Shown: one piece after another, positions 1-25,337 of the stretch
How the letters are laid out: every line of letters starts with the position of its first letter
How positions within the stretch are numbered: position 1 is the first letter of the stretch
From: a virus
Taxonomy: Duplodnaviria; Heunggongvirae; Uroviricota; Caudoviricetes
Strand: one strand, 5' to 3'
DNA: 25,337 nucleotides
IMG/VR virus record: IMGVR_UViG_2698536560_000009
Coordinates: 1-25,337 of that record
The notes under the pieces: model-generated
Told to the model about the DNA's origin: nothing
Databases searched by the model: none
What the model saw: only the letters and a program-made list of their open reading frames with translations
Program-made: the position numbers and the translations under genes

Positions 1-324
1 TCAACTTTGTCCCTTATAGACGTTCTGCCATACGACGATGGAACCTACCTTAACAAATGATTCTTCGGTCAGGCTTCTATTAGTACCGCCATATACAATC
101 GGTATCCCAGTACTGGGTGAAGTACTTCGAGAGTTAACCGTCCCAGTACTGGGATAGTTTACCCCCTGATCTCCAACACGCATCATCTGGGAGGATGCAA
201 CGTAAGATAGTGCTGCTACACCAACACCAATAGCGATAGATGCAGCAAGACCTACGGCTGCATAGGCAGCGGCGGCGGCTGATGCACCTGCTATTACTGC
301 TGTTAATACGGCTGCTACTGCCAT
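1..324 (-). CDS. hypothetical distal-tail-module protein (lambda gpI position), hydrophobic Ala/Gly-rich N-terminus
   Basis: ATG at 322-324 on minus strand, TGA at 1-3. Last gene of the minus-strand tail block. First ~40 residues are A/G/V-rich and hydrophobic. Contains two CCCAGTACTGGG palindromes encoding P-S-T-G. No family recognised. Confidence 0.4.
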   Translation of the reverse strand: MAVAAVLTAVIAGASAAAAAYAAVGLAASIAIGVGVAALSYVASSQMMRVGDQGVNYPSTGTVNSRSTSPSTGIPIVYGGTNRSLTEESFVKVGSIVVWQNVYKGQS

Positions 325-325
325 G

Positions 326-715
326 TTATTTCCCTCCGAATCTATAAATTTTATAATTGTTTTCTATTGGTTCATATTTCATTACTGCATAAACACCATC
401 GATTGAAATGATTACTTTGCCTCTCCAGTACACAGTAGATTGGGAGCCAGTAATTAGGATATCCCCATCAAATGGTTCTACTTGTTTTGTACCCAGATCA
501 TTACATAGGGCATTTAGTGATTTATATGAACAATGTTCTTTTGCGTACTTTCGACCGCCAGTAGGTGACGTATATCTCTGATAGATTTCGTCCCTGTAAT
601 TTGTACCAAGAAGCATATCAATAACAGTCAGCGACATGATATGACAATCATTTTCACCGTATACAATTGGCTGACCGATTAGAGTACTAAGATATTCTGT
701 AATAAATCCATTCAT
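326..715 (-). CDS. putative tail tip assembly protein (gpK position), possible Cys/His peptidase-like
   Basis: ATG at 713-715 overlaps the upstream stop as TAATG. 129 aa with an N-terminal GENDCH motif and a later His, weakly reminiscent of NlpC/P60-type tail proteins. Function inferred mainly from position. Confidence 0.35.
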   Translation of the reverse strand: MNGFITEYLSTLIGQPIVYGENDCHIMSLTVIDMLLGTNYRDEIYQRYTSPTGGRKYAKEHCSYKSLNALCNDLGTKQVEPFDGDILITGSQSTVYWRGKVIISIDGVYAVMKYEPIENNYKIYRFGGK

Positions 716-1359
716 TATTTTTTACTCGCTTGCCAAAACTGTTCTGAACTATTTAGTATTCCGATTAGGTCAAAGAACTTATCACCCTTGTGGGTTGATT
801 GGTGAATTGATGTACTTGATAGTAGACGTTGTGTCTGGTCTAATTTCTTCCATATAGAATTAAGATTAACAGTGGTTTCATTCTGTGTGTTAGTTCCATC
901 TACAGAAAAATCACTGCTAAAATAATCTATATACCCACTAAAAATACGATAACGGTAAAGAAGTGCACCTGTTGCAGGGTTAACGATCCCCATCCAGATA
1001 TTAACTTTGGCATCTTTCCACAATCCTCTTAAAGCAAGGGAAAGATAATCCTGGCTTACGTTACTAATCTTAAACGTAGTACCGGTATTATTAATCTGAT
1101 TCTTTTCTACATAGTTCGCAAAGGATGAATCAATTAGATCTGGAATTGGTTTATATACAATGCCATTAATATTCTGTTCTACTACTGCATCAGTAAGATA
1201 TAAATTACTTCCTGTAGGAGGTAACAGATCAATCAGTTTTACCATGATTCCACACTGGTATAATTCCCTTTCTGTAAGAACTGACTTATTATCACCTCTC
1301 ATTAGATTCCAGTACTTTACTAATTCTGGGTTACTTAGTACATCGTTTGGAATTGCCAT
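715..1359 (-). CDS. minor tail protein (gpL position)
   Basis: 214 aa ORF with ATG at 1357-1359, directly downstream of the gpM-position gene in the tail block. No specific motif recognised. Confidence 0.4.
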   Translation of the reverse strand: MAIPNDVLSNPELVKYWNLMRGDNKSVLTERELYQCGIMVKLIDLLPPTGSNLYLTDAVVEQNINGIVYKPIPDLIDSSFANYVEKNQINNTGTTFKISNVSQDYLSLALRGLWKDAKVNIWMGIVNPATGALLYRYRIFSGYIDYFSSDFSVDGTNTQNETTVNLNSIWKKLDQTQRLLSSTSIHQSTHKGDKFFDLIGILNSSEQFWQASKK

Positions 1360-1360
1360 A

Positions 1361-1915
1361 TTACCCCCTTATATTCTCAGTTGCCGTAATTGTCATCTCA
1401 ATAATATTTGTACTTGGTAGATCATATGTAGAGTTAGCAGGTGTAAGAATAAAAGAACCCATTAGATTATCGTATTTTACAGTTTCCCCTATCTGGAGAT
1501 TTCGGATCAGTCCAGGGTAGATATTCAGAGTCGTTCCACTACGGGCAATAACACGATAGAGTTTTTTGTGTCCTGAGAATTGAATTAAATCACCAGGGGA
1601 AAGGTTATTAGTATTGGTCTGAATAGATGTAGCTCCGGCAGTACGGGCTGCTGTTACCTGTATACCCGTCGCCTGATTGCCTGAATAATCGCCCCACCAA
1701 CCAAGAGACATATCAAAAGGTCTGCCACTAGAATAGAGTGCAAGAAAGTTTGTTAAATCGGTTCTGTATTTTTTATTTGTTGTAACCTTAAAACTTATGC
1801 TGAAGTACTGTGTTCCGACAATACGGGTAATTACCTCACCAGACCATGTTTTGTTTTGGTATTGGGGGATATTATCAGAAAGTATAAAATCACTTATTAG
1901 AGAGTTATTAAACAT
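1361..1915 (-). CDS. minor/distal tail protein (gpM position)
   Basis: 184 aa ORF with ATG at 1913-1915 and an AGGAAAA Shine-Dalgarno just upstream. First gene after the tape measure gene, the usual position of the distal tail protein. Confidence 0.4.
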   Translation of the reverse strand: MFNNSLISDFILSDNIPQYQNKTWSGEVITRIVGTQYFSISFKVTTNKKYRTDLTNFLALYSSGRPFDMSLGWWGDYSGNQATGIQVTAARTAGATSIQTNTNNLSPGDLIQFSGHKKLYRVIARSGTTLNIYPGLIRNLQIGETVKYDNLMGSFILTPANSTYDLPSTNIIEMTITATENIRG

Positions 1916-1931
1916 ATATTTTCCTTATAAA

Positions 1932-1949
1932 GCCCACATGAATGTGGGC
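1932..1949 (-). terminator. intergenic hairpin downstream of the tape measure gene
   Basis: gcccaca / tgtgggc 7-bp stem with a 4-nt loop, between the tape measure stop and the next ATG. On the minus strand it is followed by UUUAUAAGGAAAA. It may be a partial terminator or an mRNA-stabilising hairpin. Confidence 0.25.
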
Positions 1950-1962
1950 ATACTGTATTTAC

Positions 1963-4224
1963 TTAGACGTTCCTCTGTTGGCTTTTACGTACTGCCTGAG
2001 TGATAGTATCGGCGTGTTTATCACACATACTCTGGAATTTTGAATCTGTGAGTTCTCCGGCACCCTGAATAATTAAAGGGGCATCAATTTTAATATCACC
2101 GCCTTTATCACCACCCTTATTATTCAAGTACTGTGTCAAGTCCTGGTTCAGAGATTTACCTACAACACGTTCACCTTTTTCAAGATTATATGTACCAGTC
2201 TTCGGTAGTGAGTCCCAGCCATCATGTGCCTGCCCTTCAATCTTTGTACCCTTAATCGTACTGACAATATTGGCACCTTCGGCAGCTACTTTAAGCCCTG
2301 CTGGAATCCCCATAGGCCATCCAAGTTTCATAGCCTCTGAAATACCCTGCTGAATATTGATAATAGACTGGGCAACTGCGATCCCTTTGCTCATTGCAAA
2401 TGCAGCTTTTGCCATAGCATTACTTTCACCAAATACACCTGCAAGAGTAGTACCGAGATCCTGAGCACCCGTTGCATACATAGAAAGTGTCTTTTGCTGG
2501 GCATCAATATTAGCCTGACTCATTTTGTCTGTAGTAGATTGTTGAATTGCTACCATGCGATCTTGGTAATCCTGATAACTTAATAACTTCTGTTCATACA
2601 GACTTTGATTCAGTGCTAATTCGGCCTGTCCTTCTGTTGCTAATGTATCGAGCGTGTTCTGATCGGCACTCATATTGAATGGATCTTGATTAAGTCCCAT
2701 ACGTTCGTTTTGACCTGCCAGTACTGAATTAAGGTCTTTCCCTGACATAGAACCACCAATTGCTGAAATATTCTGGGCAAGTTTAAGTGGGTCACTTTCG
2801 GTGAGCATTGAATCAACCATTTCTTTATACAGGCGTTTACGTGAATCAGTCTGCTTTCTTAATAGTTCAGTCTTTTCAGCTTCAGTTTTACCGAGAGTAG
2901 TTGCACTTGTTTTAATGCGTTGTTCTATTTCATCCTGGGTCTTATTAAATTGCTGTAGCTGGAGGGCAGCACCATTACCTGCAATACCATTCATAGTCTG
3001 TTCCAGTACTTTGGCAGCCTGAATACGATCCTTTGCGGCCTTATCACTGGCTTTTTTCGCTTCTTCCCCTGCTTTACCATCATCAAAGTTAGAACGCTCT
3101 TTTGTCGTTCCTGTATATGCCTTTGTGGTTGGTTTATAGTCTTCCTGAGAATATCCACGGGCAAGGGCAGCAAGACCACCAATACCTGGGCCTAGTGGTG
3201 AGAAAACTGCATCGGCTGCTGTCTGTACGTGTTTACGTCCTTTTGCTATTTGCTCTGGTGTAAACTCGGGTAATTCAAGGCCAATCTTTGAGCCTACATT
3301 ACGGATCATGTCATAGAATTTAATTACCTGATCGTATAACGACTGTATGATCGTATTATTTGAATCCCAGTTAAAGAATGAATTAATAAACTCAACTGCT
3401 TTTGTTTTGAGGTTGTCAAACCATTGATATATTTCCTTACAGGCTTTTACGAGTCCATTAAAAATATCAATGAGGGGTGTAACAATTTCAAATGCAAGAG
3501 TTTTCAGTCCACTACCAAGACCTGAAGTATTCTGACTTAACAGATCAAATGTTTTTGCCTGTTCATTAGTCATTGCTACGTTCTGGGCTGCAAGAGAGTT
3601 ATTAAATTCAATCTCACTGTTAAAAGAGTTGAATGTCGGTATTAGTTTTGCAGCATCACCACCGAGGGCGTTGATCATATTTGTTATTTCGGCAAGATTT
3701 GCACCATTCTTTTTCATATCAAAAAAGACTTTTGACAATGCCTGTAAACCACCATCTGCCTGTTTTAATGTCGGTATTAGGCTATTTACATCTACGCCGA
3801 ATGTTTTTAAGTCGGCACCAACACCAGAACCGTCAGCAGACGCAATACCAAGCTGGTCCATCACTGCTTCGTTAATCGAACCAACTTCTTCCATAGATAA
3901 TCCTATGGTTTTGAATGCTCCTGACCACTGCTGAAGTTGCTCGGCACTCAGTCCGGTTGTACGGGTCAATGCGTTGATCTCGTTTGCAAGACCAATTGTA
4001 TATGTAGTCAGTGCTGTAATAGCTGTAATTGCCAAGGTTGCCGCATTACCAACACCACCAAGACCAGTTGCCATTGTGCTTAGTCCACCACTAATACCAC
4101 CAAATACACCACCAGCACGATCACCAAAGTCGGCAAGTCCATTGCCAGCACTTTTTAAAGATTTTTGTAACCCAGATTCATCACCAGTGATTTCAAAAAT
4201 CATCTGTTGTTTATTCCCTGCCAT
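1963..4224 (-). CDS. tail tape measure protein
   Basis: 753 aa, Gly/Ala-rich N-terminus then long helical Q/E/K/A-rich regions typical of tape measure proteins. Lies immediately downstream of the G/GT chaperone pair; the GT stop (4226-4228) is 1 nt from its ATG (4222-4224). At roughly 0.15 nm per residue this implies a tail of about 110 nm. Confidence 0.8.
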   Translation of the reverse strand: MAGNKQQMIFEITGDESGLQKSLKSAGNGLADFGDRAGGVFGGISGGLSTMATGLGGVGNAATLAITAITALTTYTIGLANEINALTRTTGLSAEQLQQWSGAFKTIGLSMEEVGSINEAVMDQLGIASADGSGVGADLKTFGVDVNSLIPTLKQADGGLQALSKVFFDMKKNGANLAEITNMINALGGDAAKLIPTFNSFNSEIEFNNSLAAQNVAMTNEQAKTFDLLSQNTSGLGSGLKTLAFEIVTPLIDIFNGLVKACKEIYQWFDNLKTKAVEFINSFFNWDSNNTIIQSLYDQVIKFYDMIRNVGSKIGLELPEFTPEQIAKGRKHVQTAADAVFSPLGPGIGGLAALARGYSQEDYKPTTKAYTGTTKERSNFDDGKAGEEAKKASDKAAKDRIQAAKVLEQTMNGIAGNGAALQLQQFNKTQDEIEQRIKTSATTLGKTEAEKTELLRKQTDSRKRLYKEMVDSMLTESDPLKLAQNISAIGGSMSGKDLNSVLAGQNERMGLNQDPFNMSADQNTLDTLATEGQAELALNQSLYEQKLLSYQDYQDRMVAIQQSTTDKMSQANIDAQQKTLSMYATGAQDLGTTLAGVFGESNAMAKAAFAMSKGIAVAQSIINIQQGISEAMKLGWPMGIPAGLKVAAEGANIVSTIKGTKIEGQAHDGWDSLPKTGTYNLEKGERVVGKSLNQDLTQYLNNKGGDKGGDIKIDAPLIIQGAGELTDSKFQSMCDKHADTITQAVRKSQQRNV

Positions 4225-4225
4225 A

Positions 4226-4588
4226 TTATTTTCTTCCCATCCAGTTTAACATGTTAGCTCTCTGTTCTTCGGCGATCCGTTTCTCTCTCTCTTCGGCTTG
4301 TTCTTTAATGGTCTTATTGTTGATGATATTAAGAGAATCCAATTCTGTGATACTGAATTTCTTTAAGTCTTCCTTCTTAATATTCCCAGTACTGAGCCAT
4401 ATAGCCTGGAGTATTTCGGTATGTCTTACCTGTTCAATTCTGGAAGAATTTGGTTCTACAAAAGTGTCATATACAAATAGATAGATAAAAAGCGAAAAGG
4501 GCATGGTGCAGAGATCTTCCACACCACACCCTTTTGTCATCAGCATTTTTAGAGAAAGTTTAAGAAACGGATCGCCCCTTACTTTTTT
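4226..4588 (-). CDS. tail assembly chaperone -1 frameshift extension (gpT-like part of G-T fusion)
   Basis: This frame is open from 4588 down to the TAA at 4226-4228 and is the -1 frame relative to the G-like ORF. The slippery heptamer A_AAA_AAG sits at 4588..4582 on the minus strand, just before the G stop. The ORF-track Met at 4546 is internal to the extension. Confidence 0.6.
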   Translation of the reverse strand, partial: KKVRGDPFLKLSLKMLMTKGCGVEDLCTMPFSLFIYLFVYDTFVEPNSSRIEQVRHTEILQAIWLSTGNIKKEDLKKFSITELDSLNIINNKTIKEQAEEREKRIAEEQRANMLNWMGRK

Positions 4589-4869
4589 TCAATTTCTTCA
4601 ATATTCATAGCTTCGGTAAAAATACGCGTGATTTCGGTATTAAGTTTGATTTGATAAACCATGTCAATTTCGCTCTCTACCTGTTCTGGTGATTTAAAAA
4701 GTTGTTTACCATTGGCATCAACTACACAGTAATGGATTGTAGTGTACGGGTCACTACATTCACTATACTTAGAAATAGCTGGAAGACGAATATAAACAGT
4801 AAACCCCGGAGCAAGTTCAAAGGCATGTTTTTTGACACCAATTGCTGTCATTAGATTAGATAGATCCAT
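4579..4869 (-). CDS. tail assembly chaperone (gpG-like)
   Basis: 96 aa acidic ORF between the tail tube gene and the tape measure gene. Ends ...EIEKK-stop with the final codons GAA AAA AAG TAA forming a classic slippery site. Confidence 0.6.
   Translation of the reverse strand: MDLSNLMTAIGVKKHAFELAPGFTVYIRLPAISKYSECSDPYTTIHYCVVDANGKQLFKSPEQVESEIDMVYQIKLNTEITRIFTEAMNIEEIEKK
4582..4588 (-). other. programmed -1 ribosomal frameshift slippery heptamer A_AAA_AAG (G to GT)
   Basis: The minus-strand mRNA reads GAA AAA AAG UAA in the G frame. After a -1 slip it reads AAA AAA GUA AGG... into the open T frame. Confidence 0.6.
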
Positions 4870-4901
4870 GTGTATTTTTTCCTTATTATGATTATTTTAT
4901 A

Positions 4902-5378
4902 TTATGGTTTTGCTGCAATTTCACCAACTGCTACAGGTTCGCCCGTGATTGTCATAACAAATTCACGTGTTGCTACAGCGTCAAAATCGCCACCGACAAC
5001 ATCAGAACTAATATAGCCATTAACTATCGAGTAATAACCCACTCCATCGGTATCAGCGATGTTTTCGTAATAAGTTACTTTTACCTGCATAAGCGTCTGT
5101 TTTTGAGCTGCGGTAACTAACATCTCTTGACCTACTGCCCCTGGTTTCCAGTTCACCGATAGGGTTAGATCTGGCACAGAACGAGATCCTAAAAGCTTCT
5201 GTGCGTACTGCTTACCAAATGTATTTACTGAGATAATTGTAGACTCAGCACCTGCTGCTGCCGGGAAAGCTGCAACTTCTTCAATTACTGTAAAAGTGGT
5301 TGCCTGACCACCACCTGCTGGTGCTTCTGCAATTTCTACTACAACGTTATTCGCTGCGAAAATTCGATTAAAAGCCAT
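4902..5378 (-). CDS. major tail tube protein (lambda gpV-like N-domain)
   Basis: 158 aa, immediately upstream of the chaperone genes. The pattern LTLSVNWKPG...NGY...GDFDAV..REFV resembles the gpV tube domain and is shared with the N-terminus of the 560-aa protein at 8288-9970. Confidence 0.55.
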   Translation of the reverse strand: MAFNRIFAANNVVVEIAEAPAGGGQATTFTVIEEVAAFPAAAGAESTIISVNTFGKQYAQKLLGSRSVPDLTLSVNWKPGAVGQEMLVTAAQKQTLMQVKVTYYENIADTDGVGYYSIVNGYISSDVVGGDFDAVATREFVMTITGEPVAVGEIAAKP

Positions 5379-5399
5379 TTTAATTTCCTTATTTAATTA

Positions 5400-5435
5400 G
5401 GGTAACGTCCTGTTACCCGTTTCCTTTTTTTATTT
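5400..5435 (+). terminator. hairpin plus T-run, oriented antisense to the late operon
   Basis: gggtaac-gtcct-gttaccc stem-loop (5400-5418) followed by gtttcctttttttattt on the plus strand. It lies between the 964-aa gene and the tail tube gene. Confidence 0.3.
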
Positions 5436-8324
5436 ATGAAGATTGTAGTAATGCACATATAGCCCCAATCCGCGTAAAAGTTCACCCGAATAGAAACCAA
5501 AGAACATACTATTGTTTTCGGCAGTTGTTTCATTACCTGTTCTGATTGACGCAGGCCATGTACCATTCATTACATGATTTGGTGAAATAACTGCATAGTT
5601 AAGTTGTATTTCATCAAATAGTAATTGAATTAGCTCATGATCTGGATATCCGGCGATAGCCATCATACATGCCCCTGCTAACCATAGACCGGACATATGA
5701 GGGGTAAAGCCATCATATTCTACAGAACCATTATCCCTAAAATAGGTAGGAGCTTTACCGCCATTATTTTTCATGAACCATTTTAGATAGTTCATCCAGT
5801 TCTGGCAGAAAGATATTAGTTTAGGAGGTATTACAGTACTGTCTTGTCGTGACCATAATTCATGTACTGCATCACACCCACCAAAGAAAGCCCTTGGTTC
5901 GTATCCACTCCATGCTTCGGCGTACCAGTGCTGCATTATGAATTGATCTGGCTTACCATCAGGGGCATATGCTAAAGCGTCCTGTCTGTTCCATACGAAA
6001 GCCTGTGCACATGGTCCTGGTAATGATGGTTTAAATTTATTTGTAAACCATGCCTGAGAATCATATAGAAAATTGATACTGTTATTTAAGCGAGTATGAT
6101 CTATTTCTGTTCCTTTAAAGCACCAGATCGCCGGTAGTTGATAACCCGGATACGGTAGACCACGCCACCCAGAATATAACTGGGCATAGGGATCGGTAAT
6201 GTTAGAGAACGGAATTAAACCCGGAGTATACGCAAGACTATCTAGCATATAATCCTTAATAGTACAGTCACCTAAACGGGCTGTGTAACCATTACCAGTT
6301 GTGTCGTTAAACGTAAGCAGTACTGTGACCGAATAATCACCTGTCCCACCATCTGTATACATCGCAGGCAAATCATTAATACAATACCAGTCAATCTTCC
6401 CATTCACACCATTTACTGGATCTGCATCAAGTAGCAGTGTGAAAGATTCACGGTTCGTTAGTACTGGGCTTGCGGGAATAGGATCAGGTTGAATCCATTC
6501 TCCTGGGTTATCTGGATCTTCAATTTCGGGGTGATCGGGTTGATAACCGTTTAGTTTGAAGTCAGCAATAGTAAAAGTCTTTGTAACCCATTCACCATTT
6601 GTTGCAGGGAGCATAGCCCACCAACGCCATTTATTATCATCACTTATACGAAAGTTAAAATCATCATCATATGAACGATAGGTAAAAGATTGAATATTGG
6701 CAGTCTCTGGTGTGAATATCCAAAACCCCACCACCTGTCCCCCGTCACCATCCATTGTTGTAGACACGACGTTATCGTAATAATTTCCAAGTACTCCACT
6801 CTGATATTCAAAGTTTGTTACCGTGTTATCTCCATAATCGGCGATCATACGTAGATCAGCAGTCATATAATTAGAGCCATCTGGTTTCATTACACGTGTA
6901 AAACGATTCATAGGAATGTCCATTGTAGTGATAGAGCCATCTGGATTAGTCATTGGTAGACCACACCGATAATCAATTGCACCTTCTTCTGTTTTTGTTT
7001 TATTCACTGTGACTTCAGCAGAAACTGACATTGCAGTACTGGTATTATCAACACCACCATATTCAATATGAAACTTTGAGTTATTATTGAATTTAAACCA
7101 GATTGATTGTTGTTCTAACATCGTCTGTGCGGATGCACTTTGATTTATTACAATATAACCCTGTGCATCACGGGAATATGATGCTACTTGCTCACTTGGG
7201 TAGAAGTAGTCGTATGAAATACCATCAGTAAAAGGTGTTACGGCAATAGTAGATTTACGAAAGAACATATCGTACTTGTCAATATCTGAATATCCATAAC
7301 AGGTTAATAGTGCACATTGCCACGCAAGATAATACTGGCGTTCTCCTGTAATATCCCAAAGTAGCTTGGCTGCCTGACAAAACCATAATTCGGCATCTGA
7401 TGCATTATCAGAGAAGTCCAAAGAACCATAGTTATCAATCGGTACGTGTACAGGTCGGTTATGCCAGCGTTCATTACGCTTGAACATATACCCGCCATGT
7501 TCTACAGGGTTTCGGGTTGCATAGTTAAAACGATATTCACCAGTAATGGTTTTATTCTTTAACTGTACTGTACCTTCCTGACCAGTTAGACCGGATTGCA
7601 GTACAGTGCCGTTTGAGTCTACCTTACGTCCGGTACGATCAATGATCCATTCGACGTCATAGGTTGGTGCTTTAGTGTCCCAGTCTATTGAGTCTTCATT
7701 GGCAAGCCACAGATAAGCAGTTGCGTTAACCTGATTCCAGCCAAGTCCCGCACGCTTAGGGAAGGCAAACCATACTGCATCGAGGTATTCACCCCAGTGT
7801 GGTGCACCATGTGGGATCTTTGTAAGGCCATTAGCCCATGTGAATAGTGTCCCTTTAAAACCGCCATGCGTCGGATATTCTGGATCTAATGGGTAGTGTG
7901 CCAGTACTGGAGCCTTCCCATTACAAATCCAATTACAGCGTAGTGATGAACTCGGTGGATCTGGAAATGGTGCACCACGATAGAACGCCTTGTGATATGC
8001 GTTAAAGTACTCTTTTGCCTTCTGTAGATAGAAAGGGTCTTTAGTTGCCTGATACACATATATTGCCCCCAGAATCTGGAGGCTTTGACCTTCTGTAGTT
8101 GCATCACCTTCCGGCTGTGCCTCCCATCCAGTTTCTGCAATAAAGTGACGGTTGTTTGCAAGTACATTATCTGGGTTTAATACATAGTGCTGTGTCTTAT
8201 TATTTGTTGTAAGGCCAGTATTACGTGCCAAGAACTTAAACTGACCTTCGATCATTTGATATGCATTATCTATATTGTGTGGTTTCATTATTTCATATCT
8301 GCCATTAGTAGAGAGCCGTACCAA
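5430..8324 (-). CDS. large virion-associated protein, possible carbohydrate-active/receptor-binding enzyme
   Basis: 964 aa (952 aa if ATG at 8286-8288 is used instead of the TTG at 8322-8324, which has a GGGGG Shine-Dalgarno). Very rich in W/Y/F with Gly-aromatic motifs such as GFTPHMSGLWLAGACMMAIAGYPDHE and FFGFYSGELLRGLGLY, which suggest a glycosidase-like fold. The functional call is inference only. Confidence 0.3.
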   Translation of the reverse strand: MVRLSTNGRYEIMKPHNIDNAYQMIEGQFKFLARNTGLTTNNKTQHYVLNPDNVLANNRHFIAETGWEAQPEGDATTEGQSLQILGAIYVYQATKDPFYLQKAKEYFNAYHKAFYRGAPFPDPPSSSLRCNWICNGKAPVLAHYPLDPEYPTHGGFKGTLFTWANGLTKIPHGAPHWGEYLDAVWFAFPKRAGLGWNQVNATAYLWLANEDSIDWDTKAPTYDVEWIIDRTGRKVDSNGTVLQSGLTGQEGTVQLKNKTITGEYRFNYATRNPVEHGGYMFKRNERWHNRPVHVPIDNYGSLDFSDNASDAELWFCQAAKLLWDITGERQYYLAWQCALLTCYGYSDIDKYDMFFRKSTIAVTPFTDGISYDYFYPSEQVASYSRDAQGYIVINQSASAQTMLEQQSIWFKFNNNSKFHIEYGGVDNTSTAMSVSAEVTVNKTKTEEGAIDYRCGLPMTNPDGSITTMDIPMNRFTRVMKPDGSNYMTADLRMIADYGDNTVTNFEYQSGVLGNYYDNVVSTTMDGDGGQVVGFWIFTPETANIQSFTYRSYDDDFNFRISDDNKWRWWAMLPATNGEWVTKTFTIADFKLNGYQPDHPEIEDPDNPGEWIQPDPIPASPVLTNRESFTLLLDADPVNGVNGKIDWYCINDLPAMYTDGGTGDYSVTVLLTFNDTTGNGYTARLGDCTIKDYMLDSLAYTPGLIPFSNITDPYAQLYSGWRGLPYPGYQLPAIWCFKGTEIDHTRLNNSINFLYDSQAWFTNKFKPSLPGPCAQAFVWNRQDALAYAPDGKPDQFIMQHWYAEAWSGYEPRAFFGGCDAVHELWSRQDSTVIPPKLISFCQNWMNYLKWFMKNNGGKAPTYFRDNGSVEYDGFTPHMSGLWLAGACMMAIAGYPDHELIQLLFDEIQLNYAVISPNHVMNGTWPASIRTGNETTAENNSMFFGFYSGELLRGLGLYVHYYNLHK

Positions 8325-9970
8325 GTACTACCCCCGTCTACTGTGACAAACTGAAATACATCAGTAGAATCTTTTGTAAAGGTTAATACTGGAACACGCC
8401 CATAAGACCATAAAATGTTTGTAGGCCAGGATATTTTATTTGCCCCTGTACCCTGCTTAATAAGCACCTGAAATGTTTGACTCTTTTTGTCATTACCACT
8501 TGCATTTAGTACAGAGAAGTTTGACGTTGGTTGTGATAGAGTCACGGTGAATGTAGTTTTACTATCACTCAAATCTATTTCTAATGAATTATTTACAAGG
8601 GTATTTAGTTTAAGAATATCATCTACAATTGTTACCTTCGTATCAATATCTTCCTTCAGAACCTTGTCTTTGTCATCGATCTGTTTCTTTGAATATGTTC
8701 CTACATCATCAAAATTCAGTACTATATTACTGTTAAGAGCATACCCGTTAATAGTGGTGATACGTAGTGCAAATAGATCATTTGACTGGGTACGTGAGTA
8801 CACATCAGGAATATCAGCAGCAACTAATTGAATGTTAGTTCCTGATAATGGCTTATTGTTGATTAAGTATGTTTTTGGTACATATGTGTTATTAGTAAAA
8901 ACAATACTTGCCATATCTGGGAGTTGTGCGGCTGTCAGTGTTATATTCTGGGAAAGACTTAAACCGTTAACAGTAGTTGTTTTTTTAACAAATGAAGTAT
9001 CAACCTGAGTCTGTGAATACACATCAAGAATATCTGCGGCAACTAAGTTTAATGCCGTACCGGATAGTGCATGACCGTTTAACTGGAATACTTTTGGGAC
9101 TACGTTCTGATCTATATACGTCTTACTGTATACATCAGCGATATCAGAAGCCAGTAGTGTAATATTAGCAGTTAGTGGTTTGCTATTGATAGTACGGGTA
9201 ATCGGTACGTAGTCTGCAAGGGATGCACTTGATGCAGCACCCAGTTCTGTCAGTGTAGGTTTATCAGCACTGGTATAGACCTTGTACCATGCCCCCATAG
9301 ATGCACCATAGTTACGCACGTTAATTATTGGCGTACCTGTCTTACTGATAACCAATTGTGTACCAAAGTTCGAATCAAGGTTATTAATACCGAGTACATC
9401 TGTCCCTGTTGGTGAACCTGCACCAGGGATCTTAATAAAAGCATTACCGTCACGCCCCTGATAACTTGGAAACTCAATACCGTTTGCACCTACGCCCCAG
9501 TCTCCGCGATTTAGAGGGACTATCGTACTGTCAAGAATACCCGAAGAAAGTTGTTCGTTTGGGGTGAATACGTAGGAACGGGAAGTAACAGAATCATAAT
9601 CACCACTGGTGGATACAGAAGCCAGATAACCATTATAAAGTGCATAGTTAACCGTAAGGTCATTCTGTCCTTCATCGGGGATCTCTACCTTCATTTGTAC
9701 TAATTGGCGACTTTTTACGATGTCATCAAGAAACTTATGTTTAGCAGGAACCCAGTTAACCGTAATAGTGACATCACCATATGTGCTATCACCTGCTACT
9801 TTTTCGATGTATTCAGAGTCATATGTTTCAATAGCAAGGGTTGCAGTACTGTGACCGAATGAAGGGAACCCGCTTAATTCTGGTACTTCTTTAAATCCCT
9901 TCGATTTGGGGTCACTGTTTAATGTGTCGGTGTTAATCCATACACTTGTGTTGTTAGTAATAAAAGCCAT
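8288..9970 (-). CDS. tail protein with gpV-like tube N-domain and C-terminal tail-fibre-type repeats
   Basis: The first ~140 aa align by eye with the 158-aa tube protein (VNW.P, NGY, GDYD.V..R.YVFT). This is followed by about five ~37-aa repeats of the form (I/V)N(S/G)KPLSG.NI.L.AADI.DVYS.T, resembling the phage tail fibre repeat seen in side tail fibres. Confidence 0.5.
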   Translation of the reverse strand: MAFITNNTSVWINTDTLNSDPKSKGFKEVPELSGFPSFGHSTATLAIETYDSEYIEKVAGDSTYGDVTITVNWVPAKHKFLDDIVKSRQLVQMKVEIPDEGQNDLTVNYALYNGYLASVSTSGDYDSVTSRSYVFTPNEQLSSGILDSTIVPLNRGDWGVGANGIEFPSYQGRDGNAFIKIPGAGSPTGTDVLGINNLDSNFGTQLVISKTGTPIINVRNYGASMGAWYKVYTSADKPTLTELGAASSASLADYVPITRTINSKPLTANITLLASDIADVYSKTYIDQNVVPKVFQLNGHALSGTALNLVAADILDVYSQTQVDTSFVKKTTTVNGLSLSQNITLTAAQLPDMASIVFTNNTYVPKTYLINNKPLSGTNIQLVAADIPDVYSRTQSNDLFALRITTINGYALNSNIVLNFDDVGTYSKKQIDDKDKVLKEDIDTKVTIVDDILKLNTLVNNSLEIDLSDSKTTFTVTLSQPTSNFSVLNASGNDKKSQTFQVLIKQGTGANKISWPTNILWSYGRVPVLTFTKDSTDVFQFVTVDGGSTWYGSLLMADMK

Positions 9971-9973
9971 AAA

Positions 9974-10410
9974 TTATTCCCCATAGCTAAAAGATATAGT
10001 TTGTGTATGCACATACATCGTATTAGTTGCTTCGGCCTGGGTAGTCATTAAGCTCTCTTCCAGAACAACATTGAAAACATCCATTGGAAGTAGTTTGTTC
10101 AATTCATTAATAAAACCACTTGCATAGATTGCATCAATCACTTTACTAATTTCATCTGATGCAAGTTTATAATTTTCGCCTACTGCTACAAAGTCCACTC
10201 TAAATTCACAGAGATAATTAATCCCACGTGGTATTAATTGACCATTAATTAATGTATTTGCTTTTTGAATGCGTGAACGTGTTACAGTACTGTCACCGAT
10301 GTATAACATTGGTTTGTCGTCTACCGTTGCTCTCGATTGATATTGAAGATTTACCAAAGTACTGAGATTATTAATCAAAAATTTCCGTATTGTGTAGTCT
10401 GAAGTTCGCA

Positions 10411-10411
<1 letters not shown>
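9974..10411 (-). CDS. putative neck / tail completion protein
   Basis: 145 aa ORF between the capsid gene and the tail genes, with TAATG start/stop overlap to the upstream gene. Assigned by position only. Confidence 0.3.
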
Positions 10412-12554
<2,143 letters not shown>

Positions 12555-13998
12555 GGGTTAGTACTGGTGAATAGCCCATCTCAGAAATTATTTGTTCTTT
12601 ACTCTTTAATCCATTTTCCATTGCGAGAATCTCAGTCTGTAAATCTTTCAGTGGGTCTAGACTAATATGACGTTGTGGAATGAAATTACATTCAGTTAGT
12701 TCAGTAAATTTACTAAATGGCAAATCCTTCAACATCGGGTTATTTAGCATTTCATTCTTGAGCCACTTAATATACAAAGGTTGAAGTACTGACTTAACCA
12801 GGTTGTTTTGTTTTGCAAGAAATGTATTTTGCTGAATTTTGTCTGTTAACTTCGAGGCACTGAATGATGCCCCTGCGGTCGAACCTGTTAACGTCTGTGG
12901 TGTAAGATCGAGTGACATCCCTATGAAAATCAACTGGTTATCTAGAAATTCCTGTAGTGCGTCGAATGTTTGTGATGGACTGAGTGACTTCACATCTTGA
13001 CCCTCACGAAGTTCTAACAGTACTCCACCCTCCATACGTGCAACCTGGTATTCATCTACATCAGAATCGTCATCATCATCAATATCTTCAAATGATGCAT
13101 CACGTGACGCATTCGTGATAAAACCCATGCTTTCCGCTGCTAATTGTCGCGTCTTGATTGACGCCCTCATGAATTTATCCAGGTCTGCCAGTAGTCCAGT
13201 ACCGCAAAATATATCGGGAATGCCGCGTTGCTGTTCTGGATAGTCAGTACTGAATAAGTGAAGGATCTCTTCTGCGGGTACACGTTCTGCTTCAGTACTA
13301 ACTGAGTACGATACGGGGTCATATTGTGTTAGAAAGTAAGCAACGGGTTTACCAGTGCCTTTTTCAAACTCAATACCATTTGAACGATAGTTACCATTAC
13401 TTAGCCATTGATTACCTTTCGTATCAATTACAGTACTGTCTAGTACTTCAATCTTCATACCAGGATGGATACGAATAAAACAACTACCATCAATTGAACG
13501 TGTCTTCTCTACCAGTGACTGGAATTTGGACATTTCAAGTTTTCCATTTAGGGAAAAACGTGCGGGGTCTTCACACCATGAGTAGAACGCATCGGCGAGA
13601 CGTTTATTAATATCATTATTAACATTGTCATCTTCAGCAACGTGAACACATGGACGATACGTAATACCATTTGCACCACATACACTACTGGCATTCTGTG
13701 CAATATACTTCTTATGAATTGGGTTACTCATACTAAGCTGGCGACTTTGTAGTACTGCCGTGTTCAATACACGGTTAATTACGGCATTGATCGAGCCACT
13801 CTTACCAACTGCACCAAATGTACCAAGTTGTGCGGCTGCGTTACCGTTACCGATGGAAGAAATGGAACGTTTGGTTTCAATACCTAAATTACCAAGTACT
13901 GGTTCAGTACGTATTTTTGCCTTACCAATATATAGTTTTGGTTCTTCTTTTGGCTGTTCCTTTGCCTTTCTAAAATTAAAATTAAACATATTCCCCTC

Positions 13999-14475
13999 TT
14001 ATCTTGTAAAACGTGTAATTGATTTGATGGGGTTGCCCGTCTTAACTTTTCGTACACGTGCCTTTTCATCTGCAAGTTTCTTTGCATATACTTGTCGCAT
14101 ACGGTAAAGTACTTCAGCACTTTCTGTTACTAGTGTTTTATTATTAATGGTAAGTTGTGTAGTACCACCCCCAAGAATCTTGGATTCAATAACCATATCA
14201 ATTTCATCGATCAATTCCTGTAACTGATTTATTTTATTTGCTGCTTCAAGTGGATCTTTAACAGTGAAAAGTTGTACAGACATACTACCATCGCTAATAA
14301 TTGCAGTACTGACACCAGCTACCCATTGAGATGTATCAATGGGTAAATTTGGAAAGTATTCTTGCTCATTACCTTTTGCATCAATGATTTTAATCGTTGC
14401 TGTTGATGGGAAGTCTAGTACTATAGTTTCACCAATAAAGATCGGGCTAGTTAAGTCCGTCTTACGTGGATTCAT
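13999..14475 (-). CDS. hypothetical head protein (gpW position between terminase and portal)
   Basis: 158 aa ORF with ATG at 14473-14475, lying between the large terminase and portal genes. No motif recognised. Confidence 0.35.
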   Translation of the reverse strand: MNPRKTDLTSPIFIGETIVLDFPSTATIKIIDAKGNEQEYFPNLPIDTSQWVAGVSTAIISDGSMSVQLFTVKDPLEAANKINQLQELIDEIDMVIESKILGGGTTQLTINNKTLVTESAEVLYRMRQVYAKKLADEKARVRKVKTGNPIKSITRFTR

Positions 14476-14487
14476 ATTAATTCCTTA

Positions 14488-16407
14488 TTAAAACCAGTTA
14501 CGATTATTAAGTGCTGAAAGTCCTTTTTTCTTAGGTTTTGATTTCTGCTTCTCTTTCTGTACTGGTTGTTGTTCTGCTTTAGTTTTTATGGATTCTTCTA
14601 CTTTAGTATTTAGTTCTTTTTGTTTAGCTCTATACTCTCGCAACTTCCTATACGGTTGTGCACCAAGTGCCTGTATCTTGTGATCAATCGCTGCTAATGA
14701 GTAGACGAGCGTATCGAGACATTCGTTACGCTCTCCATTTGGATTCTCCCATACCATCACTGAACCTTTTCGTACTAGTTTTTCTGCTGTAAGTTGGAGG
14801 AAGTAATCATCGACAAGGGAATGACTGAAGTGTATATTAGTACTATACTCTCCCCCTTCACATGCCTGTCGTAATAACTTCTTAACCTGGTGCTTCAGTA
14901 CTTGAGTATTAATATTAACCAGTTGATGTCCTGCCGTTGTGGAATCCTTCGTGATGGGACCAGTCTGTGTGTTTGCACCCTTAATTGCATGCCATCGTCC
15001 CCCACTGGAAGAACAAAAGCGATATATGGAACTGGTTGCAGATCCGTTTGAGCTATCAATAAAGGATCTCAGTACTGGTACTTTTCTACCTGAAGTGGTT
15101 TTAAATATACTCTTACTATAATTAAGTAGTTCAGTATATGCCTTATCTTCATACTTAGTACAATCGACACCATAAAACATACGGTGGTCCAGAACCCATA
15201 TATTCTTTTCATCAAATGCAATAGTACTACATTCTAAGCGGTCTATCTGTTGGTCACATGCCAGTACAATACCAAGTGCATTATCTGGAATATGTTTTAC
15301 ATCTAAATCAAAGTCGCGTAAGTTTTCCAGTACTGTAAGATCTTCTTTAATATTATTCTTATCTACCCACGGTAAACCGAGTACGTTATTATAGAAAGAT
15401 TGTTCTTCAAAGTTTATCCATGAGTTCTTAAAGTCTTCAACAATCTTCTCAATAGTAGTAATCGGTGAATATAGTCTATTAACATGGTATCCCCTGAAAC
15501 CCATCACATGCAGTCTGTGTGCTTTCCAGTAACCTTTTGCAACCATCCGTGCACGTTGCCCTTCAGTGATTACTTCATCACATCCTGGACAGTGTAGGCG
15601 TGCTGTAGTGGGTTCTGGTGCATTACGTCGTTCGTTGAACTTCACCCATTCAAACTTTATATTCTCCCATTCTAAAATATGGTCATGATCACAATGTGGA
15701 CACACGACATGAAAATGTCTCTGGTCTGAGAGTTCCCATTGCTGGCAGATCATATCGTCCTGTACTAATGGTGTGGAGGCCATCACGATCAGGGAGTTCT
15801 TACCAAACTGAGTTGCACGCTGTTCTATGAGTGATAGGGGGTTGCCCTCATCTTGTTCTGGATCTACACCTGATAATTCATCAATGAAGATTGCAGGAAC
15901 TGTAAGCGAGCGTAGGGACTGGCTAGAATTGAGGTTAACAAAGTATGTCTTAGTACCGTCAACGTTCTGTTGAGTGTGTAGATCGTTTACTGCATTCTTA
16001 TCTGATTTGTCAGTGATTAATGCTTGAAGGTTTGGACACGCATTAATAGTATCCATCCATTTACCAGTACGGAACTTTTTCACAGTACTACCACTACTAC
16101 CCGCAAATATCATATGGGAGGGTTTATTTGCCATCCTGTAAAGCATTGCATTTTGTAGTATTGTTGTCTTGAGTAATTGTGCACTACTCATTAAACAGAT
16201 CTTCTGTACTGATGGATCTACTGTGGCGTTTAGGGGTTCTACTTGAAATGAAAATAATTTAGTTTTTTGTTGTGCCAGTGGTCCATCTGGAAATACAGTA
16301 TATTGTTCACACCATTCAGATGGTTTAATCTTCGGTGGGGGTAATATTGATTTCAGACTCTGGTTCAGAATCTTCATCATCTTCTTCTGGCTGTTCTTCG
16401 TACTCAT
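14488..16407 (-). CDS. terminase large subunit (lambda gpA-like)
   Basis: 639 aa. Contains Cys/His clusters (CPHCDHDH, HCPGCDE) and an acidic IFIDELSG segment typical of gpA-family terminases. Follows a Nu1-like small subunit gene. Confidence 0.8.
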   Translation of the reverse strand: MSTKNSQKKMMKILNQSLKSILPPPKIKPSEWCEQYTVFPDGPLAQQKTKLFSFQVEPLNATVDPSVQKICLMSSAQLLKTTILQNAMLYRMANKPSHMIFAGSSGSTVKKFRTGKWMDTINACPNLQALITDKSDKNAVNDLHTQQNVDGTKTYFVNLNSSQSLRSLTVPAIFIDELSGVDPEQDEGNPLSLIEQRATQFGKNSLIVMASTPLVQDDMICQQWELSDQRHFHVVCPHCDHDHILEWENIKFEWVKFNERRNAPEPTTARLHCPGCDEVITEGQRARMVAKGYWKAHRLHVMGFRGYHVNRLYSPITTIEKIVEDFKNSWINFEEQSFYNNVLGLPWVDKNNIKEDLTVLENLRDFDLDVKHIPDNALGIVLACDQQIDRLECSTIAFDEKNIWVLDHRMFYGVDCTKYEDKAYTELLNYSKSIFKTTSGRKVPVLRSFIDSSNGSATSSIYRFCSSSGGRWHAIKGANTQTGPITKDSTTAGHQLVNINTQVLKHQVKKLLRQACEGGEYSTNIHFSHSLVDDYFLQLTAEKLVRKGSVMVWENPNGERNECLDTLVYSLAAIDHKIQALGAQPYRKLREYRAKQKELNTKVEESIKTKAEQQPVQKEKQKSKPKKKGLSALNNRNWF

Positions 16408-16846
16408 ATGATCCTAATTCCCTTAGTTTCTCATCAATCCTTTCTTCTAGTTTTATCCGCAATGTATCCGCATCTTCACTTTCAAATAGTTCTACATAGA
16501 TAGATGCCGGAATACTTCTTAGTACTCCGCGTAGTGCTGCAAAATAACCAGTTAGTGTTTGAGTTACATAATCAGTACTCAATACCTTTTCAGTACTGAT
16601 ATTTAATTCAATCTCAACTAAATCTGCTTCAAGTGATATCTTGCGTAATTTCTCTTTTTCAATCTGTTCTTTTACATCAGTATTTCGCAATGGTTGGATA
16701 ATATTAATTAGTATCCATTGATCTATTTCTTTTTTACTTGCTTTCTTTGGGTGTGGCATTCCACGTTTTGCCCATTCACGGCTTACAGTACTGTCATTAA
16801 CTCCCATACGTTCTGCAATTTCGTTTGTTGTATATCTATCGTTCAA
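16325..16846 (-). CDS. terminase small subunit (lambda Nu1-like, N-terminal HTH)
   Basis: The N-terminal TNEIAERMGVNDSTVSREWAKRGMP resembles the Nu1 winged-HTH (…IRTIQNWQEQGMP), and the C-terminus is acidic. The start codon at 16844-16846 is TTG; the first in-frame ATG would truncate the HTH. Confidence 0.6.
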   Translation of the reverse strand: MNDRYTTNEIAERMGVNDSTVSREWAKRGMPHPKKASKKEIDQWILINIIQPLRNTDVKEQIEKEKLRKISLEADLVEIELNISTEKVLSTDYVTQTLTGYFAALRGVLRSIPASIYVELFESEDADTLRIKLEERIDEKLRELGSYEYEEQPEEDDEDSEPESEINITPTED

Positions 16847-16904
16847 TTTGTTTATCCAGGTTTTGTTTGTGTTATTTAAAATATTTAATATGCAAAAAAA
16901 ATAG

Positions 16905-16915
16905 TTCGCGGCGAA
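16905..16915. other. GC-rich near-palindrome TTCGC-G-GCGAA, candidate cosN-like site
   Basis: An isolated GC-rich symmetric element in the AT-rich region about 60 bp upstream of the Nu1-like terminase start. It resembles the GGCGGCGA core of lambda cosN. A 7-bp inverted repeat acttccc/gggaagt lies at 16915-16921 and 16940-16946. Confidence 0.25.
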
Positions 16916-16952
16916 ACTTCCCGATTGTGTCTATTCAGAGGGAAGTACCTAT

Positions 16953-16981
16953 AGTATTTATTAACCCTACCATGTTATACT
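16953..16981 (+). promoter_or_regulatory. candidate sigma70-type promoter with extended -10 (TGtTATACT) for the SLATT-NTase operon
   Basis: TG at 16973-16974 and TATACT at 16976-16981, about 30 nt upstream of the ATG at 17011. The -35 is weak. Confidence 0.3.
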
Positions 16982-17010
16982 GTTAGGGAATCGGATTTGT
17001 TGGAGTGTTT

Positions 17011-17514
17011 ATGAATCAGAAGCTCATCCAAACAGTCATTTCTGAGTGTCATCGTATAGAAGAGGACGCTCTTTACTCTTCTAAATCTCATTATAATGTT
17101 TCTGATAGATGGGATAAGCTGAATCTGTGGTTCGGTGTACCATTAGCAATCTTAACCGCTTTGAGTGGTATTGCCGCAATCAAGAGTACAGCCAATGCTG
17201 TTGTAGCTATTTCCATAACTGCTACAATTCTAACTGCATTAAATACGTCTCTTAACCCAAGTAAGCGTGCTGCACTTCATAAATCAGCAGCAAATGAATA
17301 TAATAAATTAAAGAATGAAGTTAGAATATTTAGGGAAATATTGACTTCTAATTTTGATTTTACTGATAAAACTTTGATTGAAAAACTTACGAGTTACTCT
17401 GATCGACGCAATCAACTTAATTCAAGTTCGCCAAATATTCCTCGGTGGGCTTATGAGAAAACTCAAAGAGATGTTAACCAAGGCTTTACTAAGTATAATA
17501 TTGACAAGGAATAA
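17011..17514 (+). CDS. SLATT-like two-transmembrane effector protein
   Basis: 167 aa from the ATG at 17011 (GGAG 6 nt upstream; the ORF track begins at a GTG at 17005). Two adjacent hydrophobic helices (LWFGVPLAILTALSGIAAI and AVVAISITATILTALNTSL) are flanked by short soluble regions. The stop lies 2 nt before the NTase start. The family call rests on architecture and on the SMODS neighbour. Confidence 0.45.
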   Translation: MNQKLIQTVISECHRIEEDALYSSKSHYNVSDRWDKLNLWFGVPLAILTALSGIAAIKSTANAVVAISITATILTALNTSLNPSKRAALHKSAANEYNKLKNEVRIFREILTSNFDFTDKTLIEKLTSYSDRRNQLNSSSPNIPRWAYEKTQRDVNQGFTKYNIDKE

Positions 17515-17516
17515 AC

Positions 17517-18293
17517 ATGACAGTCAGTACCTATCTTGAGTCTATTAAAAGCAATGCTTATCAAAGAGATATTACAATAACGAATTCAATTGCAACCATA
17601 AAAAACAGACTGAATGGTTATTTTGCTGGTGAACTTGTTAGTCATTTTGTATTTGGCTCATATTCACGTAATACAATGCTTCCTCGTAGCTATGATCCTT
17701 CTTCTGATGTTGATTATATGGTTGTATTCAAAAATGTAATATATCAGCCTCAGACCTACCTAAACAAGCTAAGGGGTTTTGTAAATTATTACTATCGTAC
17801 ATCTGAAATAAAGCAAAGCCACCCTACTATTCAATTGAACCTTAATCATATTACTTTCGAGCTTGTCCCTGCATCTCATAATATTTTATTTGGTTATCAA
17901 ATCCCTTCCAACCAGGATTTTTTGAACCGTTGGATGAATACCGATCCCAATGCGTTCAATACTGATTTAACTAATTGCAATAAAAATAATAACAATTTAA
18001 TTAAGCCTCTTATTCGCATAATGAAATATTGGAATGCCAATGCAGGTTATGTCTTTGAGTCGTATCAACTTGAAAAAGATATTGTTAGCTTTAACTATTT
18101 TTGGTGCTCTACCCTTAAAGAATATTTTTACTCTGCTGTAGAACAACTTTCAGGTTCCTATTATCTCGCACAATGGAAAAAAGATAAGATTCAGCGTCTA
18201 AAAAATTCAGTTATGATGTCAAAATATTATGAGCAGTTAAACAATCATTTTGCCGCCGAAAATGAAATAAAGAAAATTTTACCCATAAAATAA
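17517..18293 (+). CDS. SMODS / CD-NTase-like nucleotidyltransferase (Pol-beta superfamily)
   Basis: 258 aa. Carries the GS-x15-DVD signature (FGSYSRNTMLPRSYDPSSDVDYMVVF), a downstream acidic ITFELV, and a LIRIMKYW motif like the OAS/cGAS-type helix. AAGGA Shine-Dalgarno 8 nt upstream. Confidence 0.6.
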   Translation: MTVSTYLESIKSNAYQRDITITNSIATIKNRLNGYFAGELVSHFVFGSYSRNTMLPRSYDPSSDVDYMVVFKNVIYQPQTYLNKLRGFVNYYYRTSEIKQSHPTIQLNLNHITFELVPASHNILFGYQIPSNQDFLNRWMNTDPNAFNTDLTNCNKNNNNLIKPLIRIMKYWNANAGYVFESYQLEKDIVSFNYFWCSTLKEYFYSAVEQLSGSYYLAQWKKDKIQRLKNSVMMSKYYEQLNNHFAAENEIKKILPIK

Positions 18294-18298
18294 TCTTG

Positions 18299-18326
18299 CC
18301 CCCTTATATTACTAATTATAAGGGGG
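18299..18326. terminator. perfect 10-bp stem hairpin immediately after the NTase gene
   Basis: cccccttata - ttactaat - tataaggggg, starting 6 nt after the stop at 18291-18293. A U-rich tract follows on the minus-strand side, so it may act bidirectionally. Confidence 0.4.
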
Positions 18327-18540
18327 TACAGCTCATTGTCTTTGCTTGAATCCAAAAAATCATTCTCGATATTTTTACTTGTAAGAATTGAGTACAGTTG
18401 AAACATTCCACCGTCGTACAGCTAAATGAGATTGCTAAGATTGTATGACCCGCTCCTCTACCATCAGTATCAGGAGATTACATTCCCTTATCGCTAAAGA
18501 TAGCAGTTTTGTGAGAAGAGATAGTTTCCAATTTCTAATT

Positions 18541-18567
18541 TATAAGCCAGTTAGTTGCTGGCTTATA
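18541..18567 (-). terminator. hairpin 4 nt downstream of the tail-anchored protein gene
   Basis: tataagccag - ttagttg - ctggcttata, a 10-bp stem. There is no clear U-run. Confidence 0.3.
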
Positions 18568-18571
18568 ATCA

Positions 18572-19246
18572 TCATGATTTAACAGATACTAATGCCAGAA
18601 TAGATGCTACTGCGGCAGCCAACGAAACTATAAGACTTAATGTAGGTATATATAATGCTGTAACTCTTCTAAACTTGTTCTCTTTGTCGTTATACTGAAT
18701 AAAAAACATCTTAATTTTCAGTAAGCGGATTAAAATTAAATCTTTTAATGCGGCCTTGTGTAAAACACCTGTAACACGGTGATAATGAAGTAAATTCTTT
18801 ACTGCTTTCTCTATTTTTTTTGGTGTTATGTGTTTAACGTTATATGAATGATGGACAATCAAGGAATCATGTGTTGCTAATGAATCATCTGAAGTAGACG
18901 GAAAAAGAATTATATGCACAGCCCCCGTCGCACTATATGTAATTGAAAGTGCGGCTCCTTTTTGCCAATGATGATTAAACTTTATGCTTTCGGTAGTTTT
19001 TTCCTGCCGCATATTTCCAGTCATACGATCAGCGATCTGAAATGTCAGGCAATCAAAACCATAACCATCTGGTTCATCTTGCATATCAATTATATTAAAT
19101 CTTATATGCTCTCCTGATAATTGGGTTGATAGTATTTCTAATTGCTTTTTTATTTTAGGTTTGAATATAATCCAGTTTACATTAGAAATTAATCTTCTAA
19201 GTTCGTCTCTTTCAAACTTTGCTCTAAGCTCTTTCTTCCACTCCAT
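18572..19246 (-). CDS. hypothetical tail-anchored membrane protein
   Basis: 224 aa with a GGAG Shine-Dalgarno and ATG at 19244-19246. A soluble His-rich domain is followed by a single C-terminal transmembrane helix (LYIPTLSLIVSLAAAVASILALVSV). Sits alone on the minus strand between hairpins. Confidence 0.5.
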   Translation of the reverse strand: MEWKKELRAKFERDELRRLISNVNWIIFKPKIKKQLEILSTQLSGEHIRFNIIDMQDEPDGYGFDCLTFQIADRMTGNMRQEKTTESIKFNHHWQKGAALSITYSATGAVHIILFPSTSDDSLATHDSLIVHHSYNVKHITPKKIEKAVKNLLHYHRVTGVLHKAALKDLILIRLLKIKMFFIQYNDKENKFRRVTALYIPTLSLIVSLAAAVASILALVSVKS

Positions 19247-19569
19247 TATCTCCCCCTAAGCCTCTTGCTACTATAGATTATTTAGATTCTATCGTACCAT
19301 AATTGATAAACTTACCCTAGGTCGATAATCAATAGTATATGTATGTTCTATTTGGTGGTAAAGTGTTAATGCTACATGGTATAGGCTATAATGATGATTA
19401 CTCATAAAATCAATTCTTATATCGATATTTTCAGTTTATTATCGCAGTTTGAGTATTCGTCCATGTATAAGTTTGCATAAAAAATAGCACACTGGTTAGA
19501 GTAAAATCATATTGAACATTGTGTTTGAATGCTCTATATTTTGGTGATGTTAACTTTTGAGATTGCAGA

Positions 19570-20373
19570 ATGAAATTTGTCTCTGAAAGAATTGACCATG
19601 TAAAAATAGCTAATGGATATTGTGTAATATGTGGTAATTTTGGCAAATTAAAAAAAGACCATGTTCCCCCGCAATGTGCATCTAAACCTTCACCTATGTT
19701 ACAAAAAACGATTTCTGAGTATTTCTCTAATACTCGAGTACCACCAATTAAAGCAAAAAGCGGGACAACTTTTCGTACCATTTGTCACAATTGTAACTCG
19801 AATATTTTAGGATCAATGGATGCAGAAATAGGCCGTGTTACAACTGAATTCATCGAAAAGTTAAATGATTATTTTAGTGGTAAGTTCTTTTACAAAAATT
19901 ATATTTCATTAAAATTTGATGCGGATAAATTTCTAAGAGCAATGATTGGACACCTTCTGGCTGCAACTTCAGTAAAAGATTGTATGAAGCCTATTGTTGA
20001 TAGTCCTTTTTATACTCCATTGAGAAATTTTGTATTAGGCAGGAATCCAGACATTGGGGCAACTCATAATATTTACTATTGGTTTTATCCATTCAGAAAA
20101 CAAATTACTGCTCAGTCAGTTACATTCTACAATAATGGACATCATAGTATATGTTCTTGCTTACATTTTTTCCCAATATCTTTTTTGGTTACACTGAAGG
20201 AGCAAGGAACATTTCCTATTCATGCAACTGAAATGACTCAATATGATCAATCTCTTCATTTTAATATGACAACGGCTAATATTGATTATGCTTCATTTCC
20301 CTTTGTAGGTTTAAAGAATAATCAATTTATGATGGTAATTTCTGGTCATACTTGTGTTAGTTATCCTAAATGA
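19570..20373 (+). CDS. HNH-motif (His-Me finger) nuclease-like protein with uncharacterised C-terminal domain
   Basis: The N-terminus contains C-x2-C ... DH ... C-x2-C-N (CVICGNFGKLKKDHVPP ... TICHNCNSN). The spacer is longer than in the canonical HNH motif. The C-terminal ~180 aa are unrecognised. Confidence 0.5.
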   Translation: MKFVSERIDHVKIANGYCVICGNFGKLKKDHVPPQCASKPSPMLQKTISEYFSNTRVPPIKAKSGTTFRTICHNCNSNILGSMDAEIGRVTTEFIEKLNDYFSGKFFYKNYISLKFDADKFLRAMIGHLLAATSVKDCMKPIVDSPFYTPLRNFVLGRNPDIGATHNIYYWFYPFRKQITAQSVTFYNNGHHSICSCLHFFPISFLVTLKEQGTFPIHATEMTQYDQSLHFNMTTANIDYASFPFVGLKNNQFMMVISGHTCVSYPK

Positions 20374-20400
20374 TTTTCAACTAAAGGTTGAGAAATATAG

Positions 20401-20445
20401 ACATAAGAACATAAGAACATAAGAACATAAGAACATAAGAACATA
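20401..20445. repeat. tandem octanucleotide repeat (ACATAAGA) x 5.6
   Basis: acataaga x5 then acata, in the intergenic region between the HNH gene stop (20373) and the next gene (20591). Confidence 0.9.
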
Positions 20446-20457
20446 GTCCAACTGTTC

Positions 20458-20519
20458 AGCGACACGTCCCACACACACCAACTAAACAAACCTACCCTTT
20501 ATGAGTGGGGCGTGTCGCT
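20458..20519. repeat. GC-rich inverted repeat with 15-bp arms (one mismatch) and a 32-nt CA-rich spacer
   Basis: agcgacacgtcccac (20458-20472) pairs with gtggggcgtgtcgct (20505-20519); the spacer is acacaccaactaaacaaacctaccctttatga. Confidence 0.8.
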
Positions 20520-20590
20520 AATAGTTTACGCCAGAATGGTTATTATGGTAAAGTTCATTTTTCACTTTGATATATTGGATTTCTAAAAAA

Positions 20591-21142
20591 ATGGAAGCTG
20601 AAACCATTACACAACTCATTGCAGTCGGTGGTACTTTAGGCGGTGCATTAATAGCTGCGGGTGTAACATTGGCAAGCCAATTAATCACTAAAAAATATGA
20701 GAACGAAAAACTAAAAAAACAACTTTTATTCAAAATACTCGAAGATGAATTAAAAGAAAAAAAGCAAACTATTAAACCTTTCATTCAGTTTATTAATTCT
20801 TTGAATCTTCCAGAAAATTTTAATTTTTATGATGATGGTGATCTTTTAGATCAAATTATGCTTTATAAACAGGATTTAATTAAAAGTAAAGCAAGTGACT
20901 TCCTTCTCGATTATACATTATACATGACACCACAAATTCACGATGCGATTTGGACGGTTACTAATGCTATAAATGATTTTGAAGAATTGGGAGCACGGTT
21001 TTATGATTCATCATTGAGTAAACAAGAAAACGATGAAATATTACTTAGAAATTGTAGCGGTAAGCCAACTGAAATTTGGGAAGCTTTGATGAAATTGAAA
21101 GGCTTGCTCTATAGTGAAGTTAACATAGCTGATAAATTATGA
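20591..21142 (+). CDS. hypothetical membrane-anchored coiled-coil protein
   Basis: The ORF track starts at a TTG at 20567; the first ATG is at 20591. An N-terminal transmembrane helix (LIAVGGTLGGALIAAGVTLASQLI) is followed by a K/E-rich helical domain. The stop overlaps the next gene's ATG as ATGA at 21139-21142. Confidence 0.5.
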   Translation: MEAETITQLIAVGGTLGGALIAAGVTLASQLITKKYENEKLKKQLLFKILEDELKEKKQTIKPFIQFINSLNLPENFNFYDDGDLLDQIMLYKQDLIKSKASDFLLDYTLYMTPQIHDAIWTVTNAINDFEELGARFYDSSLSKQENDEILLRNCSGKPTEIWEALMKLKGLLYSEVNIADKL

Positions 21143-21840
21143 ATATAAAAACTATAAACTCTACTCTTGTCGGCATTGTTGCAGTACTTCTGTTTTTAGC
21201 AGTCTTAGTACTCGTTAAGGTTCTATTCGCTGGTAGCAGGGGGTTTGAATGGGGGAACGCAGCTGATTTAACAAGTGCGTTATGCAATATCGTGATTGCG
21301 TCTACAGCTCTTTGTGCTGCTTTTGTAGCAAATAATTGGTTCGTTCAGAATAAAAAATTAAAATCCCTTTCTACCTCACATCAGTTGGCTATGAAATTTG
21401 AGATGCAGTTATGGGAAATAAATTCACGTTTATATAATGATGGTATAGTTCGTGCTTCCATCAGGAAATATGTTCAGGATAATAAAGAACTGACAGATGA
21501 AATAAAATCTAAAGTTGCTGCTGAAATTAATAAAAAGGCCACAAGTGATTTATCTGAACTTGCTAAGCTATATACGACAAGGTCAATGCTAGCCAGGTTT
21601 GATATTAAGTTAAGCGAACGGCTTGAAAATTTATTTAAAAATATATTAGAGTTAAGGCAGTCATATTTAGACAATCAATATATATATCTATTGACCATAT
21701 GCAAACATATTAATTGCCCCAAGCATGAGGACGTAATTGCAGCTACAGAAAATCTTGAAAGTGTTAAAAGAGAGCTAGCTGCCATATTTCAGTACGAGCT
21801 ATGTGAAACAAATATTGATACTGATTATTCGTTCAGCTAA
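21139..21840 (+). CDS. hypothetical 2TM membrane protein (paralog A)
   Basis: 233 aa with an N-terminal hydrophobic hairpin (LVGIVAVLLFLAVLVLVKVLFAGSRGFEWG, then LCNIVIASTALCAAFVANNWF) and a soluble C-terminal domain. The N-terminus is about 35% identical by eye to that of the 22818-23561 protein. Confidence 0.5.
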   Translation: MNIKTINSTLVGIVAVLLFLAVLVLVKVLFAGSRGFEWGNAADLTSALCNIVIASTALCAAFVANNWFVQNKKLKSLSTSHQLAMKFEMQLWEINSRLYNDGIVRASIRKYVQDNKELTDEIKSKVAAEINKKATSDLSELAKLYTTRSMLARFDIKLSERLENLFKNILELRQSYLDNQYIYLLTICKHINCPKHEDVIAATENLESVKRELAAIFQYELCETNIDTDYSFS

Positions 21841-21877
21841 ATTTATAGTTAATTGATGTAAATAAAAAGGAAAGCTT

Positions 21878-22699
21878 ATGCTTGGGGAGTCATTTAATCA
21901 ATTCATGGTAGAGTCTTATTTGTCCAGTACCTCAATAGGTGGTGGGCTTACTGCTGTGCGGAAATGTAGAGCACATGATAAAGGTAGCTTCTATAGCAGC
22001 TTCTTTCAATTATCAATTGGCATAGAAAGGTTTTTTAAGATTATCTTCATACTCAATCATATGATCGAAAATAATCTTGAGAAGCCAGACTTCCGTACAC
22101 TTAAAAAATTCAGCCATAATATTGCGGAGCTTCATAAAAACTGTTCAAGCTATGGTGCTAGCCATTTACCCAATTTGGAGTGGGAATTAAACTGGCAGCA
22201 AAACCTCATATTAGAAATGCTTTCTGAATTCGCTGATGCTTCAAGATATTATAATCTTGATAAAATTGTAAAAGGCAAAAAAGAAGTCAAAGATCCGTTA
22301 GCACAGTGGAACGAAATAATTAATTCTTGCTTCCGTAAACACATTACTGATTCTAGAAAACAAAAACTAGAAAGAGAATTAAATTTATGGGCCGACAAAT
22401 ACAAAGCATACGGTTACACCTGGAATAGAGGTCTTGATGGTGCGATTTTAAGCCAAATTGATGAGTATATACTTTCCTGGAAAGTAATAAACGTTTCACC
22501 TTATATTGTGTTTGAAATCATTGATATGTTGCAGCCTTATTATTATCTAATTTCTAAATTTAAAGATGATATTGACAACATTGAGCACAGTAAAGGGATA
22601 AGAGAACCTCTGGTTCCATATCTCCATGAGATATTTGTATTTCTACTTGTCCATAAGAAGTTAGCTTTGAGTAGAAAAACATGGAGTTTCCGTTATTAA
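21878..22699 (+). CDS. hypothetical soluble protein flanked by the two 2TM paralogs
   Basis: 273 aa with an AAGGA Shine-Dalgarno and ATG at 21878. An R-x4-H (RKCRAH) motif lies near the N-terminus, but no confident family assignment is possible. Confidence 0.45.
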   Translation: MLGESFNQFMVESYLSSTSIGGGLTAVRKCRAHDKGSFYSSFFQLSIGIERFFKIIFILNHMIENNLEKPDFRTLKKFSHNIAELHKNCSSYGASHLPNLEWELNWQQNLILEMLSEFADASRYYNLDKIVKGKKEVKDPLAQWNEIINSCFRKHITDSRKQKLERELNLWADKYKAYGYTWNRGLDGAILSQIDEYILSWKVINVSPYIVFEIIDMLQPYYYLISKFKDDIDNIEHSKGIREPLVPYLHEIFVFLLVHKKLALSRKTWSFRY

Positions 22700-22735
22700 T
22701 TACATGGACATGTATCACATTATTAATCAGAGAGG

Positions 22736-22753
22736 CACTAATCATGATTAGTG
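22736..22753. promoter_or_regulatory. 18-bp perfect palindrome cactaatcatgattagtg, candidate operator upstream of 2TM paralog B
   Basis: Perfect dyad in the 118-bp gap between the genes at 21878-22699 and 22818-23561. Confidence 0.35.
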
Positions 22754-22817
22754 GAATATATATCCATCAATGCTACATATATACATCTATGTCTTTTATT
22801 TAAGAAATGAGATTAAC

Positions 22818-23561
22818 ATGCTTAATATTAAAAAATATAATTTAATACTACTAAGTACCGTACTATTACTGCTGCTAATTGCTATATTAGTTGGTGTAAA
22901 AATATTATTTTCTGGTTCGAAAGGATGGGAGTGGGTAACTTTAATTGGAACATTATGTAGTGCTGTAGGTACATTAGGTACACTATGGGTAGCCTACCAA
23001 GCATACCTAAAAGCACCTGAATGGTTGTCGCAAAAACATTATGATGTAGTATATGGTGTTATTGAGAAAGCAATTTATCAAGATCTTAATAAAGTACGTA
23101 CTTCAACCTTAATTTTAAAACATCAATTAGTGACATTCTCCAAAAAATATCGCAATCATTTAAAAAACGAGACCATACCCCAAGATTCACATGATGAGTT
23201 TATGAAGGAAACAGATGCTCTTGTTTCCGATTTATTCTTCACTTCTTACTCCGTTATTAATTCCTTAAAATCTATTGATAGAACTAATTATGCTTTAAGC
23301 GAATACACAAAAAACATTATTGCTGAACTTAAATTAAATATTGATGAATATAACGGACTGAGTATCGATTTCTATATTGCAAGTTCTGAGGTTCCTGCAC
23401 TTATACAGGCCGATGAATGTGTGAGGGATCAAACTAGTAGTGAGCTTTTCGTTATACAGTCAAAAGCAATTTCACTTCACAATAAGATTTCATCTTTCAT
23501 AAAAGATATATATGATGATAACTATCCAATTGATAACTTCATAACTCTAAAGAAAAAATGA
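22818..23561 (+). CDS. hypothetical 2TM membrane protein (paralog B)
   Basis: The likely start is the ATG at 22818 (MLNIKKYNLILL...); the ORF track begins at 22770. The N-terminal hairpin LILLSTVLLLLLIAILVGVKILFSGSKGWEW matches paralog A (shared VK.LF.GS.G.EW). Confidence 0.5.
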   Translation: MLNIKKYNLILLSTVLLLLLIAILVGVKILFSGSKGWEWVTLIGTLCSAVGTLGTLWVAYQAYLKAPEWLSQKHYDVVYGVIEKAIYQDLNKVRTSTLILKHQLVTFSKKYRNHLKNETIPQDSHDEFMKETDALVSDLFFTSYSVINSLKSIDRTNYALSEYTKNIIAELKLNIDEYNGLSIDFYIASSEVPALIQADECVRDQTSSELFVIQSKAISLHNKISSFIKDIYDDNYPIDNFITLKKK

Positions 23562-23696
23562 TTAATACCCTATCTTGCAAACCTATTAAGTTTGTAGAAT
23601 TACTGATGACTTAATAGAAAAAGTCATACTTGATTCAAAATCATTAAGGATGCATATTAAAGAAACGTTTACATTTCCCAAATAAGCATCAGTTCT

Positions 23697-23730
23697 AAAA
23701 CACCGGATTTATCATTGCATCTGGTGTTTT
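23697..23730. terminator. hairpin at the convergent junction of the plus-strand island and minus-strand small genes
   Basis: aaaacacc / ggtgtttt 8-bp stem with an 18-nt loop. The right arm overlaps the last codons of the 66-aa ORF. Confidence 0.25.
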
Positions 23731-23912
23731 GAATAAATTTCTATTAGTAAATCTCTGTGTAGATTAGTACTAGGTAGTTCTTGCAATAATTGTATGTTAT
23801 GCTTTTCAATTACTTGATAACCTAGCTCTAGTACTTCTACAATTCCTTTTTTAAAATCAAACTCATAGATGTACTCTCCATAGTTATGGTGTATAAAATT
23901 GACGCCTTTCAT
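23712..23912 (-). CDS. hypothetical small protein (second gene of coupled pair)
   Basis: 66 aa with a GAGGA Shine-Dalgarno 7 nt upstream. Its ATG overlaps the stop of the 103-aa ORF as ATGA at 23909-23912. Confidence 0.4.
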   Translation of the reverse strand: MKGVNFIHHNYGEYIYEFDFKKGIVEVLELGYQVIEKHNIQLLQELPSTNLHRDLLIEIYSKHQMQ

Positions 23913-24220
23913 TCGTAGTCCTCACTTATTTTATTCATTTGTGTTTGAATAATAATTAATCGATTAATGTCGATCTCTGTTTGCAGTGCTAAGCTTGCTT
24001 GGAATAGTTCTGATTCACTCATCCTAGATAGATCAGGTGTTTCATTTATTTGAGTACCATCAATCTTCTGATGATAGAATTGTAGTCCTTCTCGTTGCAG
24101 TACTACACGTGTTGGGTGATTAAAGTAGACAATCTGATCCGTGAATACTGTCATAGTACTGTGATCCTCATACGTGTATCGGTGAAACAGATCATACTCT
24201 TCAGTTTTTAGTAATTTCAT
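23909..24220 (-). CDS. hypothetical small protein (first gene of coupled pair)
   Basis: 103 aa with an AGGA Shine-Dalgarno 9 nt upstream of the ATG at 24218-24220. No transmembrane segment and no recognised motif. Confidence 0.45.
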   Translation of the reverse strand: MKLLKTEEYDLFHRYTYEDHSTMTVFTDQIVYFNHPTRVVLQREGLQFYHQKIDGTQINETPDLSRMSESELFQASLALQTEIDINRLIIIQTQMNKISEDYE

Positions 24221-24329
24221 TTTTATTATCCTCTGTAGTACTGGTATTTATTAAAAAGGTGTGATTCTATAATAAAGGCCAGTTTATTTTCATAGTCTAA
24301 TGGGTATACACAGACTCCCTACTCACTTT

Positions 24330-24690
24330 CATTTCCTCATAGTATGCCTCTCGGTGGCTTGTGTGTTGCGTATTCATCCGGCGGTGCGGCTTCACACTTT
24401 AATTAATTAAGTTCCTAGCTAGTATGGGTAGTGGTTCACTTTAGTGAGCTTCAACAGCGAACGACCCAAACAAGGGAGTTTACGACCGCGTAGTACTCAC
24501 GAATACTTTAGACCGTAGGTCGACCCCAAATACTTTATTAATCACTTTGGTGAGTACATGGGGTTTGTTTGAGCGAAAGCAAGTAAAGGACTTGCTCGAC
24601 CTGAAAGGGCGAAAGTCTGGTTATAAATTCTAAGATCAAAGGCGAGCTTGCGAGGTTTTGATCTTCGGACTTCAGTCCATTTTATATGTG
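24330..24690 (+). ncRNA. GC-enriched structured non-coding segment (candidate ncRNA or late-transcript leader)
   Basis: No convincing ORF. Contains several local stems, including aagatcaaa/tttgatctt, agcaagt/acttgct, gtactcac/gtgagtac and two GCGAAAG (GNRA-type) hairpin loops. Strand and class are undetermined. Confidence 0.2.
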
Positions 24691-24707
24691 TTATTATATT
24701 ATAGTGT

Positions 24708-24719
24708 TCCATTAATGAA
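24708..24719. promoter_or_regulatory. operator-like palindrome copy 1 (tccattaatgaa, one mismatch)
   Basis: Imperfect copy of the TCCATTAATGGA dyad. Confidence 0.3.
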
Positions 24720-24782
24720 GTAAAATTCACAATTTCAACGGTAGAATGCGGGTTTCAAGCCATATATGTTGGAATATAACAC

Positions 24783-24794
24783 TCCATTAATGGA
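24783..24794. promoter_or_regulatory. operator-like 12-bp perfect palindrome TCCATTAATGGA (copy 2)
   Basis: Perfect dyad, 41 bp from copy 3. Confidence 0.4.
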
Positions 24795-24823
24795 ATAAAA
24801 TCTCTATTAGTGGATTAACTCAT

Positions 24824-24835
24824 TCCATTAATGGA
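24824..24835. promoter_or_regulatory. operator-like 12-bp perfect palindrome TCCATTAATGGA (copy 3)
   Basis: Perfect dyad, 14 nt from the stop of the 162-aa ORF. Confidence 0.4.
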
Positions 24836-24848
24836 GTTAAAAAATGCT

Positions 24849-25337
24849 TCATTTACCATCAATGAAACCCTGTAGAATAATAATTAGTTCCTCTGCTGAT
24901 GCTCCGCTATCATGTGCGTTTGCTAACGTCTCATAGAACTGTTTGTTGTCTATGTAGTGCATTCCGTCCTTTTGCACTTTGAATAGCTTCACTTTGCGTT
25001 TATGTGCTGCTATAAGAGCTTTTGATACTGCGGTTGCTACACGCCTTACCTTTACTGCGGTAGATTCACTTACACGTTCCTGAACTTCTTTTATATGATA
25101 GTCCTGGTAAAGATGTAACCTGGCTAAAACTTTCTCAGTACTGAATGTGATCAAATTGAAAACGATGTAATAGATCTTAAATCCACTATATGGCTTACCG
25201 TTACCCATTGGGACTGATGCTATTGCTTCATCAATTATCTGTTTTGCTTCTGGTGTAAGATCGTTGTCATAGTCTCCAAAATTCCCCGCAATGCGTAGGA
25301 ATGGTGTATTGTCGTAATCTCGTGCTTTATTTGCCAT
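24849..25337 (-). CDS. hypothetical protein (possible regulator; start coincides with window edge)
   Basis: 162 aa ORF whose ATG is at 25335-25337, exactly at the window end, so the true start could lie beyond the window. Stop at 24849-24851. Followed by a region with three TCCATTAATGGA palindromes. Confidence 0.4.
   Translation of the reverse strand: MANKARDYDNTPFLRIAGNFGDYDNDLTPEAKQIIDEAIASVPMGNGKPYSGFKIYYIVFNLITFSTEKVLARLHLYQDYHIKEVQERVSESTAVKVRRVATAVSKALIAAHKRKVKLFKVQKDGMHYIDNKQFYETLANAHDSGASAEELIIILQGFIDGK

Follow-up and report, generated by a model that had tools for sequence, protein, structure and literature searches.

Prophage-encoded exclusion proteins of the inner membrane have a precedent in SieA and SieB of phage P22, of which SieA blocks the injection of DNA and SieB halts macromolecular synthesis in mid-cycle (PMC10883804). 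Prophage-encoded defence by a single HEPN gene has a precedent in Tha (PMC11087260). Systems that combine a HEPN protein with a transmembrane (TM) protein are also known (PMC11087260 ref. 12; PMC12948488; for Csx28, bioRxiv 10.1101/2021.11.02.466367); among them HEPN-TM is described, where PMC11087260 and PMC12948488 cite Fillol-Salom et al. 2022, as a two-component defence encoded by PICIs. A cluster of four genes in a prophage of Escherichia coli is compared here with these systems.

The window, that is, the whole stretch of 25,337 nucleotides that was analysed, represents a prophage of E. coli N61 that looks intact. About 3 kb separate the cluster from the serine recombinase, which is at the yggS junction. 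The cluster occupies a slot for cargo genes that, in one Enterobacterial prophage lineage, is bounded by the small terminase and the serine recombinase. Beside it is a complete type I CBASS, comprising a SLATT gene (PADLOC E = 2e-70) and a SMODS cyclase gene (3.5e-113), with the SLATT effector 3 kb upstream of the cluster within this cargo region. The corresponding slot of related prophages contains genes for an OLD-family nuclease, a GTPase, EAL proteins and HNH proteins. This defines a cargo hotspot, with CBASS, OLD-family nucleases and other cargo, in the prophages of Enterobacterales that carry a GpA terminase and a serine recombinase, and it differs from the P2 and P4 hotspots already known. 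That the four genes are prophage cargo sited beside defence genes is no more than circumstantial evidence for an anti-phage role. They are not obligate accessories of the CBASS, as homologs of each of the four genes occur in loci without CBASS.

The four genes, all on the + strand, are g1 (20591-21142, 183 aa), gA (21139-21840, 233 aa), g3 (21878-22699, 273 aa) and gB (22818-23561, 247 aa). An earlier note on this DNA had reported four co-directional reading frames at these coordinates, and the same four CDS are annotated by RefSeq in E. coli 55989 and N61; the ATGA overlap that it described is present as well, the stop codon of g1 and the start codon of gA sharing positions 21139-21142. None of the four proteins has a significant match in Pfam, PADLOC (DB v2), PHROGs or NCBIfam. 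The statement of the earlier note that nothing here resembles structural, lysis or replication genes holds for all four proteins in these libraries, in each of which the proteins are undescribed, and no holin or spanin family, kinship with which it had named as counting against its proposal, was matched in Pfam or PHROGs. Among 50,697 phage records, megablast found no match to the cluster or to the structural arm, tblastn of gB against the phage records was likewise negative, and the protein accessions of these genes are mentioned in no paper found. The view that the genes represent non-structural, mostly membrane-associated prophage cargo is supported.

The products of gA and gB belong to one family of proteins with two TM segments, referred to here as the 2TM family. 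BLASTP aligns them with 42% identity over the first 64 residues (E = 6e-7), and an HMM built from relatives of gB alone matches gA at positions 1-192 (E = 9e-16); therefore, their homology reaches well past the hairpin, and the paralogy claimed in the earlier note is confirmed. The conserved N-terminal hairpin and divergent C-terminus that it had noticed are likewise a property of the family, in which the mean pairwise identity is 35% in the hairpin (residues 1-75) and 13.7% in the C-terminal part. An exhaustive profile search with a cut-off of E <= 1e-3 yielded 230 representative clusters at 50% identity. The members are about 200-270 aa long, and for many of them the hairpin is the sole common part. 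The predicted architecture comprises a short cytoplasmic N-terminus, the conserved TM hairpin with a periplasmic loop of about eight residues, and a hypervariable cytoplasmic four-helix bundle that runs on from TM2; a topology of N-in, loop-out and C-in is predicted from charge bias. Conserved positions of the hairpin include an A-x2-A-x3-A motif, the W behind TM2, and the G and D of the loop, which in gA are G39 and D43. gA has this layout of a conserved hairpin and a variable cytoplasmic helical domain. In the subgroup of gB, the otherwise near-invariant loop motif G-S-x-S-D-W has been lost. No Pfam family covers the 2TM family in a scan of 127 members, among the best 25 of 42 families, and a search of PDB sequences with the family profile found nothing meaningful. 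Judging from sequence, the inner-membrane family to which these two diverged copies, gA and gB, belong is undescribed and restricted to prophages. Within the lineage the family is nearly constant, and it follows a conserved gene for an EAL-domain protein and c2, a small conserved gene. Its genes typically form arrays of 1-4 diverged paralogs, and 13 of 22 further prophage loci contain 2-4 paralogs on one strand.

The first 2TM copy is often coupled to a gene for a membrane protein located upstream, which is g1 in the window and 8xMP elsewhere. The g1 protein contains one N-terminal TM segment, and its C-terminal part is a putative coiled coil. In E. coli FDN-9 a homolog of g1 (92% identity) overlaps the start of a different 2TM paralog, likewise by 4 nt, and in Citrobacter a homolog (69%) is found upstream of homologs of gB and of u267, the gene that precedes g1 in the window. 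The possibility that g1 is a degenerate member of the 2TM family was rejected (hhalign probability 1.5%). Genes of the 8xMP family ('octameric membrane protein family', Pfam PF24838) abut or overlap 2TM genes on their upstream side in four prophage loci (L019, L040, L044 and L051), and in protein P0173 8xMP and 2TM are fused in a single chain. The window contains no 8xMP gene according to Pfam, and g1 takes the equivalent position directly upstream of the 2TM gene; g1, with a single TM segment, is not similar to 8xMP. A literature search for a function of 8xMP was fruitless, and a search of PDB sequences gave no meaningful match for it.

The g3 protein is predicted to be soluble and all-helical, and the model is a helical bundle of HEPN-like fold. 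Its pattern of conserved residues is enzyme-like, with invariant ER..K (E50, R51, K54) and RY (R123, Y124) motifs and an invariant H80 just ahead of helix 82-96. A conserved basic residue precedes H80 at position -4 (K76 in g3), or at -5 in a Pseudomonas/Sphingomonas subgroup, giving [RK]-x3/4-H; most members of the g3 family consequently differ from the canonical Rx4-6H spacing. No HEPN family of Pfam matched g3, its relatives P0006 and P0007 or the homolog from an IncX plasmid at E <= 1, the g3-family profile found no HEPN chain among PDB sequences, and Foldseek of g3 against BFVD returned nothing. Because the canonical Rx4-6H motif and a HEPN profile match are both missing, RNase activity of g3 is uncertain. 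The gene is an independently mobile cassette found on IncX and other plasmids, in prophages and in chromosomal islands, and it stands alone in about a dozen contexts.

Several features are present in the spacers. Between u267 and g1 there is a tandem 8-bp repeat, ACATAAGA/CATAAGAA, of about six units (20393-20445, no strand); its copy number varies among E. coli genomes, and alignments break or shorten there. It is followed by a + strand stem-loop upstream of g1 (20458-20519) with 18-bp arms, a 26-nt loop and no T-run behind, whose fold is strong (dG -34.1 kcal/mol, z = -7.4). A stretch that overlaps it (20468-20554) recurs with 72% conservation ahead of the 8xMP gene in the Citrobacter locus L019, and the stem-loop could mark the boundary of a cassette or have a regulatory role. 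The spacer between g3 and gB, a cassette junction, contains the 18-bp perfect palindrome CACTAATCATGATTAGTG (22736-22753, no strand). This palindrome upstream of gB does exist, as the earlier note had pointed out, and it is the longest perfect one in the window and unique there even with three mismatches allowed, but it is not statistically remarkable, as a perfect palindrome of at least 18 bp arises in 35 of 300 composition-preserving shuffles of the window. It is missing from all related loci except the same E. coli block that carries the cluster. The palindrome thus lacks both conservation and significance, and the idea that it is a conserved operator was rejected. The window gave no match in Rfam and tRNA scans. 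The scan for promoters and terminators performed at chance level (42 promoters found, 39.9 expected), which leaves expression of the genes in the lysogen unproven.

The earlier note had proposed that the four genes form one membrane-acting system of superinfection exclusion or abortive infection, and had named the lack of a gene neighbourhood conserved across genomes as counting against it. The full set of four is confined to one near-clonal block of E. coli, present in 87-90 of 5426 complete genomes at an identity of at least 99%, and no conserved four-gene neighbourhood was found beyond it, so the proposal fails for the four-gene unit. Other loci carry sub-combinations: g1 followed by two 2TM genes, without g3 or gB, in E. 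coli FDN-9; g1, u267 and gB, without gA or g3, in Citrobacter; and gA with g3, without g1 or gB, in Enterobacter. DNA homology between loci ends at gene boundaries. Joint action of all four genes would agree with their single strand, close spacing and g1/gA overlap, and with the retention of the intact block in 87 E. coli genomes, including 55989, where it persists within an IS-flanked prophage remnant. However, these 87 copies are not independent evidence, because at least 99% identity makes them one haplotype, and with the sub-combinations and the homology blocks that stop at gene boundaries a joint system appears quite improbable. The interval is better explained as a mosaic of three independently shuffling cargo modules than as one operon-like system.

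A smaller unit has more in its favour. gA and g3 may constitute a genuine two-gene system of a membrane protein and a HEPN-fold effector, resembling HEPN-TM of PICIs or Cas13b-Csx28, with g1 and gB as separate neighbours; the HEPN and TM systems cited above provide the precedent. A 2TM gene is located directly upstream of g3 in four diverged lineages, namely, in the window and in loci L001, L013 and L015. The gap is 37 nt in the window and about 20 nt in L001 and L013, in which g3 is 77% identical and the upstream gene is an ortholog of gA (about 51% identity), while in L015, with g3 at 47% identity, the upstream protein matches the 2TM-family HMM (E = 7.7e-8). Genes for other membrane proteins also occur upstream of g3, encoding a 246-aa 2TM protein (L016, L031), an 80-aa 2TM protein (L002) and, on IncX plasmids, a 174-aa protein with an N-terminal TM segment; homology of the last to g1 was rejected (BLASTP E = 90). 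On the other hand, g3 has no adjacent membrane-protein gene in L005, L014, L028, L030, L033-L036, L006-L009, L017, L018 and phage vB_EcoM-683R1. In L015 and L029 it is 97.4% identical yet preceded by unrelated genes, and it is absent from all 22 further prophage loci bearing the 2TM family and from four other 2TM-family loci. Since genes for small membrane proteins are frequent in such cargo regions, the adjacency of gA and g3 could be coincidental, and a dedicated pair is on balance unlikely. Somewhat less probable is a role of g1 and the 2TM family in lysogenic conversion or housekeeping, such as envelope physiology or signalling, in place of anti-phage action. The near-constancy of the family in the lineage and its lack of a match to any defence model would suit such a role, and the conserved hairpin could bind a conserved membrane partner of the host; however, fast C-terminal diversification, paralog arrays and cassette turnover are typical of conflict genes, and the neighbouring cargo includes CBASS and an OLD-family nuclease. 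That the membrane proteins serve lysis, as holins, antiholins or spanins, is very hard to credit. The N-in/C-in topology with two TM segments is like that of class II holins, and in L015 and L016 the g3 cassette has as neighbours, on the opposite strand, an endolysin-like gene and genes for small membrane proteins, but no lysis family was matched in Pfam or PHROGs (for the 2TM-family Pfam scan, among the best 25 of 42 families). The 2TM proteins, at 200-270 aa (183-247 aa for the membrane proteins of the cluster), have a large predicted folded cytoplasmic domain, and their genes, present in 1-4 copies, run against the direction of the late genes; in the window none of them adjoins an endolysin gene.

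The best explanation is that independent modules encoded by the prophage bring about phage exclusion or abortive infection; joined to the mosaic structure of the interval, it appears to us about evenly poised between right and wrong. The first module would be g1 translationally coupled to gA, the second g3, a soluble protein of predicted HEPN fold that moves alone between prophages, plasmids and chromosomal islands, and the third gB. In gA and gB the conserved hairpin would act on the membrane or form oligomers, with pore formation as a putative activity, and the variable cytoplasmic bundle would confer specificity or serve as a sensor by recognising a phage product, so that several paralogs may widen the spectrum of phages that are detected. 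g3 would be a separate effector of abortive infection, of HEPN type and probably directed at RNA, possibly assisted by gA. The loss of the loop motif in the subgroup of gB and the lack of a match to any PADLOC model for the four proteins count against this explanation. In the 2TM family the periplasmic loop is tiny and conserved and the cytoplasmic part varies. For a blocker of DNA entry one would expect variation in the periplasmic part; thus, sensing in the cytoplasm fits better than classical superinfection exclusion, although the same pattern also fits unrelated roles. A more far-reaching proposal is that gA and gB represent a new, modular class of single-chain sensor-effector immunity proteins of Enterobacterial prophages, in which the hairpin oligomerises to make a membrane lesion alone or with g1 or 8xMP as upstream partner, the bundle reads phage proteins and the arrays form a receptor repertoire, while g3 represents a new family of HEPN-like effectors with a non-canonical active site; this proposal is tentative and rather unlikely.

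Should the 2TM family act in exclusion or abortive infection, an unannotated family of about 230 clusters would have been missed by current defence-finding tools. Its layout, with a conserved membrane module and a hypervariable cytoplasmic module, arrays, and partners or fusions, is suited to domain-swap tests of specificity and mechanism, and g3 would add a rare HEPN-like family that is also found on IncX and other plasmids. If, instead, the genes are not anti-phage, the locus is a caution that tight same-strand clustering in prophage cargo does not itself define a system.

Among the described systems, HEPN-TM and Cas13b-Csx28 each comprise a HEPN-fold component and a membrane protein, an arrangement that the gA-g3 pair may match. 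However, the adjacency of gA and g3 is not obligatory, and PADLOC v2 gave no match. Tha, ApeA and AbiA-HEPN are single-gene HEPN proteins of defence or abortive infection, to which g3, with a putative activity and no HEPN profile match, may be compared; in Tha, a HEPN RNase of a Staphylococcus aureus prophage, the canonical RX4H is essential, whereas g3 has [RK]-x3/4-H together with ER..K and RY.

SLATT effectors share with gA and gB a hairpin of two TM segments with flanking helices, the membrane action of gA and gB being putative. No SLATT profile of Pfam or PADLOC matched either protein; the best score, of gB against NCBIfam SLATT_1, is 12.7 bits with a cut-off of 41, and hhalign of the 2TM-family profile with the SLATT protein of the window gives a probability of 0.3%. 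On these grounds gA and gB were rejected as divergent SLATT proteins. Unlike SLATT, they are not paired with a nucleotide-synthase gene, the 2TM family occurs in prophages without CBASS or a cyclase, and the cyclase gene of the window already has its own SLATT partner.

The SieB of P22 and lambda and the SieA of P22 are single small inner-membrane proteins, encoded and expressed by prophages at cargo positions and acting on superinfecting phages. As is predicted for gA and gB, SieB has an N-terminal pair of TM segments followed by a cytoplasmic domain. The SieB family matched neither gA nor gB at E <= 1, and neither it nor any other exclusion family was among the best 25 of 42 Pfam families for the 127 members scanned or was found in the PHROG searches. 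gA and gB differ from SieA and SieB in being larger, in their predicted four-helix-bundle tail, in their occurrence as arrays of paralogs and in their association with 8xMP or g1 partners.

The window matches Escherichia coli strain N61 with 100% identity and is part of an E. coli prophage. The head, tail and packaging genes occupy the minus strand of positions 1-16846, a block that includes the small terminase gene (16325-16846; phrog_57 match) and whose RefSeq annotation further lists genes for a portal, a capsid and a large terminase of the gpA type. A low-GC cargo stretch (0.31-0.34), mostly on the plus strand, extends from 17.0 to 23.6 kb, and beyond its 3' end come small genes on the minus strand, then an HNH gene, the gene for a serine recombinase and the yggS junction. 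The first cargo module comprises the genes for a SLATT 2TM effector (17005-17514; PADLOC E = 2e-70) and, 3 nt after it, a SMODS/CD-NTase cyclase (17517-18293; PADLOC E = 3.5e-113), which together form a complete type I CBASS. The module starts right beside the gene for the small terminase and runs in the other direction. The cargo continues with u224, u267 and then the genes g1 (20591-21142), gA (21139-21840), g3 (21878-22699) and gB (22818-23561). The cassette u224 (18572-19246, minus strand) encodes a protein anchored by a C-terminal TM segment and is also present in the related loci L041 and L056; the Cys-rich (CxxC...CxxC) cassette u267 (19570-20373; phrog_21495, E = 1e-94) recurs in L059 and in Citrobacter, there between g1 and gB homologs. 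In strain 55989 (L010, NC_011748.1 4969844-4997089) only a truncated terminase, the CBASS and the cargo block remain, bordered by IS100, IS3 and ISVsa5 and adjoining a Tn10-type tet(B) region; this locus is a domesticated prophage remnant that has retained its cargo.

The four reading frames were placed correctly in the earlier note and agree with the RefSeq CDS calls, and the ATGA overlap of g1 and gA is borne out at 21139-21142. Their products are undescribed in the libraries searched: no model in Pfam, PADLOC, PHROGs or NCBIfam matched any of them, and no paper was found that mentions these proteins. The proposed paralogy of gA and gB, with a shared N-terminal part and divergent C-terminal parts, is confirmed. 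BLASTP aligned no more than residues 1-64 (42% identity, E = 6e-7), and an HMM trained solely on relatives of gB matched gA over positions 1-192 (E = 9e-16); the C-terminal parts are thus homologous though very diverged.

The four genes had also been proposed to act as one system, and this did not survive comparison across genomes, since they co-occur in a single E. coli haplotype while other lineages carry sub-combinations. The cluster was found in 90 of 5426 complete E. coli genomes, at full length in 87, one copy being the IS-flanked remnant of strain 55989; as 88 of the 90 copies are at least 99% identical, they represent one haplotype. In E. coli FDN-9 a g1 homolog (92% identity) overlaps by 4 nt, stop to start, a different 2TM paralog followed by a second one, without g3 or gB. 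Citrobacter prophages have an OLD-family nuclease gene followed by g1 (69%), u267 (82%) and gB (65%) homologs, without gA and g3, and in another Citrobacter prophage a gB homolog (72% identity) is overlapped by an 8xMP gene. Elsewhere a gB homolog with 40% identity shares the locus with a GTPase gene and has a further paralog beside it, and in Enterobacter ludwigii and one viral contig gA (about 51%) is directly followed by g3 (77%), without g1 and gB. Every sub-combination of the cluster is carried by independent lineages, and nucleotide homology of these loci to the window ends at gene boundaries, as expected from independent cassettes. The four genes are therefore neither one system nor a conserved unit.

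In an exhaustive profile search covering 1.84 billion representative proteins, the 2TM family of gA and gB comprised 230 clusters at E <= 1e-3, of which 106 also passed the stricter cut-off of E <= 1e-10. Members are mostly 200-270 aa long, and many align over only the first 76-97 profile positions. A Pfam scan of 127 members revealed no family covering them, with the exception of P0173 (478 aa), in which an N-terminal 8xMP domain (PF24838, E = 1.2e-24) is fused to the 2TM-family module. Mean pairwise identity is 35% in the hairpin (residues 1-75) versus 13.7% in the remainder. Near-invariant positions are a G and a D in the loop, A-x2-A-x3-A in TM2 and W-x3-K after TM2; the loop motif is lost in the subgroup of gB. 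The N-terminus carries on average 2.2 K+R against 0.65 D+E and the loop 0.94 against 2.37, a charge distribution that predicts an N-in, loop-out, C-in topology. Profile comparisons ruled out assignment of the family to SLATT, as well as the possibility that g1 is a diverged member.

Scanning of viral contigs yielded 22 prophage loci, 13 of them with 2-4 same-strand paralogs. The recurrent order is small terminase, a minus-strand EAL-domain gene, the small conserved plus-strand gene c2 and the 2TM array, followed 3' by minus-strand small genes, HNH endonuclease genes and a recombinase. In four loci (L019, L040, L044 and L051) 8xMP genes, all called above the Pfam gathering threshold, abut or overlap 2TM genes, which together with the P0173 fusion argues for a functional link between the two proteins. 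The same upstream, translationally coupled position is held by g1 in the two E. coli variants that carry it. The 2TM family is new and prophage-restricted, with an unusual conservation pattern, paralog arrays and 8xMP or g1 partner genes. Loci L019-L026 and L038-L060 belong to an Enterobacterales prophage lineage whose defining features are a serine recombinase and a terminase of the GpA type. Between the recombinase gene and that for the small terminase lies a cargo hotspot, and its contents vary by member (CBASS, OLD-family nuclease, GTPase, EAL-domain proteins, HNH endonucleases, 8xMP and 2TM arrays).

The soluble protein g3 is very rare: a set of 5.8 billion proteins contained only 7 clusters. 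About 20 more loci came from targeted scans; they lie in Enterobacterales, Pseudomonas, Cellvibrio and Sphingomonas, on plasmids (IncX and others) and in one E. coli phage. Residues E12, G36, F38, Y39, E50, R51, K54, H80, R123, Y124, P140 and W144 are common to 23 homologs, with identities as low as 29%. H80 is preceded by a basic residue at a distance of 4-5 positions, an arrangement that resembles the HEPN Rx4-6H motif but differs in spacing, and no HEPN sequence profile matches g3; for these reasons g3 is designated HEPN-like in fold, with a putative, possibly non-canonical active site.

The genes next to g3 differ between loci. Four lineages have a 2TM-family gene upstream of it; in L016 and L031 that position encodes an unrelated 2TM protein of 246 aa, and in Yersinia and on IncX plasmids small TM proteins; in about a dozen contexts no membrane-protein gene adjoins g3. 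Between L015 and L029 g3 is 97.4% identical while the upstream genes are unrelated, and g3 is missing from all other 2TM-family loci examined. Therefore, a gA-g3 partnership is possible but required by neither. The unrelated 246-aa protein (hairpin and C-terminal domain) holds the gA-type position in L016, L029 and L031, its frame being split in Pantoea L029 into two ORFs (109 and 133 aa). The g3 homologs of the E. coli plasmids p14EC033c (L011) and pMTY9754_IncX (L012), about 48% identical, are flanked by a resolvase gene and by dqlB, a type I toxin gene, and the gene before them encodes a 174-aa N-terminal-TM protein; in p14EC033c g3 is disrupted near its 5' end. A DUF4238 protein gene (2778-3650) is located about 6 kb from the gA-g3 pair of E. 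ludwigii L001; DUF4238 proteins are reported to serve defence in P2/P4 hotspots, and its presence is consistent with a defence-island setting.

The 18-bp palindrome noted upstream of gB (22736-22753) is real and the longest in the window. However, 35 of 300 composition-preserving shuffles contained a palindrome reaching 18 bp. It is single-copy and, beyond this E. coli block, missing from every related locus; it is treated as a junction feature. Upstream of g1, an 8-bp tandem repeat CATAAGAA (about 6 units, 20393-20445) varies in copy number among E. coli genomes and is followed by a very stable stem-loop (20458-20519; dG -34 kcal/mol, z -7.4), a stretch 72% conserved upstream of the 8xMP gene in Citrobacter prophage L019 (5220-5300). 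The 12-bp palindrome TCCATTAATGGA occurs twice (24783-24794 and 24824-24835, spacing 41 bp) in the intergenic region adjoining the minus-strand gene 24849-25337, and looks like a putative operator arrangement; related palindromes are (T)CCCAGTACTGGG(A) at 106-117 and 141-154 and TCCAGTACTGGA at 11134-11145.

The superinfection-exclusion or abortive-infection role suggested in the earlier note stands as far as phage-conflict cargo is plausible, only not for the four genes as one system. The modules fit best as prophage-expressed functions that would act against competing phages, given their CBASS-adjacent position, orientation opposite to the late genes and cassette turnover, the conserved hairpin with a hypervariable cytoplasmic bundle, the paralog arrays, the coupling to a second membrane-protein gene and the HEPN-like soluble neighbour. 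Over a classical block of DNA entry we favour an abortive-infection-like mode, in which cytoplasmic sensing would be combined with a membrane effector, since the part that varies is the cytoplasmic one and the loop in the periplasm is tiny and conserved. The nearest functional precedents are SieB and SieA of P22 (PMC10883804). Tha is a precedent for a prophage-borne single HEPN protein (PMC11087260), and HEPN-TM and Cas13b-Csx28 for the pairing of a HEPN protein with a membrane protein (PMC12948488; bioRxiv 10.1101/2021.11.02.466367). The actual finding is a new prophage-restricted 2TM family and a rare HEPN-like cassette.

What the first reader, a model, noticed from the sequence alone, without database searches (positions are those of the whole stretch)
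23712..24220. Translationally coupled pair of small unknown proteins (103 aa and 66 aa)
The two minus-strand ORFs have good Shine-Dalgarno sequences and an ATGA start/stop overlap, a layout typical of toxin-antitoxin or regulator pairs. Neither has a transmembrane segment or a recognisable motif. They lie between the accessory island and the operator-like region.
Basis: inference. Interest (0 to 1): 0.35.

Follow-up and report, generated by a model that had tools for sequence, protein, structure and literature searches.

The report
Conserved phage gene plus orphan partner
The two overlapping small genes are real, but they are not a conserved toxin-antitoxin pair: the 103-aa gene is a backbone gene of a poorly known family of E. 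coli/Enterobacterales prophages and encodes an acidic protein of unknown function, and the 66-aa gene is an E. coli-only orphan attached to it.

Summary
Minus-strand ORFs 24220..23909 (103 aa) and 23912..23712 (66 aa) share an ATGA overlap, each has a GAGG(A) ribosome-binding site, and they are unlikely to be chance ORFs.

The window is an E. coli prophage-like element between yggS and yggR. It has a large serine recombinase and a lambda-gpA-type terminase.

The 103-aa protein belongs to a small family of about 10 sequence clusters (29-44% identity). A member occurs in every related element found, always as the last gene of a swapped left module, just before convergent cargo genes and the terminase genes. 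All members are acidic (pI 4.3-5.6). AlphaFold gives a confident model of 7 beta strands plus 2 helices. Nothing in the PDB resembles it; the only relatives are uncharacterised small proteins (phrog_13866, RaK2-type jumbo phages).

The 66-aa gene has no homologue outside E. coli, and the gene coupled to the 100-aa gene differs or is absent in relatives. Neither protein matches a toxin, antitoxin, defence, lysis or structural family.

A toxin-antitoxin reading is therefore not supported. My best guess is an early accessory protein that works by binding another protein, with a lineage-specific add-on. The finding is ordinary to mildly interesting.

The parts
23909..24220 (-). 103-aa ORF. It encodes an acidic protein (pI 4.85, net charge -8) and is a member of a small conserved family (P0001, P0003-P0011) related to phrog_13866.
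23712..23912 (-). 66-aa ORF, translationally coupled through an ATGA overlap. It is an orphan gene found only in the E. coli element. The predicted fold is 4 beta strands plus 2 helices.
24230..24233 (-). GAGG Shine-Dalgarno sequence, 9 nt upstream of the 103-aa start codon
   Evidence: read directly from the sequence
23919..23923 (-). GAGGA Shine-Dalgarno sequence, 6 nt upstream of the 66-aa start codon. It lies inside the last codons (E-D-Y-E) of the 103-aa ORF.
   Evidence: read directly from the sequence
23697..23730 (.). Bidirectional terminator-like hairpin between the convergent 66-aa and 263-aa genes. It has 12-nt arms with 11 of 12 pairs. Folding energy is -17.7 kcal/mol on the plus strand (z -5.1) and -12.6 on the minus strand (z -2.9). 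A run of U follows the stem on both strands.
   Evidence: (I19)
24240..24283 (-). Inverted repeat (14-nt arms, 16-nt spacer) just upstream of the 103-aa ribosome-binding site. It overlaps weak promoter-like hexamers. Its role is unknown.
   Evidence: (I17)
24221..24697 (-). ORF-free leader of about 480 nt between the operator-flanked TATAAT and the 103-aa gene. It contains sequence blocks conserved in related elements.
24429..24524 (-). Most conserved core of the leader. It is 82% identical to the Cedecea lapagei element, although flanking proteins are only 26-41% identical. No consensus RNA structure was found, and it is not the cos site.
24625..24672 (-). Leader hairpin AGATCAAA...TTTGATCT. 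It is conserved in L044, and in L020 it is kept through three compensatory pair changes (AAA:TTT to TTT:AAA).
   Evidence: (I10)
24698..24703 (-). Perfect TATAAT -10 hexamer directly downstream of operator copy O3. It is the inferred promoter for the leader and the gene pair. The same operator-plus-TATAAT arrangement occurs in L044.
   Evidence: inference; there is no good -35 hexamer
24707..24836 (.). Three copies of the palindrome CTCCATTAATGGAG (24707-24720, 24782-24795, 24823-24836). These are the only three in the window, where 0.09 are expected by chance.
24849..25337 (-). 162-aa ORF upstream of the operators. It has homologues of 142-158 aa at the same place in L018 and L013; L020 and L044 have a 161-165-aa ORF there with no detectable similarity to it. 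All four have their own repeat set downstream. It is a candidate DNA-binding partner of the repeats.
22770..23561 (+). Convergent gene for a 263-aa protein with two predicted transmembrane segments. It is conserved (42-43% identity) next to the 100-aa gene in L016, L018 and L021, and also present in L010 and L044.

Best explanation
The two ORFs are not a functional cassette. They are a conserved backbone gene with a lineage-specific add-on.

The 103-aa gene belongs to a small family found in every known version of a poorly known group of serine-recombinase, lambda-gpA-terminase prophage-like elements of Enterobacterales. It is always the last gene of the hypervariable left (regulatory) module.

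In the window it is the first ORF downstream of a promoter flanked by three palindromic operators and followed by a conserved leader of about 480 nt. I infer that it is made when that promoter is derepressed, that is, early in lytic development. I also infer that the transcript ends at the bidirectional hairpin over the stop codon of the 66-aa ORF.

The product is a soluble, strongly acidic protein with a 7-stranded beta meander and a C-terminal helical hairpin. It shows no sign of DNA binding, catalysis or membrane insertion. It therefore most likely works by binding and blocking or adapting another protein. I think the target is most probably a host or defence protein, as with the small early accessory proteins of other phages.

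The 66-aa ORF is a young, E. coli-specific gene inserted at the module boundary. It is expressed by translational coupling and may assist or modify the same activity.

Shown: gene structure, family membership, synteny, acidity, predicted fold, and absence from known families. Inferred: the promoter, the timing, and the protein-binding mechanism and its target.
For: - Real genes.
- Family of about 10 clusters, with invariant Y15, Y17, Y32, R38, V40, L41, Q74, S76.
- Same position in all relatives (after the recombinase-proximal module, before convergent cargo and the small and large terminase subunit genes, TerS/TerL).
- Member of the swapped module. L018 and L016/L017/L021 are >=95% identical in the recombinase and terminase genes, yet carry 100-aa alleles that are only 36% identical.
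- Tandem paralogues in L013 and L021, typical of fast-evolving accessory genes.
- All members are acidic, pI 4.25-5.57.
- Confident model (pLDDT 88.9, pTM 0.81).
- The only relatives are uncharacterised small phage proteins: phrog_13866 (E 5.6e-7; 6 of 7 members hit), BFVD matches to RaK2, GAP32, PBECO4 and slurp01 proteins (TM 0.5-0.69), and a weak tblastn hit to RaK2 ORF385, which sits in an array of small hypothetical genes of a strictly lytic jumbo phage.
- Operators, TATAAT, leader and terminator.
- 66-aa ORF restricted to E. coli.
Against: - No direct evidence for any binding partner or phenotype.
- The promoter assignment rests on a -10 hexamer without a good -35. The promoter scan is no better than shuffled sequence in this AT-rich DNA.
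- The similarity to jumbo-phage proteins is weak (E about 0.01; Foldseek E 5.8e-4 at best).
- The gene travels with the immunity-like or replication-like left module, which would also fit a function directed at the element itself.
- The 66-aa ORF has no comparative support and could be non-functional.
Confidence: 0.4

Rival explanations
1. The 103-aa protein is a switch or control factor directed at the element itself and matched to the left module. Examples would be an antirepressor that binds the operator-binding protein, or a replication or copy-number modulator. The 66-aa protein would be a co-factor.
For: - The gene is always the last gene of the segment that is exchanged as a unit. That segment also carries the operators and the ~160-aa gene, or instead a 690-964-aa protein with a weak DEAD-helicase signal.
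- It is the first ORF after the operator-controlled promoter in the window and in L018.
- Known antirepressors are small acidic proteins that act by protein binding (general knowledge, not tested here).
Against: - The family occurs with both kinds of left module, so it is not tied to one regulator.
- Distant relatives are in strictly lytic jumbo phages that have no immunity system.
- In L013 and L020 other genes lie between the leader and the family member.
Confidence: 0.22
2. The 103-aa protein is a self-immunity (escape) factor. It would neutralise the convergent ~250-aa two-transmembrane protein, a likely exclusion or abortive-infection effector made by the prophage, so that the element's own lytic growth is not aborted.
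For: The arrangement of the 100-aa gene converging on a homologous 229-263-aa two-transmembrane gene recurs in the window, L010, L016/L017, L018, L021 and L044.
Against: - L013, L020/L012 and L015 have the 100-aa gene without that membrane protein.
- In L018 and L044 another gene lies between the two.
- The function of the membrane protein is itself unknown (no Pfam or PADLOC hit).
Confidence: 0.1
3. The 103-aa protein is the recombination directionality factor of the large serine recombinase. It would bind the recombinase to switch it to excision.
For: - Every element with the family also has a large serine recombinase.
- Directionality factors of serine integrases are unrelated small proteins that act through protein-protein contact and are often encoded far from the integrase gene (general knowledge).
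Against: - Elements with >=95% identical recombinase genes carry 100-aa alleles that are only 36% identical.
- The 49-51-aa genes next to the recombinase are better conserved (45-58% identity) and are inherited together with it, so they are better candidates.
- Distant relatives occur in phages without an integrase.
Confidence: 0.07
4. The pair is a new type II toxin-antitoxin or two-gene abortive-infection module.
For: Two small, overlapping, co-directional genes with their own inverted repeat upstream (24240-24283) sit at the edge of a defence-gene island.
Against: - The pair is not conserved as a pair.
- There are no toxin or antitoxin family hits.
- Both proteins are acidic and no DNA-binding domain is detected.
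- The 100-aa gene is a singleton backbone gene in most relatives.
Confidence: 0.06
5. The 66-aa ORF is not a functional gene. It would be a chance reading frame opened because the family's conserved C-terminal ...YE codon GAA followed by a TGA stop creates an ATG.
For: - No homologue was found in 5.8 billion proteins outside near-identical E. coli copies, and none in relatives.
- Its Shine-Dalgarno sequence lies in codons for the family's C-terminal acidic residues, so it may be a by-product.
- One ORF of >=66 aa arises in 8% of shuffles.
Against: - G+C is 0.49 at codon position 1 (0.15 and 0.25 at positions 2 and 3), and the ribosome-binding site is well spaced.
- The best single-sequence AlphaFold model is confident (pLDDT 82.8).
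- The only substitutions seen are missense (Y11D, M65I), and the frame is intact in all copies.
- E. coli has about 260 extra bases here compared with relatives, which fits an inserted gene.
Confidence: 0.15

Closest known systems
phrog_13866 and RaK2-type jumbo-phage small hypothetical proteins (e.g. RaK2 ORF385, UniProt H6X4J2)
   Same: There is a sequence-profile match (E 5.6e-7; 6 of 7 family members). Size is similar (about 100-115 aa). The predicted fold of a beta meander plus C-terminal helices is shared (TM 0.5-0.69). All are uncharacterised.
   Different: Those proteins are in large lytic myoviruses, within arrays of small early genes. This one is a single backbone gene in a temperate serine-recombinase element. 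Pairwise similarity is marginal (tblastn E about 0.01).
Type II toxin-antitoxin operons
   Same: Two small genes overlap by 4 nt, are co-directional, have an inverted repeat upstream, and lie next to defence cargo.
   Different: There are no family matches, the two genes do not co-occur across relatives, both products are acidic, and there is no DNA-binding antitoxin domain.
Small acidic early accessory proteins of temperate phages (lambda Gam, Kil and Ral; antirepressors; DNA-mimic anti-restriction proteins such as Ocr and ArdA)
   Same: They are small, soluble and acidic. The gene lies downstream of a repressor-controlled promoter. It evolves quickly and is sometimes duplicated. The likely mode of action is protein binding.
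   Different: There is no sequence or structural similarity to any solved example (Foldseek against the PDB: no hit with E <= 0.001). The resemblance is one of role only and is inferred.
Recombination directionality factors of large serine integrases (phiC31 gp3, Bxb1 gp47, TP901-1 Orf7, SPbeta SprB)
   Same: It is encoded in an element with a large serine recombinase. It is a small protein with no DNA-binding signature and is located away from the integrase gene.
   Different: Its alleles are not inherited together with the recombinase, and it has no similarity to known directionality factors.
Polo-box fold (Plk1 polo-box domain)
   Same: Both models share the general topology of an antiparallel beta sheet followed by a helix. 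The 66-aa model aligns at TM 0.63 over 62 columns.
   Different: The matches are not significant (E 0.05-0.7). The 103-aa model aligns at TM 0.26 with rmsd of about 12 A. This is a generic topology match, not evidence of homology.

Membership tests
Type II toxin-antitoxin module | Two small adjacent co-directional genes, usually overlapping or closely spaced | tested here: met
   ATGA overlap at 23912-23909, with both genes on the minus strand
Type II toxin-antitoxin module | At least one partner belongs to a known toxin or antitoxin superfamily | tested here: not met
   No Pfam, NCBIfam or PADLOC match for either protein at E <= 0.1, other than noise. No PDB sequence or fold match.
Type II toxin-antitoxin module | The two genes are inherited together across relatives | tested here: not met
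   The 100-aa gene is alone in L016, L018 and L020, and has other neighbours in L010, L013, L021 and L044. The 66-aa gene is found only in E. coli.
Type II toxin-antitoxin module | Antitoxin with a DNA-binding domain, plus a (usually basic) toxin | tested here: not met
   pI values are 4.85 and 5.88. No HTH, RHH or AbrB signature was detected. The predicted folds are beta meanders with C-terminal helices.
Type II toxin-antitoxin module | One product is toxic and the other neutralises it | not testable with these tools
   Needs expression experiments
phrog_13866-related small phage proteins (function unknown) | Significant match to the family profile | tested here: met
   E 5.6e-7 over residues 29-102; 6 of 7 family members match
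phrog_13866-related small phage proteins (function unknown) | Shared fold with phage members | tested here: inconclusive
   BFVD Foldseek: best E 5.8e-4, with TM 0.5-0.69 to RaK2, GAP32 and slurp01 proteins. I could not check which BFVD entries belong to the PHROG.
Serine-integrase recombination directionality factor | Encoded in an element that uses a large serine recombinase | tested here: met
Serine-integrase recombination directionality factor | Inherited together with, or co-evolving with, its cognate recombinase | tested here: not met
   The recombinase is >=95% identical between L018 and L017/L021 (95.8% and 96.5%; L016 matches L018 only from the recombinase 3' end onward, 87%). The 100-aa proteins of L018 (P0008) and L016/L017 (P0009) are only 36% identical.
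Serine-integrase recombination directionality factor | Stimulates attL x attR recombination | not testable with these tools
   Needs a recombination assay
DNA-mimic or anti-defence proteins with solved structures (Ocr, ArdA, Ugi, Tad, Acb and others) | Structural or sequence similarity to a solved member | tested here: not met
   Foldseek against the PDB gave no hit with E <= 0.001. A profile search against PDB sequences gave a best E of 0.25.
   The only PHROG hits are unknown-function families, and both proteins are hydrophilic.

The most novel reading that the evidence does not exclude
The acidic 100-aa family is a new class of early phage effector. Either it is a dedicated escape or self-immunity protein that switches off the prophage's own convergent two-transmembrane exclusion protein, or it is an inhibitor of a host defence or silencing factor. 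In this reading the E. coli 66-aa orphan is a newly recruited partner, and the operator-controlled promoter with its conserved ~480-nt leader is a previously undescribed control region of a prophage lineage that lacks recognisable replication and repressor genes.
Probability: 0.12. Interest if true: 0.55.

Novelty: new member of a known kind. Interest (0 to 1): 0.25.

Why it matters
By itself the pair is one more set of small phage proteins of unknown function. Showing that it is not a toxin-antitoxin cassette keeps a wrong label out of the annotation.

The finding has some wider use. The 100-aa family is a reliable marker gene at the edge of a cargo (defence-gene) hotspot in a little-studied prophage lineage. 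That lineage has a large serine recombinase, a terminase only 34% identical to any deposited phage, and no recognisable replication or repressor genes. In E. coli it has left behind a widely distributed SLATT-SMODS island.

If the family proved to be an anti-defence or self-immunity factor, it would add a new fold to that repertoire. It would also give a handle on how such prophages tolerate their own cargo.

Tried and rejected
- **Direct homology for both proteins.** I searched phages by megablast and tblastn, a 5.8-billion-protein word-indexed set and PDB sequences. Only self hits came back. The full HMMER scan of 1.84 billion representatives was needed to find the 103-aa family.
- **The 66-aa protein as a diverged paralogue of the 103-aa family or of neighbouring small ORFs in relatives.** hhalign gave probability 0.3%, phmmer E >= 0.69, and BLASTP against the L013 92-aa ORF E 0.22. 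Rejected for lack of evidence. The only shared feature is a general topology of beta strands followed by two helices.
- **The conserved leader core as the cos site.** Rejected. L016, L017 and L021 have terminase genes >=95% identical to those of L018 but lack the core.
- **The leader core as a structured RNA.** The RNAalifold consensus energy is only -2.5 kcal/mol, and there is no Rfam match at E <= 1. Only the upstream hairpin shows compensatory changes.
- **tRNA or tmRNA in the window.** None found.
- **Pattern scan of species-representative genomes for the leader core.** The 20 hits were in unrelated phyla and are chance matches. The viral-contig scan found nothing.
- **The search for related loci on genomes with the family alignment.** No relatives found. 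The metagenome scan added two.
- **Literature.** Two searches found no description of this element.

Full report
**Observation.** The 103-aa ORF runs 24220..23909 and the 66-aa ORF 23912..23712, both on the minus strand. The second ATG overlaps the first TGA, giving ATGA. GAGG lies 9 nt before the first ATG and GAGGA lies 6 nt before the second. In 2000 shuffles of 23562-24300, an ATG-ORF of at least 100 aa arose in 0.4% of cases and two ORFs of at least 66 aa in 0.2%. Both ORFs have 0.49 G+C at codon position 1 against 0.15-0.30 at positions 2 and 3. Neither protein is hydrophobic, and neither matches Pfam, NCBIfam or PADLOC.

**What the window is.** The minus strand from 16846 downward encodes TerS, a lambda-gpA-type TerL, a portal, a protease-capsid fusion, tail proteins and a tape measure. 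Positions 17005-23561 hold a plus-strand, AT-rich cargo island that begins with a SLATT gene and a SMODS cyclase. The sequence is 99.9% identical to E. coli N61. There the element of about 36 kb lies between yggS and yggR and starts with a 596-aa large serine recombinase.

On the minus strand the gene order is:
- recombinase
- 51-aa gene
- 49-aa gene
- HNH_3 remnant
- 162-aa gene (25337..24849)
- a 628-nt gap
- the 103-aa and 66-aa pair
- the cargo island, on the opposite strand
- TerS and the remaining packaging and virion genes

The closest TerL in 50,697 phage records is only 34% identical. No replication or repressor gene is recognisable. Of 90 complete E. coli genomes with any match to 23500-24900, 89 keep only the end of the cargo island, cut by IS3 at about 23668. 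All contigs carrying the pair show this same context.

**The 103-aa protein.** Word-indexed and BLAST searches found only near-identical copies. The exhaustive HMMER scan found seven more proteins, and a profile search added two. Family members are 29-44% identical, with invariant Y15, Y17, Y32, R38, V40, L41, Q74 and S76. Every member lies in a related element with a serine recombinase, a ~50-aa gene, a variable module, the 100-aa gene, often convergent cargo, then TerS, gpA-type TerL and portal. These are Cedecea lapagei L013, metagenomic L016-L021, L044 and L045, and L010.

L018 and L016/L017/L021 are at least 95% identical in the recombinase (L017, L021) and TerS-TerL-portal (L016, L017) segments. 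Between those segments, however, the DNA that ends with the 100-aa gene has been exchanged, and the two 100-aa alleles are only 36% identical. The 100-aa gene is therefore the last gene of a swapped left module. Two elements carry tandem paralogues: L013 with 117 and 103 aa, and L021 with 92 and 99 aa.

All members are acidic, with pI 4.25-5.57 and net charge -3 to -14. AlphaFold with the eight-sequence alignment gives pLDDT 88.9 and pTM 0.81, showing seven beta strands followed by two helices. Foldseek against the PDB finds nothing with E <= 0.001, and a profile search of PDB sequences also finds nothing. The only relatives are uncharacterised:
- phrog_13866, at E 5.6e-7, matched by 6 of 7 members
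- BFVD models of small proteins from RaK2, GAP32, PBECO4 and slurp01, at TM 0.5-0.69 and best E 5.8e-4
- weak tblastn hits to RaK2/K64-1 ORF385, which sits in a long array of small hypothetical genes

**The 66-aa protein.** No homologue exists outside near-identical E. coli copies in any database searched. None exists in the related elements, and none is detectable by profile comparison with the 103-aa family. The gene coupled to the 100-aa gene varies among relatives:
- none in L016, L018 and L020
- an unrelated basic 83-90-aa ORF overlapping upstream in L010, L044 and L045
- a paralogue in L021
- a 79-aa ORF downstream in L013

E. coli has about 260 extra bases here. One of five single-sequence AlphaFold models is confident (pLDDT 82.8; four strands and two helices). 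It has no significant PDB match. The E. coli copies differ only by missense changes. The gene is probably real but young. I put the chance that it is a non-functional reading frame at about 15%.

**Expression context.** The gap contains three copies of the palindrome CTCCATTAATGGAG, the only three in the window, where 0.09 are expected by chance. The third copy abuts a perfect TATAAT on the minus strand at 24703-24698. Related elements carry different repeat sets at the same place, directly after their own 142-165-aa gene. L044 repeats the arrangement of an operator followed by TATAAT. The ~160-aa protein is therefore a plausible binder of these sites; this is an inference.

An ORF-free leader of about 480 nt follows, with several conserved blocks. 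One is a hairpin at 24672-24625 that L020 preserves through three compensatory pair changes. Another is a 96-nt core at 24524-24429 that is 82% identical to Cedecea, although flanking proteins are only 26-41% identical. The core has no consensus RNA structure and no Rfam match. It is not the cos site, because elements with the same terminase lack it.

A strong bidirectional hairpin at 23697-23730 overlaps the stop codon of the 66-aa ORF. I therefore read the unit as operators and promoter, then leader, then the 103-aa gene, then the 66-aa gene, then the terminator. The promoter assignment is inferred, since promoter scans are uninformative in this AT-rich DNA.

**Interpretation.** The toxin-antitoxin reading fails three testable criteria: family membership, co-inheritance of the two genes, and the expected pairing of a basic toxin with a DNA-binding antitoxin. 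I put it at about 6%.

The recombination directionality factor idea is weakened by the lack of co-inheritance with the recombinase. A packaging role is weakened for the same reason.

What remains is a soluble, acidic, fast-diverging and occasionally duplicated small protein. It is encoded at the end of the regulatory module, next to a cargo hotspot, and has distant relatives among the small early genes of lytic jumbo phages. The most economical mechanism is stoichiometric binding of another protein. A host or defence target is my first choice (0.4). An element-internal switch or antirepressor-like role comes second (0.22). Escape from the convergent two-transmembrane protein comes third (0.1). 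None of these is shown by the data.

**Verdict.** The feature is real and correctly described, but the suggested function is not supported. It is a new member of an uncharacterised phage protein family with an orphan gene attached. Interest is low to moderate (0.25). The conserved leader and the unusual prophage lineage around it are the more intriguing by-products.

Noticed in passing
window 24707-24720, 24782-24795, 24823-24836: Three copies of the palindrome CTCCATTAATGGAG, the only ones in 25 kb (0.09 expected by chance), spaced 41 and 75 bp apart. The last copy abuts a perfect TATAAT at 24703-24698 on the minus strand. Related elements have different repeat sets at the same position, after their own 142-165-aa gene. 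This suggests binding sites that co-vary with that protein, which could be a repressor or a replication initiator.
   Followed up: partly
window 24221-24697 (minus strand); core 24429-24524; hairpin 24625-24672: An ORF-free leader of about 480 nt with sequence blocks conserved across elements whose proteins are only 26-41% identical. The core is 82% identical to Cedecea lapagei. One hairpin is kept through three compensatory pair changes in L020. There is no Rfam match and no consensus structure for the core, and it is not the cos site. Untested candidates are a put/nut-like antitermination RNA, an RNA-primed origin, or a platform for a conserved binding factor.
   Followed up: partly
whole window, and L001/L009 (E. 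coli N61, NZ_AP028880.1 792624-828788): A prophage-like element of about 36 kb between yggS and yggR. It has a 596-aa large serine recombinase and complete siphovirus-type packaging, head and tail genes, but no recognisable replication, repressor or endolysin genes. Its TerL is only 34% identical to the best of 50,697 deposited phages. It appears to be an undescribed lineage shared with Cedecea and with gut or environmental metagenomes.
   Followed up: partly
L018 2376-5629 versus L016/L017/L021: A mosaic module swap between elements that are otherwise >=95% identical. One version carries an HNH_3/NUMOD4 endonuclease, a 158-aa gene, the leader and a 104-aa gene. The other carries a 690-964-aa protein with a sub-threshold DEAD-helicase signal, a T5orf172 gene or a 92-aa gene, and a 99-aa gene.
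   Followed up: partly
window 17005-18293: A SLATT-domain gene followed by a SMODS nucleotidyltransferase (PADLOC cyclase PDLC00769, E 3.5e-113). This is a minimal CBASS-like pair at the terminase-proximal end of the plus-strand cargo island.
   Followed up: no
window 21139-21840 and 22770-23561: Two paralogous genes for membrane proteins of about 230-260 aa with two N-terminal transmembrane segments and no family match. The second is conserved (42-43% identity) and convergent with the 100-aa gene in several related elements. It may be an exclusion or abortive-infection effector.
   Followed up: partly
window 23500-23668; L002 (E. coli 55989): Of 90 complete E. coli genomes with a match, 89 retain only the cargo island. 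It is cut at about 23668 by IS3, and on the other side TerL is truncated by IS100. The defence island has therefore outlived the prophage in most strains.
   Followed up: partly
L001 20414-20725 (N61 copy of the 103-aa ORF): The RefSeq/PGAP annotation of strain N61 calls the 66-aa gene but not the 103-aa gene, although that ORF is intact with a single G55C change.
   Followed up: yes
window 23697-23730: A strong hairpin between the convergent genes (-17.7 kcal/mol on the plus strand, z -5.1). It is missed by the simple terminator scan and overlaps the last codons and the stop codon of the 66-aa ORF.
   Followed up: yes
L001 22364-22513 and 22698-22853 (outside the window): Two tiny genes (49 and 51 aa) next to the recombinase are the best-conserved small genes of the element family (about 40-58% identity) and are inherited together with the recombinase. 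The 49-aa protein has a weak ribbon-helix-helix (CdrS) hit. They are candidates for an excision factor or regulator.
   Followed up: no

Follow-up and report, generated by a model that had tools for sequence, protein, structure and literature searches.

Evidence for a conserved structured RNA outside the Rfam 15 families, beside a repeat array and a helical-protein gene in prophages of Enterobacterales

The window, by which we mean the whole stretch of 25,337 nucleotides that was analysed, derives from a low-GC (~33%), siphophage-like prophage with host flanks of 51% GC. The exact sequence is also present in the chromosome of Escherichia coli strain N61 and in many draft genomes. The N61 prophage is ~36.5 kb long and lies between yggS and yggR (NZ_AP028880.1 792624–828900), with a large serine recombinase at one end. 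It contains the integrase, a full virion module and lysis-like genes, and no repressor, cro, antiterminator or replication gene is recognisable in its 36.5 kb. The late genes, terS, terL, portal, capsid and tail, are encoded on the minus strand of the window. A DNA-level search of phage records returned nothing resembling the prophage and no match for the element described below, in either the window's version or that of a Yersinia relative; the large terminase of the closest isolated phage is merely 34% identical. The major head protein of 613 residues (10713–12554, minus strand) has profile matches to phrog_617, phrog_4523 and phrog_80 (major head protein and head-protease fusions) and, judged from these, may be the product of a fused protease-capsid gene. 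Just past the end of the window, an HNH_3 endonuclease gene (L007 13195–13332, minus strand) is truncated to 45–78 residues in N61-type phages and full length (~160 residues, with an AP2-like tail) in relatives (L025 12259–12759 and L106 1956–2435). Together with a GIY-YIG SegE-like endonuclease gene near the lysis genes, it points to several homing-endonuclease remnants in these phages. The features that frame the segment of interest are as follows.

17005–23561, plus strand: cargo island inserted between the RNA module and terS
17005–18293, plus strand: type I CBASS pair heading the cargo island, a SLATT/2TM effector (169 aa) followed by a SMODS oligonucleotide cyclase (258 aa)
23909–24220, minus strand: ORF of 103 aa, phrog_13866 (E 5.6e-7), with a good ribosome-binding site
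24221–24848: gap of 628 bp between the called minus-strand ORFs of 103 and 162 aa
24849–25337, minus strand: gene of a 162-aa all-helical protein, convergent with the RNA and its constant neighbour

An earlier note, made from the letters of the window, had described part of this gap as GC-rich, non-coding and packed with stems. The first two points are borne out. The GC content is 0.45 at 24300–24599 as against 0.29–0.34 in the flanks, and the ORFs inside the gap (36 aa on the plus strand; 62, 33 and 32 aa on the minus strand) are all short and unconserved; RefSeq has no annotation in the gap in three matching E. coli genomes. The stems require a more qualified statement. The folding energy of the window sequence alone is no better than that of dinucleotide shuffles (z of −0.98 on the plus and −1.68 on the minus strand), so that one sequence cannot prove structure and the proof must come from covariation in relatives, which does uphold the hairpins. 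Both GCGAAAG strings that had been read as GNRA loops are present (24573–24579 and 24609–24615), but only the first is a conserved GNRA hairpin. The hairpin CCUGAAAGGG occupies 24600–24609. Single-sequence thermodynamics was rejected as evidence of strand, the z-scores being mixed and the strand difference mostly gone after control for composition. A small hydrophobic plus-strand ORF (24300–24410) was considered as a type I toxin and discarded: it has no start codon in locus L008, a 7-nt indel breaks its frame, and it is missing from other subgroups.

Relatives were traced by means of conserved blocks, by DNA pattern scans and by way of the neighbours of the 162-aa protein family, and the element is present in about 20 distinct prophage loci from at least eight genera of Enterobacterales. 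A distant BLAST search against E. coli genomes identified two more prophages (FDN-24/FDN-9 and AREA_C483) of the same layout and partial similarity, and alignment with these reveals invariant blocks alternating with hairpins that have changed on both arms. The pattern of the invariant core led to further copies in IMG/VR and in metagenomes, where the scan yielded two real loci. The same type of scan in species-representative genomes gave 43 matches, all attributable to chance and none element-like by BLAST, and relatives sought in IMG/VR through close flanking proteins were not found. Further loci, in Enterobacter, Klebsiella, Serratia, Edwardsiella, Yersinia, Pantoea and Kluyvera, were reached through homologues of the 162-aa protein, and in every one of them a gap of 400–730 bp follows the protein gene. 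The RNA, the repeats described below and the protein gene always travel together, and the loop and junction sequence of the RNA is far better conserved than the flanking proteins, which are 35–45% identical.

The setting differs among these phages. The Edwardsiella, Yersinia and Pantoea loci (L099–L104) have the element directly 3′ of a gene for a CI-like repressor (HTH_3 + Peptidase_S24), on the same strand; a leaky-looking terminator lies between cI and the RNA, and a Cro-like gene diverges from cI. The FDN-24 prophage, like that of N61, has no recognisable replication, cI or cro genes. The Yersinia module is accompanied by a tyrosine integrase beside the SRP RNA gene ffs; elsewhere the module is found with a serine recombinase and is inserted at yggS, ybhA, yeaG or another site. 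The occurrence of one protein–repeats–RNA module alongside different integrases, at different sites (L100 294–390 and 500–1558; L107, L099 and L098), points to exchange of the integration cassette as a module.

The conserved element is somewhat larger than the segment first noted (24330–24690), since similarity to the closest relatives begins at AAAGGYCAGTTTATTT and stops at the terminator. Its parts are listed here.

24275–24686, plus strand: candidate non-coding RNA of ~410 nt, 43% GC in a phage of 33% GC, defined by alignments, covariation and the lack of an Rfam match
24317–24398, plus strand: 5′ domain, from alignments of relatives, a 32-nt block followed by GC-rich hairpins
24440–24523, plus strand: central domain, optional in the family, with the nearly invariant core AACAGCGAACGACCCAAACAAGGGAGTTTACGACCGCGTAG
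24563–24668, plus strand: 3′ domain, common to all members (match to covariance model CM R1 of 74 bits, E 6e-14)
24573–24580, plus strand: hairpin X, with the GCGAAAGC loop, part of the 3′ domain
24588–24593 with 24613–24618, plus strand: hairpin C, GGACUU paired with AAGUCU, with apical CCU-GAAA-GGG at 24600–24609
24619–24631, plus strand: U-rich linker between hairpins C and D
24632–24641 with 24656–24665, plus strand: hairpin D, with apical C-GA-GC-loop-GC-GA-G at 24643–24654
24667–24686, plus strand: intrinsic-terminator-like hairpin GGACU-UC-AGUCC (24667–24678), then AUUUUAU; equivalents are called in L087 and L095

Across the family the total length of the RNA is 240–480 nt and its GC content 0.43–0.48. 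The 5′ domains differ between subgroups; the 32-nt block of the window, CCCTACTCACTTTCATTTCCTCATAGTATGCC (24317–24348), is identical in L008 and almost so in L096. About half of the members have an almost invariant central block, AACAGCGAACGACCCAACAAGGGAGUUUACGACCGCGUAG, and a possible helix of GUGAG (24444–24448) with CUCAC (24496–24500) may enclose the central domain. The hairpin at 24511–24521, GACC-GUA-GGUC, which lies outside the covariance model, is represented in relatives by five different Watson–Crick stems (GACC/GGUC, GGAC/GUCC, GGUAC/GUACC, GCCC/GGGC and GGCC/GGCC). The boxA-like GCUUUAACAG was tried as a NusB/E site and rejected: it contributes both loop and stem to a small hairpin, which in relatives has a longer stem and a variable loop.

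RNAalifold applied to a plain MAFFT alignment failed to recover the hairpins because the helices are out of register there, a difficulty that was solved by a hand-drawn structure and realignment to a covariance model. This model, CM R1, describes three hand-drawn hairpins (X, C and D) of the 3′ third and was built from nine sequences. It detects one copy in every relative and two tandem copies in the Kluyvera-type phage, with E values of 1e-25 to 1e-5, and each copy falls in the gap just downstream of the gene for the 162-aa homologue, on the opposite strand. The Kluyvera-type copies of the 3′ domain share one intergenic region (L105 3130–3252 and 3316–3426; L106 likewise). Among 20 distinct sequences, standard pairs make up 84% of the pair cells, compared with 37–48% when the partners are slid by 1–3 columns, and 22 of the 31 pairs exhibit double changes (12 of 14 in hairpin D alone), values attained in none of 500 shuffles; the alignment that was counted had been fitted to the model, which favours the structure, and the slid controls and the raw sequences still agree. 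The compensatory changes to which the earlier note had looked for a decision are thus present. We conclude from this comparison of sequences that the RNA family exists and that its 3′ domain forms hairpins kept by compensatory changes.

The strand, which the earlier note could not assign, can now be called. The modelled pairs include 54 G.U as against 19 A.C (30 against 8 on a smaller set), in an alignment whose fitting to the plus strand favours G.U. In L008, L096 and L025 the apical stems contain internal U.G pairs that would become A.C mismatches on the opposite strand, the loops GAAA, GAUA and GUAA are of the GNRA type on the plus strand alone, and the hairpin and U-tract at the end of the element read as a terminator on the plus strand. 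The G.U excess, the GNRA loops, the terminator and the position behind cI together identify the folded strand as the lysogenic strand, which is the plus strand of the window. Rfam 15 (4227 models, including c4, RNAI, GOLLD, ROOL, HEARO, group I and II introns, ribozymes and riboswitches) gives no match at gathering thresholds anywhere in the window. At E values up to 10, the region 24150–24900 yields only chance matches to miRNA and snoRNA models, outside the core of the element, the element in 10 relatives has no match at E ≤ 0.1, and ARAGORN finds no tRNA or tmRNA in the window. A literature search by topic and by sequence strings returned no description of the RNA. We hold it highly probable that the element is a genuine, conserved and structured RNA, that it is read from the plus strand and that its family lies outside Rfam 15. 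The candidate non-coding RNA of the earlier note, to which no family could be assigned then either, proves by covariation to be conserved, structured and non-coding.

Could the same conservation reflect no RNA at all, but a decayed coding sequence or a pure DNA site for packaging, recombination or binding? The ACTTT and AGTAC motifs and the nearby palindromes could be protein sites on DNA, and small ORFs do occur in the region. Such a reading is nevertheless scarcely credible: compensatory changes preserve the hairpins as the sequence changes, entire hairpins are replaced by different hairpins, and the G.U pattern is strand-asymmetric. Degraded coding sequence, which the earlier note had named as an outcome that would count against it, is contradicted by indels that are not multiples of three and by ORFs that are unconserved in relatives. 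Furthermore, the element is 7 kb from terS, and the cI-type relatives have cI, cro and early genes before the packaging genes.

Two roles suggested earlier do not survive consideration of the location. A late-transcript leader by analogy with lambda pR′-tR′ conflicts with the strand of the RNA, which is opposite to that of the late genes (terS to tail, minus), and with the situation in relatives, where the element sits in the integrase/immunity region directly behind cI. The neighbours of the element in the window phage have no Q-like domains. An attachment-site remnant derived from an RNA gene is at odds with a position ~3.3 kb inside the integrase-proximal end of the prophage and with the absence of likeness to tRNA or tmRNA; moreover, the same place is kept in relatives integrated at yggS, ybhA, yeaG or by ffs.

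The most distinctive feature of the RNA is a hairpin motif, C-GA-GC-loop-GC-GA-G, that occurs three times per molecule. Its two G/A positions are constant while the flanking pairs co-vary (GC/GC to CC/GG, for example), a pattern that fits tandem sheared G.A pairs, and the loops of the repeated hairpins are GAAA, GAUA, GUAA, CUUG or AAA. The strings ACUUU, AGUAC and GCGAG are enriched 6–8 fold over shuffles. These repeated elements, the U-rich linker that separates the hairpins, and loops and junctions far more conserved than the flanking proteins would suit an RNA acting in trans from the lysogen, whether as an RNP scaffold, a sponge, a ribozyme-like RNA or a defence or anti-defence RNA, with any antisense overlap incidental; the adjoining defence hotspot, which holds CBASS in the window's case and, in relatives, genes of the OLD family, lends itself to the same idea. 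We consider a trans-acting role unlikely, if worth keeping in view. The binding partner is putative, no ribozyme family matches, and the motifs of the RNA stay the same while the apparent DNA specificity of the neighbouring protein changes. The most shared single-stranded block, AAUCACUUUG, searched for trans targets in the window, has no more matches than expected by chance. The hotspot itself is recognised from the other cargo that relatives carry at this site, such as OLD-family ATPase/TOPRIM genes. Since the defence cargo varies or is missing (L087 and L091) while the RNA stays, the RNA is no part of those defence systems; it marks the edge of the hotspot and so helps in annotating these prophages.

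Two promoter-like motifs bear on how the region is transcribed.

24268–24273, plus strand: TATAAT, candidate −10 element of the RNA's own promoter, from reading of the sequence and not called by the consensus scan
24703→24698, minus strand: TATAAT in the context GGAACACTATAATAT, candidate promoter that would fire into the RNA region, antisense to the RNA

The consensus scan calls no plus-strand promoter in either the window or L087, and the −35 element available to the plus-strand candidate is weak (TATTTA, 24245–24250). The 5′ end of the RNA and its promoter are guesses. Back to back with the plus-strand TATAAT lies a minus-strand TAGAAT (24269→24264), which from its position may serve the 103-aa ORF. 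That ORF, to which PGAP gives no annotation in the identical N61 sequence of RefSeq, is downstream of the candidate antisense promoter at 24703→24698, with a second promoter-like site nearer to it.

At the 3′ end of the RNA, the hairpin at 24667–24678 followed by AUUUUAU is terminator-like, in keeping with the earlier guess of a terminator here; it was missed by the terminator scan on account of its 2-nt loop. Its 5′ arm is able to pair instead with the U-rich linker upstream of hairpin D, generating an alternative helix, and the two computed conformers are 3–5 kcal/mol apart. Reading of the sequences of the window, L087, L091 and L095 reveals compensatory changes in both helices. The GGAACACTATAATAT −10-like motif is conserved in L087, L091 and L095. 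The corresponding promoter site is called in L095, and L105 has a promoter-like site that is similarly placed and oriented; none is called in the window or L087, in the former owing to a poor −35 element. The candidate start point is ~5–10 nt from the 3′ end of the RNA, so that the two transcripts would overlap along the full RNA. Beyond the RNA, the minus strand carries genes in the window and in L087, L091 and L095. In the cI-type relatives the convergent promoter would face antisense cI and have no gene of its own downstream, and an early leader is therefore not a universal target.

This arrangement raises the possibility that the minus-strand transcript is the functional one, serving as a long structured 5′ early leader in, for example, nut/put-like antitermination or attenuation. 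On the minus strand, the −10-like element by the repeats is directed into the region, and genes lie further downstream in the window and in L087, L091 and L095; single-sequence folding, too, gives this strand z-scores no worse than those of the plus strand. The comparative evidence nevertheless makes such a leader very unlikely. G.U pairs outnumber A.C pairs (54 to 19) in the covarying helices, and the U.G pairs of L008, L025 and L096 become A.C; the loops would be UUUC, UAUC and UUAC rather than GNRA; the hairpin and U-tract read as a terminator on the plus strand only; and the Edwardsiella, Yersinia and Pantoea relatives have no downstream gene there, only antisense cI.

Beyond the terminator lie the repeats and the gene for the 162-aa protein.

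24709–24837: array of palindromic sites resembling protein-binding sites, from reading of the sequence
24709–24722: repeat copy TTCCATTAATGAAG
24785–24796: repeat copy TCCATTAATGGA
~24808–24818: degenerate repeat copy
24824–24837: repeat copy TTCCATTAATGGAG

The palindrome TCCATTAATGGA occurs in 3–4 copies in 24709–24837, and a conserved stretch, GGTAGAATGCGGG...CATATATG, lies between the repeats. Other subgroups have TCCGATAATGG, TCGCATAATG or TCGCAAGATG as the repeat sequence, the change being in step with the adjacent protein. Because they vary in parallel, the repeats and the neighbouring protein of 156–174 residues look like a cognate protein–site pair, and the 162-aa protein is a candidate binder of the repeats of the window (TTCCATTAATGGAA sites). 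It belongs to no Pfam, PHROG or PADLOC family, and a good AF2 model has weak fold matches only, its helical modules being weakly SANT/SLIDE-like. A hairpin, GUUUCAUU..AAUGAAGC followed by AUUUUUU (~24872→24840, minus strand), overlaps the end of the gene and is likely to be the terminator of the unit running from the integrase to the 162-aa gene; it was missed by the scan because its stem contains only two G-C pairs, and its L087 equivalent was called. With the protein gene having a terminator of its own, early genes downstream need a new promoter.

A repeat array beside a candidate binding protein also invites comparison with a replication origin, in which the RNA would be a primer or an origin-activating transcript and the 162-aa protein would bind the repeats as iterons. 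The N61 prophage, 36.5 kb in length, keeps the module although no replication gene, repressor or cro is recognisable in it; the 3′ end of the RNA adjoins an AT-rich segment and repeats whose sequence changes along with the adjacent protein; and RNA, repeats and protein are always together. RNA-based prophage replication origins are known in mycobacteriophages (PMC7157519) and provide a precedent. An origin is in our view distinctly unlikely, however, as the RNA ends in a terminator-like hairpin ahead of the repeats, there is no Rfam match of the RNAI/ColE1 type, the protein is small, weakly SANT/SLIDE-like and unlike known initiators, and the element is integrated by a serine recombinase, not maintained as a plasmid. 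For many of the phage genes no function is assigned, and an unrecognised replicase may be among them.

The best explanation of these observations is that window positions 24275–24686 encode, on the plus strand, a structured RNA of ~400 nt that had not been catalogued before. It is one of three components of a module conserved in a little-known lineage of temperate, siphophage-like prophages of Enterobacterales, the others being the gene for the 156–174-aa helical protein, with which the RNA is convergent, and the repeat array that changes with this protein. The RNA probably helps to control the phage early genes. We suggest that the lysogen would produce it, either from a weak promoter belonging to the RNA or by transcription continuing from the unit upstream, and that it would run head-on to the promoter beside the repeats (−10 at 24703→24698), stopping at the hairpin 24667–24678, just short of the opposing start point. 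The opposing transcript would then be the full-length antisense of the RNA and, in the window phage and in relatives without the central domain (L087, L091 and L095), the early-gene leader. The RNA would probably keep the early unit off as a countertranscript, by antisense pairing, by transcriptional interference through polymerase collision, or by both, and its 3′ end would switch between the terminator and the alternative helix. A plain antisense RNA needs no invariant loops, tandem G.A motifs or optional, near-invariant central domain, and pairing may accordingly not be the main activity; the invariant loops and thrice-repeated C-GA-GC...GC-GA-G hairpins suggest docking of a conserved, probably host, factor. 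The combined reading, of a lysogeny-strand countertranscript that opposes the repeat-side promoter, has a regulated terminator and binds a conserved factor, is one that we favour tentatively, at slightly less than an even chance. It is doubtful that the RNA represents a new class of large structured RNA, ribozyme-like or the core of an RNP, that with the repeat-binding protein constitutes the replication origin or the lysis–lysogeny switch of a prophage lineage whose N61 and FDN-24 members have no recognisable repressor, cro or replication gene. If that were true, an RNA would take over a task that usually falls to phage proteins.

The RNA is a constant component of this module in temperate phages of E. 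coli, Klebsiella, Enterobacter, Serratia, Yersinia, Edwardsiella, Pantoea and Kluyvera, and classical repressor or replication genes seem to be missing from some of these phages. In the Enterobacterales, the best-studied bacteria, it is rare to find a structured RNA several hundred nucleotides long that has clear covariation, and if this one controls early transcription or replication, it would add a new kind of RNA-based control to phage lysogeny.

Several known systems offer points of comparison. Like ColE1 RNA II and the RNA-based origins of mycobacteriophages (PMC7157519), the element is a structured RNA of several hundred nucleotides by an AT-rich, repeat-bearing region, in a phage without recognisable replication proteins; unlike them, it has no sequence or family match to such RNAs, appears to end before the repeats and is part of an element that integrates. 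With GOLLD and ROOL (PMC12286853) it has in common that it is a conserved structured RNA borne by prophages, of unassigned function, GC-richer than its surroundings and furnished with GNRA loops. It is about half their size or less, matches neither in Rfam, is found in Enterobacterales rather than Lactobacillales or similar hosts, and has a fixed place in a regulatory module. The lambda pR′-tR′ leader (6S RNA/qut) is, as is predicted here, a short non-coding transcript of a temperate phage that ends at a terminator, but in relation to the late genes the present RNA has neither the right strand nor the right position, no Q-type gene adjoins it, and its structure is conserved far beyond the needs of a leader. 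As regards riboswitches and attenuators, mutually exclusive terminator and antiterminator helices are computed for the 3′ end, and no regulated gene lies downstream on the same strand: beyond the RNA the plus strand holds the repeats and then the antisense of the 162-aa gene and the integrase operon, with no conserved ORF.

Attenuation in pT181 and pIP501, prgQ/Anti-Q of pCF10, and pR/pL of coliphage 186 are countertranscript or convergent-promoter switches. The proposed arrangement resembles them in its face-to-face units overlapping the whole RNA, in its alternative 3′ helices and in a terminator that adjoins the candidate opposing start site. It differs in having no homology to them, a much longer overlap and structure selected on the countertranscript itself, and its attenuation target is putative. 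Finally, the phage antisense and small RNAs P4 CI RNA, P1/P7 c4, P22 sar and lambda OOP are 60–80 nt long, consist of one or two hairpins and act by simple complementarity. The element described here, at 240–480 nt, is by contrast modular, with invariant loops and tandem-GA hairpins and a putative antisense target in cis, and it matches neither the c4 family nor any other in Rfam. The likeness that we propose is one of place and orientation: these RNAs lie, as does the present one, on the repressor side of the immunity region, oppose or overlap an early transcript, and end at an intrinsic terminator.

Follow-up and report, generated by a model that had tools for sequence, protein, structure and literature searches.

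A conserved site array beside the gene of an undescribed 162-aa protein as a candidate operator in a rare AT-rich enterobacterial prophage family

Introduction

The operator and immunity modules of phages, such as lambda CI/Cro (OR1-3) and P1 C1 (whose operators are asymmetric), contain lineage-specific sites lying on and upstream of a promoter, and the regulator is encoded beside these sites, the two being exchanged together as one specificity module. Specificity that depends on the lineage is also known from the replication origin of lambda, which consists of four dyad-symmetric iterons, an AT-rich region and a palindrome. Short repeats are likewise found at the packaging site of lambda, that is, in cosB, where the R sites of gpNu1 are three to four in number and stand in both orientations. 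The last type of module to be considered is that of the lambdoid Q proteins and of AlpA, in which the regulator gene is located upstream of the promoter, the site of the protein lies between -35 and -10, and a long untranslated leader with a terminator stands before the late genes (PMC6606751, PMC9388147; AlpA, PMC9371919). Two cis elements are described for lambdoid Q, namely its binding element, placed between -35 and -10, and a pause element that resembles a -10 and lies within the initially transcribed region (PMC6606751).

The locus described here shares features with all of these modules. It lies near one end of a 25,337-nt stretch of viral DNA (IMG/VR record IMGVR_UViG_2698536560_000009, hereafter the window), in which a first-pass annotation had seen three copies of a 12-bp palindrome behind a gene for a 162-aa protein. 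We give about an even chance to the reading that four sites of this type form an operator array of the 162-aa protein on a minus-strand promoter of the sigma-70 type, with its -10 hexamer TATAAT at 24703-24698. The sequences themselves show the sites, their conservation, motifs that differ by lineage, the linkage of these to the adjacent gene and, in most motif types, a constant distance to a -10-like hexamer; binding by the 162-aa protein, the activity of the promoter and the sign of regulation are what we infer from the arrangement. Like the CI/Cro and P1 C1 modules, the locus has lineage-specific sites on and upstream of a putative promoter, with the candidate regulator encoded beside them and exchanged with them. 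Unlike in those modules, the candidate regulator is co-directional with its proposed target and not divergent from it, and no terminator separates the two, an uncommon arrangement for a repressor; the sites are confined to a single locus, there is no sign of a second, antagonist regulator, and the 162-aa protein, whose binding here is predicted, is assignable to no helix-turn-helix family. A regulator with its sites, as proposed here, is an ordinary kind of object; it is the protein family, the leader and the phage family that are undescribed.

If the operator reading is right, the module would be the chief control point of an AT-rich and rare family of enterobacterial prophages (~33-36 kb), in which most early genes, the regulator included, are without family assignment. 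Moreover, the six motif types found among the relatives, each with its matching protein, would be a natural series on how DNA is read by an undescribed all-helical fold.

The Prophage and Its Gene Order

The segment 23600-25337 of the window is 99.9% identical to E. coli N61, in which the element is ~36 kb long and located between yggR and yggS (NZ_AP028880.1, ~792.5-829.1 kb; loci L001 and L008), with a large serine recombinase ~3 kb past the right end of the window. The prophage, one of an AT-rich family of ~33-36 kb, has ~30-35% G+C, is transcribed in one direction and uses the serine recombinase to integrate between the two ygg genes. The family is a rare one, since the 431-nt noncoding segment at 24270-24700 is matched in 4 of 5426 complete E. 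coli genomes; a DNA search of a phage collection found no deposited phage that matches the 1.8 kb around the array. The closest protein match to the window is in E. albertii. In E. coli N61 an IS3 element is inserted into the tape-measure region (L001 1136-2298); the corresponding part of the window (~5400-5900) lacks it, so the window derives from a different strain.

The lytic genes are all on the minus strand, on which the recombinase, several small genes, the remnant of an HNH endonuclease gene, the 162-aa gene and the array lead into 628 bp of noncoding DNA and then into the genes for proteins of 103 aa and 66 aa. On the far side of the cargo are the small terminase gene (16325-16846), that of a gpA-type large terminase, and the portal, head and tail genes. 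No recognisable CI/Cro-type genes were found in the element.

Sites of the Array

First of all, the three reported copies of the 12-mer TCCATTAATGGA are confirmed exactly: there are perfect copies at 24783-24794 and 24824-24835, 41 bp apart from start to start, and a copy with one mismatch (TCCATTAATGAA) at 24708-24719. To these is added a copy with two mismatches (TCTATTAGTGGA as read on the plus strand, 24803-24814), which the first list did not contain, and the four copies are packed into 128 bp. The array was correctly placed downstream of the 162-aa gene, which runs on the minus strand at 24849-25337 and has the array on its 3′ side. When up to two mismatches are allowed, the window contains eight matches to TCCATTAATGGA against 1.7 expected, a number that is reached in none of 100 shuffles, and half of the eight matches are the array sites. 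At one mismatch or less, no match was found outside the array, either in the window or in the remainder of the ~36-kb prophage as present in E. coli N61; the proposed search for further copies has thus found the motif to be unique at this threshold in the prophage, and not common at random places. A literature search with the motif string gave no relevant match.

In the order of minus-strand transcription, site 1 (24822-24837) contains the perfect 12-mer 24824-24835, begins 13 nt past the stop codon of the 162-aa gene with this 12-mer, and has the minus-strand 16-mer ACTCCATTAATGGAAT; site 2 (24803-24814) is the degenerate copy; site 3 (24781-24796) contains the perfect 12-mer 24783-24794 and a 16-mer that mirrors site 1; and site 4 (24706-24721), the promoter-proximal one, contains the single-mismatch 12-mer. 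The centre-to-centre distances of 21, 20 and 75 bp are roughly whole helical turns. The 12-mers are self-complementary, and the flanks make the extended 16-bp sites asymmetric, ACTCCATTAATGGAAT and ATTCCATTAATGGAGT being mutually mirror-image, so the sites have an orientation and follow the pattern < > > <.

The self-complementarity of the 12-mers, together with the 16-nt perfect inverted repeat formed by sites 1 and 3, would also suit an element that acts as RNA, in which case each palindrome would fold into a small hairpin, either within the 3′ UTR of the 162-aa mRNA or within an RNA from the plus strand, and would serve as a terminator or stabiliser instead of a protein-binding DNA site. 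In keeping with this, no other terminator was called after the 162-aa gene, and on the plus strand the first of the leader hairpins described below is followed by ATTTTAT just before site 4. However, a 4-bp stem with a 4-nt loop is very weak, and in most relatives the motif is not self-complementary (as with GTTCGCATAAT, TGCCGTAATA and ATAACCGTAAC), while the number, orientation and spacing of the sites are still kept; the motif also switches by whole specificity blocks together with the adjacent protein. We regard such an RNA-level element as very improbable.

Layout and Motif Types in Relatives

Relatives were collected by exact look-ups of homologues of the 162-aa protein and by DNA-pattern scans, which gave ~10 independent loci; scans of viral contigs and of genome contigs seeded with the 162-aa protein gave no matches, and the family as a whole diverges too far for its alignment to serve as a seed. 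At every locus with a gene of this family (153-174 aa), several copies of a 10-14-bp motif lie behind the gene, oriented both ways, and the first of them overlaps the stop codon or starts within a few bases of it. In L002-L004, where the family protein is 79% identical to that of the window, there are three perfect copies of TCCATTAATGGA, the spacing is again 41 and 75 bp, and site 1 is kept. The loci L005-L007 and L009 (proteins 70% and 66% identical) have the motif TCCGATAAT, and in L005 and L009 a counterpart of site 2 lies 20 bp upstream of a perfect site; the counterpart of site 1 overlaps the stop codon in L005, L009 and L036. The motif is GTTCGCATAAT in L010 (protein 42-44% identical), TGCCGTAATA in L012 and L034, ATAACCGTAAC in L035 and L036, and CCCGAATTTCGACA in L013 and L033. 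A TAAT/ATTA core is common to several of these motif types, and the rest of the motif varies.

The conserved layout among relatives, with a -10-like hexamer at a fixed offset in most of them, supports the earlier suggestion of an operator-like array in a control region. The part of that suggestion which took the spacing as a sign of a dimeric regulator is not upheld, the sites in the relatives being asymmetric and present in both orientations. On this comparison of sequences, the TCCATTAATGGA repeats are real and conserved candidate binding sites, most likely for the adjacent small phage protein.

The Candidate Binding Protein

The motif type was compared with the genes around the array across the relatives. 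The small terminases of L012 and L033 are 98% identical, with identical helix-turn-helix segments, and their HNH-AP2 neighbours are 94% identical, whereas their 162-family proteins are only 16% identical and their motifs differ. The reverse is seen in L013 and L033, which have the same motif and 162-family proteins that are 93% identical, against 38% for the small terminases, and in L005 and L009, in which the common motif goes with 80% identity of the 162-family proteins and 35% of the small terminases. In L011 a 458-aa P-loop protein replaces the 162-family gene, and such an array is absent. What counts against the pairing is that L035 and L036 have a common motif despite 162-family proteins that are 37% identical. 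As the motif type tracks the adjacent 153-174-aa gene and no other gene, the 162-aa protein, which had been named as one possible binder, is the best candidate. Gene and motif thus move together as one module, which is an association and not proof of binding.

Two other proteins were considered as binders and rejected: the small terminase, because the motif differs between L012 and L033 in spite of their nearly identical small terminases, and the HNH-AP2 neighbour, which is 89-94% identical across lineages with different motifs and is a 45-aa remnant in the window lineage (L001 21816-21953). In the relatives, this gene upstream of the 162-family gene is an HNH endonuclease (L002 5339-5932; L010 7474-7983), and in L010, L012 and L013 it carries an AP2-like DNA-binding motif.

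The 162-aa protein belongs to a small undescribed family of 153-174 aa. It is modelled with confidence as all-helical, has a basic segment in its centre and weakly resembles SANT/SLIDE/homeodomain-like folds; no match was found in Pfam, among PDB sequences or with Foldseek, and the fold gives no firm DNA-binding assignment. In the window lineage, a terminator-like hairpin of its own and a TATAAT stand immediately before the gene, beyond the window. A homologue is present in Klebsiella phage RaK2 (L037, 3977-4600), where it belongs to a two-gene plus-strand islet amid minus-strand baseplate genes and has two 36-bp direct repeats behind it, one on each side of a terminator-like hairpin.

The same comparison bears on packaging, in which the repeats would be binding sites of the small terminase, of cosB or pac type, beside a cleavage site. 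As at lambda cosB, short repeats, three to four of them, are oriented both ways in a phage whose terminase is of the gpA/Nu1 type, that is, a lambda gpA-type terminase with a Nu1-like small subunit. The HNH endonuclease gene just upstream in the relatives is a common neighbour of cos sites, and GC-rich patches occur in the noncoding region, one of which, ACGGGGCGGCG in L009, equals the lambda cos junction over 11 nt. Unlike at cosB, however, 7.9 kb separate the array from the small terminase gene and the motif type does not co-vary with the small terminase, as L012 and L033 illustrate, and there is a better cos candidate elsewhere, so a packaging signal has only a slight chance of being the right explanation.

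In each of the eight lineages compared, the better candidate stands ahead of the small terminase gene by 60-170 bp, and has the form GGTACTCC, ~20 nt, then GAGTTTTCGCCGCG. In the window it is located on the minus strand at 16904-16950; across the lineages it can be written as GGTACT(T/C)CC, ~20 nt, G(A)GTTTCGCCGCGA, and it resembles the lambda cosN flank GGGTTTTCGC. It is likely to be a cos or late-control element.

The Putative Promoter at the Proximal Site

The putative -10 hexamer TATAAT is located on the minus strand at 24698-24703, 4 nt past site 4. When the start of transcription is set ~7 nt after the hexamer, site 4 falls at ~-28 to -17. The centre of the last site is 9-11.5 nt before a -10-like hexamer in the window and L002, L005, L009, L010, L012/L034 and L035/L036, and this offset is kept despite completely different motifs; TATAAT-like hexamers are common in AT-rich DNA, and those of L012 and L013/L033 are poor. 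In L013/L033 there is no -10-like hexamer at the corresponding offset. Across the lineages, the distal cluster of sites lies 68-102 bp upstream of the last site. No recognisable -35 was found in any lineage, and it is because the -35 fails that the consensus scan did not list a promoter at 24703-24698. A second -10-like element, TATAAAAT, is located at 24679-24686 on the minus strand (~+6 to +13), and is kept as ATAAA(A)TGG in the window, L002, L005, L009 and L011, which AT-richness could yield by chance; that it acts as a sigma-dependent pause element is inference only.

Under the operator reading, the three distal sites (24781-24837, 20-21 bp apart) and the proximal site (24706-24721) would stand roughly on one face of the helix, and the proximal site would occupy the space between the missing -35 and the -10. 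A protein bound there would decide whether RNA polymerase starts, or how it leaves the promoter, and the distal cluster, 75 bp off, would boost its occupancy through cooperativity or looping. The resulting transcript would consist of a C-rich conserved leader of ~450 nt and then the 103-aa and 66-aa genes, and would head toward the cargo island and the packaging and structural genes. As for the sign of regulation, repression is slightly favoured. A proximal site in the promoter spacer suits a repressor that blocks polymerase with the aid of a looped distal cluster; activation, or antiterminator loading in the manner of Q, fits about equally well. The control of late or lysogeny-related transcription, as first proposed for the array, is plausible.

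The loading of an antiterminator would be a special case of a promoter at this place. Bound at the proximal site, between -35 and -10, the 162-aa protein would attach to RNA polymerase that has paused at the -10-like repeat (~+6 to +13), and the polymerase, now resistant to termination, would continue through the C-rich leader, the terminator-like hairpin at 23697-23730 and the antisense cargo (6.7 kb) as far as the terminase and structural genes; we consider this reading as a whole unlikely. As in lambdoid Q and AlpA, the candidate regulator gene is directly upstream of the putative promoter, the proximal site lies at ~-28 to -17, a -10-like repeat kept in five lineages follows the predicted start, and a long leader, presumed untranslated, with a terminator-like hairpin precedes the late genes. 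The terminator-like hairpin downstream (z -3.1) and the 158 bp before the small terminase gene, in which no minus-strand consensus promoter was found, point the same way, as does the leader, which is C-rich and G-poor. Rho-loading sites are likewise C-rich and G-poor. On the other hand, the 162-aa protein has no similarity in sequence or fold to the Q families of lambda, 21 or 82, nor to AlpA; the locus further differs from lambdoid Q in its three added distal sites, which Q proteins do not need, in having no recognisable -35, and in the leader, in which no clear, strong or canonical intrinsic terminator was called. The -10-like repeat, too, may just reflect AT-rich composition.

The Leader and the Noncoding Segment

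Two conserved hairpins stand at the start of the leader on the minus strand (24632-24678; z -2.2). Hairpin 1 occupies 24667-24678 and hairpin 2 occupies 24632-24665; from lineage to lineage the stems co-vary, and the loop of hairpin 2 is kept as CTCGCnnnGCTCG. The hairpins fold better on the plus strand (alifold -30 vs -14 kcal/mol, with nine G-U pairs vs three), and they may be antisense RNA or single-stranded DNA rather than minus-strand leader; a C-rich, G-poor minus strand would give the same strand asymmetry of folding. Such a composition is found in the minus-strand segment 24554-24693. In the window its C/G ratio reaches 1.81, a value that exceeds the 99th percentile of 140-nt stretches from the minus-coding part of the same DNA; of the 12 segments of relatives compared, 9 have a ratio of at least 1.48. 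The noncoding segment 24274-24700 (minus) also contains repeated CTCGC in a C-rich stretch and several AGTACT-like repeats.

Farther on, a 55-nt core (GAGTAnCTACGCGGTCGTAAACTCCCTTGT...) at 24448-24500 shows 87-97% identity even between phages with terminases of no more than 40-50% identity, and L002, L005 and L009 lack it. For neither strand of this core did alifold support a consensus structure. Neither Rfam, at its gathering threshold and at permissive ones, nor a tRNA/tmRNA search gave anything in 24150-24900 or in the whole window. A 19-mer of the core had 19 matches among genome contigs, 18 of which were chance matches or unrelated coding sequence in distant phyla, the sole true relative being in Brenneria; at these loci, Rfam found nothing at the matched positions. 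A 62-aa ORF at 24542-24730 was rejected as spurious, because the segment differs by indels among relatives.

It is around this segment that the main rival of the operator reading arises, in which the 162-aa protein would be a replication initiator, the four sites its iterons, the AT-rich stretch at ~24680-24706 an unwinding element, and the hairpins and the core a place for priming, for example by a transcript or as a single-strand initiation site used by host enzymes. The layout is like that of lambda ori, with about four dyad-like sites, then an AT-rich stretch and hairpins, and with lineage-dependent specificity; modules of an initiator and its sites co-vary in the same way as the gene and motif do here. 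No recognisable replication gene was found among the scanned proteins of the window and of the relatives or in the N61 annotation, which makes an origin attractive. The one-strand folding preference of the hairpins is like that of single-strand initiation sites, the identity of the core suggests contact with a conserved host component, and the P-loop protein at the 162-family position in L011 has a weak SF2-helicase-like match. Unlike in lambda ori, however, the sites are outside the gene and in mixed orientation with a gap of 75 bp (68-102 bp across the lineages) before the last, and are thus not regular iterons of one orientation. In addition, the 162-aa protein is unrelated to O/Rep initiators and matched no known initiator fold or family (Rep/O/DnaA-like), its homologue in RaK2 lies among the baseplate genes of a lytic jumbo phage, an unlikely spot for an origin protein, and the fixed offset between the last site and the -10 is more simply explained by a promoter. 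We regard an origin at this locus as rather unlikely.

Beyond both of these, the 162-aa gene, the array and the ~450-nt noncoding segment might make up one functional unit of an undescribed kind, that is, a fourth and structurally unrelated class of promoter-loaded antiterminators with a C-rich nut/rut-like leader, or a complete replicon, with initiator, iterons and a primer or priming region, of a small family of temperate phages that has shown no recognisable replication gene; this bolder view is also rather doubtful.

Under the operator reading, a transcript from the putative promoter would span the 103-aa and 66-aa genes and then reach the terminator-like hairpin at 23697-23730, past which another 6.7 kb, of cargo in antisense orientation, would have to be crossed to reach the small terminase gene. 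The noncoding segment of L010 leads directly into a terminator and convergent cargo. The block of the 103-aa and 66-aa genes (23762-24273) is absent at this place in L010 and its flanks are contiguous; a homologue of the 66-aa gene is found elsewhere in L010 in the opposite orientation, which shows local rearrangement at the edge of the hotspot (L010 6630-6800 and 9177-9178). A GC-rich patch (CCGCCGCC-like) is present in every lineage toward the 3′ end of the noncoding region, at 24378-24392 in the window. In L009, where it lies at ~6855, 365 nt past the stop of the 162-aa gene, the likeness of ACGGGGCGGCG to the lambda cos junction could be a coincidence or a second cos-like element.

The Cargo Hotspot

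The module forms the upstream edge of a hotspot of anti-phage cargo (CBASS, OLD-family nuclease), and the timing of the promoter, or the status of the locus as an origin, would reveal how this cargo is shielded from lytic transcription. On its plus strand (17005-18293), between the control region and the terminase genes, the window carries a two-gene system of the CBASS type, which consists of an SLATT/2TM effector (169 aa) and a SMODS oligonucleotide cyclase (258 aa); L009 and L010 have an OLD-family nuclease in place of this pair. The plus strand also carries, at 19570-23668, a five-gene cassette (267, 191, 233, 273 and 263 aa), several products of which are predicted membrane proteins. The cassette is also present in an island of E. 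coli 55989 beside IS3 and an H-NS-like gene, and 88 complete E. coli genomes contain its final 69 bp (23600-23668) at 100% identity.
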